Part shown: positions 1-64,000 of the stretch, piece by piece | How positions within the stretch are numbered: position 1 is the first letter of the stretch | Layout: every line of letters starts with the position of its first letter | From: Macrostomum lignano | Taxonomy: Eukaryota | DNA: 64,000 nt | Assembly (NCBI GenBank): GCA_002269645.1 | Contig: NIVC01000418.1 | Location: 1-64,000, forward strand | Direction of reading: 5' to 3' | Made by a program: the position numbers and the translations under genes | Notes under the pieces: generated by a model | Seen by the model: the letters and a program-made list of their open reading frames with translations, nothing else | Database searches by the model: none | Told to the model about the DNA's origin: nothing

Positions 1-239
1 CGGCATTAGTAGAAAGATTCTCTTCGCTAAAATTAATCGCAACTTGCAATAGCCAGCAGAATCAGAGATGGATCTATTAACCCATTGTGAACTTTAACAG
101 CTGGTGCTATATTAATAATAATAATAATAGTAATAATAATATTTTCATATAATAATCCGCATATTTCCTGTGTCGTGTCAATCTATTATCTATAAATCTT
201 TGCAATCTTTTTGTTTGTATAATCTACAAATATCTGACA

Positions 240-830
240 ATCAATTAACCTGCCAATAAATCAACCAAACTACCTGCAAATAAAATTCATCGATTTACCT
301 GCCTATCAATCAATCTATTTGCCAATAAATTAATCAATTTAACTGCCAATCAACCAATCAATCAAGTAATCGATTTACCTGCCAATCAATAAATCGATCT
401 ACCTGCCAATCAATAAATCGATCTACCTGCCAATCAATAAATCGATCTACCTGCCAATCAATAAATCAATCAATCTACAAGCCTATACATCAATGAATCT
501 AGCTGTCTATCAATAAATCAATCAATCTACCAGCCTATAAATCAATCAATCTACCTGTCGATCAATAAATCAATCAATCTACCTGTCGATCAATAAATAA
601 ATCAATCTACCTGTCGATCAATAAATCAATCAATCTACCGGCCTGCCTATCAATCAATCAATTAGTCAAACAGTCGATCAATCAATAAATCAATAAATCA
701 ATCTACCTGCCAATATATCAATCAATCAATCAATCTACCTGCCAATAAATAAATCAATCAATAAATCAATCTACCTACATACAAACACATACATAAACCT
801 AACAAGGACCAAGACAATAAATTATCTATC
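240..830. repeat. Degenerate AATC-rich tandem repeat
   Basis: Recurring AATCAATCTACCTGCC/AATAAATC units. Confidence 0.75.
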
Positions 831-1480
831 AATAGATCTATCTAATCCAGTTGGCAAAGCAACACTCCCAGTCAGACACCCCGATGATCGAATGCCCTGT
901 TCAAGTAGCCCGACCGCTGACGCTGGTGTTGGTCGAACTCGCCTCGATGCAGGCCGCCCTGCTGCCAATAATAGAAGTGATCGCTGCCGGAAAAGTGCAC
1001 CCGGTCCAGCTCAGAGCCCTGATGCCGCGTGACCTGTCTCGAGCCGTTTGAGGCCCGGTTGGCAGACCAGCAGCCGTCGCCGAGTTGTTGTCATGGCAAC
1101 GGCTTCCGTCTGCTCCTGTTAATTTTGTTTAAATTATGTGTCAAACTTATTTCGCTTATTGGATAGCATTTAAATAATTAAAAAGTTGTGTATAAAATCT
1201 GGTTATTAGTATTTGATAATTTTTTGCTTCAAAAGCGATAATTTCAATAAGATATCTGGTAGATTACTGATTAAACTATTACTTAAAGTAGCAAAACGCA
1301 TTTTAAGCTCGAATTTCTGTCGGCCTTTCATCAAGCTGAAGTGGGTGCTGGAATTTTAAATTTATGATGAATTTTTATTTTGGCTTGTTTCTTGCTGAGT
1401 TCAAATGAGCATTTTGGGAGGCAAGCGGGTTTTGTAAGGCGCTTGTTTGAGATGGCGCGCTAAGAGACTGCGGGCGTAAT

Positions 1481-1645
1481 TTTCTAGGGTAGTTTAGGGC
1501 GATTTCTAGGGTAGTTTAGGGCGATTTCTAGGGTAGTTTAGGGCGATTCCCTAGGGTACATGCGTTAGGGACGAGTTTATGACGATTTTCTAGGTAGTTA
1601 GGGCGCTTTTCTAAGGTGGTTTAAGGCCGATTTTTAAGGTAGTTT
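1481..1645. repeat. 22-bp tandem repeat
   Basis: TTCTAGGGTAGTTTAGGGCGAT, a few decaying copies. Confidence 0.75.
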
Positions 1646-2502
1646 ATTAGGTAGCTATTCTCAAATGTACAGCTAATTACATGTAGATATTCAAGCAATC
1701 AATCATATGTTAGAAATTTTGTACTTTGTACTTTTCACGCAACCGCACAACTTTGGCCCAATCTGTGCAATTTAAACTGCCGAATTTCTGCTAAGAAAAA
1801 TTCTAAATTCATCAACAAATGCATTGAGATTATAAATTAGCAATTCGGGAAATTTTTCGCTAAACGCGCCTTACTGATGCAAACTACTGTTAGTAGGTGA
1901 AATGCAAATAGTCGCACTAATTTATGCTTTCTTAACAGTGCAACAGCACGGGCTCCTCTTCAATAGAGTTGCCTCGGCCATAAATTATGCCAGACTCTGA
2001 ACTGGCAGCTTCATCAATATCCCAGCTTTTCTGTTGCCGCTGCGAGTGACTCTGCTGATGCATTGAATTTGCATAGTAATAAAATTATTAGTGTTAACAT
2101 AATTAGGAATACAATCAGTTTTTAATACCACAGAACTACTCCATTCGTTTCTTAGAAAATCTTTACATTATTAATTATCATGATGGTATTAAATATACTC
2201 ACAAAACTTTGGCTCTGTGTCCGAAATTTGAGTTAGAAGCCTTTTAGGATGTTAAAAAAGACATTCAGTAAAATTTAGTAAAGGATTAGTGGCTGTTAAA
2301 AAACTTAAGTAGCAGCAAGAGTTTAGTGTATTAAAAATGGCATACAGGTGTACTTTAACGCCAGTATACCTTCGGAATGAATAGCAAAGCGACTAACGCC
2401 GAGGTCAGGGTGGCCAGCGTTGCTATGCTGAAAGCGCGTTGGTTAATAGTGCAGACAATTAACAGGTAAGAGTGGCGCCAGTTAGTGCTAGTGGGTACGA
2501 GA

Positions 2503-2943
2503 GACACAGAGGGATCTAGACACGAGAGACACCAGGGGGATCTAGACACGAGAGACACCAGGGGGATGTAGACACGGAAGACACCAGGGGGATCTAGACA
2601 CGAGAGACACCAGGGGGATCTAGACACGAGAGACACCAGGGGATCTAGACACGATAGACACCAGGGGGATCTAGACACGATAGACACCAGGGGGATCTAG
2701 ACACGAGAGACACCAGGGGGATCTAGACACGAGAGACACCAGGGGCATCTAGACACGGAGACACCAGGGGGATCTAGACACGAGAGACAGCCAGGGGATC
2801 TAGACACGGGAGACACCAGGGGGATCTAGACACGGAGACACCAGGGGGTTCTAGACACGATAGACACCAGGGGATCTAGAGACGGGAGACAGCAGGGGGA
2901 TCTAGACACGCGAGATACCAGGGGGATCTAGACACGAGAGACG
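2503..2943. repeat. ~26-bp minisatellite
   Basis: GGGGGATCTAGACACGAGAGACACCA units. Confidence 0.9.
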
Positions 2944-3607
2944 CCCCAGAGTAGTTTTAGAGTGGTTGCAGGTAACACAGGTAAAATAGGAAAGAAGTTA
3001 ATCTATACGACTCTAAAATGACGAGATGTCACTGTACAAGTCGCCAAAAAGTTGTCAAAGAGCATTTTTGAGACGTTTATTGTCTGCTAGATGGGCCACT
3101 CAGGCACATACTACTAGTAAAACAGCTTTCTTCTACTTTCAGTTCAGTAGCAATGAAGAATACATAAGCTATTTTAAGATAATAAAGGCAGCTGAAATGA
3201 CTTTGATAAGTTTAGAAGCCCAAGCTTAACAGTAGGATGGAAACAACCGAGGAAGTTAATAATAGTTAGGGCGGCAAGGCGGTGGTAGAGGTTCTGTGTG
3301 GATGTGGAGTTTGAGGGTTTAAGCTTGGGAGGGGGTAAGAGCCAATAAATAAAAAATACATTAAAATGCTTCAGTTTAACTTACTACTGAACTGAAAGTA
3401 GCTTACACGCAAATGTGCTGAGTGGCCCATTTAGTTATTCAAGTGTCTGTGGACACAACAAAATGACTCCGTCGCATTTACAGTCGTTTGCGTCATTAAA
3501 AAGTCACAAGAGTCGCTAGAGCCACTAGTGAGTCACTAGGGAACCAGCATTCCCACATGAAAAATCCCATCAGCCCAGCATTGCTACCCATGCGCTAAAA
3601 AGCTTAC

Positions 3608-6600
3608 CGGCATGTCAGCCTCGGGCACCTGCAGCTCCTTCATGCTGGCCTTGTTGCGCGAGTCGTGCAGACACTTCAACAGCAGGTCGGGTGTCAGCGA
3701 CACGGCAGTCAGTACCAGCATAATCAACCAGCTGACTGGCTGCTTGTTAATATCGAAATACACCCACAGAAAATTATTGAAAGCGAAAAAATTTACTCCG
3801 ATTATGTTGTACACGGACATGACTAGGATAAAGCCGACCACGGTGACCACCAGGCCAATAAGGGTCGGCACATTGATGCTGTACGTCACCAGCACAAGGC
3901 GAAGCGTGACACAGATCATCACGCACTGGACTACTAGGGCGCCGAACTCGAACACGCCGTAGTTGAAGGTGGCGTTGATGCCCATCTGTGAGTAAATTGG
4001 GTTGGGTTGCGGAGAGTCTAGATCCCATTGTGTCTAGATCCCATTGTGTCTAGATCCCATTGTGTCTAGATCCCATTGTGTCTAGATCCCATTGTGTCTA
4101 GATCCCACTGTGTCTAGATCCCACTGTGTCTAGATCCCATTGTGTCTAGATCCCATTGTGTCTAGATCCCATTGTGTCTAGATCCCACTGTGTCTAGATC
4201 CCATTGTGTCAAGATCCCACTGTGTCTAGATCCCATTGTGTCTAGATCCCATTGTGTCTAGATCCCATTGTGTCTAGATCTCATTGTGTTTAGATCCCAT
4301 TGTGTCTAGATCCCATTGTGTCTAGATCCCATTGTGTCTAGATCCCATTGTGTCTAGATCCCATTGTGTCTAGTAGATCCCATTGTGTCTAGATTCCACT
4401 GTGTCAAGATCCCACTGTGTCTAGATCCTATTGTGTCTAGATCCCATTGTGTCTAGATCCCATTGTGTCTAGATCCCATTGTGTCTAGATCCCATTGTGT
4501 CTAGATCCCATTGTGTCTAGATCCCACTGTGTCTAGATCCCACTGTGTCTAGATCCCACTGTGTCTAGATCCCACTGTGTCTAGATCCCATTGTGTCTAG
4601 ATCCCATTGTGTCTAGATCCCACTGTGTCTAGATCCCATTGTGTCAAGATCCCATTGTGTCTAGATCCCACTGTGTCTAGATCCCATTGTGTCTAGATCC
4701 CATTGTGTCTAGATCCCATTGTGTCTAGATCCCATTGTGTCTAGATCCCACTGTGTCTAGATCCCATTGTGTCTAGATCCTACTGTGTCTAGATCCCATT
4801 GTGTCTAGATCCCATTGTGTCTAGATCCCATTGTGTCTAGATCCCATTGTGTCTAGATCCCATTGTGTCTAGATCCAATTGTGTCTAGATCCAATTGTGT
4901 CTAGATCCCATTGTGTCTAGATCCAATTGTGTCTAGATCCCATTGTGTCTAGATCCTACTGTGTCTAGATCCTACTGTGTCTAGATCCCACTGTGTCTAG
5001 ATCCCACTGTGTCTAGATCCCACTGTGTCTAGATCCCATTGTGTCTAGTAGATCCCATTGTGTCTAGATCCCATTGTGTCTAGATCCCATTGTGTCTAGA
5101 TCCAATTGTGTCTAGATCCCATTGTGTCTAGATCCCATTGTGTCTAGATCCAATTGTGTCTAGATCCCATTGTGTCTAGATCCTACTGTGTCTAGATCCC
5201 ACTGTGTCTAGATTCCATTGTGTCTAGATCCCATTGTGTCTAGTAGATCCCATTGTGTCTAGATCCCATTGTGTCTAGATCCAATTGTGTCTAGATCCCA
5301 TTGTGGCCGGGGCTGTTGCCCCAGGACCCCGGGTCCTGCACGTAATGGCGTGGTGAACTATCTGTGCAGTATGAGACTGGTATGGCCTTTATCCCAGCCA
5401 GCGATGCTCACACCTGCCTCCCCTGGCGGGCTGATAGCTCAAGAGACTCTGTCTCCTGTTTTCACCTTGCAAGGCGCACTTCGAAGGGTACTCGTCCCGT
5501 GGGTGTTAAGGCAGGCCCCCTTGGGCCCTGCCGAGCTGATTCGTTGGCGCCGGGTCCTGGTGTGACCATAAACGCACCCTCTAATGTCCCAGTGTAACTC
5601 CGTGCTGATGGACGCTTGGCCAGGGAGTAGTCTGGTCGCTAACGGTTCCCCTTGCGCTTTTGGGTCCCCCCGCAGGGTGGTATTTTGCTTTTTGGGGGCC
5701 TGCCGCTTGGTTTGGGGTTGCGGCCTTGCGGCTCTTTGCCTGTGTTCTGCAGGAAGTCCCACCTTTTTACTTCCAGCCAATGGCTTCTAACCGAAGTAAC
5801 AAACCGGCTGTGGATGACACAGTGCCTCCGGCCTCGGCTGGGGCCGTGGACTCCTCGGCCATACCACCTGCTACCATCGGGGACGCCTCGGCGAGACCCG
5901 TGGAGCCAACTCTGAGCGGTGCCTCCGAGAAGACACCTGCTACTCCAGCTGCTAAGAAACGCAGCACCACCTCTGGAGCTGCCCGCCGTCGACTTAACAA
6001 GGCGAGGCGGGCCAAGGAGGGCGGAAGCCAAACCGGTGCCAGGGGCCAACGGCCCGCGGCAGCGGAAGCTTCCCAGTCTGGGGCGGTGGCGGAAGAGGGC
6101 CTCGAGCCCACGGAAGCCCCTGCCCAGGATAGGGAGGCCGATGCAGCCGGAGGGTGGACAGCCCACCTGAAGAAAGCTCCACTGACCCCCGGGCCTCCTA
6201 CGCTGATGCGGCAAAGAGGCAACCGGCGGTTGTCATCCTGGGAAAGGACGCGCGCCTGTCTCCCGATCAGCTGAAGCAGGTGAGAAGTGCCGTTGATGGC
6301 CTCCTGTGGAAGCAAACTCTGAAGGGCACGCCTCTGAACATTCATTCGAATGCGACGAGGGACTCGTGCCTTCTCATTTGGCCCAGTGATGCTGACTCGG
6401 GTCGGCGGCTCCTTGAGCTGCTGCCCGAGCAGAGCTGGGACCTCAACCTAGCCTTCTGCAGAGAGGACGAGCGCCCCCGGACCAAGAGGCATCGAATCTG
6501 GGTCCCGGCCAGGAGCGTTGTTACCTCTGCTGACGAGCTCCGGAAAGGACTGCTAGCAGTCAACCGGGAGCTTCCCGCCGCGGGCCTAGTGGTGCATGAC

Positions 6601-9600
6601 ACCCTTAAGCGCACCGACGGCACTGGCTTCACAGCCATCCTGGGGCTGTCGGACGCCTGGATGAGGCGTTATCCACACGGCAGCTTCATCAACGTCGGCC
6701 TTTGGAAGCTGCGCATCCGCTCCTACGAGGCCGACCCTCCCCGTGGCAGTGAGCAGGGCGGGCGGGATGCGGAGGCGGCCGGGGCCGAGGCGCAAGCCTC
6801 TGCTCAGACTGCCAAAGCAAACCGCCCTGCCCGGCAGCACGGCCGCGCGGGCAAAGCTGAGCGCGCTGCTGAGGGCGGAGGCGACCGACGCCCGGCGCGC
6901 AGCACCAAGCGGCGCGGCCTGTACCAGCGTGCAGCTGAGGCAGTCCGTACCGCCAAAATCTCCCAGCTGAGGCGAGAGGTCGCCGGGACGCCTAGGCGCA
7001 CCAGTTCGTCCAGGGAGGGTGGGGACGTCCCAGCTGGGCCCAACCCCTCGGGGCAGGGCCGACTGGAGACGGACCCGCCTGCCCAGGCGGCTGGCTGCTC
7101 CAGGGCATTGGGCCAATCTGAGGCGGAGGACCCCATGGATGGTGGGCAAAGGGCGGCGAACGCTGCCTACTGCCTTCCGGCCAATCGGGGGCCTTTTGCT
7201 GAAGAAGAGCCCATGGACACCGGCGACCCCGACCCGAAGCCGGTGAGCGCCGAGGAGGAGGAGGAACTCCTGGCGGCTGCAACATCCGATCTGCAATGAT
7301 GCCAGCGACTACCTGGTGTCTGCAGATCAACACCCAGCACTGCGTGGCGGCGTCGGTCAACCTGATGCGCACGGCAGAGCAACAGCTTCCGGGCCTGGTC
7401 TTCGTACAGGAGCCCTGGATGACTAAAGGTAAGCCAAATAATGTGCCATCTGGCTACCACTGTTTTTGCATGGCGGGCTCTCAGCCTCGCCCAAGATCTC
7501 TGGTCTTTGCTGCAAAAGCTTTTGAGGCATGGATGAGACCTGATCTCTCGACTGGGGACATCTGTGTTGTTCAAATCAATAACCTCATTCCCAATAAACC
7601 TGTGCTGGTAGCTTCTGCCTATTTCCCGGGCGATGCCCCAGTTGTCTGCGACGCGTTAGTCAACCTTACTGACTATGCTGCGTCCCATCGGTTCGAGCTG
7701 CTCATTGCAGGGGATGTGAACGCACACCACCTGCATTGGGGCAGCAAGAACATCAATAGCAGAGGCGAGGAGCTGCTGGCCTATGTCAGCAGCACTAACC
7801 TCAACTTCTGTAACGTGGGCAATGCACCAACGTTCAATAATGGGCGGTGGGCCGAAGTCATCGACACCACCATCGCCTCACCCGGACTGCTTTCCGCAGT
7901 TACGGGCTGGCGAGTGTGGGACGAGGACTCGCTCTCGGACCACCGCTTTATCCGCTTTTGCATTGGGCCGACCAAGCAAAAGCCTAAGGTCACTTGGAGT
8001 CGGAACGTCAGGAACACCGATTGGGCCGCCTTTGGCTCGAAGCTGAGCCGCGGCCTTCGGGATCTTGACCCCCCCAGTGACCTCTCTGACTGCCAGGTGG
8101 TGGACGATCTCGCCTCCTCCCTGGGCGGGGCGATCACCACTGCCTTTGAAGCAGCCTGCCCCCTAAAGGCCTATAAAGGCAAGAAATCTGCTCCCTGGTG
8201 GAACCCAGAGCTCGGGGCCCTTCGGCGCCGAGCCAGGACCCTCCAAAGGCGAGCGCTCAAAACCAAAGACCCATCTGACAGAGAGGCCTATACCCGTGCG
8301 ATCCACGAGTTTAAGGGCCAAGTCAGAAGGGCCAAGACGGCCAAGTGGCGCCAATATTGCGAAGGGCTTGAGGGCTCTCGCCCCGTAGCCCGCGTGGTTA
8401 AGGCACTCACTAATGACCGTTTTTCTAAACTCTCTGTTGTGAAGAGACCTGACGGCTCGGTCACAGAGAGTTCGGAAGAGACTCTAGAGCTCATGCTCAA
8501 CAGTTTCTTCCCTAAATCTCCGACTCAGCAGGGCCCGCCCGACCACACAGTGGGGGCAAGGCCTAGCAAAGTCTATGATCACCAAAGACCGCATTATTAG
8601 AGCGGCAAGGTCCTTTAACCCGTTCAAGGCGCCTGGGCCCGACGGCATCTACCCAGCGTTCTTGCACGAGGCGGTGAAAAACCACCGCTTCCTGGACCTG
8701 CTCTGTCGTCTCCTTCGAGCTTGTATGGAGCTGGGCTATGTACCAGTTGCATGGAGAGAGGCCCGGGTGGTCTTTATCCCCAAGCCTGGAAAGAGCGACT
8801 ACCAATCGGTGAAGGCCTTCAGGCCTATCAGCCTCACTTCTTTCTGCCTCAAGCTCCTCGAGAGACTGGTGCTTTGGCGCCTACTTTCGGTCGAGCTGAA
8901 GCGCTTCCCACTCTCGCAGAACCAGCACGCCTTCCGCGCGGGCAGGTCAACCGAGAGTGCTCTCCATGTCATTGTTGACTTCCTGGAGAGGGCCGTTCTT
9001 GGCAGCGGCTTTGCCCTCTCGCTTTTCCTGGACATTGAGGGGGCCTTCGACAACGTCATCTTCGAGGCCTTTTGCAGAGCCCTGGAATCCAGGGCCACGC
9101 ACCCTCACCTTGTCCGGTGGATCATGTTCATGATCCGAAACCGCACTGTTGTGGCCCACCTGAGCGGCAGCTCTCTTTCGGTGCCTGTCCTGAAAGGGGG
9201 CCCCCAGGGCGGCGTTCTCACCCCCGTTCTCTGGAACATGGTCATGGATGAGTTGCTTTGCAGTGATCTCCACGACCCCATTCTCAAGGTGGGCTATGCC
9301 GATGATGTGACCGCGATATGCGCGGGCCCCTCGGTTGATACCATCAGAGACCTTCTGCAGGGCTTTCTGGGACGAGCGGAGCGTTGGGCAGACCAATGTG
9401 GCCTTAGACTCTCAGAGTCGAAAACCACAGCAGTCATGTTTACCAACAAACTGCTCTGGACCATTAAGCCCCTCACCCTCTATGGAAAGAATATTTCCAT
9501 GGAAAGCAGGTCCGCTGCCTGGGCCTCACTCTGGACCACAGGCTTAACTGGACTCCGCACATTCAAACTAAAGCCAAAAAAGCCCTGGCTGTACTGGCTC

Positions 9601-12600
9601 AGATCAGGCGCGCCGTGGGCACCACCTGGGGGCTCACCCCCAGGAAGCTGTGGTGGATTTACACTGCCATCATCCGCCCCTCGATCAGTTACGCCAGCCT
9701 CGTGTGGGCTAGCGGCCTGAGCGTCAAGAGCAACCTCGACGCTCTCTACAAAATCCAGGGCAGAGCCTGCCGCATGACTATGGGCGCTCCACCCTCTACT
9801 CCTTTTGAAGGCATGAATGCCTTCCTCTGTGCCCCTCCTTTGGATATTTATATCAAAGGAGAGGCGGCGAAGAGCACCCGGCGTCTTCTGGATGCTGGGG
9901 TGGCCTTCAAGAAAGTGCGGGCCTTTAAGAAGCGGTCGCTTATCCCGCACTCTGACCTCTGCCTCAAGGCTCTCGAGGAGTGTGGCGGGCTCAACATCCT
10001 CACGGACTCGATCCCAGCCACCCTTCTCCTGAGCCAAAGGTATAAGGTCACCATTCAGCCTCGACACGAGGCGAGTGACAGCTGGAGCGACTCTGAAGTC
10101 CACTGTTACACTGACGGCTCTATGAGGCATGGTCTTTCAGGCTTCGGAGCTTGCGTCTTCTTCAAGGGAGAAGTGGTGTGGAGCTACTCCCAGCACACTG
10201 GGCTCAATTCCAGTGTTTTTCAGAGCGAGGTGCTTGCCATCAGCTCCTGCGCGGCAGAGCTGCGCCGAAGGCAGCTTAGCGGCCGGAAATTTATTTTTCA
10301 CTCTGACAGCCAAGCAGCCCTTCGGGCCCTCTGCCGCAGCACCGCCAGCTCCAGGTCCGTCCTGGACTGCAACACCCAGCTCAACGGGCTTGCGCTAGGC
10401 AACCAGGTGGAGCTCAGATGGATCCCGGGCCACGCCGGCTTCCTCGGCAACGAGCGCGCTGACCTGCTGGCCAAGGCTGGCTCCGCCGGCGCGCTATTGG
10501 GGCCGGGCCCGGGTGCCCCCATCCCCGCCTCGGTAATCAATTCCCGCGTTAAGCGCTGGGCTGACTCCGAGCATCTCCGCAGGTGGCACGACACCCGGAA
10601 TTGTAGGCAATCCCGTGCTGCCGTCCCCTGTCCCTCTCCTCTCCTGCGTAGAGCCCTCCTCAGGCTCAACCGCAGAGACCTCAGAGCAGTTAGCATGGCC
10701 CTCTCCGGGCATGGCTGCTTCTCTCGAGACCGCTTCCTTCAGGGCCAAGTACCCGAGGAGCGGTGCCCCTTCTGCCGCTCAGGCAGTGAAAACGCCGAGC
10801 ATTTTATCTGCCACTGCCCGGTTTTCACCAGGGCCAGGCTTACTCACCTCGGGCCAAACCCGGTTCTCTCCGACGTTTGCAGGCCCGAGAGCATCCCGCT
10901 GCTCGCCCGGTACCTCAGGGACACCGGACGAGCTGATTTCTTCCCCACCGTCGGTGAGGAGGACCGCGCTGCAGGCGAGACCGACGGGTCCCCCTGAGCG
11001 ACACCACTTCAACGGAAGTCGTTGGTCGCCAGGGGCTAGCGGAATGGGCGGTCTCCTCCGCCTCCTCGCTGCATCCGCCGGACGCCCCCTGCAGCTAAGT
11101 CAAGTAAGTCAAGATCCCATTGTGTCTAGATCCCATTGTGTCTAGATCCCACTGTGTCTAGATCCCATTGTGTCTAGATCCCATTGTGTCTAGATCCCAT
11201 TGTGTCTAGATCCCACTGTGTCTAGATCCCACTGTGTCTAGATCCCATTGTGCCTAGATCCCATTGTGTCTAGATCCCATTGTGTCTAGATCCCATTGTG
11301 TCTAGATCCCACTGTGCCTATTTAAAAAGTCGTTCCTAAATCCCCTAATGCCCAGAGACCACATAAACTAGCAGGGTCTAACAGATAGAACCTACCTGGT
11401 CATTAACGGCCAACACGGCCACAACACCGTAGTGACAGCACACGGAATGCCAGAGTCCCAGGGCGCACCAGATTAACAGATCTCGCCACCAGAGCAGCCT
11501 GTTAGAGGCAATAGTAATGTACAGCTCCGGCTCCTGATACAGCCGGTACCGATGCACATGCTGCTCAAAGATGCCAAAGAGCAGAATAGGCAGCGAGGTC
11601 ATAGTCATGTTATAAATGGTCAAGTAGATTGTATCATAGAGAGACTGGGCGCTGAAGCCCGAATGGAAAGCGTAGAACAGTTCGGCCGTGATGAAGGCGA
11701 CATTCTTATAGAAGAAATACTGCACCAAGGTTGCCAGGCGGACATAGTACAGGTGGCCGTGGAAAAGCAGCGCCTTTCTAAGAAACTGGAATCTGGCGAA
11801 GGCGTAGTCGGAGTTGAGCGCGGCTGCGCGGCCCTCCTTGCCGTAGAGGCCGACGCCGACGTGCGCCTCGCGGATCATCGACACGTCGTTTGCGCCGTCA
11901 CCGATGGCGCAGGTGACCGGCTTGGGCTCGACACCGTTGCGCACCTGGTTGCCAAGGAGGAGGCTTTGATCAATGGTTACCATGACAACCAGGAAACTAT
12001 ATAAAATTGCCAGTTTCATATTAAGATGAAACCGAAAACTCTGCAAAAAATCTTTAATTAGATGTTACCATGGCAACCAAAGTAGTATCTATTTTATCAT
12101 AGCAACAATATTTTCATTTTTGCCGAATAAAAATGGGCCGGTCACAATTTTTTGTGACCAAAATAATTGTGACACAGCTTCTGTCACGCTTGTGACCATC
12201 AAGTGGGACCGTGATGTGACCGTCAGTTAACTATGTGACTCTCCGATGTGACCTTGTGACTGTCAGTTAACTATGTGACTCTCTGATGTGACCGTGCGAC
12301 CGTCAGTTAACTATGTGACTCTCCGATGTGACCGTGTGACCGTCAGTTAACTATGTGACTCTCCTATGTGACCATGTGACCGTCAGTTAACTATGTGACT
12401 CACCGATGTGACCTTGTGACCGTCAGTTAACTATGTGACTCTCCGATGTGACCGTGTGACCATCAGTTAACTATGTGACTCTCCGATGTGACCGTGTGAC
12501 CGTCAGTTAACTATGTGACTCTCCGATGTGACCGTGTGACCGTCAGTTAACTATGTGACTCTCCGATGTGACCGTGTGACCGTCAGTTAACTATGTGACT

Positions 12601-13300
12601 CTCCGATGTGACCGTGTGACCGTCAGTTAACTATGTGACTCTTCGATGTGACCGTGTGACCGTCAAATAAACGAGTGACCGTTCATTTGACGGTCACATT
12701 GTAGGTCACATGCTATACCGTTGTTTAAAGGTCACAAAACGGTCACATTTAGTCTATTTGTTGATAGAGTGATAGAATTAGGTGCTTTAAATAAATAAAT
12801 AGACACTATATGTTTCCATGGTTACACACGGTAATGCGCTTAAGGCCTTGAGCAATAAAAATCTGTACTCTTACAGCAGCATTACATAGAAATCCATCAT
12901 CCAGCTCACCATAGCAACCACGCGGGCCTTCTGCAACGGCGTGCACCGGCAGCACAGCACCGCGGAGGTCAGCTGGCACAGCGCCAAAAATTCCGCCTTT
13001 AATTCGGCGCTGTTCTCCGCTACCAGGAATTGCAGCGACTGGCCGTCGACAACCAGGCAGTAGCGGCGGCCCGCCTGCTGGTAGCCGCCGTCGCCTGCGG
13101 AAATTTCCTCCCGTCCTCGGCGGACCTCCGCCAGGCAGCCGGCCTGGGACTGCTGCTCCACTATACGGATGCGCTGCATGGTGTCGTCGAAGTGCCCGGC
13201 AGACAGGCTGATGTTCTCGGCTGTCTCGCGCTTGTCTCCGGTCAGGATCCACACCTGATTGGGGGACAGGGGCTGCGTGATAATGGCAGACAGACAGGCG

Positions 13301-13364
<64 letters not shown>

Positions 13365-16300
13365 CACAGACAGACAGACAGACACACAGACAGACAGACA
13401 GACAGACAGACAGGCAGGCAGGCAGGCAGACAGACACTAAGACAGACACTAAGACAGACAGACCTGAATCCCAGCAGCCCGCAGGTCAGTGATGGTCTCC
13501 CTGACGCCAGTCTGCAGCTCGTCCTCAATAGCGGTAAGTCCCAAGGCCTCCAAGTCCCGCTCCACAACCCTGTAGGCTTCAACGGTGAGGGCCTCCCTGT
13601 TGGCCACGTCCTGGTTGGCTGCCAGCAGCTGGGCGGCCATTTGTTGGTACAGAGCCGGCGACAGCTCCTTGCAAGCGATCACCAGTACGCGAAGACCTTC
13701 AACGGCGAAGTCGCCGGAGTGTTTGACTACGGCGTCCCGATCGCCATGGGAGCACTTTTCCAGCATCGAGGTCTCGGCGCCCTTTGTGAGCAGCCAGTAG
13801 GAGCCATCGGTGTAGCGCTGGAGGATCACCGACATGCACTTACGGTCCGAGTCAAACTCGAGCACCTGTTTAATGGCGAATAAATCAACAGAGGGTTTAA
13901 CTTTGGAACCCAAAAGTGCACACAAATTCAAAGCCCACCCCAAAAGTACAGACTCAAAGCCCGACCTAAAAGTGCACACAGACTCAAAGCCCGACCTAAA
14001 AGTGCACACAGACTCAAAGCCCAACATAAAAGTGCACATCGACCCAAATCTCAACCCAAAGGTGCACACCAACTGCAATCACAGCCCAAAAGTGCACACC
14101 GACTCAAAGCCTTATCCAAAAGTGCACAAAGACTCAAAATGCCTACCTGAAGCACACGGTACTGCTGCAAAACGAATCCGCCATGGCCGTCCGGCACAGT
14201 GACGCTGCTGACGCCGTTCTCTGTGCCATGAAATGTCACCCCGTAGTTTCTTGCCGCTTCAACGAAGGCTTTCTCGTCTGGCGAGCTCGCCTGAGAGTTG
14301 AAATGGAAACATTGCGCGAATAGATAATGGTTGCTAGGCTGTGTGATTGCTAGACTATGTGGTTGCTAGGCAATGTAGTTGCTAGGCTATGTAGTTGCTA
14401 GGCTATGTGGTTGCTAGGCTATGTGGTTGCTAGGCTATGTGGTTGCTAGGCTATGTGGTTGCTAGGCTATGTGGTTGCTAGGCTATGTGGTTGCTAGGCT
14501 ATGTGGTTGCTAGGCTATGTGGTTGCTAGGCTATGTGGTTGCTAGGCTATGTGGTTGCTAGGCTAAATGGTTGCTAGGCTATGTGGTTTCTATGTGGTTG
14601 CTAGGCTATGTGGTTGCTAGGCTATATGGTTGCTAGGCTAAATGGTTGCTAGGCAATGTGGTTCCTATGTGGTTGCTAGACTATGTGGTTGCTTGGCTAT
14701 GTAGTTGCTAGGCTATGTGGTTGCTATGTGGTTGCTAGGCTAGTTAGTTGCTGGGCTATGTGGTTGCTAGACTAGTTAGTTGCTAGGCTACTCGTATGTG
14801 GTTGCTAGGCTAGTTAGTTGCCGGGCTATGTAGTTGCTAGACTAGTTAGTTGCTAGGCAATGTGGTTGCTGGGATATGTGATTTCTAAGCTGTGGATGCT
14901 AGGCTGTGATTGCTAGGCTATATAGTTGCTACGCAAATAACGCACCTGGTAGACGTAATCAGCAGCAGTTTCCACAGAGAACACCTGCTGTTGCGGCTGC
15001 CTATCAAAGGATTTCTGGCGCTCAACTCGGACAGTGTGGCACAGCGCCAGCACGGTGAAGAACTTGAGCTCGACCTCGTTTAACTGCTGGCACTGGTGAG
15101 TGGCTGCGCCCTCTTCGGTTAGCCAGAGCTGTCCATCAACGTCGCAGTAAGTGTTGCCGTTAATTGAGCACATTCGAAATGTCATGCGGTTCTCAGTGAG
15201 GGTGCCAGTCTTATCGGAGAACAGGTATTGCACCTGGCCGAGTTCTTCATTCAAATCGGACGTGTTGGCCTTTGCCCGGAATTTCTCCCCAGTCTCCGGA
15301 TCTTCAAAGTACATTTCTAGATCGAACTCGAAAAATATTGAACCGAGAAATTTTTGCAGCTCAATAGTCACGTACAGCGATATCGGAATTAAATAGTTGA
15401 ATAGAACTACAAAGCCTAGAAAGTCTTGGACCACTCGCCAAGGCTGCGCGCTCTCTGACGGCAGGTACCAGGCACCCGAGATGCCAGCGTCCACGCTGAC
15501 GTACACCCACTTCATCACCGTACAGAAGGCCGACTCAACCAGCAGGAACACCATGAAGCAGAGCAGGAACCGGTCCAGCCGTTTCTCCACTACCGACTTC
15601 TTAGAGCGGCCGCGCTGTGAATTCAACTGCATCTTTGTCTCCTGCGGGTGACAGGTTAAACAGCTGAGTGTGAGATTCTTAGACTCTAATTAATAGCTGA
15701 GGGTGAGATTCTTAGACTCTAATTAACATTTGAGGGTGAGATTCTTAGACTCTAATTAACATTTGAGGGTGAGATTCTTAGACTCTAATTAACATTTGAG
15801 GGTGAGATTCTTAGACTCTAATTAACATTTGAGGGTGAGATTCTTAGACTCTAATTAACATTTGAGGGTGAGATTCTTAGACTCTAATTAATAGCTGAGG
15901 GTGAGATTCTTAGACTCTAATTAACATTTGAGGGTGAGATTCTTAGACTCTAATAAACAGCTGAGTGTGAGATTCTTAGACTCTTGACTTCGTTGGTAAC
16001 TGGCCTTCACCCAGGCGGAGCTTCTGGACCTTCAACAGATTGCACCAGGTGACTATGGACACCCTGATGCGAATGTCTCTAGTTTCGCTGATCAAGCCTC
16101 GACAGTGGGCAAGAATCAACTGCTGGACATCCTCGGCTAGTCTCTCAAGCATTCAGTCATCACCCCGACGCCGTCGGCACCTTCAACAGATGACTGGCGA
16201 TGGCTGGCAACTTGATTCTTGTTTAAGAAGGAACGCAACAAAAATTCAGCCAGTGTTCTTGAAGTTTTCGTGTGCCTGCGTTGCTCCGTTCCGGCTCCCC

Positions 16301-18541
16301 TCCGCGGCCCAGACCTCTCATCATCAGCCAGTGTGCACCTTCTGTGCCTTCACGCACAACACGTCGCACAGCAAGAAGTCTCAAAAGCGCTCTCACCTGT
16401 CCCGTATAGATGGCCACACCCTGCACAAATTCAGTATTTCGCAGCACGGCTCCTCTGAGCAGCATGTTTTTAGCGCTAAGCGGCACCTTCTCCGGCTTCT
16501 CGCTGCGTCGTTGACGACGCAACAGCATGTTGCCCTTGAACTTGTACAGATCCGAGGTGGGGTGCTCGCAGCTGATCTTGGCCCGCAACTGGCGACAGAC
16601 GGCTTCTACTGTTTGCAAGCGTTTGGTCTCTTCCACTGAGTAGACCTGGCCAGAGTGAAATAAGATTAAATGGGTTATTAATTGGGTTGGGATCTCAGGT
16701 TGTGGAAAAGATAATTCAAGACAGAAGCTAGTTCCAGCTTTAAATAGTTCCAGCTTCTAGATAATTCCCAATCAGTTAGATAATCATTATCCTTAAGTTT
16801 AGATAATTCCTAATCCGTTAGATAATCCTTAATCCTTAAGTTTAGATAATTCCAAGTCAGTTAGATAATCCTTAATCCTTAAGTTTAGATAATTCCCAAT
16901 CAGTTAGATAATCCTTATCCTTTAGTTTAGATAATTCCTAATCCGTTAGATAATCCTTAATCCTTTAGTTTAGATAATTCCTAATCAGTTAGATATTCCT
17001 TAATCCTTTAGGTTTGATAACTCCCAATCCGTTAGATAATTCCTAATCCTTTAGGTTAGATAATCTATAATCCTTCAGATAATCCCCAATCCTTCTTTCC
17101 CGAATTTAGAAGGGTTAGAACGAAGGATTATCACCGTCTTCAAGTTGGTCTCGCCGTCCAGATTAGCCGTGGTGATGCTGCACTCGCCCGACTCTTCGCT
17201 GGACGCCAGCAGGATGAGATCGCAGGGGAAGCTCTCGTTCTTGTGCACCCGAACAACGTCACCAACTCGAATCTCGTGCGCCTTAATCCGGGCCATCGAG
17301 TCGCCGGAAATGACGTGTACCGGCGTATTGTTGACCCGATCGTCGGCTCGGTGCCTTAGAAAGTCCTCGTAGGCCTGCTTGACCGCGGTGACGCCCAGCA
17401 CGAATACCAGTGGAATGATGGACGTGGCCGGGCTCACCTGCAGACAACAGGGATGAGAAATGCCGGGAAAAATTAGATACGCCATGAAAACTAAGAGTAC
17501 ATTAATTTAGATACTTAAAGTGCAAACGATATACTGAGAGTACAGGTTATATGCTGAGAGTACAGGTGAGATACTGAGAGTACAGGTGAGATACTGAGAT
17601 TGCAGGTGAGATACTGAGAGTACAGGTGAGATACTGAGAATACAGATGAGATACTGAGAGTACAGGTGAGATACTAGATAATGAGAATACAAGTGAAATA
17701 CTAAGAGTAAAGGTGAGATACTGAGAGTACAGATGAGATACTGAGAGTACAGGTGAGATACTGAGAGTACATATGAGATACTGAGAGTACAGGTGAGATA
17801 CTGAGAATACAAGTGAAATACTAAGAGTACAGATGAGATACTGAGAGTACAGATGAGATACTGAGAGTACAGGTGAGATACTGAGGGTACAGATGAGATA
17901 CTGAGAGTACAGGTGAGATACTGAGATTGCAGGTGAGATACTGAGAGTACAGGTGAGATACTGAGAGTACAGATGACATACTGAAAGTACAGGTGAGACA
18001 CTAAGAGTACAGGTGAGATAATGAGAATACAAGTGAAATACTAAGAGTACAGATGAGATACTGAGAGTACAGATGAGATACTAAGAGTACAGGTGAGACA
18101 CTAAGAGTACAGGTGAGGTACTAAGAGTACAGGTGAGATACTGAGGGTACAGATGAGATACTTAGAGTACAGGTGAGACACTAAGAGTACATGTGAGATA
18201 CTAAGAGTACAGGTGAGATACTGAGATTACAGATGAGATACTGAGAGTACAGGTGAGATACTGAGAGTACTCACCGGCGTATCAATAACTAACTGCAGAA
18301 CTGCTACAATCAAAAAATAGAAATTTGCCACTCGAGTGAACTGTTCTAATAGATTCTTCACGGGAAACGACAGTATTGTATAGCGCGACGTGATAATTCG
18401 ATTTGAGGGATATTTCTCCTCAATCAACGGTTGATCTCTAGACGAGCCCAGCGGCTTGTGATTCACGTAGATGGTTCGAAACTCACTCACGACGGGCCGC
18501 TTGAGGCCCGCAAATGTAAGCAGCTTCTCAAAGCAACCCAT
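3608..18541 (-). CDS. ATP11: P4-type ATPase phospholipid flippase, ATP11 (class VI)-like, multi-exon
   Basis: Exons (minus): 18541-18275, 17437-17135, 16645-16397, 15641-14946, 14290-14147, 13865-13464, 13254-12910, 11944-11396, 3985-3608. All GT-AG, all phase 0, joining into one frame. Motifs: NFYFL, LDGETNLK, phosphorylation DKTGTLT, SPDEKAFV, FDSDRKCMS, TGDKRETA, CCRCTPLQKA, AIGDGANDVSMI, YFFYKNV. N-terminus (RTIYV..KY.SNRIITSRYT..KNL.EQF.RVANFYFL..QL.IDTP.SP.TS) resembles ATP11. The last exon beyond 3608 is unresolved (read-through stop at 3584, or a donor at 3607). Confidence 0.93.
4016..5305. repeat. 16-bp minisatellite, left part (ATP11 intron 8)
   Basis: (GTCTAGATCCCATTGT)n. Confidence 0.95.
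5780..7299 (+). CDS. Retrotransposon ORF1 (one frameshift near 6130-6190)
   Basis: ATG 5780 (MASNRSNK...), basic SGAARRRLNKARRAK, then in a shifted frame SYADAAK and RIWVP..L..VN..L, resembling DUF4780-type ORF1s (recalled, not searched). Its stop overlaps the ORF2 ATG (ATGA, 7296-7299). Confidence 0.7.
7296..10997 (+). CDS. Retrotransposon ORF2: AP endonuclease, reverse transcriptase, RNase H, CCHC knuckle; split by frameshifts at ~8570 and ~9505
   Basis: APE: LQINTQH, VQEPW, AGDVNAHH, TFN, IDTT, SDH. RT: KAPGPDGI, FRPISL, QHAFRAGRST, LDIEGAFD, GGPQGGVL, YADD. RNase H: YTDGS, SEV.AI, SDSQAAL, WIPGHAG..GNERAD.LAK. C-terminal CPFC..SENAEHFICHC. Confidence 0.93.
11112..11320. repeat. 16-bp minisatellite, right part after the LINE
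   Basis: Same unit resumes directly after the element tail. Confidence 0.95.
12205..12700. repeat. 40-bp minisatellite (ATP11 intron 7)
   Basis: CGTCAGTTAACTATGTGACTCTCCGATGTGACCGTGTGAC. Confidence 0.92.
13284..13462. repeat. (GACA)n microsatellite (ATP11 intron 6)
   Basis: Direct reading. Confidence 0.95.
13905..14140. repeat. 30-bp minisatellite (ATP11 intron 5)
   Basis: AAAGTGCACACAGACTCAAAGCCCGACCTA variants. Confidence 0.85.
14328..14920. repeat. 16-bp minisatellite (ATP11 intron 4)
   Basis: (GGCTATGTGGTTGCTA)n. Confidence 0.92.
15665..15985. repeat. 33-bp minisatellite (ATP11 intron 3)
   Basis: AATTAACATTTGAGGGTGAGATTCTTAGACTCT. Confidence 0.92.
16755..17125. repeat. Imperfect higher-order tandem repeat (ATP11 intron 2)
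   Basis: Alternating TTAGATAATTCC.AATC.G and TTAGATAATCCTTAATCCTT units. Confidence 0.8.
17530..18270. repeat. 20-bp minisatellite (ATP11 intron 1)
   Basis: (GAGATACTGAGAGTACAGGT)n, reaching to within a few bases of the donor. Confidence 0.93.
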
Positions 18542-19614
18542 GACGACTGTCGACTGGTTCTTGAAACGATCTTTTTAAACAATTGATTATATCTATGCCA
18601 ACAGGCTACTAACTAGAGGCCAGACTAGTAGTAGTTTATGGACAATTTTTGTAGCCTGAAACAAATTTAGTGCATTATTTATTTTGTTTTAGTTACCTAA
18701 ACATTTTATTAACAACACGCAATTCAGATTTGAGGTCTTTAGGCATATACATGTCCAACATCCATGGCGAGAGGTCTGGCCAAGTCGCAAAAAGCCGACC
18801 CGAAAAATAGACATAAAAATAATTAGATGACAAGGCATTTAGCCTGAATATTACATTTATAGTTACTCTTGCCGTTTACCCAAAAATAGGTATGTCGCAT
18901 TCATACACACGCTCACACAGCGGTTCTGACTTTCCCAAGAGTCAGAGTGAGCTGCTCTGCTGAGAATAGAATAGATCGAGCTACCTAATCCTCAATAAAA
19001 TAATAACAATATACGTAAGTAAACATCTACCCAGACGTCTGTTAATCCTCTACCAACCGGCTCAGCTGAATTTAATCCTAAGATCAAAAGAAGAGACAGA
19101 ACAGCAGCAGCTATATAATAAAAGTACAATTGTCGTCCGACTCGGCTTGACAAGACGCGGGTCAGCTCAGCTTTGGTGGTGGGCGAAGTGGTCTGATTTG
19201 CAAATTATAGTTTCCCTGTCCCCATGTTTGCTCAGCTGTCGGGCATTTATTTCCTTTAATTTACGCATAGAGAGCCAACTGCGCGCAAGAGATTTGTATT
19301 TAAAGAAAGAGAAAGAAAGCAGACACGGAAAAAATTGGCGCTGTGGGTGGGGTCGGGCGGGAACTCCAATCTCGGTGCGGCAGAGCAGTGACGCACGCAG
19401 TTGACGAATGTGCAATCTTAATCGGAAACCTGACTGGTACAGCTACACTAACATTAGTTAACAGAGTCGAGTAGAATCGCTATACTCGTGGTGTATTAAA
19501 ATACCTTCGATCAAGATAAGAAATGAACATTATTGACACATGCGCAGTTTATCGAATTGAAAGAAAAATTATTCGGACACAAACTCTTGGTTAGTAGCTG
19601 TACAGCCCAAGGAC

Positions 19615-19797
19615 TGGGGGATCGCCACACCCACCCTCAATTACCCCAGCTAATGCTGGCACCCATTTTACAGCTGGGTGAACTGAAGCAATGCAGAGTT
19701 GAGTGTCTGCTCAAGGACACAAACTTTTGCAGTAGGACCGGGATCGAACCCCCGACCCTCAAGTCGTGAGTCAAACACTCAAAACACTAGGCTAAAA
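19615..19797 (-). mobile_element. tRNA-derived SINE
   Basis: Minus strand has A-box-like TAGCCTAGTG and B-box GGTTCGATCCC at tRNA spacing, followed by TGTGTCCTTGAGCAGACACTCAAC and CACCCAGCTGTAAAATGGGT, resembling conserved SINE central domains (V-SINE-like; recalled, not searched). Confidence 0.65.
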
Positions 19798-20975
19798 CCC
19801 TCTCCCTAGGCTACAACCCTCTCCCTAGGCTAAAACCCTCTCCCTAGGCTACAACCCTCTCCCTAGGCTACAACCCTCTCCCTAGGCTAAAGTCCTCTAC
19901 CTAGGCTTACAACCCTCTCCCTAGGCTACAACCCTCTCCCTAGGCTACAACCCTCTCCCTAGGCTTACAACCCTCTCCCTAGGCTACAACCATCTACCTA
20001 GGCTACAACCCTCTCCCTAGGCTAAAATCCTCACTAGGCTACAACCCTCACTAGGCTACAACCCTCTCCCTAGGCTACAACCCTCTCCCTAGGCTAAAAC
20101 CCTCTCCCTAGGCTTACAACCCTCTCCCTAGGCTAAAACCCTCTCCCTAGGCTACAACCCTCTCCCTAGGCTACAATCCTCACTAGGCTACAACCCTCAC
20201 TAGGCTACAACCCTCTCCCTAGGCTACAACCCTCTCCCTAGGCTACAACCCTCTCCCTAGGCTTACAACCCTCTCCCTAGGCTACAACCCTCTCCCTAGG
20301 CTACAACCCTCTCCCTAGGCTACAACCCTCTCCCTAGGCTACAACCATCTACCTAGGCTACAACCCTCTCCCTAGGCTTACAACCCTCTCCCTAGGCTAC
20401 AACCCTCTCCCTAGGCTACAACCCTCTCCCTAGGCTTACAACCCTCTCCCTAGGCTACAACCATCTACCTAGGCTACAACCCTCTCCCTAGGCTACAATC
20501 ATCACTAGGCTACAACCCTCACTAGGCTACAACCCTCTCCCTAGGCTACAACCCTCTCCCTAGGCTTACAACCCTCTCCCTAGGCTTACAACCCTCTCCC
20601 TAGGCTAAAACCCTCTCCCTAGGCTAAAACCCTCTCCCTAGGCTACAATCCTCACTAGGCTACAACCCTCACTAGGCTACAACCCTCTCCCTAGGCTACA
20701 ACCCTCTCCCTAGGCTAAAACCCTCTCCCTAGGCTTACTAGGCTCTCCCTAGGCTACAACCCTCTCCCTAGGCTACAACCCTCTCCCTAGGCTAAAACCC
20801 TCTCCCTAGGCTTACAACCCTCTCCCTAGGCTAAAACCCTCTCCCTAGGCTACAACCCTCTCCCTAGGCTAAAACCCTCTCTCTAGGCTACAACCCTCTC
20901 CCTAGGCTAAAACCCTCTCCCTAGGCTACAACCCTCTCCCTAGGCTACAACCCTCTCCCTAGGCTTACAACCTAC
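19786..20975. repeat. 19-bp minisatellite abutting the SINE head
   Basis: (CTAGGCTACAACCCTCTCC)n, roughly 60 units. Confidence 0.95.
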
Positions 20976-21758
20976 AACCTCAATACATATCAATGCAAGC
21001 AAATTAAAAATATATATGAGAAATACTATAATAATTAAATGTCTAATTGATAAAAAATAATTATAGTTCTACCAAAAAATAAATTGAGAAATTAACATTC
21101 TGAGATGCGAAGTCTAATAGGGAAGGGGAATTGCTGAGATACCAAAGATCAAAAGGATATGCTGATATCTTGGGCTAAAAAACTAGATTTCTGATTCATT
21201 CTTTTTCTAATTAAAATACTATAATATCTTCTAAGAAACTAAAAATAGTAATAATAAAATGTTATTTACTTAAAGTCTCCTTTTTTCAATTATTTTTTTC
21301 TGCTTCCCCAATGGGACATAAGATTGCTATTTAAATTGATAAAAACATATATTAAGAGTTCTTGATTTATTAAATAAAGGAAACTAATAAAGTAATTATA
21401 ATGGAAATATTTATGTAGGCACTAATAATTTTATAAAGTATTATTTATACATTAAAAAGATATATATAAACATAAGCTTAAGGTGTGACAAAGAACCAAA
21501 GATAAATATAGCATTATTATTTGCAAGTGATTATTTGCCAATTTATTATATATTTGTTAATATTGGTGATTAAAACAAGCTAAATTATAAAATCATTATG
21601 CAAATAACAAATATATACAGTAGAAAGTACAGTAAAATATAAATACAATACAAATACTATAATACAAATATAGCAGATATAAAGTAAATACAAAATTGTG
21701 TACTTTTAAATTAGATATGCAAATATATTACAAAGTATCAAATGAATGCCTGGCCTTA

Positions 21759-22061
21759 GGGCCATACATGCGCAACCTCCAAAATTTGATCGGCCATGCG
21801 ACTTAGTTTTAACAAAAATGCAACATAGTTTTTTGGCCAAAAATGCAACTTACATGTAAAAAAACCTATAGCAAAATTAATGCAACTTTGGGTAAACAGC
21901 AGAAGTAACTGTAACAGCCTTATTAAGTCAAAATGCCTCATCAGCTACTTAGTGCTACTACTTGGGTATTTTTTGGGTGGGAATTTTTGCAACTTCCTTG
22001 GTTGGCCGCCAAATTGGTCAGCTGGATTGGCCGACTCGGCCGACTGTTGCGCACGTGTGCC
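21759..22061. mobile_element. Possible MITE (imperfect ~18-bp TIRs)
   Basis: GGGCCATACATGCGCAAC versus the reverse complement of GTTGCGCACGTGTGCC; flanks TTA/TAG, so the TSD is not exact. Confidence 0.35.
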
Positions 22062-22819
22062 TAGGTCTATAATTTATTAGCATAAAGAACTTAGGCTAAG
22101 AATATTATGATATATAAGAGAAATCATTTAAAGTTCAAACTATTATTACTAAGCTGATTGCAACAAAAACAAAAAGTAAGAAGTTTTTATCTTTTAAAAA
22201 AAGGTTGGACAATATTAACATTTTTGGAATACTAGTATTCTAATTTATTAAGTTTTTATATTTTGCCATTTATTTAAATTACTAAACCAGAAACATTTAG
22301 AACAATTAAGCATATTATAATAATATAACTTGGATATATAACAGATTTCTGCCATAGCTATAGATTCTAATATTTCTTTCCTTTCATAGAAGAAATGCCA
22401 TGTCAAGTTAACATGAGGAGAAGGTATATCTTTGTTATAAATATAATATACCAACAATAGTATAAGTATAGTTTTATTCATTAAATTAAAATCCTCAATG
22501 GCAGGTTGTTGATGGCAAAAAATGATGCTAGGGGAGAATAGAAAAGCCATAGACAAGGCTGACTAAGGCAATAAACTCAGAGCTAATTCTCACTTAATTT
22601 CAAAGATAATGGCACCTTCCTATGCAGTTAAACCAATAGCAAATCTACTAATCCACTTAGTCAACAGACTCAACTGTCTTAGCTATCACAAAACAAGGCT
22701 TAGGCCCTACTCTAGCTAGATATCAATATTTAATACGCTAAAGCTGCTAAAACTTAAAACCAATGCAAATGATATTATTTTTGCATAATCATAGATAGTC
22801 CTAAACTAAATAAAGGCAT

Positions 22820-23255
22820 TATGCAATTGGCAGTTGTTATTGTTATAGTGACTATATAAATAACAAAATGGTTATTTTTATAGTTAACGCATAAGACACT
22901 ATCTGGGCCTATGGTCTTTACTTAATGTAACTGTATGAATAGCAAAACTTTTATTTTTATGGTGACCATAGGTAGGAAGCAGAATGGCTATTTTATGGTC
23001 ATATGGAAGAAATTTCAGTTAAATTAAAATGTATTAGTAATAGTTAGCAATTACCTTAAGTAAGCTACCATGACAAGAACTACTATTGTATTTATTAATG
23101 ACACATTTCTTTTTTTTAATTTAACCATCATAGTATTTGCACAACAAGTTCGTCACTTCATTTAGATGGTATTTGTTTGTGTTAACCATAAATAAATATA
23201 ACTGTCTTGCTATTTAAATGGTCACCATAAAAATAACAACTGCCTATGCAATTAT
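22820..23255. repeat. Degenerate AT-rich foldback repeat
   Basis: 22820-22890 aligns imperfectly with the reverse complement of 23180-23252 (GGCAGTTGTTATT..TAT.GTGAC); a partial direct copy lies near 22950. Confidence 0.4.
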
Positions 23256-23409
23256 TATCACACAATTTGCACAAACATTTTACCTCTATTTAGAATAATT
23301 AAATACAGCCTAGTATGTAAATTTCATGGTGGGTAGGGGTTGTAGCTTATCTTTATTCTTATTGAGAAATATTTTTCACTTGTATTAAATTAAGACAACT
23401 GTTTACAGT

Positions 23410-23584
23410 CAGTGGCGGGTCCAGGGGGGGGGCCGCCGCCCCCCTCTTTTGCTGTGGCTGGACTTGAATATGAAGGAGGATTATTGTATTTTTGGGCTTT
23501 TTTGGTGCTTATTTTGGGCTAACTCAAACATTTAGGCCAATTCGCCCCCTCCACTCCACTTTAAAAATCCTGGATCCGCCACTG
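23410..23584. mobile_element. hAT-type MITE
   Basis: 16-bp TIRs CAGTGGCGGGTCCAGG / CCTGGATCCGCCACTG (15/16); 8-bp TSD TTTACAGT / TTTACAGC. Confidence 0.8.
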
Positions 23585-24411
23585 TTTACAGCTAAGAAAA
23601 GCTAAGGTAGGCATGAAATTAAAGTTTCAAACGATTAAAAAACTAAGATGCCTACAAACTGAGGAACTGAAAGGTACTTTACACAGTAACAAAAATTGAA
23701 AAAAATGAAAAAATTGAATGAAACTAAAATAAATTAAAAAATGAATGGGCGGAACTGTTTCCTCGAAACGGAAACTAAAATATGCAAATAATTTTCATAA
23801 TTGCACTGAGTAAAACTAAGTTAGGGATTTTTAGCCTTTGTTCAGATTTATACCTAATTTACTGCCACTTTTCTGTGGACAAAGAAAATTAAAACATTAT
23901 TATTAGCTACAACCTAAAATTCAGATATTTTTATGTGTGTTTAAACATTGTTCGCACGAATTTGACGTCTAATTATCTGACAAAAATTAAAATATGAGAT
24001 CCGGCATCCGGCTGAGGGAGAATGGCTAATGACTAGACTACAAAAGTTTCTTGCGGAAAACACGAACAAATAATATAATTTAAAACGCATAGAGCTTAAA
24101 GTTAATTCTAAATACAGTACATTTTTTCTTTGTCTCGCGCTCGAATGAGGTGATAATTAAATTTTTCTGTAACAATCACTACTGTACTGGCATAAATATC
24201 GTTTTAGTTATTTTTATATCATTGTTATCATCGGAGTTTTAGAAAATACTTTATTATAAGTGAAGTAGTGTGTAAGCTTTATTTTATTGAATATTTCTTA
24301 TGGGTTTTAGTAAAGACAAGTTCCTACTCTTAGCCCAGGCTGGTTAGTGAGAATGAGAATCACTAAATAATTTATATAATTCTGTTAGATTTCTGCTTTA
24401 TGAAATTCTTC

Positions 24412-25630
24412 ATGGAGCCAGAACTGCATCTACTTCCAAAAGATTTGTCCATTTATGAGCATCAAGTTGCGGGTCACGGGTATTCACAAAGATGTGGTAA
24501 GTCCATTTCAATTAAAACATACTCCTTATTACATTTCCAATCCAAGCATAAACTATATAAATTTAATAAATAATGTTCAACATTTTAGAGCAAAATCCTG
24601 TCAAGACAAAGCCACAATGTAAGTTATTTTTATTTGATAAATTCGATGTAAAGGCATATATCCATTTATGAATAATTTATCATCTGCATACAGTTTTGTG
24701 TGCAGTTTTGCATACAGTTTTGTGTATTTTTAATTTTCAATTATTATTTATTAGTGTATGCAGATAGACTTCCTAATCGATTTTCATGCCTGAAATTTTG
24801 AGTGAAGCAATAATTATTCAAGAATTCTTTCAATTCGCTTGTTTCCTACGATTTTTTTTCTAAAATTATCTAAAAGGATTGTCTGTCCATTAACAGGTCA
24901 CTCATTACTAGCTGCATGGTTCTTAGACATTGTCTCGTAATGTATTTATTTCCTCTGGGAATTCTCAACCGCAGTAGCGGATCCAAAAAAATGCGCGACA
25001 GCAAATGCCTTACTTTACTTAATTCTCGTACTTACTCTCATAACTGTCCTAGTAAGGCACCCTCAGTGTAGCGCCAGTTTATGTTGTGCCATTATTGAGA
25101 TGCCTGAAGCATTGCGCCCACAGCGCTCATTGTTGGCATTTGTGAGTTCATTTGTGTGAAATCATTGTGGGAATTCCGTACTCCCCATGACACCTTTAGT
25201 GCTGCATTCCCACGACGAGCGCTGCATCTACAAGCCGGTCCAGGGGGCGCCTAAAGGAGATCGCGAAATCCAATTCTACCGTGAAGTGTTCAATGAAAAA
25301 GTTGCTACCTGTCGCGATCCCGATCTTGCCGAGCTGCGCTGCCTTCTGCCAACCTTCCGCGGGGTGCACATCGACGCCGCCACTGGCCGGCGCTACCTTC
25401 GCTTGGACGACCTGCTGGCCGACTTTGTGCAGCCGTCGGTGATGGATCTGAAGATGGGCGCGCAGAGCTACGAACCGGACGCGTCTGAGAGGAAGCGTTC
25501 GGTGGAGCTGGCGAAGTACGAGCACCGGGCCAGGGTCGGCTTCCTGGTCACCGGGCTGCGGGCTTGGCGACAGGAACGGCAGTCCTACGAGCAGCTGGGA
25601 AGCGGCACTGGGCCAAGGTGCGAGTCCTGC

Positions 25631-25705
<75 letters not shown>

Positions 25706-26503
25706 GTCTATCTATCTATCTATCGATCTAATCTATTTCTAACTAAAACTTACCTGCCTCAGGTGACGCCCGACCGCCTGCAATCCGACGTGATGCCTCC
25801 CTTTCTGTCATCGGTGCCTCGTGGCGTCCACCGTCGCCGAGCAGTTCGCCAGCTGCTCAACCAGCTGGAGCGCCTGCAGGCGTGGTTCGAGCGCCAGACC
25901 CTGTACCATTTCTACGCCAGCTCCGTGCTGCTGGCGGTGGAGTCCTGCCCGGCTGCTCTGGACGATGTGTCGTCCGAGGCTTCGTCTCTTGACGATAGCG
26001 GCTCGCCAGAGATTCCAGCGTCGCCGCAACCGCAACTGTACGGAGAGACCAATGCCACGGACCCTTCAGCGTCGCCTGCAGCCGGTAACAAAGACTCATG
26101 TTCGTCAGGAATCCAAGAGTGTGAAAGTGCTGCAGGTAACAAAGACTCATGTTCGTCAGGAATCCAAGAGTCTGATGGTGCTGCAGGTAACAAAGACCCG
26201 CAGTTATCGGCTCATGCACAAAGGCATGACATTGATGAACTGTCAGCGGATGAGGCACCGGAAGCGCCGCCAAAGGTCCAGTTTGCATCTTCCCCTCAGT
26301 CGCAGTCTTCCATAGACCCGTCGCTAAACTCCGAGTCCACCTCGCGCTACTCAAACGCTAATAATTGCGGCAGGGCGCCAATTGCGCTAGCGGCTATGAT
26401 CGATTTTACGCACGCGGTGCCTGGCAACGGTTGCCTTGACAACAATTATCTGGTTGGATTGCGCAGTCTTATTGAACTTCTGCGCAATTATCAGTTTGAT
26501 TAA
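24412..26503 (+). CDS. IPMK: Inositol polyphosphate multikinase
   Basis: Exons 24412-24496 (HQVAGH), probable 30-nt microexon 24589-24618, 25200-25617 (PSVMDLKMG = PxxxDxKxG), 25763-26503 (YASSVLL = SSLL motif, MIDFTH). Splicing out 25618-25762 needs one extra base near 25600 to stay in frame. Confidence 0.9.
25633..25725. repeat. (TCTG)n/(TCTA)n in an IPMK intron
   Basis: Direct reading. Confidence 0.9.
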
Positions 26504-28565
26504 TTAGAACAAGAGTGTTTATCACGTTCCGGTGTGACAAACAGAAATCTTCAACTAATTTTTGTTTCAGTCTAAGTTTCTAATTAACTTGAATACCACC
26601 TGCATTCAAGGCATGCTTATTCCGCTGAATAACTTCTAAGCTTGTATGAAGTAAACGTTGTATTTTAAATGTTTTAATTAACATTGTCACCGTGTTAATC
26701 TAGCTCGAGAAGTTATAATATTTTTGCTTACATTTCCTGACAAATGAAGCATTTCTTTTACCTGCTGTGCAACTTTTTGTCAGCCGTATTGTTTAGTCAA
26801 TTCCTCCGCGTCTGCACAGCTTATTTAATTGGAATCTTTTCGGGATATTTAAATTGGCGCCAAAAATTACGTGATAATAACGAATCAGACGACTACAACT
26901 AAATTCTATTATAAATTTCGATATAATTTTTAGATTCATTTTGACGCCAATTTAAATTTTTAACAAAATTTATAGAAGTCACTTTTTATTAACTACAGGG
27001 AGAGCTAACCCCCCCCCCACAAAACCCAAGTTTTAGCTGTCCATGACTGTAACTTTTACGAGGGTCATCACAAACGACTGAAATGAATATTTCTCAGCAA
27101 TCTTAACAAATACACAGAACTTTCGGGATGACACTCGCATGGCGGACTGTCTTTGTCAATTCCACTAAGAGTGCATGCCATCCTTGATGCTTTTGTAGTC
27201 TCTTCTCTCGTGTCAGAAATATATTATATTATCAAAGTTATTTTTCAGTAAGTATTTTCACATATTTAATCCAGTTTTTTTATAAATATTCAGAAAAATG
27301 AATAAATTTCTTAGCCAAAGAACTGCACTTAACGTTTGTTTTAATTCAAACTGTTCCATTTTGTTATACTGGCTTTATTACAAAACGTCTGCTTGCTTTA
27401 TTTGAATTTGGTACGACAAGAAGCACGGCATGCCAATGATGTAACAGAGCCAACTTCTATTCTATGTTGCATGTAATTTTCCCGAAGTTCATTAAACGCT
27501 ATCCTAACCCTGTATATTCAGGCGCTTTATCCCTATGACTCATCGGATGACTCATCCCTGCGTCCACCCCACTCCTTCCCCCAAACTCAACCTCCGCTTC
27601 CTTTTTTAGCAATCAATGAATGGAAACGCACCAAATGAACCCCTTTCCCAATCTTCCCCATTCCCTTACTCTCGTATTAACCAATCACGGTATGGGTACG
27701 CGGCTAGGCAGGTGACGTCACTCGGTTGCTTAGCGACGCCTGTCAAGGGCAGTTCAAGGTCGTGTGCATCACGAGTCACGCGCATGGGACGTGATACCAG
27801 CTCTACATAAGCAGCTCGTTTTCCCGCCATTTAAGTAGCCGGTTCACTCACCCACCCCACTGTCTCTTGCTCGGACTCTCTTCTGGGTCGTGAACTCGGA
27901 CTCACCCACCCTGAACAATCATAATAAGTTTACCCACAATATTAAATCGACCCACAAGCTCACCTTTAATCCTCCTTTAGACATTTCATCAAATCCCAAT
28001 CACTGGAATCACAATCCTTCTTGCCGTTACAGTAAATGTACATGTAATTTCTCACTTACCCTTGTGTACACCTGCTCCACATAAGCTGCAATAAGCAGCG
28101 GGTTTTTACAAGATTGAAAGTACATTTTATTAGGTATTGTAAGTTCTATTTTTAGCAACATTCCCAACGGAAAATCTACTTGCGTACTTGCGTAGAAAAG
28201 TCTCTGCCAGACTACTAAACGATAAGTGACAGTAGGCTAGTTAGGAAAGTATCGTGATTAATACGCTCTTAAGTGAAACAGTAGGTCACTAAAATAGCCG
28301 CTGTGAAAATTAACAAAAATTTATATAGATATACAAGACGATGGTGATCACACAAATGTTTACACAAATTAGTTTACGTGTTTAAACCGTTGACACGAGT
28401 CACGCAAATACCCACGCGTGGTTTGCAAGATTTATTTGATAAATTTTAAAGGAATGGCCCAGAAATATTTGTGCCAAATAGATTAAACTGACAGGCAATA
28501 AAAGCACTTTCTTAGAATTGTGAGTCATCAGCTGATGGAGGTCAAGAGTTATGCAAAGCTGCATC

Positions 28566-28888
28566 TCAGCCGTTCGATCTGACGTTGCCCTCCTGACCGG
28601 CCTCTGCAAGTCAGCGGTGTGAAATTGTCTCAGTCAGGTGCAGCCAAAAACAGGAAATCTAAAAGCAGAAATGCTCAAAGCAGCAGTGAGTCACTCACCT
28701 CTGACCCGCTCTATCAGGTCCGGATTGGTGATGACGCAGCTGATGCTGGGCTGCACGAGAACCCTGGCTGAGGCGCCGACCATTCGGCGTAGCATCGCCT
28801 TCGACTCTTCGCTCTCGCCCTTGTAATAGAAGAATCTGAACGGGTCCTTGGCGACTGGCCTGGCGGATCTGGCTTGCTGGCTGGACAT
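28566..28888 (-). CDS. Unrecognised 75-aa small protein, cluster copy 1
   Basis: Exon 1 28888-28699, 95-nt GT-AG intron, exon 2 28603-28566: MSSQQARSARPVAKDPFRFFYYKGESEESKAMLRRMVGASARVLVQPSISCVITNPDLIERVREAGQEGNVRSNG*. Frame, splice sites and stop are conserved with the other copies. Confidence 0.65.
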
Positions 28889-29387
28889 TGCTAGCGGTTG
28901 AACTGAGGATAATTAGTGCTTAAAACAGTGCGCTCTGCTTAGACTTGCTTTTGGCAGCAGAATCTTCTATATATATATATATATATACATGTGTACAGTA
29001 GAGCCCAGTTGATGAAACCAGGCAGAATTCTTTGGGATACCCTCTTATATGCTATTATGAGTCATATTCAAGGTTAGTGTTCTGTTTTTAAGCATAATGT
29101 GCAGTCTTAGCAGTCTACCCCATCGAGCTTTGTATGGAATTTCTCGGAGCATACTGCTCGCTGCTCGTTCTAAATTTTACTTTCTAATTTTGGTAGCTCG
29201 GCTATTGTGAACAGGGGTAATCTTCCCGCCCCCATGAGTTTGGCTGCAATAAAATTCTGCAAGACTTCCAGCAGACTTGAATAGTTCGACAAAAATATCG
29301 GCTACTGGTTCGAGCTTCGATTTATGAAATTAACCCTTGAACTTATTCTTCCGCACACAGAAATGAACTTCCTGACTAAAGTTTGTT

Positions 29388-29985
29388 CGCTCAGAGATTG
29401 CTTGAGACCATCTGCTCAGAGATTGCTTGAGACCGTCTGGTCAGAGATTGCTTGAGACCGTCTGCTCAGAGATTGCTTGAGACCATCTGCTCAGAGATTG
29501 CTTGAGACCGTCTGCTCAGAGATTGCTTGAGACCGTCTGCTCAGAGATTGCTTGAGACCATCTGCTCAGAGATTGCTTGAGACCGTCTGCTCAGAGATTG
29601 CGTGAGACCATCTGCTCAGAGATTGCTTGAGACCGTCTGGTCAGAGATTGCTTGAGACCGTCTGCTCAGAGATTGCTTGAGACCGTCTGCTCAGAGATTG
29701 CTTGAGACCGTCTGGTCAGAGATTGCTTGAGACCGTCTGCTCAGAGATTGCTTGAGACCGTCTGCTCAGAGATTGCTTGAGACCGTCTGGTCAGAGATTG
29801 CTTGAGACCATCTGCTCACAGATTGCTTGAGACCGTCTGCTCAGAGATTGTGTGAGACCATCTGCTCAGAGATTGCTTGAGACCGTCTGGTCAGAGATTG
29901 CTTGAGACCGTCTGCTCAGAGATTGCTTGAGACCGTCTGCTCAGAGATTGCTTGAGACCGTCTGGTCAGAGATTGCTTGAGACTC
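29388..29985. repeat. 25-bp minisatellite
   Basis: (AGAGATTGCTTGAGACCGTCTGCTC)n. Confidence 0.93.
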
Positions 29986-31201
29986 AGCGACTGACTCACT
30001 GTGACAGCCTTTCCTACAGTGCTTCTGCATCACCGCAACTCCTCTCTGTAGCGCGGTAAGAGGCCGGCGGGAAAGTCCAATGCTGGTACTTCTTCCTCCC
30101 AAGCAAAGTTCCTGATGTCGCGAGGACACAATACTTCCTGCTGGCTGTTGGCTGAGGACAAATTGCGACTTGGCGAGCAACAACCAAATCGCCACGCTAC
30201 ACCTGGCAGTGAGAAGGAGGAAGTCGCTATGTAGGTTCCGGACGGGAATGAGCAGCCTATGAATGACCAACAGGAAGCTGGGCTTGCACCGCGCTGGAGA
30301 GCGGCGTGCACCTGATTGTTTTGCGCCATGATCTGTTAGTGTTCAATTAATTGTATTGGAGTTCTAACTGACAAGGCACTTTGATGGCTTTGTTTATTCG
30401 CATTCCATGACCTTCACTTGATAATTTCTTCTTACATGCACAACTCCTCTCTTATCGAAAAGGGGACATGTTATGCAGTGCGATCCTGAAGTTGGTATCG
30501 TAGAAATCAGTGTCGTATATCAGTCGTAGTCCGTTCATTGCTTTTTGTTCTTACTAGCAAAAGCAATGCTTCATCAAGGCATTGATCACTTTTACTACAG
30601 CTTCAAACGGCACTCAACCAAAAATGTCCTAGAAATTTCCTATCAAGAATCCAGCACAGGCTCAGTCCCAGTTTATATTAGCAACCATCAAGCGGCCTGA
30701 GAAACGAGGAGGACTGCGAGATCAAAGATACCTTACGAGAACAGGACCTCTTGAAAGTGCCATGTGCAGGGTATACAGAGATAAATTCTAAGTTGAATTT
30801 TAAAACACTTACCGTCACTCAAGGAGAAGACGATAGAGACATACGAGCAATGGAATTTCTAGCAAAATTAATCAGAGACATAAATGCAACTGGTCTCAAG
30901 AGCTTCATATTGGCTTCAGAAATTAGCGCAAGATTTATATTTTTTATTTATTAGACTTCCTGCATTTATACGAAGTGTTTTTCTTTCATTAAAAATATCA
31001 AATATATAATTTTATCTAAACAGCACCAAAAGAAATTCTAGTGTAGTGAGGTACTGAATTCGCTCAAGATTTCTCTTAGCAGACAGACAAAAACGCTTTT
31101 TTAAGCTTTTAAGCTTAACTTGGCTCCTCCATCCGAAGCTGTCACTTATATAAACAGGCATGACGTCATCAAATCTCGAGCTGTCCTGACACTCCAGTCG
31201 C

Positions 31202-31517
31202 TCAGCCGCTCGACCTGTCGTTGCCTTTCTGATTGGACTCTGAAAGTCAAAGTCAAAGGACTCTGTGAAATTTTCTCAGTCACGTGCAACCAAAAGAGGA
31301 AATGTGAAAGCAGAAATGCTCAAAGCAACAGCAGTGAGTCACTCACCTCTGACCCGCTCCATCAGGTCCGGATTGGTGATGACGCAGCTGATGCTGGGCT
31401 GCACGAGAACCCTGGCTGAGGCGCCGACCATTCGGCGTAGCATCGCCTTCGACTCTTCGCTCTCGCCCTTGTAGTAGAAGAACCTGAACGGGTCCTTGGC
31501 GACTGGCCTGGCGGATC
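31202..31517 (-). pseudogene. Small-protein cluster copy 2; 5' end replaced, no in-frame ATG at the homologous position
   Basis: Homology to the other copies starts at ~31517 (SARPVAKDPF...); donor at 31346; exon 2 31239-31202 (ESNQKGNDRSSG*) is intact. Confidence 0.5.
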
Positions 31518-31987
31518 CGATAAGGACTGCGAGACCATAAGGATCCTTACTTGAACAGGGCCAGCTCAAAGTGCCATTTGGGAGTAGAAAGTGAAGTTCA
31601 CTTCCTGCTCAAGTGTAATTGGAACTCCCCGTGATAAACTCGAACAGATCAAAGAGAATAAAGTATTGTACTCGTGAAGACGTAATGAAAATTCTAACAA
31701 AACTCTTTGATTTAATAGCTTTTTTATTTATATTTTTCTTTCATTTTCTAATGCTTAATATTAGTTCGAAAGAATCATAAATTATACACATATGCAAGCA
31801 TAAAATATCTATACAACACAGAAAGCAATCATAGTGTGTAGTGAGATGTTAAATTTGCTCAAAATTTGCCTGAGCAGACAAGCAATGAACACTGGTCTAA
31901 AAGCTGAACACTTGGTTCCTCAATCCGAAGCTGTCACTCATAAATAGACATGCGTAATATCTCGAGCTATCCTGACACTCCAGTCGC

Positions 31988-32304
31988 TCAGCCGCTCGAC
32001 CTGCTGTTGCCCTTCTGTCAGACTCTGCAAGTCAGTGAAATTGCCTCAGTAAGGTTGCAACCCAAAAAGGAAATCTGAAAGCAGAAATGCTCAAAGCAGC
32101 AGTGAGTCACTCACCTCTGACCCGCTCCATCAGGTCCGGATTGGTGATGACGCAGCTGATGCTGGGCTGCACGAGAACCCTGGCTGAGGCGCCGACCATT
32201 CGGCGTAGCATCGCCTTCGACTCTTCGCTCTCGCCCTTGTAGTAGAAGAACCTGAACGGGTCCTTGGCGACTGGCCTGGCGGATCTGGCTTGCTGGCTGG
32301 ACAT
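31988..32304 (-). CDS. Small-protein cluster copy 3; 1-bp deletion in exon 2
   Basis: Exon 1 32304-32115 encodes the same peptide as copies 4 and 6. Exon 2 starts at 32024 and reads AGTCTGAC-AGAAGG versus AGTCTGACCAGAAGG in copies 4/6, so the usual stop is out of frame. Confidence 0.55.
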
Positions 32305-32604
32305 TGTTAGCGATTTGAGTTGCTGCAACACTTGCTGCTTCTTGAAGAGTATGATTCTTCAGTTTTCTGATGAGAGTTCAAAGTCGTGAACTCAGTTTAT
32401 TTATGCTGAAGCGATGGCGAGTCTTGGGCCGCACCTCGGCAAAACCCGCGAATTTCGCAATGTGTGGGCGAGGGAATTCCGTGGGCGCGAAGTAGCTAAA
32501 AATAGAAACAGCTGTAATGACTAACCGTGGCAAATTTTTCGCTCTGCAATTTTCGCTTTCATTCAGCGAAACTCATGAATAAACCAAGAGATATGCAAGG
32601 TTCG

Positions 32605-33121
<517 letters not shown>

Positions 33122-33535
33122 GGAGACTTACCTTCACACGAGCGCAGTTAACTAAATGCGCACTTCCTTACAGCCTTCCTGTGGGTGAATACGAGCTCTG
33201 TGCATGGAGCAGGGGTTTGGGGTGCCCCAACTTAAAATCCAAGCTGATGCGTTGCAATGAGTCAGACGAAAGTTTCCAATGCTACATTTCCAGATGTCTC
33301 TCGATACAACAAGTCGAACTACGTAGCTATTTTGAGCAATTATGCAGCAAAGAGATCTTAGCAACGATTCAACAGAGCATGTAGCCATTTATTATAGGCA
33401 CAGTAAGCATGTGGATAATCGAAACATTTATTGATACGCGCATCTCAGAGATTGCAAGCAGCTAGCAAGGTGTTGTCTGGTGATAAGAAATTCTGTAGCT
33501 GACTCGCTTGAATGCTGCTAGTAGGGACTGAACCA

Positions 33536-33898
33536 GTGCCAGTCACTCCGATCTCAATCTACAGTCAGTGAAAGTGACTCCGATCTCAATCTACAGTCAG
33601 TGCCAGTCACTCCAATCTCATTCTAAAGTCATTGCGAGCCACTCCGATCTCAATCTACAGTCAGTGCCAGTCACTCTGATCTCAATCTACAGTCAGTGCC
33701 AGTCACTCCAATCTCAATCTATAGTCAGTTCCAGTCACTCCGATCTCAATCTATAGTCAGTGCCAGTCACTCCAATCTCAATCTATAGTCAGTGCGAGCC
33801 ACTCCGATCTCAATCTACAGTCAGTGCCAGTCACTCCAATCTCAATCTACAGTCAGTGCCAGTCACTCGGATCTCAATCTACAGTAAGTGCCAGTGAC
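33536..33898 (+). repeat. 32-bp minisatellite
   Basis: CAGTCACTCCGATCTCAATCTACAGTCAGTGC; same family inverted at 39963-41472. Confidence 0.92.
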
Positions 33899-34221
33899 TT
33901 CGCCAATTATTTTTTTTCACTACAAGCTAAAACTTTTAGAAAGTATTTTAGAATAACGGACTTGTTGCCAAGAAAGCAAAAAGAAGAAATTATTGACGTA
34001 TTGAAAATCCAATACTGCAATAAAAGCAATGTTACCCAGGCCAAGGAATTTATTGTTCATACATTTTATAAGCAGAGATGAGTCCGAGTCTGTACAGAGC
34101 AGTGCTCAGCTCGAGCAGAGAAAGCATTTATTTGACTCAATGCGTTTCAATTGTAAGCTATTGTCATTTGAAATCTATGCACAAAAAGGCATGACATCAT
34201 ATAAGGGATGTCCTCCGGCGC

Positions 34222-34544
34222 TCAGCCGCTCGACCTGACGTTGCCCTTCTGGTCAGACTCTGCAAGTCAGCGGTGTGAAATTGTCTCAGTCAGGTGCAGC
34301 CAAAAACAGGAAATCTAAAAGCAGAAATGCTCAAAGCAGCTGTGAGTCACTCACCTCTGACCCGCTCCATCAGGTCCGGATTGGTGATGACGCAGCTGAT
34401 GCTGGGCTGCACGAGAACCCTGGCTGAGGCGCCGACCATTCGGCGTAGCATCGCCTTCGACTCTTCGCTCTCGCCCTTGTAGTAGAAGAACCTGAACGGG
34501 TCCTTGGCGACTGGCCTGGCGGATCTGGCTTGCTGGCTGGACAT
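34222..34544 (-). CDS. Small-protein cluster copy 4 (75 aa)
   Basis: Same 323-bp span and two-exon structure as copy 1; C-terminus ESDQKGNVRSSG*. Confidence 0.65.
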
Positions 34545-35067
34545 TGTTGACGGTGGCTTGTAAATTAATTTGCGGTGGCTTTGAATTGAAGCTTCTGAGT
34601 CTTCTGGAGCTGGTTCATGGATTTACAGTCGGTGGGAGATCTCGTATTTATAAGCATTTCCCTTATTAGGTTCTACCGCGTAAAAGCCTGCATGTTCTGC
34701 AAGAGCAGAGTAATTTTAGCAATTACGACTCGTAATTGCTAAAAATAGCATCCTAAGGGTTCCCCGGTGTACACTGCATAGAATGTACACTCCGCCCTCA
34801 GAGCTGGGTTACAGGGTACGACCTACTGAAAACTATCGTGTACTACCTTGTAGTAGATATAGCTATGGCGAAAATTTTATTTTTATGCATTAATTGACTG
34901 GGTAGCGACTTTTCTGACTGGGTACGATTTTTTAGTAAACATTTAGGCTGTTGCAATAGTAACGAGAATGTTTTTGCAATATTCAGTATTTTATATAGCT
35001 TATGAGTGCTTTCTCCTTGATTAACCAATTCTTGCACGAAGTTCACGCGCTGCATTTTGTTGAATAG

Positions 35068-35790
35068 TCTCTGAGGTCACTCTGTTTTTCATGGGGTAGA
35101 CTCTGAGGTCACTCTCTGTGTTTCATGGGATAGACTCTAAGGTCACTCTCTTTGTTTCATGGGATAGTCTCTGAGGTCACTCTCTGTATTTCATGGGATA
35201 GATTCTAAGGTCACTCTCTTTGTTTCATGGGATAGACTCTGAGGTCACTCTCTGTGTTTCATGGGATGGTCTCTGAGGTCACTCTGTTTTTCATGGGGTA
35301 GACTCTGAGGTCACTCTCTGTGCTTCATAGGGTAGACTCTGAGGTCACTCTGTGTTTCATGGGGTAGACTCTGAGTTCACTCTGTGTTTCATGGGGTAGA
35401 CTCTGAGGTCACTCTGTGTTTCATGGGGTAGACTCTGAGGTCACTCTGTGTTTCATGGGGTAGACTCTGAGGTCACTCTCTTTGTTTCATGGGGTAGATT
35501 CTGAGGTCACTCTCTGTGTTTCATGGGGTAGACTCTGAGGTCACTCTGTGTTTCATGGGGTAGACTCTGAGGTCACTCTCTTTGTTTCATGGGGTAGATT
35601 CTGAGGTCACTCTCTGTGTTTCATGGGGTAGACTCTGAGGTCACTCTCTGTGCTTCATGGGGTAGATTCTGAGGTCACTCTCTGTGTTTCATGGGGTAGA
35701 CTCTGAGTTCACTCTCTTTGTTTCATGGGATAGTCTCTGAGGTCACTCTCTGTGTTTCATTGGATAGTCTCTGAGGTCACTCTCTGTGTT
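35068..35790. repeat. 32-34-bp minisatellite
   Basis: CTCTGAGGTCACTCT(CT)GTGTTTCATGGGGTAGA. Confidence 0.92.
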
Positions 35791-36046
35791 TCGTGGGATC
35801 GACTCATGGGATAATGATGGTGCATTTTCATATTTACTAATCAATATTTCTATACAAAACGCGGTATTACCTTCGTCAGAAGCGCGAATAAGTGGTACTA
35901 CTGCGTTAGTGTTATAGTGCACTGGTAAACCCACGTCTGGAAAGCGTAAGGTCTAAAAATAGAACCAGGAAGTACCCTGTGAGGTCAGTAGCAGCTGGCG
36001 ACAGTTCTACACCAAATTCTTGTGTTTTAAATAGCCTTGGTTATCT

Positions 36047-36950
36047 GCTGAAGGGTTTGAAGGTCTCCTGATAAAGGGTTTGAAGGTCTCCTGATGAAGG
36101 GTTTGAAGGTTTCATTATGAATGGTTTGAAGGTCTCCTGATAAAGGGTTTGAACGTCTCCTGATAAAGGATTTGAAGGTCTCCTGATGAAGGGTTTGAAG
36201 GTTTCATGATGAAGGGTTTGAAAGTCTCCTGATGAAGGGTTTGAAGGTTTCATGATGAAGGGTTTGAAGGTTTCATGATAAAGGGTTTGAAGGTTTCATG
36301 ATAAAGGGTTTGAATGTCTCCTGGTGAAGGGTTTGAAGGTTTCATGATAAAGGGTTTGAATGTCTCCTGATGAAGGGTTTGAAGGTCTCCTGATGAAGGG
36401 TTTGAAGGTTTCATGATGAAGGGTTTGAAGGTCTCCCGATGAAGGGCTTGAAGGTTTAATGATGAAGGGTTTGAAAGTCTCCTGATGAAGGGTTTGAAGG
36501 TTTCATGATAAAGGCTTTGAAGGTCTCCTGATGAAGGGCTTGAAAGTTTCATTATGAAGGATTTGAAGGTTTCATGATGAAGGATTTGAAGGTTTCATGA
36601 TGAAGGATTTGAAGGTTTCATGATGAAGGGTTTGAAGGTTTCATGATGAAGGATTTGAAGGTTTCATGATGAAGGGTTTGAAGGTTTCATGATGAAGGGC
36701 TTGAGGGTTTCATGATGAAGGGCTTGAAGGTTTCATGATGAATGGCTTGAAGGTTTCATGATGAAGGGCTTGAAGGTTTCATGATGAAGGGCTTGAAGGT
36801 TTCATGATGAAGGATTTGAAGGTTTCATTATGAAGGGCTTGAAGGTTTCATGATGAAGGGCTTGAAGGTTTCATGATGAAGGGCTTGAAGGTTTCATGAT
36901 GAAGGATTTGAAAGTTTCATGATGAAGGGTTTGAAAGTCTCCTGGTCCGA
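36047..36950. repeat. 23-bp minisatellite
   Basis: (GAAGGGTTTGAAGGTTTCATGAT)n. Confidence 0.93.
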
Positions 36951-37477
36951 ATGGTCTGAGTTCACCTCAGGAAATTCCTGAAGGGCTATCTGTGAATCCT
37001 AAAGTCTGGGTTGGAAGTGCTTTAGCCCACACTTACCAAGAATTTCGAATTTATAAAATGATGTCATAACTAACACAGCCAGCTCATAGAGTACTTGGCT
37101 TTGAAAAAATTGCTTTAAAAGTTGTTATAGTTTGTTTCTTAAAGAAAAACTACTGGTCCGTTTACAGCAAAAAGCACGAGCCCTCAAAGCACAAGTTCTA
37201 TCTGACTTAAAATGTCAGCATCGTCTTTGAGCCTCGGCATCTCAGTTATTAGAAACATATAAAGCCTATAGTGCACTTCAATGGCCTTAACGAGAAGCCG
37301 CTAAGCTGATAGCATTCCTACAAGGCAGTAGCCATTTCTGGATTGGATCATAGCCAAAAATAAAATAAGGACTAAGTACTACCTTGTACCATAAGGCTGT
37401 AGATACGAGCATTGCAATGATCCACGGTGTGCTAAAAATAGAACAGGGTATTACCTAGTAATATACACAGGGTGCTG

Positions 37478-37685
<208 letters not shown>

Positions 37686-37971
37686 TGAATTTATAAAGAC
37701 ACTTTATTATCTCAATGCAACAGCAAGACTGCAAGGCCAGACTCTACAAGGCAGTGCCCTGTTTCTCCCCAAGCCGAGTGAATTGTGTTCGCCCCAACAC
37801 GGCACCGGCGTCACTCACCGAAATGAGGTCTCAGATAGCGCACAGTGGGACCAGAATACGAGGTAGTGCCCAGTTTCAAGTGGGTTCAATACGCACTGCA
37901 GCTGCCTGGGCCAAGAAGCTTAGACAGTCGTTCGTTAGTTCGCTGTTCACGCCCTGACGAAGGACAGCAGA

Positions 37972-38479
37972 ATGGCTGGTAAGCAACCACGCGATCCGTT
38001 CAAAGATTTCTATATGCCAGGTGAAAGCGAGGAGTCCAAGGAGGAGCTCAGGAGAAATACTGCAGCAACTGCTACTCAACTGGTTCAGCCTACGCCGTCT
38101 GCAATTTTTACTAATCCTGAGCTCATTGCCAAGATTGATGCAGGTAGAATGCGTTGGTTTCCATTCTGTCCTGTCCTGTCCTGTCCTGTCCTGTCCTCTC
38201 CTGTCCTGTCCTGTCCTGTCCTGTCCTGTCCTGTCCTGTCCTGTCCTCTCCTGTCCTGTCCTGTCCTGTCCTCTCCTGTCCTCTCCTGTCCTGTCCTCTC
38301 CTGTCCTGTCTTGTCCTGATATAATCCGTTCATTTTTGCACAGATCGACGTACCAAGAAACAATCAAACTTATTTCAGCAAAGAAGGAGAAAGCAGAGCA
38401 AGAGAAGCAACAGCAGGAGCAGACTAAGCCAAAAGACTCAACCGGAAGTAGTGGGAGCTCCTCTGGCAAAACAGATTGA
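37972..38479 (+). CDS. Diverged small-protein paralog, copy 5 (~90 aa)
   Basis: Exon 1 37972-38143 MAGKQPRDPFKDFYMPGESEESKEELRRNTAATATQLVQPTPSAIFTNPELIAKIDA; phase-1 intron containing (CTGTC)n; probable exon 2 38379-38479 AKKEKAEQEKQQQEQTKPKDSTGSSGSSSGKTD*. Confidence 0.6.
38165..38317. repeat. (CTGTC)n in the intron of small-protein copy 5
   Basis: Direct reading. Confidence 0.93.
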
Positions 38480-38757
38480 TGATTCGAGCGGTCCACAAAT
38501 ACTGACATCAAGCCTTATGGCTCACATCCTTTGCTGAATAATATTTGATCTACCATTTAATTCAATTTGGTGAATTCAAGAAGTCCAGATAATTTTTTGT
38601 GCTTTTTCTTAATTAGCGACCAAATTTTGCATGCAATTTTCACCGAATACAAACTGTGCAAATCTGCTTTAGAATGTTTCCAATTTGACAGACAAAGCAA
38701 AAAGGAATTATTTGTGATTAAGGGGCCAACAAGCACCTCTGTGAATCTAAGAATCAT

Positions 38758-38960
38758 AGGGTGTCTGTCCCTGAGAATGGGAGCTAGGGTGTCTGTCCTT
38801 GATAATGGGAGCTTGGGTGTCTGTCCCTGAGAATGGGAGCTAGGGTGTCTGTCCCTGAGAATGGGAGCTAGGGTGTCTGTCCTTGAGAATGGGAGCTTGG
38901 GTGTCTGTCCCTGAGAATGGGAGAGTGTCCGTCCCTGAGAATGGGAGAGTGTCTGTCTGT
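38758..38960. repeat. ~28-29-bp minisatellite
   Basis: GGGTGTCTGTCCCTGAGAATGGGAGCTA units. Confidence 0.88.
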
Positions 38961-39319
38961 CACCCTGCAAATCTCTTGGTCTTTCCGAATGATTCCAAAG
39001 TCATCTACCACTAATTGTCTCCAGTTGACAGTGCTTAAAAGAAACAAAAGGGAAAATTGAAGAGCAAAATACTTACCACAGTCAGTCATTACAGCTGTTT
39101 CTATTTTTACGTAGCTACGAGCGTACTTTATAACCCACGGAATTCCCGCGCTCACACATTGCAAAGTGCGCTGGTTTTTCCGAGGTGCAGCCGAAGACTC
39201 GCCATCGCTTCAGCATAAATATTGTAAATTCTGTTCGAGACTTTGAACTCTCATCAGAAAACTGAAGAATCATACTCTTCAAGAAGCAGCAATTGTTGCA
39301 GCAACTCAAATCACTAGCA

Positions 39320-39642
39320 ATGTCCAGCCAGCAAGCCAGATCCGCCAGGCCAGTCGCCAAGGACCCGTTCAGGTTCTTCTACTACAAGGGCGAGAGCGAA
39401 GAGTCGAAGGCGATGCTACGCCGAATGGTCGGCGCCTCAGCCAGGGTTCTCGTGCAGCCCAGCATCAGCTGCGTCATCACCAATCCGGACCTGATGGAGC
39501 GGGTCAGAGGTGAGTGACTCACTGCTGCTTTGAGCATTTCTGCTTTTAGATTTCCTGTTTTTGGCTGCACCTGACTGAGACAATTTCACACCGCTGACTT
39601 GCAGAGTCTGACCAGAAGGGCAACGTCAGGTCGAGCGGCTGA
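39320..39642 (+). CDS. Small-protein cluster copy 6 (75 aa), inverted relative to copies 1-4
   Basis: Near-identical reverse complement of copy 4, including intron and exon 2. Confidence 0.65.
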
Positions 39643-39962
39643 GCGCCGGAGGACATCCCTTATATGATGTCATGCCTTTTTGTGCATAGATTTCAAATGA
39701 CAATAGCTTACAATGGAAACGCATTGAGTCAAATAAATGCTTTCTCTGCTCGAGCTGAGCACTGCTCTGTACAGACTCGGACTCATCTCTGCTTATAAAA
39801 TGTATGAACAATAAATTCCTTGGCCTGAGTAACATTGCTTTTATTGCAGTATTGGATTTTCAATACGTCAAAAATTTCTTTTTTTTGCTTTCTTGGCAAC
39901 AAGTCCATTATTCTAAAATACTTTCTAATAGTTTTAGCTTGTGGTGAAAAAATAATTGGCAA

Positions 39963-41472
39963 AGTGACTGGCGCTGACTGTAGATTGAGATTGGAGTGAC
40001 TGGCACTGACTATAGATTGAGATTGGAGTGACTGGCACTGACTATAGATGGAGACTGGAGTGACTTTCACCGACTGTAGATTGAGATAAGAGTGACTGGC
40101 ACTGACTATAGATTGAGATTGGAGTGACTTTCACTGACTGTAGATTGAGATTGGAGTGACTGACACTGACTGTAGATTGAGATTGGAGTGAGTTTCACTG
40201 ACTGTGAGATCGGAGTGACTGGCACTGACTATAGATTGAGATTGGAGTGACTTTCACTGACTGTAGATTGAGATCGGAGTGACTGGCACTGACTATAGAT
40301 TTAGATCGGAGTGACTGGCACTGACTATAGATTGAGATTGGAGTGACTTTCACTGACTGTAGATTGAGATTGGAGTGACTGACACTGACTGTAGATTGAG
40401 ATTGGAGTGAGTTTCACTGACTGTGAGATCGGAGTGACTGGCACTGACTATAGATTGAGATTGGAGTGACTTTCACTGACTGTAGATTGAGATCGGAGTG
40501 ACTGGCACTGACTATAGATTTAGATCGGAGTGACTGGCACTGACTATAAATTGAGATCAGAGTGACTTTCACTGACTGTAGATTGAGATCGGAGTGACTG
40601 GCACTGACTGTAGATTGAGATTGGAGTGACTGGCACTGACTATAGATTGAGATTTGAGTGGGTTTCACTGACTATAGATTGAGATTGGAGTGACTGGCAC
40701 TGACTGTAGATTGAGATCGGAGTGACTGACACTGACTGAAGATTGAGATCAGAGTGACTGGCACTGACTCTAGATTGAGATTGGAGTGACTTTCACCGAC
40801 TGTAGATTCAGATTGGAGTGACTGGCACTGACTATAGATTGAGATTGGAGTGAGTTTCACTGACTATAGATTGAGATTGGAGTGACTGGCACTGACTGTA
40901 GATTGAGATTAGAGTGACTGGCACTGACTGTAGATTGAGATCGGAGTGACTTTTACTGACTGTAGATTGAGATTGGAGTGGCTTTCATCGACTGTAGATT
41001 GAGATTGGAGTGACTGACACTGACTGAAGATTGAGATCAGAGTGACTGGCACTGACTATAGATTGAGATTGGAGTGAGTTTCACTGACTATAGATTGAGA
41101 TTGGAGTGACTGGCACTGACTGTAGATTGAGATTATAGTGACTGGCACTGACTGTAGATTGAGATCGGAGTGACTTTTACTGACTGAAGATTGAGATCAG
41201 AGTGACTGGCACTGACTATAGATTGAGATTGGAGTGACTGGCACTGACTATAGATTGAGATCGGAGTGACTGGCACTGACTATAGATTGAGATCGGAGTG
41301 ACTGGAACTGACTATAGATTGAGATTGGAGTGACTGGCACTGACTGTAGATTGAGATTGGAGTGACTGACACTGACTGAAGATTGAGATCAGAGTGACTG
41401 GCACTGACTGTAGATTGAGATTGGAGTGACTTTCATCGACTGTAGATTGAGATTGGAGTGACTGGCACTGAC
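39963..41472 (-). repeat. 32-bp minisatellite, inverted and expanded copy
   Basis: Reverse complement of the 33536-33898 unit. Confidence 0.93.
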
Positions 41473-41899
41473 TTATCACGTTAACGTAGTGCGTTACTGC
41501 TGGCTAGGTACACTAATACTTCATGCAATTATTATTTGCTTGAAACGTTTCTTTGATAAAATTAAACTGGCGAAACTAAGTCACGCCATATGGAGCTGGC
41601 AGATATTCTTTCTTCAATATACAGTGTAGTGTATTTTTAGTCCTAAACGGGTTTATATAAAATTTCCAGTAAATAAAAGACTAGTGTCGCCTCTTATTAC
41701 TTTAGTCGTCCTCAATTACTACATTTACACTTACCTGTAGTACGAACTTTATACGTTGCAGAAGAATTACGCTATTTCTGAAAAATTTCAGAAGATTCAC
41801 GCATTTGTAGAAAAGTGCAAACGGACGCTTGCGGGAGAAGCGACACGAAGGAAGGCTACGTGGATCGGAGGGAAGGCCACCACGGAAACGGAGCTAATC

Positions 41900-42290
41900 A
41901 CAGCTCGTCACAGCCATCATTCCCGCCTTATAAGGACCCAGTTCACCTCCTCCTCCATGCTGAAGTGCTGGCACCAGCTTGCAACAAGGACTTTTTGATG
42001 CGGGGAAGAGGAAGAGGTCGCATGGGCTGAGGTCCAGGGACTTTTGGCCGATACTAATAGGGCAGATGTGCAACCGCAATAACAGCTCAGTCGTTGCGCG
42101 GCGCATCTGAAGGCTGCGTACGGCTGTTGAGTCCAAGGACTGGGACTGGGCAGCCAAAACCTGTGTGTAATCTGGCTGCCCATATTTGTTCTACTTAGCC
42201 TAGGCGCAAGGCGTAACAGATTTTCGGCCCCACCTGTATGCTCTCCAATGTTTTCAAAAAAGAACAGACAGTGGAAGCGCAAGCTTCAAA
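41900..42290 (-). mobile_element. Degenerate Tc1/mariner transposase remnant
   Basis: Minus-strand SLDLSPCDLFLFP (compare mariner YSPDLAP.DF.LF), followed after a frameshift by HFSMEEEV; no intact ORF or TIRs seen. Confidence 0.4.
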
Positions 42291-42545
42291 ATCCAATACA
42301 TGTTACACAGCTACAAATGCCCACTGTATTATAAAATTAGCATGCTAGAATCCTAATTTTCTAAACCAAAAACTCTATGAAAATCAATAAAGCTGTAAGA
42401 AAGGCAAAATAATACATGCATGTACGGTACATACTCCTGTCAAAAGCAATAACAATTTTTGTGCTAAAAAAAGAAATCCCAATTCTCCTTAATATACCTT
42501 TCTGTAAAACCTGTCCCCTAATTTTTTCTAAGAAACGTATCGTAC
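42290..42545 (+). repeat. Dispersed copy related to the right half of the 53.1-53.5 kb foldback
   Basis: Shared collinear blocks GAATCCTAATTTTCT, TAAGAAAGGCA, AAAGCAATAACAAT, TTTTCTAAGA.ACGTA. Confidence 0.55.
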
Positions 42546-43300
42546 TTGTTCTTGAAATTTACGTGTAAATTGTACATGCATGTACACTGTTTAAAATAAA
42601 TGGACGATGCATGCGTATGGACGTGCGCATGCGCATGGACGTGATGCATGCGTAGTGTGCACATTTCTTTCCTGAACTTTAATTGACGATTTGATAAACG
42701 TACTTCATATACAGAAAATTTACATAGCAAATTATCGGGACCACTTGTTTCTTGCTGCTGTCGACGCAGTACCACTAAGTGTAAATTTAATTAACTGCTT
42801 AACAATACTTTGCATTGTGTCATGCTGTTCGCTCATTATTCCACGCTTAGGAATCATTATTTTAGGCTTCTAAAAATACATTCATGAGACAATGTGTTTG
42901 TGTATATGGTTTTGTCATAGACAATGATAAATTTTAGTCACTCGTGGCTAATTCATGGCGAAAAATGAGGCTCGTTTAAAAGCATTGTACTAAACGTTCA
43001 ATGATTGAAAAACATTGTCGCTAGTCAGTGCTTTTAGATAATGTTTTGTCTATGGTAAAAACTGTCGCAACTTTGATTTCACTTTATAGCCTGTGGTTCT
43101 AGCGTCACTTCTGGATAATGTCCTTGAGTTCTGGATAATGTCCACGACTTGTGGATAATGTCCACAATTTATTTAGAAAACAGCATACCACACAGTAACA
43201 ATAAAATTCAATACAACAATGCACAGTAACAAAAAGGTAACAAAAAAACTAGGAAATACTCTTGAAATTTTGGCATATAGTGTCAGTTGCCCATAAATTC

Positions 43301-44883
43301 TCACAGACTGCATTGGTTGAACGTGCAGTTTTGCATAACGAAGATGTTCTTGCCATTTGGATGAGCGTTTGCGAAGTTGACCGCCTCCTGGACCGTTGAG
43401 CTCTGGATGTTGACTGGGCACACGCTCGTGTTGATTGCTGGGCTATCTGTTGTACTGGCTGATGGGCACGCGCTCGTAATAACATGGCCGTTTGAATCAG
43501 GTGTAGTGTTTTTCTCCATGTCCAGTACCTTGGTTACGGCGTCGCTGCACTTCTTTAGCACCTTGTCACGTCTGATTGAGAGATATCGGCGAACGGTTTT
43601 TTCGCACTTCTGGCCAGTTATCGCCATGATGTCGGCCATGGAATGCCCAGCTGCTTCTAAGTCGCACACCCTGCTGACTCTAAAATATTGGGCAAACGGT
43701 ATTACACAATTGTAAGCATCTTGAGGCATTGCCTAAAGGCTAAATTAAGCTACACCTTTGGCAAAGGAGATTTACCTGATGCAGTGGTTGGTGTAAACTT
43801 TGGATAGCTTGGCCTTCCCACTCAGCGTCTTCATAAAGTTGTTGAGATAGTTTACGCCTCTCTTCTGCTTAGCACAAAACCGCCGTGCTCCAGTCGGCGA
43901 ATTTCTTAGCGGTCTTGGGAACAGAGAATTGTCCTTCGTTTCACCAGGCAGGAGAGACAAATACTCATCTATAATTGCTGTGTCATATATCCTGGCCTGC
44001 TTGATTTCGACGTCTCTTTTGGCTTTCGCCGGATCAGCTGTCCTGTTCTTGGTCTTCGACGATGATAGTGCGTAGTATATCCTTCCGTCTGAGTCGCTTT
44101 CTCTAACCAATCCTTTGTCTCCAAGCTCGCAAGGTGCTCTCTGCCTCGTTCTCCCAGTCCGTACAGCAGCCGAAACAGCATCTCGTCCTGTGTAACTTCG
44201 GCAGTTGAGCGGTCAAAGTAAAGACGCAGCTTTTGCATGTCTCCTTCCTCAATTGGAGGAAACGGTCGAACCTGACCTCCTGAGGATTGCCACTCACGGA
44301 CTTTGAACCGCAGTAGACGATTAGCTCCGGAAAATTCTTCTTCGCTAAGAATGTTAATGTTGAGTCCCGCAATCATTGTCAAATAGCGTTGGATTCCAGC
44401 ACGTATGCAGACTAGGCTTGACGGCGAATAGCTGCCTCCGTCAGCGCGTCGTAGTTTGAAATAGAAATACCTCAGAAACTCTGCCAGCGTGGCAGTAGTC
44501 AATTCGTGCACGGCTGCTCCATGCTCAGCTAGAAAGTTGACAAAACTTGAGCCGTATGCCAACATCTGCTCCCGAGTCTTGCTCGGCAAACTTGCAACTT
44601 CTTCGCGTGCCATCGTTTCAGTTATATCGAGCGGCACTGCCGGTCCTTCGGTCATGCATGAGACTTCTTCCACGTCTTCATTTTCATCCGGTAGCAACGG
44701 CAATTCGTCACTTGCTCCTCCCTCTTCGATGTACTTGATAAATGTGGCTAGGTCTTCGTCAACTGCGAAGTCGTTTCCCGAAGTCGATAGCATTGAAATA
44801 AAATCCATTTCGGAGCGTGTGACACCAGAGAGACAACTAATCGGCAAGTTAGCCCAGTTAATCAGATGCACTTGGTCTGCCAT
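43301..44883 (-). CDS. Tyrosine recombinase of Crypton/DUF3504 type; one 96-nt intron and one frameshift (~44112)
   Basis: N-domain LAEFLRYFYFKLRRADGGSYSPSSLVCIRAGIQRYL; catalytic R in GERGREHL; YTNHCIR spans intron 43775-43680 (GT-AG) and continues VSRVCDLEAAGHSMADIMAITGQKCEKTVRRY (HxxR, TG-x, catalytic Y). Confidence 0.85.
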
Positions 44884-45057
44884 GATGCTTTTCTTGTAGC
44901 AGGGTTATTTGAGAGCTTTCATTTTCTCCACCCTCTCTCTCCTCTGTGCCTTTTTTCTTTGAAAACAGTCTATGGCCAAAAACTATGATAAGCAGCCTAT
45001 GGCCATACAAGTTCAACCAAATATTTTGTCTATGGTACTTCCGAGCGACAATGAAGC

Positions 45058-45218
45058 TAGACAAAGGTCGGAACTCAGGATAATGGGTGGGGGCACTCGT
45101 GCGTTGAATTCAGCAACACCATAGACACTCGTGCGCTACGCGCACTCGTGATCTAGGCGTTGCTGAATTTAGCACACTCGTGCCCCCACCCATTATCCTG
45201 AGTTCCGACCTTCGTCTA
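45058..45218. repeat. Imperfect palindrome, 63-bp arms with 35-bp spacer
   Basis: Arm 45058-45120 matches the reverse complement of 45156-45218 at about 56/63 positions; four direct CACTCGTG copies. Confidence 0.9.
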
Positions 45219-47306
45219 ACCACCCATTAGGAATAGAAACTCACAGGAAAGTTACGCATTTTAACACATGCGCTAACAAATATATGTATCATTTTGGAGG
45301 GGTTTTTAGGGGTATAGCAATCAAGCCAGATTGTTGCAGGCTTTGAATGTCTATGGCCGAAGCCACACAACTAAGGCTAGCTGGAGATAAACCAATGTAC
45401 ACATGTAACAATTTTGATTTATAGTTATAGTATAGCATATACGAGCCTATAAAGTTGAGCGTTGTGAGTGTCGCTGATGCAAAATCTATCTTAAACTGTA
45501 GCAACAGCGCAGCTAGCGTATACTTTTGGCAAAAAAGCTACAGAAATTTAAAAAATAGGATTTTTATTTCTGGGGCACATGTATCTACTAGATGTTAATT
45601 CACCAGATGTGTTTGCTCGTTTTTCTGCTTGATTTTTATTTTTAATCTAAATTTTTATTAAAAAATATGGGGATTATATATTCCTGCAGATTTAACTATA
45701 AAAGATAAAGATATGAGTGACTGTTTCGATTGCATGCCGCGATAACTTGACAAGTGACAAGCCTAAATCCGAAGAATATCTGATTGTAAACAAAATATCC
45801 AATGAATATAGTTAATGTATGATTAAGGTAAACTTTTGGTTTGTTAATAAGTAATATAAATATACACAGATTATATTGTTAAACAGAAACGCTTTTTCTT
45901 TTTGACACAAGTACAGTTAGCAAATTTTTAACTTAGGGACTTAAAATATCTTTTTAAAGTGCATGAGCGCTTTTGCTGAAATGACCTTGTTCATCGTATA
46001 ACTATCTCTTAATAAATGATAAAATTATATAATATTATAGTTATGTCGCGCCTAGAAATAAATTCTGTTGTTTCATAATTTGTTACTTAATAATTAACTC
46101 GGAGAGACTCTAAAAAATAACTGAGAGTTTCCTTCATTTTTAGCAACATTTTCCTTGTTGAAATTTCATAATTTCAGTTACACTGTATATAATTTTACAC
46201 TATTTATTTTGCTAAAAGAATTGCTAAAGAATTAAAAATTTTTATTCAGGCATGTCTCTACTCAGTATTGTTGACTTAGGCTGGTCACTGACGACGCTGA
46301 CTCACACTTGCTGGTGTAAAATCAAAATGAAACTATTTCTATTTGAGTAACAATAGGTAGGCCTAAACTAATACTAGATACATAATACATTAGCATTAGG
46401 ATCCAATGTTAGATCTTTATTATTAATATTAGTATGGCCTGTTCTAGGTCTCTATAAATACCAAAATATATTTAAGCTTATTTCAGAAGTATATAGAGCC
46501 TAAGAAAATAGCTTGAAATGATTAAAAATATATATATTGTACTTATGCTACTTTTTATGAAACTATGGTTTTTAGCATTCCCTTTTATATATAAATTTTA
46601 TATTGAATATACATATATTATACACAAAGTTCTACAAATAACTGGCTCTAAAAACTATTTAAACAAAGAAAAGTTTTCACAAAATAATTTTATGTTGCTA
46701 TTACTTGTTTTTATTTGATAACTTCTTTTTAAATTAAGTAGCATAAAGGGCCAACTATTTGACATGTTTTTCTAATTTCATCAAGTTCAACTTTATATAT
46801 AAAAATTGGTCATCTTTATCATGTATATTTCACATCTTCTAGAACATCTAAAAGTAAAATTTTTCCATTGAACAAAACTACAAAAAATAAAATAAAATAA
46901 AATATGACTTCATAGATTTCTACCAAAATTGTCTTTTTTTATTTCATTAACAATATATTTTATTATTTTAAAAAACCTTTTATTCCAAATAGAATAATAG
47001 TCTTTTTTATTATGGCAAAAATTCTTTTATCCCCTAGCATAACTATGACACAAAACACCTAGATAAAGATATCAGTATGCCATGCTCTTTAATATGATTA
47101 GAAATAGTCTTAATTTTTCATCAAGAATATGACTTTGTAGACCATGGAAGTAAAACTCTTAAAATTAACTATATGGTGATTGTTCTAGCTAAATTTATAC
47201 ATAGTAATGTTTTGTTTTTTACATTTTTAAGTAGATCTTTAACTTTATCTTTAAGCTGAGACTCGCTGCCACCACACTAGGCCACACTGGCCCCACCCTA
47301 GTTGCC

Positions 47307-48577
47307 ATGGCAACAGCCATAACTCTACTATGTGGCATCCCCGCTGTTCAACACATTGCCACTCGCCATTTATTCGCCAAAACCGAAGTTGACTTTGCCA
47401 CTTGTGCTGGGTGCGAGTGCTGGGACACGATCAGCGTGGGATCGAGAGAGACGCCTGGACACCATGCCTATCACAGCGTTTACTGGAATAGCAATGGGTG
47501 CACATTGGCCATGTACTGCCTCACTGTGCTGCAGGTGTGCAATCTTATAGTGTTTGTGTATTTTATGAATAAAAAGGGCTTTTGTGAATCGATAAATCTC
47601 CCATAAAGGGGATATTGTGAATCGATAAATCTCCCATAAAGAGAGAATATTGAGAATCGATAAATCTCCCATAAAGGGGATATTGTGAATCGATAAATCT
47701 CCCATAAAGGGGATATTGTGAATCGTTAAATCTCCCATAAAGGGGATATTGTGAATCGATAAATCTTCCTTAAAGGGGGGATATTGTGAATTGCTATATC
47801 TCCCATAAACGAGATAATTGTGAATCACCAAGTGTCACATACAACAAGTTTCAACATAGAACGGATAGGTTAAGAAACAGCGAGTGTTTTCTGATTGCAC
47901 TGCTAGTTTATGATGAAGTGTTTGAATTTGAAGCCACTCCAAGGTCACCCTTGTTGTAATCAAAGCATAATTTAATGATGAAATCATCATCACAGGCGCT
48001 GCTATGTTACAAAGCTGTCGAGAGCCTCACCTGCATTGTCATGCGCCACGGCCTCAGTAAACTTCGTCCAGCTTTCGTCTGCCTAACTTTGCTCAACATC
48101 TATCCCAACTATTACTCCTGGTGGAGCTATTTAATGTACCTGAACGAGAAGACGCCAATGTACAGTCTTATTAGGCATCATATGTACTTTTACGCTAGCG
48201 AGCTAATCGTTGCCGCGCTAGTATTGCACCTGTGCAATGTCGAATCGGCTATCAATCGAGTCAAGTTGTCAATTGTGTTCTGCTTAGCGGCGTCGCACCT
48301 GGTCAGCGGATTCGCCGATCATTACCTGTTCGACCCGGCATCTGCGGCTGTGCGAGCCAGTAGGCTGGCTTCTTTCATGCACCACTCGAGAAATGCCGGC
48401 CTCATGCTGCCAGACTTGGCTCACGTATTGGTTTCTGGACGATATCTGCAGCCAATGCTGGCCAAAGCCAACACAGTTGAAGGCTTGCAGCTCGAGTCGC
48501 CTTGGAGCTGCTGGTGGCGGTGGGCCATACTATTGGCCGTCTCAATGCTGCTGTTTTGTGTCAGCCAGGCGCTGTAA
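47307..48577 (+). CDS. Uncharacterised multi-pass membrane protein (~269 aa, 2 exons)
   Basis: Exons 47307-47534 and 47996-48577 join in phase 0 (LQ|ALLCY). Several hydrophobic segments; motifs CAGCECWD, YHSVYWN, YPNYYSWWSYLMYLNE, SELIVAALVLHL, RNAGLMLPDLAH. The start codon is not certain. Confidence 0.7.
47585..47826. repeat. ~33-34-bp minisatellite in the membrane-protein intron
   Basis: GTGAATCGATAAATCTCCCATAAAGGGGATATT. Confidence 0.88.
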
Positions 48578-48755
48578 AGATTGTGCTCAAATAATTTCCT
48601 ACTTCATGATAATTCTAGTGATTCTGTATCAAAATGCGCGTATTGTTTGAAGGAACCACTCGGCATGCCATCCAGATCTTTCACTGGAGGGGTGCGCTTT
48701 GTTTATTTGATTTGCCGTTTCATTTGAAGGGTTGCCCGGGTCAGGAGCACCACTG

Positions 48756-48984
48756 CGGGGGCGTCGCCATGGTTTTTTGGCCGAAAATGTCTGCATGACT
48801 TAAATTCCTACATTGATTTGGGAATCAGTGTTTCTAGCATCCTTTTTAGCGCCGCAGGCCTCCATTCGGGTGCCGAAGGCGCTATATTGTGGCGCCACGA
48901 AGCAAAAAATTATTGATTTCCATAACGGATCACAAGGTGGGGTGGGGGGATTCCGCCCTGTTTACCCCCGTGGCGACGCCCCTG
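48756..48984. mobile_element. MITE with 17-bp TIRs
   Basis: CGGGGGCGTCGCCATGG / CCGTGGCGACGCCCCTG (15/17); no clean TSD. Confidence 0.55.
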
Positions 48985-51900
48985 AGCATCAGCACCATCG
49001 GCAGCAACCCTAGGGACGCTAAAGCTGTACTTAAGGGGGCTGAAAGAAGTCTTATTTTATTTACTTTTTAATAGTTTAATTAAGCTTTTAATCACATTTG
49101 TTTTATCGTGACAACACGTTAATCTCCCATGCAATATTTGCTACGTGGTAGTTTTTTAGTAACTGTTTATGTCATCTTTTTACTGCCTTTTTTTCAACTG
49201 AAGCTAATTATGTTATCCTTTCCTTTGTACAAACTGCAGAACTGCTTTTTTGTTACTAAAAATGCATTTGTCTTTTTTTAGTAGCATATTTAGTAGCATA
49301 CTGAATCTGTGCGTATGCTTTGCTCAAAAAATCGTTCATTCATATTCTTTGATTTTTTATAGTATTAAATAGATTTTGAGTTCTGTAGCTGTTAAGATAT
49401 TGGTAAAACTTCAGTTATCAGAGGCACGAGATTTCGCTTCCTCTCTGAGCTTCGTAAATCAGTGCAATTCCCGACATTTGACTGACCCAATTGGAGTACC
49501 GACAATTTATTTAGGTTTGGGTTAATCGTTCGGGTTGAGTTGTTAAGATTAAATTCTGTGGGCTCCCGGCGCAAGGCCTTTGGCGACATCGTCCCATAGG
49601 CCATAACCAGGATTGAGACGATTCCTGAGCACATATATAAGCGCGCCAATGCTGAACTCAGGCACGCACTCACACCCACGCTCACACAGGGTGTACATCG
49701 GCGCTGACTTTCTAATCTTCAGGCATGTACACTCTCTGTGCCGTGATGGTTGGCACTAGACTCGTTTGCGGCTCAGCTACGCTGCCCCTCAGGCTACGGT
49801 TACGAAGGTGTTTCGTAAAGCTTTTTTCACACAGTGGCTAAATTGTAGGATTACAGGTAGTCACGGGGTTTTGTTGGTGTGCTCAGATTTTTGTGCGTTT
49901 GTACGGTGGTTTTTCTGTTCCTGATGCTGGGTCTTTTGTTCGTCGGTTACTCGTGTAGATGTACGAATAGAACAGTGCATTTTATAGGCTAACCCCCGTT
50001 GACGCGAGGAGAGACTAGATACGAGACTTAGATAGACGCAAATAGAATGAACAGCATGCAATGTCTTTGCAAGCAGGCAAACAATAATGAACGCTGAGAC
50101 TTAGGACGGGTAATTAAAATTGTTGAGGTAACTACAATAGTGCCTTTATAGCTGGCAACAATGTACGCAGAGTTTTAAATACAACTTGTACAGCGTACAC
50201 CATAGAATACAGGATCTGCTTGTTAATTTAGTTAATATAAAAGACATCCAATTACAGAGTTGCATATTTTCAGACGTTTGCAGATATCCATTCCTACAAA
50301 GTTAACAAACTGTTAGCCAATCTATTTACTTTCTTTATCCTTTTAATCCGTTGCAGAAGCAGACGGCCACTTAAACTATAGAGAGCTACATTCTTAAAGC
50401 TGAGTAGCAGCGACAAGTGTGCTACATACAAGGATCTAACACAGTAAACAATCATGGACAAAGAGCACTTCAGGGTTACGGTGCATTGTGAAGTTATTAT
50501 AAAAAAGGCTACTACTCAGCAGACAAAAATACTGGTAAGAGAGATAAGTATGCTGCTAGTATGCTGTAAACCTATAATTAATTTAGCACACTTCATAAAA
50601 ATAGTTACGAAAAGATTTTTAGTATATGAAAATGAATACATGTATATTGCCTATATATCAGTTTAATACAGTCTTGCGACTATGTCGGGCCCACAGTGGG
50701 CTTCTCGTGGAGGCTAAACAATATTATCGATTTTTCACTATCAGTAAGAATTACAGGATGCGAAACTCTTGACCGCGTGTGCGTGAGATCTCTATCTCTG
50801 GAAATGTACAGTTGGTGTACAGTTCATTTGGGGGTGTCGCGATTTTCAGGTTGAGGTGGGAAGGGAAAGTGTCTTTCCGCGGATCCAAATGTACATTGGA
50901 TTCGGGGCTTTTCTTTCTATAAGATTACTGGCCCCTTCTGTTTAAGGGGCGACATTTGACTGCCAACTAGCTTACGGGGTGGGGGCACAAATTGACAAAC
51001 TGACCCTAACCCTTGAGCTTGAACGGTTGAACCCTATTCAAAATTGCTAGCGGTCAAATCAGGGCTGGTGATAAAGAACCCTGTACTCTTAATTATGAGT
51101 TCAGACGTATTACGAGTATTTTGGTTGTATTTCGAAGCGATTATATCGTTATTTTTTTAAACACTATATAGAAGCTTACTTAACTTTCAGTTGACAAACC
51201 ATTTAAGTTGCAATGGCATTCCAATGTAATTGTATAGAAATGCAAGTTGCTTAAAGTTAATGAGTTTAGGAAACTTGCTCTGCACTCGAAACTATGTATC
51301 AAGTTTTAGTTTATTTCTGAGACTAAATATGGAAATTTTTTATTGTAAACTGCATGACAGACAGGTTCTCGTTCCTTCCTACCTATTATGTAGCCAAATT
51401 CTATTGCGCTGCACCCGTATTAACACAGGCGCATTCCGAACTTCCATACATTTATATTATAGCATATAGCGTAGCTCGTTCTCGCAGTTTCTTAAGTTTC
51501 ATTTCAATTTGCTTTTGAATTTTACCGATTTTTTGACAACTTAATTAGCTAGTTATAGTGATGAGGTTTGCTCCAGTATTGTCTTCCTGTCAAGGAAAAG
51601 GAAAATACATTTTAAGTTTCATTTTCTAAGACTACGAGCGTATTTCTACTCTCAAAAGTTTATGGACAATTGGCCTGGGAAATGCACCTGCATACACACA
51701 ACTATCGATGATGCTATACCTTCTCTTGATTTCTCCTTATAATTTGGCTTCCACATGACTCAGGTGCATGCGGAAACATCGTTCTTTATCTCTTGGTCAG
51801 TGCAACCATGTCAGGCGATAAACACCTGATAATTATCGATTGCATGTGGCAATTTTCCCGTTTCGCCGACAGCACTAAGAGTTAATCAGAAAATTATTGC

Positions 51901-52306
51901 GACGTACATCAAAAACAATTCAACAACGAAAACATCTACCTAAAATAACAATAAAACAATAAAAATCACAGAAAACAACAACAAAAAAATGCACTGTTAA
52001 TGGGTAAAAAAATAACTGCAGCGTCTTCTGCAGCGTCAGGATATCACCAGGCCTTCTCTGTGTCAGCTGAAGTCGCCGACGGCAAAACAGGTCGCTGGCG
52101 CGTCGATAAGCTTGAGACATCATTCAGGACGCAGCTCATCAGATCATACGCAGATACACGCTCACATAGGCTGTAGAGAAGGATTGGGAATTTCTCATTG
52201 TCAGGCTTGGTACATACGGCTTTTCCTGGGGGGGGGGGGGGCGGGTTGGCTCCAATGTGCCGAACCTGACTCGAACCTGGGTACTCCCCCTTTTACAACC
52301 CGTCAG

Positions 52307-55300
52307 GTATTTTTCCTGGACCGTCTTCACGTGCTCAGTCAGCCTGGCGGCAACGCGAAGTTACCGCACCAACTGGAACGGTGCGTGCCCTTCCTGGACC
52401 TGCGCCGGATCCGTGTACCCGAAACGAACGCCTGCCGCATAGAATTCGGCGTGGCCTCTCCCGACGGCAGCGTCGGCGACGGGCTGCAGTTTTCCTGCAG
52501 CCTGGAGAATGACTGCGCCAAGATTGTCGCCCACGTTACGGCCTGCCTGCGAATGCACCTGCCCCAGGTGGGCAGTCGCCTAGTGGAAGTCAGCCTGCCC
52601 AACAGGTGGATGCTGGAGGTGCTCATCGCCGAGCTGGGTACCTCCTTAGTCCAATCACAGGCCATATCGGACAAGTGCGGCCACTTCGCTTCGGCCTACG
52701 ATCTGTACTCGAGCTACCTGGGCGTGACGGCACAACCCGAGATCAAATGGGACGTGGACACGATCTATTTTTCGCAGGGCACGCACACCTTTTGCCTGAG
52801 AGATTTCGCGGATTCCAAGCAGGAAGAATTCTCTGCAGTGCTTGGCGCGCTGGCGTTTAACGACTATTTTAATGGTCTGGATTGCTCGGGAGTTCGACTG
52901 AGCGACAGCTTCGTAAGTGTCATCTGGAAATGGCCTGTCTTCTCTGGCGGGGGGCGTGCGTGCGTTTCACAAGCTCAAAATGCGATTGCTGAATCATGGT
53001 TTGTTATCGAATTGCCCGCCGAGATTTTCCTGCCGAACTTTTCCCGCAATGCTTTTTTTCCTGCAGCAGTTTTAGCCCAAGGACGGGACGGGAAAATACG
53101 TTTCTTAAAAAAAGTTAAGGAGGCTGGTTTTCGCCGAAAAGTACACTACGGAGATCGGAAGTTTTCATTTTTCAGCACAAAATTGTTATTGCTTTCGATA
53201 GGAGGCAGACCCAATGTTCATCTTTTGATATATTGTGCCTTTCTTATAGCTCTATTGATATGTATTAAGCTTTTGGATTCGTAACAGATTCATAAAACCA
53301 AAGAGTCGAGCTGTGCCATGCATTTTTATGATTTTAAGGTACAGCAAATTGTACATGTACGTAGAATAAAAAGTTAGCATCGAATCCTAATTTTCTGAAC
53401 GAAAAACTTTATGAATATCAATAGAGCTATAAGAAAGGCACAAAATATCAAAAAATGAACATTGGATTTGCCTCCTATCGAAAGCAATAACAATAACAAG
53501 AAAACCAGCCTCTCTTAACTTTTTCTAAGAGACGTAGTTTCCCGTCCTTTCAGTTGAGTAGTCTGCGTTGCCTCCCAATGCTTAGTAAGTCTTAATAAAG
53601 AGATTTAGGGCACAAAAAGCGACCGGCGTATGCATGAATTAGTAGCTCACAGACGTACCCCTGTATGTATATAGAAATGAAAAACTACGAGAAAAATACG
53701 CATTTGATATGCAGTTACTATCGGAACTTTTTGATCGAGTTAAATCTCTTCATTAAGAGTTACGTTATTAGAAACACACAATCTCAGTGTGTCAACAGTT
53801 ATCTATCCTTCAGAAAAGCGATTGCCTACCATCCAAGCTAGTCATTAATATCACTAGTTTAATACGCTACTACCACAACGGTTTGCCTTCGCAGTTCATA
53901 AAGAGCGTCGGGTTTCTGCTCACTTACAACGTCACTCTAAACCAGCTGCTTCTCTCTGGGTGCAATTTGAAAAAGTAAGAACCATGAACGTTGATTAAGC
54001 ACCAAAGTTAGACTTTAATACACATTTTATAATATTAATATGTGCTTGAACTATTTTAGCGACTTTCTCCGAGCATTTGCTAGTGCAGTAGAGAAGAATT
54101 CAGGACTCAAACTCACGGATTTGGACTTATCGGACAATAAATTTGATGGAGACGATAAAGGTACGTTGTTAACCTTGATTCATCAAAAGGATGCAGAATT
54201 TAATTAGAAGTGCTAAGCTTCTTACCGATGTGTCTAGAGTTCTCGATTGCTGAATCATGGTTTCTAATCGGTGAGCTAGAGTTCTCGATTGCTGAATCAT
54301 GGTTTGTTATCGGTGAGCTAGAGTTCTCGATTGCTGAATCATGGTTTCTAACCAGTGAGCTAGAGTTCTCGATTGCTGAATCATGGTTTGTTATCAGTGA
54401 GCTAGAGTTCTCGATTGCTGAATCATGGTTTGTTATCAGTGAGCTAGAGTTCTCGATTGCTGAATCATGGTTTGTTATCAGTGAGCTAGAGTTCTTGATT
54501 GCTGAATCATGGTTTGTTATCGGTGAGCTAGAGTTCTCGATTGCTGAATCATGGTTTGTTATCCGTGAGCTAGAGTTCTCGATTGCTGAATCATGGTTTC
54601 TAATCAGTGAGCTAGAGTTCTCGATTGCTGAATCTTGGTTTCTAATCAGTGAGCTAGAGTTCTTGATTGCTGAATCATGGTTTGTTATCAGTGAGCTAGA
54701 GTTCTCGATTGCTGAATCATGGTTTCTAATCAGTGAGCTAGAGTTCTCGATTGCTGAATCATGGTTTCTAATCAGTGAGCTAGAGTTCTTGATTGCTGAA
54801 TCATGGTTTGTTATCAGTGAGCTAGAGTTCTTGATTGCTGAATCATGGTTTGTTATCAGTGAGCTAGAGTTCTCGATTGCTGAATCATGGTTTGTTATCG
54901 GTGAGCTAGAGTTCTCGATTGCTGAATCATGGTTTGTTATCCGTGAGCTAGAGTTCTCGATTGCTGAATCATGGTTTGTTATCCGTGAGCTAGAGTTCTC
55001 GATTGCTGAATCATGGTTTCTAATCAGTGAGCTAGAGTTCTCGATTGCTGAATCATGGTTTGTTATCAGTGAGCTAGAGTTCTTGATTGCTGAATCATGG
55101 TTTGTTATCAGTGAGCTAGAGTTCTTGATTGCTGAATCATGGTTTGTTATCGGTGAGCTAGAGTTCTCGATTGCTGAATCATGGTTTGTTATCCGTGAGC
55201 TAGAGTTCTCGATTGCTGAATCATGGTTTGTTATCAGTGAGCTAGAGTTCTCGATTGCTGAATCTTGGTTTCTAATCAGTGAGCTAGAGTTCTTGATTGC

Positions 55301-58300
55301 TGAATCATGGTTTGTTATCAGTGAGCTAGAGTTCTTGATTGCTGAATCATGGTTTGTTATCGGTGAGCTAGAGTTCTTGATTGCTGAATCATGGTTTCTA
55401 TTCAGTGAGCTAGAGTTCTCGATTGCTGAATCATGGTTTCTAATCAGTGAGCTAGAGTTCTCGATTGCTGAATCATGGTTTCTAATCAGTGAGCTAGAGT
55501 TCTCGATTGCTGAATCATGGTTTCTAATCAGTGAGCTAGAGTTCTTGATTGCTGAATCATGGTTTCTAATCAGTGAGCAAGAGTTCTTAATTGCTGAATC
55601 ATGGTTTGTTATCAGTGAGCAAGAGTTCTCGATTGCTAAATCATGGTTTCTAATCGGTGAGCTAGAGCTCTCTATTGCTGAATCATGGTTTCTAATTGTT
55701 AAATTTTGGCATCGCACGGTTGTTGCAGGTGTGCCAGAAAACCTGGCCCAGATTCTGGCTCACCAGTCGTCCACCCTGGAGAAGCTGAATCTAGCTCGAT
55801 GCGGCCTGCTCATGAAACGGTTGAACCGTTGCTTCGAGCTGCTGACTGACAGGTTAATTGGTTTTCAGTCGTTGCCTCTACGGCACCTGTGCATCGACGG
55901 CTGCGGCGGCTTGGGCGGCAGTGGCATGGGCGGCGGCGTTGTAAGTTTACGATTGACATTAGACTTAGCTGGATGACATTAGACTCAGCTGGGTGACATT
56001 AGACTCAGCTGGGTGACATTAGACTCAGCTGGGTGACATTAGACTCAGCTGGGTGACATTAGACTCAGCTGGGTGACATTAGACTCAACTGGGTGACATT
56101 AGATTCAGCTGGTTGATATTAGACTCAGCTGGGTGACATTAGACTCAGCTGGTTGACATTAGACTCAGCTGGGTGACATTAGACTCAGCTGGGTGACATT
56201 AGACTCAGCTGGATGATAAGGCAGGAGTTGTACGAAAAATCGTTTTTACGTAAACTCCGAATGTTTTCTTAATATAAATAGGATTAATTAAAAGTTGGTT
56301 CCTTTCCCATAAACAATATGTTCAAACCTTTTCAAATTCAGCGACTTGGCATCATTGGTAAGCCGTGCTTTAAAGTACTTAAGCTTCCTATTATTATAAG
56401 TATTCAATTCCCCATTTTTTCCCTTGCCCTTCAATTTATGTAGCTTTTTAGTCCTATACTTATGTGCACATTGCTTTTAGTTTTTAGTTGTTTGTTGTTT
56501 AGACAACCTTGCTCTGTCCTGATTTTTTATTGATTTTTCTTGTTTTTATCGACTTTTTTAAATAAACACTTCTTTACTCTGGATTTTTTTATTTCCACAC
56601 CTGCAGGGACTTGAGAACTACTTGTCTAGACTTGGCAGCCTCGAGCACCTGAGCTGCGTTGACTGCGGACTAGTTGTAGAACCCGTGAGTAATTCTGTTT
56701 CAATATTTTAGCTCCAAGTTTGAGCACTTATTTGAGCACTGAACTATTCGAGAATTATAAGTGTAACTAAGATTGTAAAAGTGGCTGATCCATTTGTCAC
56801 TTCAGTCAGTCAGGTGAGAGTGGCTGATCCATTTGTCACTTCAGTCAGTCAGGTGAGAATGGCTGATCCATTTGCCACTTCAGTCAGTCAGGTGAGAATG
56901 GCTGAATCCATTTGCCACTTCAGTCAGTCAGGTGAGAGTGGCTGATCCATTTGTCACTTCAGTCAGGTGAGAATGGCTGATCCATTTGCCACTTCAGTCA
57001 GGTGAGAATGGCTGATCCATTTGTCACTTCAGTCAGTCAGGTGAGAATGGCTGATCCATTTGCCACTTCAGTCAGGTGAGAGTGGCTGATCCATTTGTCA
57101 CTTCAGTCAGTCAGGTGAGAGTGGCTGATCCATTTGCCACTTCAGTCAGGTGAGAGTGGCTGATCCATTTGCCACTTCAGTCAGTCAGGTGAGAGTGGCT
57201 GATCCATTTGTCACTTCAGTCAGTCAGGTGAGAGTGGCTGATCCATTTGCCACTTCAGTCAGTCAGGTGAGAGTGGCTGATCCATTTGCCACTTCAGTCA
57301 GTCAGGTGAGAGTGGCTGATCCATTTGCCACTTCAGTCAGTCAGGTGAGAGTGGCTGATCCATTTGCCACTTCAGTCAGTCAGGTGAGAATGGCTGATCC
57401 ATTTGCCACTTCAGTCAGGTGAGAATGGCTGATCCATTTGCCACTTCAGTCAGTCAGGTGAGAGTGGCTGATCCATTTGTCACTTCAGTCAGTCAGGTGA
57501 GAGTGGCTGATCCATTTGCCACTTCAGTCAGGTGAGAGTGGCTGATCCATTTGCCACTTCAGTCAGTCAGGTGAGAGTGGCTGATCCATTTGCCACTTCA
57601 GTCAGTCAGGTGAGAGTGGCTGATCCATTTGCCACTTCAGTCAGGTGAGAATGGCTGATCCATTTGCCACTTCAGTCAGTCAGGTGAGAGTGGCTGATCC
57701 ATTTGCCACTTCAGTCAGGTGAGAGTGGCTGATCCATTTGCCACTTCAGTCAGTCAGATGAGAATGGCTGATCCATTTGCCACTTCAGTCAGGTGAGAGT
57801 GGCTGATCCATTTGTCACTTCAGTCAGTCAGGTGAGAGTGGCTGATCCATTTGCCACTTCAGTCAGTAAGATAAGAATGGCTGATCCATTTGCCACTTCA
57901 GTCAGGTGAGAGTGGCTGATCCATTTGTCACTTCAGTCAGTCAGGTGAGAGTGGCTGATCCATTTGCCACTTCAGTCAGGTGAGAATGGCTGATCCATTT
58001 GCCACTTCAGTCAGGTGAGAATGGCTGATCCATTTGCCACTTCAGTCAGTCAGGTGAGAGTGGCTGATCCATTTGCCACTTCAGTCAGTCAGGTGAGAAT
58101 GGCTGATCCATTTGTCACTTCAGTCAGTCAGGTGAGAGTGGCTGATCCATTTGTCACTTCAGTCAGGTGAGAGTGGCTGATCCATTTGCCACTTCAGTCA
58201 GTCAGGTGAGAGTGGCTGATCCATTTGCCACTTCAGTCAGTCAGGTGAGAGTGGCTGATCCATTTGCCACTTCAGTCAGTCAGGTGAGAGTGGCTGATCC

Positions 58301-59674
58301 ATTTGCCACTTCAGTCAGTCAGGTGAGAATGGCTGATCCATTTATCACTTCAGTCAGTCAGGTGAGAGTGGCTGATCCATTTGTCACTTCAGTCAGGTGA
58401 GAGTGGCTGATCCATTTGCCACTTCAGTCAGTCAGGTGAGAGTGGCTGATCCATTTGCCACTTCAGTCAGTCAGATGAGAGTGGCTGATCCATTTGCCAC
58501 TTCAGTCAGTCAGATGAGAGTGGCTGATCCATTTGCCACTTCAGTCAGTCAGGTGAGAGTGGCTGATCCATTTGCCACTTCAGTCAGTCAGATGAGAGTG
58601 GCTGATCCATTTGCCACTTCAGTCAGTCAGGTGAGAATGGCTGATCCATTTGCCACTTCAGTCAGTCAGGTGAGAGTGGCTGATCCATTTGCCACTTCAG
58701 TCAGGTGAGAATGGCTGATCTATTTGCCACTTCAGTCAGTCAGGTGAGAGTGGCTGATCCATTTGCCACTTCAGTCAGTCAGATGAGAATGGCTGATCCA
58801 TTTGCCACTTCAGTCAGGTGAGAGTGGCTGATCCATTTGCCACTTCAGTCAGGTGAGAGTGGCTGATCCATTTGTCACTTCAGTCAGGTGAGAATGGCTG
58901 ATCCATTTGCCACTTCAGTCAGGTGAGAATGGCTGATCCATTTGCCACTTCAGTCAGTCAGGTGAGAATGGCTGATCCATTTGCCACTTCAGTCAGTCAG
59001 GTGAGAATGGCTGATCCATTTGCCACTTCAGTCAGGTGAGAGTGGCTGATCCATTGGCCACTTCAGTCATTTTATTTCAGTTTCCAAGAATTAGCCTTGA
59101 ACTTGGATGACCCCAACTGACCCCCGCAGCTGACCCCGGTTCTGCTCAAGCTGACCCATCGCCTGACCCACCTGGACCTGAGCCGCAATCAGTACTGTCC
59201 GACAGCTCAAGCCGGCCATGAGCACCCCGCGGGCTTGTTCAACAAGTTCGTTCGCAAGCCGAGCATCACCTCGAAAACAGCCGACGATGCGTCAAATGGC
59301 GCCGCGTCGACGGCAACGGCGGTCAATCGCTTGGACATCTGGGCGGAGCTCTTTGCCGAGTGCCGCAGCCTCCGTCTGGTCAGGCTGAACCGCTGCCGAC
59401 TGCCGGCCGCTGCGGCCGAGAGCCTCCTGGTTGGCCTGAGTCGCGGCGGCAGCGGCGGCGGCGACAGCGCGAAACCGGCTGAGCTCAGCGTTGAGCTGGC
59501 CGGGAACGACTTCGGCGTTTCGGGCGCGCAGATTCTCTGGAACTGCTTCAATAATTACCAGATGCCCCAGCTGGAGTCACTGGACCTGAGCGATAACGGT
59601 TAGGGAGGCTTGTTAGATAGTTAGTTACATAGTTACTTAGTTAGTTTGTTACGCTCGTAGTTAGTTAGTTAGTC

Positions 59675-59756
<82 letters not shown>

Positions 59757-59772
59757 CTAGTTAGTTAGTTAG

Positions 59773-59813
<41 letters not shown>

Positions 59814-59814
59814 C

Positions 59815-59845
<31 letters not shown>

Positions 59846-59846
59846 C

Positions 59847-59891
<45 letters not shown>

Positions 59892-59926
59892 ATTAGTTAG
59901 TTAGTTAGTTAGTCAGTTAGTTAGTC

Positions 59927-59961
<35 letters not shown>

Positions 59962-62900
59962 CAGTTAGTTAGTTAGTAAGTAAGTAAGTTAGTTAGCTAG
60001 TAAGTAAGTAAGTTAGCTAGTTAGTTAGTTAGCTAGTTAGTTAGTTAGTTAATAAGTTAGTCAGTTAGTTAGTTCGTTAGTCAGTCAGTCAGCGATCGCC
60101 CATTTACAATGCGTTCACCTTTGACCCAACCCAGACTTCGGTGCGGGCACGAACCCGTTGGTTGATTCCATTCGCAAGTCCTCTGTTCGGCACCTCTCCA
60201 TTGGAGGCAATAATTTTCGAGGCTTTGCGAAAAAGTAATTGCTTAATTTATTACCTACTGTGGTTAGCAACAGGTTTTATTGTTTACCCCTGCTCTCAAC
60301 CCAAGCTTTGCCATAAACCAATTTTCAGGGATCAGTCTATGATACAGGAGTTCTCAGAGCTGGTTACCGAGGACAAATGCGTGAGCGAATCTTGCTGCTT
60401 TGGTGTTTATTAATGGCTTGGGAAAAATTAACAAAAGAAGGAGGTTAATTTTTTATAAAAAGAGTAAAAATGGGCAAGAAAGAGAATGGCAGTGATCAGA
60501 AATGAGAAGTAAAATTGATGAAAATGAAGAGCCTTTTATTAAAGCTTAAAGATGAGACATGACAGGGGTAGATGAGACATGACAGGAGTAGATGAGACAT
60601 GACAGGAGTAGATAAGACATGAAAGGAGTAGACGAGACATGACAGGAGTAGATGAGACATGACAGGAGTAGATGAGACATGACAGGAGTAGATGAGACAT
60701 GACACAGGTAGCTGAGACATGACACAGGTAGATGAGACATGACAGGAGTAGATGAGACATGACAGGAGTAGATGAGACATGACACAGGTAGATGAGACAT
60801 GACACAGGTAGATGAGACATGACACAGGTAGATGAGACATGACACAGGTAGATGAGACATGACACAGGTAGATGAGACATGACACAGGTAGATGAGACAT
60901 GACACAGGTAGATGAGACATGACACAGGTAGATGAGACATGACACAGGTAGATGAGACATGACACAGGTAGATGAGACATGACACAGGTAGATGAGACAT
61001 GACACAGGTAGATGAGACATGACAGGAGTAGATGAGACATGACACAGGTAGCTGAGACATAACACAGGTAGATGAGACATGACACAGGTAGATGAGACAT
61101 GACACAGGTAGATGAGACATGACACAGGGGATTTACAGAAAGGAGACACTCGCAAGTAGAGCCCCCTTTGACCCCACCTCAGAGGTTGACCTCTTTGTCA
61201 ATCAGAGGCGCCAAGCTGGAGCGCAACCTGTGTGTGCTGCTGAACGCGCTGGGCGAGTGCAACAACCTCACCCGCCTGGACATCTCCGACAATGGCGCCG
61301 GCGAATTAAGCGCCAAAGTTCTCGCCAAGGCGCTGTTCGTCAACAGCAGCCTGGTTGTGCTGCAACTGGACGGCAACAGAATCGGCGCCAAAGGACTTCG
61401 AGACATCGCCGAGTCGTTGCGATTCAACCAGACTCTGCTGCGACTCCCGGTGCCAGTGGCTGATGTTGCCGCTTCTGCTGGAGGCAGTCAGCAGCAGCAG
61501 CAGCTGGTGCAGGAGGCTCTGGACCTGCTGCAGGAAGGCCTGGTTCGTAACAATCAGAAAGTCGGTCGGCAGGTAAACTCTTTGCGGACACGTGCGTGGG
61601 GTGTTCGGGCTTCGTGAAGAGGGACATGAGTCGAAAATGAGTTATGAGTTATGAGCACATTCGAACTCAATTGGGATAATGAGGATTATCGCCGAACTCA
61701 ATTGGGATAATGTGGATTATCGCCGAACTCAATCGGGATGATGAGGATTATCGCCGAACTCAATCGGGATAATGTGGATTATCGCCGAACTCAATTGGGA
61801 TGATGAGGATTATTGCCGAACTCAATTGGGATAATGAGGATTATCGCCGAACTCAATCGGGATAATGGGGATTATCGCCGAACTCAATCGGGATAATGTG
61901 GATTATCGCCGAACTCCATTGGGATAATGAGGAACTTCCAGTCTTAAAATCGAATCCCGCACCCACCGCCCAGGTCACGGCCAAGGACTACCGCCTGCAC
62001 GCCGAGCTCAGCAACTACCAGTTCACCGCCGACAACCAGATTGCGTCAGCCTCGGTCAGCCTCGCCGCCGTCGCCAGCGTCGCTGCCGCGCCGGAAACCG
62101 GCAGGGCGGAAATCGACGAGCACGCAGAGCGCTGCCGGCGGGCAATAAAGGACGCTGAGTCAGCGAAGCGGCTCCTCATCCGGCTGCAGGTCGATGCCGA
62201 TGCTCCTGGAGGAGGCAGCAGCGGCGGTGGCAGCAGCAGCGGCAACGGCGGTGACTTTGCAATAAGCCGCTGCCTGACTGCCGACCTGCCGGCGCCGTCG
62301 CACGCGGCTCTGTCCGCCGACCTGGACGCCGCCCAGCTTGAGATGCTGCGCCTGGCCGCTGCCGCCTGCCCGACCAGCTTCGCCGAGGACTCCGGCTTGG
62401 CCGACTCGCTGAAGGCCCAGCTGCACGGCGAGAACTCCCGCTGCCGCATCGGCCTGGCCCGCGTGGCCGAGGCGCTGAGCCGGTCTGCGGGACCCGCACT
62501 GGCCGCTGAGCTGTCGTGAGTTATGAGAGCAACTGCTCTGGCGCTCTTTTTGTCACACTCGGTGTCACTCCATTTGTCACACTCGGTGTCACTCCATTTG
62601 TCACACTCGGTGTCACTCCCTTTGTCACACTCGGTGTCACTCCCTTTATCACACTCGGTGTCGCTCCCTTTGTCACACTCGGTGTCACTCCATTTGTCAC
62701 ACTCGGTGCCACTCCCTTTGTCACACTCGGTGTCACTCCCTTTGTCACACTCGGTGTCGCTCCCTTTGTCACACTCGTTGTCACTCCCTTTGTCACACTC
62801 GGTGTCACTCTCTTTGTCACACTCGGTGTCACTCTATTTGTCACACTCGGTGTCACTCTCTTTGTCACAATCAGTGTCACTTCCTTTGTCACACTCGGTG

Positions 62901-64000
62901 TCGCTCCCTTTGTCACACTCGGTGTCACTCCCTTTGTCACACTTGGTGTCACTCTTTTGACACACTCGGTGTCACTCTCTTTGTGACGTCACTCGGTGTC
63001 ACTCTATTTGTCACTCGGTGTCACTCCCTTTGTCACACTCGGTGTCACTCCCTATTGTTACTCACTTTATCACACTCGGTGTCACTCCCTATTGTTACTT
63101 ACTTTGTCACACTCGGTGTCACTCCTTTTAATATACTCCGTGTCACTCTCTTTGTCACACTCTGTGTCACTCTTTGTCATAATCGGTGTATTTTCCACAA
63201 TGCTCAGTGCCCCAATGATATGTCTAAGTTGACTTCATTGCTAACTTATTTTCAGCGTTCTCAAGCTTAACAGCGCTCTGGTGATTACTACCCACCTGCA
63301 GGAAGTGGCCATTCGTAACTTGCACCAGTCGACGGACTCTTTGGTAAGCTGAAGACTTCTTGTCAGCTTCAAATACGGTAAAATGAGCTGATCTATTTAA
63401 TGTTCAAATAGTTGCGAATAAAATTTTACTGACTCTTTTCGGACACTCCAACTCGGACACCCATATAGGACAATTATCTCCGACACTCATCTCGGGCACT
63501 CACCTCGGACACTCTAACTCGGACACCCATATAGGACAATTATCTCCGACACTCATCTCGGGCACTCACCTCAGACACTCATCTCATACACTCACCTCGG
63601 ACACTCACCTCGGACACTTATCTCATGCACAGCATCTCGGACACTCACCTCGGACACTCATCTCATGCAATCATCTCGGACACTCATCTCATGCAATCAT
63701 CTCGGATACTCACCTCGGACACTTATCTCATGCACTGCATCTCGGACACTCACCTCGGACAATCACCTCGGACACTCAACTCGGACACTCATCTCATGCA
63801 CTGCATCTCGGACACTCATCTCGGACACTCACCTCGAACGCACCTCGGACACTCAAATGGAACACTAGTAGGTTCCTAAAAATTCCCCCCCCCTAAGACA
63901 AATCACGCCTTCCAATGCAGAACTCGCTGATCCGGAAGAAAGTATTCGTGCCAACCCTGCGCCGCAACATGGAGGCGTCCCATTCTGGCCACAACAGCCG
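52307..64000 (+). CDS. CARMIL: CARMIL / LRRC16 F-actin uncapping protein (PH + LRR); 5' end uncertain, runs off the window
   Basis: Exons 52307-52912, 53895-53974, 54060-54160, 55729-55940, 56607-56684, 59130-59598, 60135-60234, 60329-60380, 61183-61572, 61974-62515, 63256-63343, 63921->64000; the phases are mutually consistent. Signature [10 protein letters not shown] (CARMIL1 EVQWDVDTIY), [10 protein letters not shown], LRRs, [26 protein letters not shown]. Confidence 0.9.
53086..53547. mobile_element. Foldback/MITE with long imperfect inverted arms in a CARMIL intron
   Basis: Left GGACGGGAAAATACGTTTCTT...ATAGCTCTATTGAT matches the reverse complement of right ATCAATAGAGCTAT...CGTAGTTTCCCGTCC; a related fragment lies at ~42290-42545. 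Confidence 0.65.
54233..55700. repeat. 42-bp minisatellite (CARMIL intron)
   Basis: GAGCTAGAGTTCTCGATTGCTGAATCATGGTTTGTTATCAGT, about 35 units. Confidence 0.95.
55966..56216. repeat. 20-bp minisatellite (CARMIL intron)
   Basis: (GACATTAGACTCAGCTGGGT)n. Confidence 0.92.
56778..59070. repeat. 39/35-bp minisatellite (CARMIL intron)
   Basis: GTGGCTGATCCATTTGCCACTTCAGTC(AGTC)AGGTGAGA, about 60 units. Confidence 0.95.
59615..60090. repeat. (TTAG)n microsatellite (CARMIL intron)
   Basis: Direct reading. Confidence 0.95.
60552..61127. repeat. 20-bp minisatellite (CARMIL intron)
   Basis: (GATGAGACATGACACAGGTA)n. Confidence 0.93.
61663..61932. repeat. ~31-bp minisatellite (CARMIL intron)
   Basis: GCCGAACTCAATTGGGATAATGAGGATTATC, with an internal GATAAT/ATTATC inverted pair. 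Confidence 0.9.
62545..63180. repeat. 24-bp minisatellite (CARMIL intron)
   Basis: (TGTCACACTCGGTGTCACTCCCTT)n. Confidence 0.92.
63440..63860. repeat. Short-unit degenerate repeat (CARMIL intron)
   Basis: TCGGACACTCA(C/T)C and ATCTCATGCA units. Confidence 0.85.

Follow-up and report, generated by a model that had tools for sequence, protein, structure and literature searches.

The 64-kb stretch analysed here (the window) corresponds to bases 1-64000 of the Macrostomum lignano Mlig_3_7 contig NIVC01000418.1, an identity that was checked. It carries six copies of a two-coding-exon gene, of which A, C, B, D and E are nearly identical to one another and F has diverged; they are arranged in tandem and inverted orientation with mini- and microsatellites between them, and the cluster is flanked by an IPK kinase gene on one side and by a Crypton-like ORF on the other (Table 1). 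A tblastn search of the window with the exon-1 peptide returned exactly six loci, the close copies with E-values of 1e-34 to 1e-39 and F with 48% identity (E 3.5e-15). These loci stand far above chance because the next-best match has an E-value of only 1.5. The arrangement described in the earlier note, five close copies and one diverged copy on both strands between a kinase gene and a recombinase-like element, is thus recovered. The arms of a 635-nt inverted repeat contain D and E together with their 3' flanks, bracket F between them and run on into related 32-bp minisatellites. The window also contains a LINE in addition to the Crypton-like ORF, and repeats adjoin every copy of the six-gene cluster.

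Table 1. Features of the gene cluster (positions in the window) and tblastn matches of the exon-1 peptide
Feature	Position	Strand	Structure	tblastn match
Copy A	28566..28888	-	exon 1 28699-28888; intron 28604-28698; exon 2 with stop 28566-28603	28888-28700 (-)
Copy C	31202..31517	-	exon-1 remnant 31347-31517; intron 31240-31346; exon 2 31202-31239	31515-31348 (-), residues 8-63 only
Copy B	31897..32304	-	exon 1 32115-32304; intron 32025-32114; stop at 31897	32304-32116 (-)
Inverted-repeat left arm	33912..34546	.	635 nt, 99% complementary to 39318-39952	
Copy D	34222..34544	-	exon 1 34355-34544; intron 34260-34354; exon 2 34222-34259	34544-34356 (-)
Distal 5' exon of annotated D transcript	37038..37067	-	ATG, MTSFYKFEIL, then GTAAGT donor	
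Copy F	37972..38479	+	exon 1 37972-38143; intron 38144-38378; exon 2 38379-38479	37957-38136 (+)
Inverted-repeat right arm	39318..39952	.	partner of 33912..34546	
Copy E	39320..39642	+	exon 1 39320-39509; intron 39510-39604; exon 2 39605-39642	39320-39508 (+)

Splicing models place a GTGAGT...CAG phase-1 intron immediately past codon 63 in each of the close copies, which confirms the common phase-1 intron reported before. Its length is 95 nt in A, D and E, 90 nt in B and 107 nt in C, and the F intron measures 235 nt, so that a 95-nt intron throughout, as first described, does not hold. Even unspliced, each close copy remains a 65-aa ORF ending in ERVRGE. Copies A, E and, from the shared ATG, D encode products of 75 aa; the encoded tails are EAGQEGNVRSNG in A, ESNQKGNDRSSG in C and ESDQKGNVRSSG in D and E, in agreement with the variable exon-2 tails given previously. 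The counterpart of A on a sister contig, PAA75439.1, differs by one residue. As previously claimed, the ATG is kept in four of the five close copies. The exception is C, whose exon-1 remnant comprises codons ~7-63 and is truncated at its 5' end: C is intact on two sister contigs, and relative to these a 1.3-1.8 kb deletion has taken away the promoter, the 5'UTR and the ATG. In B, a 1-nt deletion in exon 2 leads to a frameshift and a 105-aa product, and the same lesion is found in the B counterpart on a sister contig. Because of this deletion the usual stop position (~31988) is not kept in B, contrary to the first description. The phase-1 intron of F is shifted in the alignment by one codon towards the 3' end and holds a (CTGTC)n microsatellite; the 90-aa product of F is identical to PAA83466.1. 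Copy D is represented in GenBank by a 107-aa model (PAA83467.1, 34222-37067) that starts in a distal exon ~2.4 kb upstream, with two minisatellites between; this exon is unique, no counterpart being found for the other copies.

GenBank models of 75, 90 and 107 aa, all hypothetical proteins, share their introns with our splicing models, and the gene models of Mlig_3_7 were built from RNA-seq transcripts (PMC5730564). This answers one of the refuting conditions set beforehand, the absence of spliced transcripts. Both GenBank and UniProt already have entries for the family under the label hypothetical protein (PAA71355/56, PAA75435-39 and PAA83466/67), contrary to the view that it was unrecognised and undescribed, and it cannot be called unannotated since these transcript-derived models already exist. 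The equivalents in the databases are BOX15_Mlig001698 g1/g3/g5, Mlig006971g1, Mlig032648g1 and Mlig011580g1 for the 75-107-aa proteins and Mlig003009 g1/g2 and Mlig003409g1 for the 90-aa proteins. All are M. lignano Mlig_3_7 hypothetical proteins, identical genes or sister-contig counterparts of the cluster copies with no sequence difference, and no function is given for them. D and E share a 75-aa sequence, P0004 (MetaClust UPI0007A16516), which is contained in the 107-aa D model. On NIVC01000418.1 itself, D and F are annotated and A, B, C and E have no entry, so that the family was missed by annotation in part only; four of the six copies on this contig were lost to filters on repeat overlap and multi-mapping reads. 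Neither an expression level nor a tissue nor evidence of the protein itself was found, and gene-id look-ups in published supplements gave no match.

Comparison of F with D over 55 codons gave a pN of 0.33 and a pS of 0.96, synonymous sites being saturated. Between F and the close copies third positions have changed while amino acids are kept, the classic coding pattern, and 25 residues are invariant. The reading frame is intact in 14 of the 16 close copies over three contigs, and exon 1 is about 10-fold less variable than the intron. Together with the transcript-derived models, these results show that the family consists of genuine protein-coding small-protein genes, as the earlier note had supposed. 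They also bear on an unlikely alternative, in which a young ORF, transcribed yet functionless, was spread by segmental duplication in a repeat-rich, recently polyploid genome, the identity of the copies reflecting recency. Recency accounts neither for an exon 1 that varies so much less than its neighbouring intron and exon 2 nor for paralogues with non-homologous flanks, and residues invariant between F and the close copies despite saturated synonymous sites, like the intact frames, run against an absence of function. The freedom of the intron and exon 2 to vary, the truncation of one copy and frameshift of another, and the large number of homologue-less genes in M. lignano would all suit it, as would a pN/pS of 0.45 among the close copies, a value that comes from six variable exon-1 sites, too few to show present protein-level selection on the amplified subfamily.

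The encoded proteins are of 8-10 kDa, F being acidic (90 aa, pI 5.5) and the five close members basic (75 aa, pI 10). A core close to that noted previously, D-P-F..FY..GESEESK..LRR...A.A..LVQP..S...TNP.L, is invariant in all family members; the constrained part lies in exon 1 (DPF-x2-FY-x2-GESEESK-x2-LRR-x8-LVQP-x6-TNP-x-L), and exon 2 encodes a tail of 12 residues that is about as variable as the intron. No hydrophobic segment is present, the maximum Kyte-Doolittle 19-residue mean being 1.29, in line with the reported lack of a signal peptide and transmembrane segment. AlphaFold2 models, of low confidence and built on very shallow alignments, contain helices at 27-44 and 56-69 in the 75-aa protein (pLDDT 64) and at 20-34, 42-47 and 49-72 in F (pLDDT 69); a "helical and disordered" reading is weak because of this low confidence and the shallow alignments.

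Two known families deserve consideration. The cluster proteins resemble PKI, the inhibitor of cAMP-dependent protein kinase, in being ~75 aa long, soluble and, by prediction, largely unstructured, and in having an N-terminal aromatic motif (a Phe motif in PKI) followed by an Arg-Arg-Asn site, RRNT in F standing at roughly the place of RRNA in PKI. By contrast, the spacing differs, the amplified copies, with RRMV, do not conserve the RRN-T site, and similarity is undetectable: the proteins gave no match to PKI (PF02827) or TIR in Pfam at E-values up to 10, and BLASTP of F against human PKI-alpha gave no alignment at E-values up to 100. When the R-R-N-A-I pseudosubstrate with its P-6 basic residue was sought, F was found to read LRRNTA and the close copies LRRMVG, only LRR being invariant. 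The name "TIR domain-containing protein" is attached in UniRef to two 75-aa entries, A0A1I8HSH8 and A0A1I8H8P9. TIR domains comprise about 125-150 aa folded into an alpha/beta structure with five strands; with the TIR domain of MyD88, hhalign gave a probability of 0.1%, the AlphaFold2 models contain no beta strands, and 75 aa amount to about half a TIR domain. We regard it as highly improbable that the protein is a diverged member of either family.

Word-index searches of 5.8 billion clusters retrieved M. lignano proteins only, and from 1.84 billion representatives a profile HMM recovered only P0001, P0002 and a bacterial repeat protein whose match is spurious (E 7e-4). No homologue outside M. 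lignano was found in these databases, from which transcriptomes of other Macrostomum and free-living flatworms are probably absent, and there was no match in Pfam or NCBIfam, among PDB sequences or by Foldseek. Within the databases searched, the family thus appears to be an orphan (taxonomically restricted) one, in keeping with the lineage-specific family without known relatives that had been proposed. Its standing as the best candidate for an undescribed host system was put too strongly: Macrostomum-specific genes make up 35-44% of those of M. lignano (PMC5816591), and no particular system is indicated. The same study describes Mlig-sperm1 (Mlig020950), a flatworm-specific germline family with planarian homologues and a demonstrated testis function (PMC5816591). 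The cluster family is likewise lineage-restricted, multi-copy and without a Pfam match in M. lignano, but its genes are unrelated to Mlig-sperm1 and have neither planarian homologues nor a demonstrated testis function.

Among the window copies, 3 of 169 sites vary in exon 1, 17 of 89 in the intron and 10 of 37 in exon 2 (Fisher p ~2e-6), and the exon-1 pS is 0.012 compared to a mean pairwise intron divergence of 0.075 to 0.089. The 75-aa paralogues are nearly identical over a block that starts at about position -11 relative to the ATG, spans exon 1 and reaches into the intron's first half (~50 nt). Homology between paralogues stops ~11 nt upstream of the ATG and soon after the stop, and their flanks are non-homologous. 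The coding block is therefore more alike than flank and intron divergence allows, as expected of genes that evolve in concert. Promoters, 5'UTRs, distal introns, exons 2 and 3' flanks fall into different classes that are differently combined in the copies. Besides this mosaic of flank classes, direct traces of conversion or ectopic exchange were found: copy E is chimeric, with a B-type 5' flank and a D-type intron, exon 2 and 3' flank; L001 copy d combines A-type flanks with a main-type tract that runs through exon 1 and the intron and stops two thirds of the way into exon 2; and the substitution R7G occurs solely in A and C of contig 884, which are adjacent paralogues. Three sister contigs share the same gene order with 5, 5 and 6 close copies, NIVC01000884.1 carrying one extra copy, X.

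The near-identity of exon 1 might also stem from a role of the nucleotide sequence itself, for instance as a DNA element or as an RNA that is structured or regulatory; this role would keep exon 1 and the 5' half of the intron, the ORF of the amplified copies being secondary. Among paralogues the synonymous sites of exon 1 are indeed conserved like the non-synonymous ones and conservation reaches ~50 nt inside the intron, and nucleotide-level selection could account for this instead of conversion. We nevertheless consider such an element improbable, since the conserved block has no match in Rfam, F and the close copies differ in a coding pattern, and mosaic tracts and a contig-specific substitution common to two paralogues are what gene conversion predicts. 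The high GC3 of the close copies (84%, against 44% in F) is also consistent with GC-biased conversion. Still less probable is that the copies are part or passenger of a transposable element, as the LINE, the Crypton-like ORF and the repeats next to every copy might suggest. Every copy in the assembly sits at a single syntenic locus beside the IPK gene on three sister contigs, homology ends close to the ATG and the stop with flanks that differ per copy, and the gene units contain no terminal repeats or transposon ORF. Neither a place in a transposon nor, by Pfam, one in a known family is thus indicated, either of which was to count against the original proposal.

Tandem or ampliconic multigene families evolving in concert form a general class, to which the cluster is similar in its near-identical coding block with diverged flanks, its mosaic tracts and raised GC3, the location of genes in 99% inverted-repeat arms and a copy number that varies between sister contigs. 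It differs in that the array is small (5-6 copies), the units are short and the homogenised tract spans only ~250 bp. Judged from sequence comparison, the dominant process is probably concerted evolution by gene conversion rather than plain birth-and-death; gain and loss of copies, as in the birth-and-death amplification suggested before, are visible in the deletion in C, the frameshift in B and the extra copy X.

Taken together, these results are best explained by a Macrostomum-restricted multigene family for small soluble proteins whose 75-aa paralogues evolve in concert via conversion, a reading to which we give a probability of roughly 70%. Ectopic gene conversion would be the homogenising agent, overlaid by occasional deletions, frameshifts and extra copies; its GC bias would account for the GC3 difference between the close copies and F, although selection on codon usage might also be the source of the high GC3. 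Amplification would serve dosage. The protein may be a motif-bearing peptide with a binding or regulatory role, its invariant core docking on a partner protein, rather than an enzyme or a secreted factor; such a role is expected because two helices are predicted, the remainder is of low confidence, and signal peptide, membrane segment and fold match are all lacking. A more specific and improbable version is that the core is a new docking or pseudosubstrate-type module and that the basic 75-aa subfamily was amplified as an abundant stoichiometric inhibitor or regulator of a conserved enzyme or complex, PKI- or endosulfine-like, in one tissue such as the germline.

The cluster is real but fairly ordinary, and current understanding is unchanged because orphan genes make up at least a third of the M. 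lignano gene set. As an example of gene conversion in a hidden-polyploid flatworm genome, the locus is compact and well resolved, with tract ends that are mapped and a GC3 that is strongly shifted. The identical exon 1 means that one dsRNA would knock down all amplified copies together. Should the protein prove to have a defined partner, the family would become a tractable case of the origin, amplification and uniformity of a lineage-specific small protein, and if the docking-module reading is true, it would represent a new family of small-protein regulators particular to macrostomid flatworms.

The exon-1 peptide of the family was used as a tblastn query against the window, where it matched five close copies (A to E) and one diverged copy (F), with no further locus below E 1. 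Explicit splicing models placed a phase-1 GTGAGT...CAG intron after codon 63 in all close copies, which measures 95 nt in A, D and E but is shorter in B (90 nt) and longer in C (107 nt). These models returned the 12-residue tails that the earlier note had given for A, C, D and E; its statement that the exon-2 stop is kept in all copies did not hold for B, in which a 1-nt deletion in exon 2 yields a predicted product of 105 aa. Copy C misses its first ~six codons. The intron of F is likewise phase-1, measures 235 nt and contains a (CTGTC)n repeat, and its spliced product of 90 aa is identical to PAA83466.1.

Coordinates of the family copies and of the features surrounding them
Feature	Coordinates	Strand	Remark
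LINE with endonuclease/exonuclease/phosphatase, reverse transcriptase and RNase H	6154-10997	+	consecutive ORFs
IPK-domain ORF	25187-26503	+	
Copy A	28888-28700	-	tblastn match
Satellite array	29389-29983		period 25
Copy C	31515-31348	-	tblastn match
Copy B	32304-32116	-	tblastn match
Satellite array	32608-33121		period 4
Satellite array	33534-33899		period 32
Copy D	34544-34356	-	tblastn match
Copy D, GenBank model	34222-37067		107 aa
Satellite array	35065-35805		period 34
Satellite array	36049-36935		period 23
Satellite array	37478-37686		period 4
Copy F (diverged)	37957-38136	+	tblastn match, 48% identity, E 3.5e-15
Copy F, exon 1	37972-38143	+	splicing model
Satellite array	38166-38318		period 5
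Copy F, exon 2	38379-38479	+	splicing model
Satellite array	38757-38947		period 28
Copy E	39320-39508	+	tblastn match
Satellite array	39963-41473		period 32
Weak QRICH1/Crypton-like ORF	43972-44883	-	304 aa

In database searches, the 75-aa spliced product matched one protein cluster, from Macrostomum lignano, and the 90-aa product of F matched a second. Bases 27972-48479 of contig NIVC01000418.1 (assembly GCA_002269645.1, Mlig_3_7), the locus of PAA83466.1, occur letter for letter in the window from position 27972 on, which places the window at bases 1-64000 of this contig. The family is already present in GenBank and UniProt, labelled as hypothetical proteins (GenBank PAA71355 and PAA71356 on NIVC01001170.1, PAA75435-PAA75439 on NIVC01000884.1, PAA83466 and PAA83467 on NIVC01000418.1). 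Transcript assemblies from RNA-seq (StringTie and TACO, together with a de novo assembly) were the sole basis of the Mlig_3_7 annotation; its ORFs are TransDecoder calls, and transcripts overlapping repeats were dropped ahead of submission (PMC5730564). Since the deposited 75-aa and 90-aa products need precisely the introns of the splicing models, at least some copies have spliced transcripts. On NIVC01000418.1 the annotation covers D and F only, leaving A, B, C and E unannotated. The first coding exon of the D model is a unique distal exon (37067-37038) with no counterpart near the other copies. This exon (-) and the start of F (+, 37972) point apart, the ~900 bp between them including a (TCTA)n array, and the 37038-37972 interval may be a common divergent promoter region for D and F. 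The same-family identifiers Mlig001698, 003009, 011580, 006971, 032648 and 003409 were not mentioned in the searchable full texts and were absent from the supplements of PMC5730564, PMC5816591, PMC12896417, PMC12801592, PMC10786194 and PMC7336406; these texts and supplements gave no expression or tissue information for the family.

The earlier note had proposed a dN/dS comparison among the copies. Because the close copies vary at only six exon-1 sites, too few to be informative, the comparison of F with the close copies was substituted. Over 55 aligned codons, F and copy D differ with pN 0.33 and pS 0.96 (Nei-Gojobori); synonymous sites are saturated while 25 residues are invariant family-wide, the signature of long-term purifying selection on the protein. 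Among the five window copies, 3 of 169 sites are variable in exon 1, compared to 17 of 89 in the intron and 10 of 37 in exon 2. Exon 1 differs from the intron and from exon 2 (Fisher p ~2e-6 in either case), and the latter two do not differ from each other, indicating that the constrained part is the exon-1 core, of which the peptide AMLRRMVGASAR is an example. The tail varies per site about as much as the intron, and its pN/pS of 0.32 is uninformative at 12 codons.

The history of exon 1 was followed in alignments of ten copies with their flanks, of 14 copies from the window and the counterpart loci L001 (NIVC01001170.1) and L003 (on NIVC01000884.1, hereafter contig 884), and of 15 copies whose start is intact, now also drawing on contig 884. 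Homology between paralogues begins ~11 nt 5' of the ATG and fades across the second half of the intron. Three 5' classes and three 3' classes could be distinguished, and their combinations differ among copies. The exon-1 pS is 0.012, a value 6-7 times below what the intron shows as its pairwise mean (0.075 for the 14 copies, 0.089 for the window only) and far below the exon-2 pS of 0.24. In copy E, a 5' flank of the B type (repeat alignment I2, 95%) is joined to a 3' part of the D type (repeat alignment I1, 99%). Copy d of L001 has A-type flanks and a main-type tract that stops inside exon 2, leaving the tail ESDQKGNVR-SNG, and the R7G substitution is common to the adjacent paralogues A and C of contig 884 and is absent from their counterparts on the other contigs. 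These three cases are direct traces of exchange between copies. The GC3 of the close copies reaches 0.84 compared to 0.44 for F; the difference fits GC-biased gene conversion, though selection on codon usage may also account for it.

The gene order IPK-A-C-B-D-F-E is common to all three sister contigs, contig 884 having an additional copy X between B and D. Contig 884 is ~99% identical to the window (31.0-32.3 kb stretch) and NIVC01001170.1 about 90-97%, so that the locus is present three times in the assembly, with two degrees of divergence between the versions. This agrees with reports of redundancy and hidden polyploidy in the DV1 line (PMC5730564). The frameshift in exon 2 of B is also found in contig 884 and not in L001. 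Both sister contigs have an intact copy C, whereas the window version has lost 1.3-1.8 kb including its promoter and ATG, a deletion that could in principle be an assembly artefact.

Long satellite arrays, both mini- and micro-, take up much of the sequence between copies; their periods are 4, 5, 23, 25, 28, 32 and 34. Copies D and E are housed in a 635-nt inverted repeat with F in between, the arms being 99% complementary, and the two 32-bp arrays are mutually inverted relatives that lengthen this palindrome. Directly 3' of the C stop (31140-31180, -) lies a palindromic CRE-like TGACGTCA, followed 7 nt on by TTATATAA on the gene strand. By eye, degenerate versions were seen 3' of the B, D and E stops, and TATA-like boxes on the + strand ~25-35 nt ahead of the stop-codon complement. 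These elements could form a promoter for a downstream or antisense transcript. Further out, the LINE-type stretch has 58-63% GC, a composition clearly unlike the remaining window. The 304-aa ORF matched the QRICH1 domain below threshold (E 9e-5, 22.9 bits for a cut-off of 30.8) and may be the Crypton-like 'recombinase element' of the earlier note.

When 1.84 billion representative sequences were searched exhaustively with a profile, the only matches were the two clusters of M. lignano and a 7511-aa bacterial repeat protein, which matched through FYYWNG-type repeats and was discarded as spurious. For both protein types, the only Pfam match was Tla3_C, sub-threshold (E 0.028, 14.9 bits for a cut-off of 24.8) and attributed to chance, as was an Hsp70-like segment that ranked first, at E 0.64, when PDB sequences were searched with a profile. 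NCBIfam gave nothing meaningful for the family proteins, and Rfam had no match across 27.5-42.5 kb. AlphaFold2 models were of low confidence for the 75-aa protein (pLDDT 64, pTM 0.32) and for F (pLDDT 69, pTM 0.26), each having two or three helices and neither of them a strand; the low-confidence F model had no Foldseek match in the PDB. Neither form has a hydrophobic segment, and their pI values are 10.0 (75-aa form) versus 5.5 (F). UniRef gives two 75-aa entries, A0A1I8HSH8 and A0A1I8H8P9, the name 'TIR domain-containing protein'. As Pfam, other tests against TIR and the strandless models lend no support to this relationship, the name looks like an artefact of automatic annotation. An apparent resemblance to the cAMP-dependent protein kinase inhibitor (PKI) concerns size, an aromatic N-terminal motif and RRN-T. 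No alignment with PKI was found, however, and the RRN-T site is not kept in the amplified close copies.

Overall, these data show a real, transcribed and constrained small-protein family that is locally amplified and homogenised in exon 1. Macrostomum-specific clusters make up 35% of the protein clusters and 44% of the transcript clusters of M. lignano (PMC5816591), so that an orphan hypothetical protein is commonplace in this genome. The family sequences are already public, and the novelty is descriptive: it lies in the full copy inventory with its four unannotated copies, the division between a constrained core and a free tail, the conversion tracts with the GC3 shift, and the lesions of copies B and C. 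The products would be soluble peptides, helical or for the most part unstructured, and would act by binding a partner via the invariant core, and the amplification would raise their dosage.

What the first reader, a model, noticed from the sequence alone, without database searches (positions are those of the whole stretch)
45058..45218. 161-bp palindrome with four CACTCGTG boxes next to the recombinase gene
Seen: 63-bp arms (~56/63 paired), a 35-bp centre, ~175 bp upstream of the ATG. CACTCGTG occurs four times in direct orientation (~45094, 45126, 45142, 45175); the outer two face each other in the hairpin and leave a 2-nt mismatch, which suggests the boxes are kept as oriented sites. Established: tyrosine recombinases act on inverted binding sites, and telomere resolvases such as phage N15 TelN cut a palindrome next to their own gene to make hairpin ends. 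Inference: this is the enzyme's target or origin, raising the possibility of cruciform recombination or hairpin-ended intermediates in an animal element.
Basis: partly seen in the sequence, partly recalled or inferred. Interest (0 to 1): 0.72.

Follow-up and report, generated by a model that had tools for sequence, protein, structure and literature searches.

The report
Hairpin-forming end of a Crypton transposon
The 161-bp palindrome is real and is the conserved end-piece of a small "Crypton" jumping gene that moves with a tyrosine recombinase; its imperfections suggest that one DNA strand folds into a hairpin, which gives a testable idea of how these poorly understood animal transposons move.

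Summary
Window 45058-45218 is a 161-bp imperfect palindrome (DNA fold z = -15.7) with four same-strand CACTCGTG boxes, 175 bp upstream of a minus-strand CryptonA-type tyrosine-recombinase gene that carries one frameshift and one intron.

It is not a stray MITE. Every relative with enough upstream sequence (8 further lineages, 32-47% protein identity) has a 70-115-bp palindrome (z -10 to -16) in the same place. Copy comparisons put it inside the element. L017 and L016 become homologous exactly at an ACAATG hexamer a few bases outside the palindrome, and homology ends exactly after a second ACAATG at the other end. L009, L010 and L011 share a right end and then have three different flanks. The family also has 10-47-nt terminal inverted repeats, which have not been described for animal Cryptons.

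The apex is GCGTAGC or GCGTTAGC, the known DNA "mini-hairpin" motif, on one strand only. Arm mismatches are G·A on that same strand 33 times against T·C 3 times.

Best reading: a strand-specific hairpin recombination site, comparable to integron attC or CTX attP. This is inferred, not shown. The TelN-like telomere-resolution reading is not supported.

The parts
45058..45218 (-). 161-bp imperfect palindrome ('Pal'), the gene-upstream terminal module of the element. The hairpin-favouring strand is the minus (gene-sense) strand.
   Evidence: z -15.7; sense strand -75.6 against antisense -69.5 kcal/mol. Homologous structures in relatives.
45134..45142 (-). Apex CGCGTAGCG. It contains GCGTAGC, the GCGNAGC DNA mini-hairpin motif, on the gene strand only (the + strand reads GCTACGC).
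   Evidence: This 9-mer occurs once in the window and once in L007, in each case at the apex of the palindrome. Motif properties are from PMC13037366. The covariance model hits the minus strand only, at 36.5 bits.
45126..45150 (-). Inner core: CAC-GA-GTGCGC-GTA-GCGCAC-GA-GTG on the gene strand. It consists of a 6-bp stem, tandem G.A sites on both sides and 3-bp outer stems. It includes the two inner CACTCGTG boxes (45126-45133 and 45143-45150).
   Evidence: The same layout occurs in L007, L009, L008 and L016. The stems covary: 8 of 9 pairs change on both sides, 0 of 500 shuffles match.
45094..45101 (+). Outer CACTCGTG box of one arm. It pairs with the box at 45175-45182 and leaves a GA/GA opposition on the gene strand.
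45175..45182 (+). Outer CACTCGTG box of the other arm.
45072..45085 (+). Arm motif AACTCAGGATAATG. Its mirror copy is at 45191-45204 on the minus strand. The CATTATCC part recurs three times near the other end of the element.
45119..45126 (-). GTCTATGG motif inside the palindrome, present on one arm only. In the hairpin it pairs with CCTAGAT and leaves single-base bulges.
45044..45053 (-). X: the left terminal inverted repeat, CATTGTCGCT on the gene strand, 4 nt inside the palindrome.
   Evidence: 10-nt perfect inverted match to 43013-43022. It holds the same position and the same YATTGT start as the 14-47-nt inverted repeats of L006, L007, L010, L013, L014, L015 and L017. GCTTCATTG is shared with L001.
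43013..43022 (-). X': the right terminal inverted repeat, AGCGACAATG on the gene strand. This is the proposed right end of the element.
   Evidence: By analogy with right ends that are mapped and finish in ...ACAAT(G) in L009/L010/L011 and L016/L017. In the window itself the boundary is inferred, not mapped.
45225..45230 (-). CTAATG, 6 nt outside the palindrome. It is a candidate left copy of the terminal short direct repeat (AATG shared with ...ACAATG at 43013).
   Evidence: Read. Analogy with ACAATG in L016/L017, ACAATA in L013, AATAATA in L007 and ATAATG in L009. Weak: only 4 of 6 bases match.
43013..45230 (-). Proposed extent of the whole element (~2.2 kb): short repeat, Pal, X, gene, arm-motif repeats, X'.
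   Evidence: Inferred from the family architecture. The size is comparable to the ~1.94-kb mapped element of L017 and L016-E1.
43301..44883 (-). CryptonA-type tyrosine-recombinase gene. Exon 1 is 44883-43776 with a frameshift near 44105, the intron is 43775-43680 (GT..AG), and exon 2 is 43679-43301.
   Evidence: ORFs and sequence. tblastn shows two frames meeting at 44116-44080. Homologues are 65-67% identical in Macrostomum lignano. Pfam gives weak QRICH1 and Phage_integrase hits. A profile hits XerA in the PDB. The intron position is shared with L001 and L005.
43107..43165 (-). Three tandem 20-bp repeats, each carrying the arm motif GGACATTATCCAG, just inside the right end.
   Evidence: Relatives likewise repeat their own arm motif near the right end: L007 GGCAGTAA, L006 TTTGCGGGC, L016/L017 CATTGTTG.
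43044..43057 (+). TTTTGTCTATGGTA, a 14-bp direct repeat of 45024-45037. The two copies flank the gene inside the terminal repeats.
   Evidence: E 0.003. GTCTATGG enrichment.
45024..45037 (+). Second copy of TTTTGTCTATGGTA, lying between X and the gene.

Best explanation
The palindrome is the gene-upstream terminal cis element of a ~2.2-kb CryptonA-type DNA transposon. This copy is decayed by one frameshift.

Shown: the element family is built as short direct repeat (ACAATG type), then a 70-160-bp palindrome, then the left inverted repeat, then a single recombinase gene, then 2-3 further copies of the palindrome's arm motif, then the right inverted repeat ending in the same hexamer. The palindrome travels with the element.

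Inferred: the element excises as a circle. In that circle the two inverted repeats close up around the palindrome to make a dyad of about 190 bp. One strand of that dyad (the gene-sense strand here) folds into a long hairpin. The hairpin is capped by a GCGTAGC mini-hairpin and tolerates its imperfections as stacked G.A pairs. The folded or extruded form presents the crossover hexamer as duplex in the basal stem. The recombinase exchanges strands there with a similar hexamer in the target, much as integron attC or CTX-phage attP sites are used. The asymmetries (GNA apex, G.A sites, single-base bulges) tell the enzyme which strand and which edge to use.
For: Family-wide conservation. Palindromes with DNA-fold z of -10 to -16 lie 170-340 bp upstream of the ATG in L006, L007, L008, L009, L013, L014, L016 (two copies) and L017. 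L001 starts inside an arm that aligns 29/38 with the window's arm and X.

Boundaries. L017 and L016-E1 are 96-97% identical starting exactly at ACAATG left of the palindrome and ending exactly after ACAATG at the right, with unrelated flanks on both sides. L009, L010 and L011 are 100% identical up to ...ATATACAAT, then have three different flanks, and L010 still carries the last 9 nt of the palindrome.

Terminal inverted repeats of 10-47 nt start just inside the palindrome in 8 lineages.

Apex. GCGTAGC in the window, L007, L009 and L015. GCGTTAGC in L008, L013 and L014. cGTAg or cGCAg in L016/L017. Of all 64 GCNNNGC sequences only GNA loops form the very stable DNA mini-hairpin; Tm is 70 C for GCGTAGC and 69.5 C for GCGTTAGC, and the RNA form is much weaker (PMC13037366).

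Strand bias. Arm mismatches read as hairpin oppositions on the gene strand are G.A 33 against T.C 3. All three T.C are in L014, the lineage whose apex is flipped. The sense strand folds at least as well as the antisense strand in 9 of 9 cases, by 6-7 kcal/mol in the window and L009.

The core stems covary (95.8% paired, 8 of 9 pairs with double-sided changes, 0 of 500 shuffles). A covariance model of the core hits only one strand.

In the three families with mapped ends, the junction is always at the outer edge on the same side of the palindrome.
Against: There is no direct evidence for single-stranded or cruciform DNA, for circles, or for binding or cleavage. Covariation and dyad symmetry are equally expected for a duplex site bound by a dimer. 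The energy difference between strands is 1.1 kcal/mol or less in six of nine palindromes, and G.T against A.C oppositions show no bias (9 against 10). The apex is flipped relative to the gene in L014 and L015. L006 has a GCAG apex that is not a mini-hairpin motif. The window's own boundaries are inferred by analogy: its left repeat matches only 4 of 6, and a fifth CACTCGTG lies beyond the proposed right end. The relatives come from unidentified eukaryotes in metagenome and SRA assemblies, and each boundary rests on only 2-3 copies. L017 has a second inverted-repeat copy 49 nt beyond the mapped right junction, which is unexplained.
Confidence: 0.5

Rival explanations
1. It is a duplex attP/loxP-like site. 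The recombinase binds the inverted half-sites as a dimer or tetramer on double-stranded DNA. GCGTAGC is the asymmetric overlap region that sets direction. Recombination between palindromes of different copies builds and resolves tandem arrays.
For: The centre looks like a classic core: 6-10-bp inverted arms around a conserved asymmetric 7-bp GCGTAGC. Covariation keeps the dyad. Tandem arrays have a palindrome between units in L016, and L007 has a second recombinase gene directly after the first element. The palindromes of L016-E1 and L016-E2 are 91% identical while their genes are 64-66% identical, as expected if palindromes exchange.
Against: The mapped junctions of solitary copies lie at the outer hexamer, not at the centre, and the integrated palindromes are whole, not split into half-sites. 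A duplex reading does not explain why mismatches are G.A on one strand 33:3 and follow the apex orientation. It also does not explain why the variable apex bases obey the GNA/GNNA rule.
Confidence: 0.22
2. It is a replication or priming origin. The mini-hairpin-capped stem-loop on one strand starts complementary-strand synthesis on a single-stranded circular intermediate, or serves as an origin for the excised circle. It is not the strand-exchange site.
For: GCGTTAGC and GCGAAAGC mini-hairpins mark the complementary-strand origins of the ssDNA phages St-1, alpha3 and G4, and such motifs are said to be frequent at replication and transcription origins (PMC13037366). The features are strand-specific.
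Against: The element encodes no Rep or primase, only the recombinase. Arm motifs of the palindrome are repeated at the other end next to the terminal repeat, as expected for transposase-binding sites. The palindrome abuts the mapped crossover hexamer. This rival is compatible with, rather than exclusive of, the best explanation.
Confidence: 0.08
3. It is a promoter or regulatory element, or an RNA hairpin in the transcript, that controls recombinase expression.
For: It lies 170-340 bp upstream of the ATG in every lineage. The favoured strand is usually the sense strand. Tandem G.A pairs also occur in RNA (own knowledge).
Against: It sits within about 10 nt of the element's end, leaving no room for an upstream promoter inside the element. 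The spliced, transcript-like contigs L002 and L003 start downstream of where the palindrome would be. The apex motif is much less stable as RNA. The apex and the G.A strand are antisense in L014. Rfam has no match.
Confidence: 0.08
4. It is an independent palindromic MITE or foldback element that happened to insert next to the recombinase gene.
For: The outer 39 nt of the arms differ at one position while the inner part is more diverged, as in a MITE with terminal repeats. The ends read TA...TA. An arm motif recurs in a satellite 16 kb away.
Against: There is no second copy in the window and no target-site duplication other than the self-complementary TA. Homologous palindromes are in the same place in 9 lineages, with a conserved apex. 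Copy comparison puts it inside the element. Its motifs recur at the element's other end.
Confidence: 0.04
5. It is a telomere-resolvase-type target. The enzyme cuts the palindrome at its centre and seals hairpin ends, giving a linear hairpin-ended form, as with phage N15 TelN and telRL.
For: A large palindrome lies next to the gene of a tyrosine-nucleophile enzyme. Hairpin-prone DNA.
Against: The protein is a ~460-500-aa Cre/Xer-like CryptonA recombinase with no protelomerase match. The centre is odd and asymmetric (GTA, GTTA), not an even perfect dyad. Integrated copies have intact palindromes, and their junctions are at the outer hexamer.
Confidence: 0.03

Closest known systems
Crypton DNA transposons, CryptonA group (Goodwin 2003; Kojima & Jurka 2011, PMC3212892)
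   Same: A single tyrosine-recombinase gene with weak DUF3504/QRICH1-type similarity, no reverse transcriptase, and short (4-7 bp) direct repeats at both ends that match the Crypton circle-integration model. TATGG-like and CAATG-like short termini recall the TATGG termini of CryptonS.
   Different: The literature states that animal Cryptons have no terminal repeats and that Cryptons lack inverted repeats and conserved structural features. This family has 10-47-nt terminal inverted repeats, subterminal repeated arm motifs, and a 70-160-bp terminal palindrome with a conserved apex.
Integron attC sites recombined by IntI as folded single strands
   Same: An imperfect palindrome of similar size used by a tyrosine recombinase. 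Sequence is conserved mainly at the outer inverted motifs, where the crossover lies, while the interior varies but keeps pairing. Conserved unpaired or extrahelical features on one strand could dictate strand choice.
   Different: Integrons are bacterial, and the recombinase and site sequences are unrelated. Here the apex is also conserved, and folding has not been shown experimentally. The attC properties are from my own knowledge and were not tested here.
CTX-phage attP(+) hairpin used by XerC/XerD
   Same: A single-stranded forked hairpin rebuilds a duplex recombination site. Integration is by exchange of one strand pair. Tandem integrated copies matter.
   Different: CTX is a filamentous phage with its own rolling-circle replication. 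No source of single-stranded DNA is known for Cryptons. From my own knowledge.
DNA mini-hairpins GCGNAGC / GCGNNAGC (Hirao and co-workers; review PMC13037366)
   Same: The same 7- or 8-nt motif lies at the apex of the palindrome (GCGTAGC, GCGTTAGC). In phages G4, St-1 and alpha3 it caps origin hairpins on single-stranded DNA.
   Different: Those are primase or origin signals in bacterial ssDNA phages. Here the motif caps a transposon terminal palindrome in animals or other eukaryotes.
loxP/Cre and FRT/FLP core sites
   Same: Inverted half-sites surround a short asymmetric spacer that gives direction. The enzyme is of the same superfamily.
   Different: Those sites are 34-48 bp of perfect duplex with the crossover in the central spacer. 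Here the mapped junctions are 50-90 bp from the centre, and the arms carry strand-biased G.A mismatches.
Phage N15 TelN/telRL and other telomere resolvases
   Same: A palindrome lies next to the gene of a tyrosine-nucleophile enzyme.
   Different: The enzyme family is different. Resolvases cut an even, perfect dyad at its centre and produce hairpin-ended linear DNA. None of this is seen here.

Membership tests
Crypton (tyrosine-recombinase DNA transposon) | Encodes a tyrosine recombinase with the catalytic R...K...HxxR...Y signature and no reverse transcriptase or other transposase | tested here: met
   ERGRE, SKxKN, NHCIR and RRY are conserved in the window protein and in the alignment A2. 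Phage_integrase is above its cut-off for P0011, and a profile hits XerA. The mapped ~1.94-kb elements hold one ORF only. The usual third His/Trp is Q in the flatworm clade (read).
Crypton (tyrosine-recombinase DNA transposon) | Short (4-6 bp) direct repeats at the two termini, reflecting crossover with a similar target sequence | tested here: met
   ACAATG is at both ends of L017 and L016-E1, exactly where homology starts and stops. ACAATA in L013 and AATAATA in L007. In the window only AATG is shared (weak).
Crypton (tyrosine-recombinase DNA transposon) | Mobility: copies at different genomic sites | tested here: met
   Three different right flanks for identical copies in L009, L010 and L011. 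Different flanks on both sides for L017 against L016. Not testable for the window's own copy.
Crypton as classically described | No terminal inverted repeats or conserved terminal structure | tested here: not met
   Inverted terminal repeats of 10-47 nt in 8 lineages and a terminal palindrome in 9. This is the respect in which the family is a new variant.
CryptonA / DUF3504 lineage | Similarity of the recombinase to DUF3504 and QRICH1 domains | tested here: inconclusive
   QRICH1 at E 9e-5 to 4e-5 and DUF3504 at E 6.5e-4, all below Pfam's gathering scores.
Telomere resolvase system (TelN/telRL type) | Protelomerase-family enzyme | tested here: not met
   Pfam and PDB searches return only Phage_integrase, QRICH1, DUF3504 and XerA.
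Telomere resolvase system (TelN/telRL type) | Even, perfect dyad cut at its centre, with hairpin-ended linear products | tested here: not met
   The centre is an odd GTA or an asymmetric GTTA. Junctions lie at the outer hexamer. Hairpin-ended molecules cannot be tested with these tools.
MITE / foldback element | Dispersed solo copies with their own target-site duplications, independent of the recombinase gene | tested here: not met
   There is no other copy in the 64 kb. It is always attached to the gene in relatives. A census of the source genome was not possible.
Folded single-strand recombination site (integron attC / CTX attP type) | Imperfect palindrome whose conserved imperfections favour one strand | tested here: met
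   G.A 33 against T.C 3 on the strand carrying the GNA apex. Sense strand folds at least as well as antisense in 9 of 9. One-strand hits of the covariance model.
Folded single-strand recombination site (integron attC / CTX attP type) | The recombinase acts on the folded strand, and single-stranded DNA is an intermediate | not testable with these tools
   Needs biochemistry and detection of single-stranded or circular DNA.
DNA mini-hairpin motif | GCGNAGC or GCGNNAGC sequence at a hairpin apex | tested here: met
   Window, L007, L009, L015: GCGTAGC. L008, L013, L014: GCGTTAGC. The definition is from PMC13037366. L006 (GCAG) does not meet it. L016/L017 meet only the cGNAg part.
lox/FRT-type duplex core site | Inverted half-sites flanking a 6-8-bp asymmetric overlap in which strands are exchanged | tested here: inconclusive
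   The geometry fits (6-10-bp arms around GCGTAGC), but the mapped junctions are at the outer edge.

The most novel reading that the evidence does not exclude
A eukaryotic (animal) DNA transposon uses a folded single DNA strand as its recombination substrate. That substrate would be a long hairpin capped by a GCGNAGC mini-hairpin and stabilised by sheared G.A pairs, and it would be read by a tyrosine recombinase. This would be the first eukaryotic counterpart of integron attC or CTX attP recombination. It would imply a single-stranded or cruciform circular intermediate in Crypton transposition, possibly with hairpin-primed second-strand synthesis.
Probability: 0.35. Interest if true: 0.85.

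Novelty: new variant of a known kind. Interest (0 to 1): 0.72.

Why it matters
Cryptons are the least understood class of eukaryotic DNA transposons. Their ends are described as featureless, animal Cryptons are said to lack terminal repeats, and no transposition intermediate has been shown.

This family has a well-defined architecture: a short direct repeat, a terminal palindrome with a conserved apex, inverted repeats and subterminal binding-site repeats. That architecture supplies a structural signature for annotating such elements and their non-autonomous derivatives. It supplies mapped crossover hexamers. It supplies a concrete, cheap-to-test mechanism in which folded-strand and duplex substrates can be compared directly.

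Because CryptonA recombinases were domesticated into the vertebrate ZMYM2/3/4, QRICH1 and KCTD1 genes (PMC3212892), knowing what DNA shapes the ancestral enzyme recognised could also inform what those proteins bind.

If the folded-strand mechanism holds, it extends a recombination strategy known only from bacterial integrons and filamentous phages to animals.

Tried and rejected
- Other copies of the palindrome or of the gene in the window: none found.
- Exact look-up of the window's 304-aa ORF in public assemblies: not on record, so the source genome could not be censused.
- Scan of viral contigs for relatives: none.
- Rfam: only a sub-threshold chance hit inside the gene.
- Bacterial promoter and terminator scan: nothing, and not appropriate for a eukaryote.
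- G.T wobbles on the sense strand: I first thought these were also favoured, but the tally shows no bias (9 against 10). That argument is dropped.
- Weak inverted repeat at the 5' end of L001 (z -1.4): it is not a palindrome in its own right. The contig starts inside an arm homologous to the window's arm.
- GTCTATGG pairs, or the 14-bp repeat TTTTGTCTATGGTA, as the element's termini: rejected in favour of X/X' and the ACAATG-type hexamer once real boundaries were mapped in relatives. The motif is still enriched and unexplained.
- Palindrome as the insertion target rather than part of the element: rejected, because homology between independent copies begins outside it and L010 keeps its last 9 nt.
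- The eight-base 'box' as a sequence-specific protein site: in relatives only its central GA is conserved.
Full report
**1. The observation.**
Window 45058-45218 is an imperfect palindrome. The repeat finder reports arms 45058-45136 and 45140-45218, 79 nt, 82% complementary, around a 3-nt centre. As single-stranded DNA it folds at -69.8 kcal/mol, against -21.7 +/- 3.1 for 200 dinucleotide shuffles (z = -15.7). The outer 60 nt of the arms are 90% identical, and the outer 39 nt differ at one position.

CACTCGTG occurs at 45094, 45126, 45143 and 45175, all on the + strand. A fifth copy lies at 42939. That is 5 against 1.5 expected.

The neighbouring gene is on the minus strand with its ATG at 44883, 175 bp away.

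**2. The gene.**
Three minus-strand ORF pieces make one gene: 44883-43969, 44110-43772 and 43729-43301. There is a frameshift near 44105. tblastn shows two frames meeting between 44116 and 44080. There is a GT..AG intron at 43775-43680, directly after the NHCIR codons.

The joined product is 65-67% identical to two Macrostomum lignano 'Tyr recombinase domain-containing' proteins and 32-48% identical to nine further proteins from SRA and metagenome assemblies.

It carries the tyrosine-recombinase signature ERGRE, SKxKN, NHCIR, RRY. It has weak QRICH1/DUF3504 similarity. The family profile hits Phage_integrase above its cut-off in P0011 and XerA in the PDB. This is a CryptonA-type recombinase (Kojima & Jurka 2011, PMC3212892). 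The same intron position in L001 and L005 shows a eukaryotic host. Only one copy is in the window.

**3. Relatives have the same structure.**
I fetched 17 loci that encode relatives. Every lineage with enough upstream DNA has a large palindrome 170-340 bp upstream of the ATG:
- L006: 232-330
- L007: 7-120
- L008: 58-168
- L009: 373-481
- L013: 99-166
- L014: 43-131
- L016: 67-164 and 2161-2254
- L017: 530-627

Their DNA-fold z-scores run from -10 to -16, and no shuffle did as well. L015 has a degenerate version. L001, the closest relative with genomic flank, begins inside an arm that aligns with the window's arm and the following GCTTCATTG, 29 of 38 positions. Outside the apex the sequences are lineage-specific.

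**4. Where the element ends.**
L009, L010 and L011 come from three samples and carry the same protein. They are 100% identical up to ...AGAGTAATATACAAT and then continue with three unrelated sequences. L010 still begins with the last 9 nt of the palindrome.

L017 and the first element of L016 are 96-97% identical. Homology begins exactly at an ACAATG four bases to the left of the palindrome (L017:519, L016:56) and ends exactly after another ACAATG on the right (L017:2462, L016:2154). The flanks on both sides are unrelated.

The palindrome therefore lies inside the element, at its gene-upstream end. The element is bounded by a short direct repeat, as the Crypton model expects.

In eight lineages, the sequence just inside the palindrome ('X', starting YATTGT or TATTAT) recurs inverted at the far end ('X'', ending ACAATR). 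The lengths and identities are:
- L006: 47 nt
- L017: 21 nt, 90%
- L013: 20 nt
- L014: 17 nt
- L010: 16 nt, 100%
- L015: 16 nt, 100%
- L007: 14 nt, 100%
- Window: 10 nt, 100% (45053-45044 against 43022-43013)

The sequence immediately outside the palindrome repeats only the last 4-7 nt of X' (ACAATG, ACAATA, AATAATA, ATAATG; AATG in the window). That is what an integration crossover at that hexamer would leave.

Near the right end, each lineage repeats the arm motif of its own palindrome:
- Window: GGACATTATCCAG three times, at 43107-43165
- L007: GGCAGTAA
- L006: TTTGCGGGC
- L016/L017: CATTGTTG three times

By analogy the window's element spans about 45230 to 43013 (~2.2 kb). This is inferred, not mapped.

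**5. The centre.**
On the gene strand the window's centre reads CAC-GA-GTGCGC-GTA-GCGCAC-GA-GTG. The relatives read as follows:
- L007: GGCT-GA-AGCCGC-GTA-GCGGCT-GA-AGCC
- L009: GAC-GA-GGCTGC-GTA-GCAGCC-GA-GGC
- L016: TTC-GA-GGGCAC-G(C/T)A-GTGCCC-GA-GAA
- L008: GA-GGCCGC-GTTA-GCGGCC-GA
- L013: GTA-GGTCGC-GTTA-GCGACC-GTA

The 9-mer CGCGTAGCG occurs once in the window and once in L007, each time at the apex. On an alignment of eight cores, 95.8% of cells pair and 8 of 9 pairs show changes on both sides. No shuffle (0 of 500) and no slid register comes close.

So the dyad is maintained while its sequence changes. Three asymmetric features stay: the apex triplet or quadruplet, and a GA on each side in direct, not mirrored, orientation. 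In relatives the 8-mer is not conserved; only the GA is.

**6. What the asymmetries mean.**
GCGNAGC and GCGNNAGC are the 'mini-hairpin' DNA motifs: two G-C pairs plus a sheared G-A pair. Of all 64 GCNNNGC sequences only GNA loops form the structure. Tm is 70 C for GCGTAGC, 71 C for GCGCAGC and 69.5 C for GCGTTAGC. The RNA version is far weaker. GCGTTAGC and GCGAAAGC cap origin hairpins of the ssDNA phages St-1, alpha3 and G4 (PMC13037366).

The apexes here are:
- GCGTAGC: window, L007, L009, L015
- GCGTTAGC: L008, L013, L014
- cGTAg or cGCAg: L016/L017
- GCAG: L006, which does not fit the motif

The complementary strand (GCTACGC) is not a mini-hairpin.

I then tallied every arm mismatch as the opposition it would make in a hairpin of the gene strand. 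G.A/A.G appears 33 times and T.C/C.T 3 times. All three T.C are in L014, whose apex motif lies on the other strand. G.T against A.C shows no bias, 9 against 10.

In the window, L007, L009 and L016 the tandem GA sits in a pyrimidine-GA-purine context. From my own knowledge (Ebel 1992; Cheng, Chou & Reid 1992; not checked here), that context favours stable sheared tandem G.A pairs.

The gene strand folds at least as well as the other strand in 9 of 9 palindromes. The gap is 6.1 kcal/mol in the window and 7.0 in L009, but 1.1 or less in six others. A covariance model of the core matches one strand only, and finds no further copy in the window.

**7. Interpretation.**
Shown:
- The palindrome is a conserved, terminal, cis-acting part of a TIR-bearing CryptonA-like transposon family.
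- The strand-exchange point mapped by copy comparison is a hexamer at its outer edge, repeated at the other end.
- Its imperfections are strand-biased.

Inferred:
- After excision as a circle, X' and X would flank the palindrome and extend it to about 190 bp.
- One strand folds, or the dyad extrudes, into a hairpin whose basal stem is the duplex ACAATG/CATTGT.
- The recombinase exchanges strands there.
- The asymmetries select strand and side.

This resembles integron attC and CTX attP(+) (from my own knowledge).

I put about 0.85 on 'integral terminal recombination module of the Crypton'. I put about 0.45 on the strand-specific hairpin mechanism. The confidence of 0.5 given for the best explanation covers the whole statement.

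The main rival is a duplex lox-like site with GCGTAGC as the overlap. It explains the tandem arrays and the finding that the L016 palindromes are 91% identical while their genes are 64-66% identical. It does not explain the position of the junctions or the G.A bias. An origin or priming role is compatible with the mini-hairpin precedent, but the element encodes no replication protein.

The MITE and telomere-resolvase readings are disfavoured for these reasons:
- Constant linkage of the palindrome to the gene.
- Its position inside the mapped ends.
- An odd, asymmetric centre.
- A Cre/Xer-like enzyme.

**8. Comparison with what is known.**
The held literature says the following:
- Animal Cryptons have no terminal repeats (PMC3212892).
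- Cryptons are not associated with inverted repeats, and CryptonA copies have neither TIRs nor a described terminal structure (PMC13465315).
- Cryptons lack conserved structural features (PMC12130899).

Searches for Crypton together with palindrome, or with Macrostomum, found nothing relevant. The family is a Crypton by enzyme, gene content and short direct repeats. It departs from the description by having TIRs and a terminal palindrome. I therefore classify it as a new variant of a known kind.

**9. Limits.**
- The source genome could not be searched, so the window's own boundaries, copy number and possible solo palindromes are unknown.
- The relatives come from unidentified eukaryotes in metagenome and SRA assemblies, and each boundary rests on 2-3 copies.
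- The lineages share ancestry, so counts such as 33:3 are not independent events. The flipped case L014, in which apex and G.A strand flip together, argues against simple inheritance.
- Nothing here shows single-stranded DNA, circles, binding or cleavage.

Noticed in passing
window 61662-61933: A 31-bp satellite of 8.8 copies (CGAACTCAATTGGGATAATGAGGATTATCGC) shares the composite motif AACTCA(N0-6)GGATAATG with both arms of the palindrome. There are 8 hits in the window against 0 expected. It could be an amplified binding-site derivative of the element, or the source of its arm motif.
   Followed up: partly
window 43048, 44968, 45028, 45119(-), 45349; also L001:60,150 and L002:36,1678: GTCTATGG occurs 7 times in the window against 1.3 expected, and 5 of the 7 cluster around the recombinase gene. 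The same 8-mer lies upstream of the gene in two other species. An (A/G)TCTAT(G/T) motif recurs just inside the palindrome in L007, L013, L014 and L017. Its function is unknown; it could be a second binding site or a core promoter element.
   Followed up: partly
window 42939-42946 (with CATTGTCTATGAC at 42915-42927): A fifth CACTCGTG lies 67 nt beyond the proposed right end of the element, next to an inverted CATTGT. It may be the stump of a neighbouring element's palindrome, in a tandem arrangement like that in L016.
   Followed up: no
window 42330-42540 and 53096-53494: A ~200-bp sequence just beyond the Crypton is repeated at 74-76% identity in both orientations 10.6 kb away. This is another repeat family or a foldback structure.
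   Followed up: no
L016:1-4050: Two tandem elements. Their palindrome regions are 91% identical over 130 bp, but their recombinase genes are only 64-66% identical. This suggests exchange or homogenisation of the palindromes between subfamilies.
   Followed up: partly
L007:2118-2321: A second, paralogous recombinase gene starts about 160 bp after the right end of the first element and has no large palindrome of its own. This suggests nested or adjacent insertion.
   Followed up: no
L017:2463-2511: A 21-nt inverted copy of the left terminal repeat lies 49 nt beyond the point where homology with L016 ends. There are therefore two ACAATG sites at the right end, which suggests alternative ends or a recombinase-mediated deletion in L016.
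   Followed up: no
L017 (CALGXJ010000114.1): This eukaryotic transposon contig is binned in a 'Candidatus Kapabacteria' metagenome-assembled genome, so it is probably contamination of that bin.
   Followed up: no
L009:2431-2479: The contig ends in a Nextera adapter sequence (CTGTCTCTTATACACATCT...), which is an assembly artefact in the public record.
   Followed up: no
window 36049-41473, 47582-47826, 60550-63855: The window is unusually rich in minisatellites with units of 13-33 bp, up to 47 copies. One example is the 32-bp array at 39963-41473, just 1.5 kb beyond the element.
   Followed up: no
L009:2191-2244: A small second palindrome near the right end of L009 also contains GCGTAGC, on the same strand as the main apex. 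The element thus carries two mini-hairpin motifs in direct orientation.
   Followed up: no
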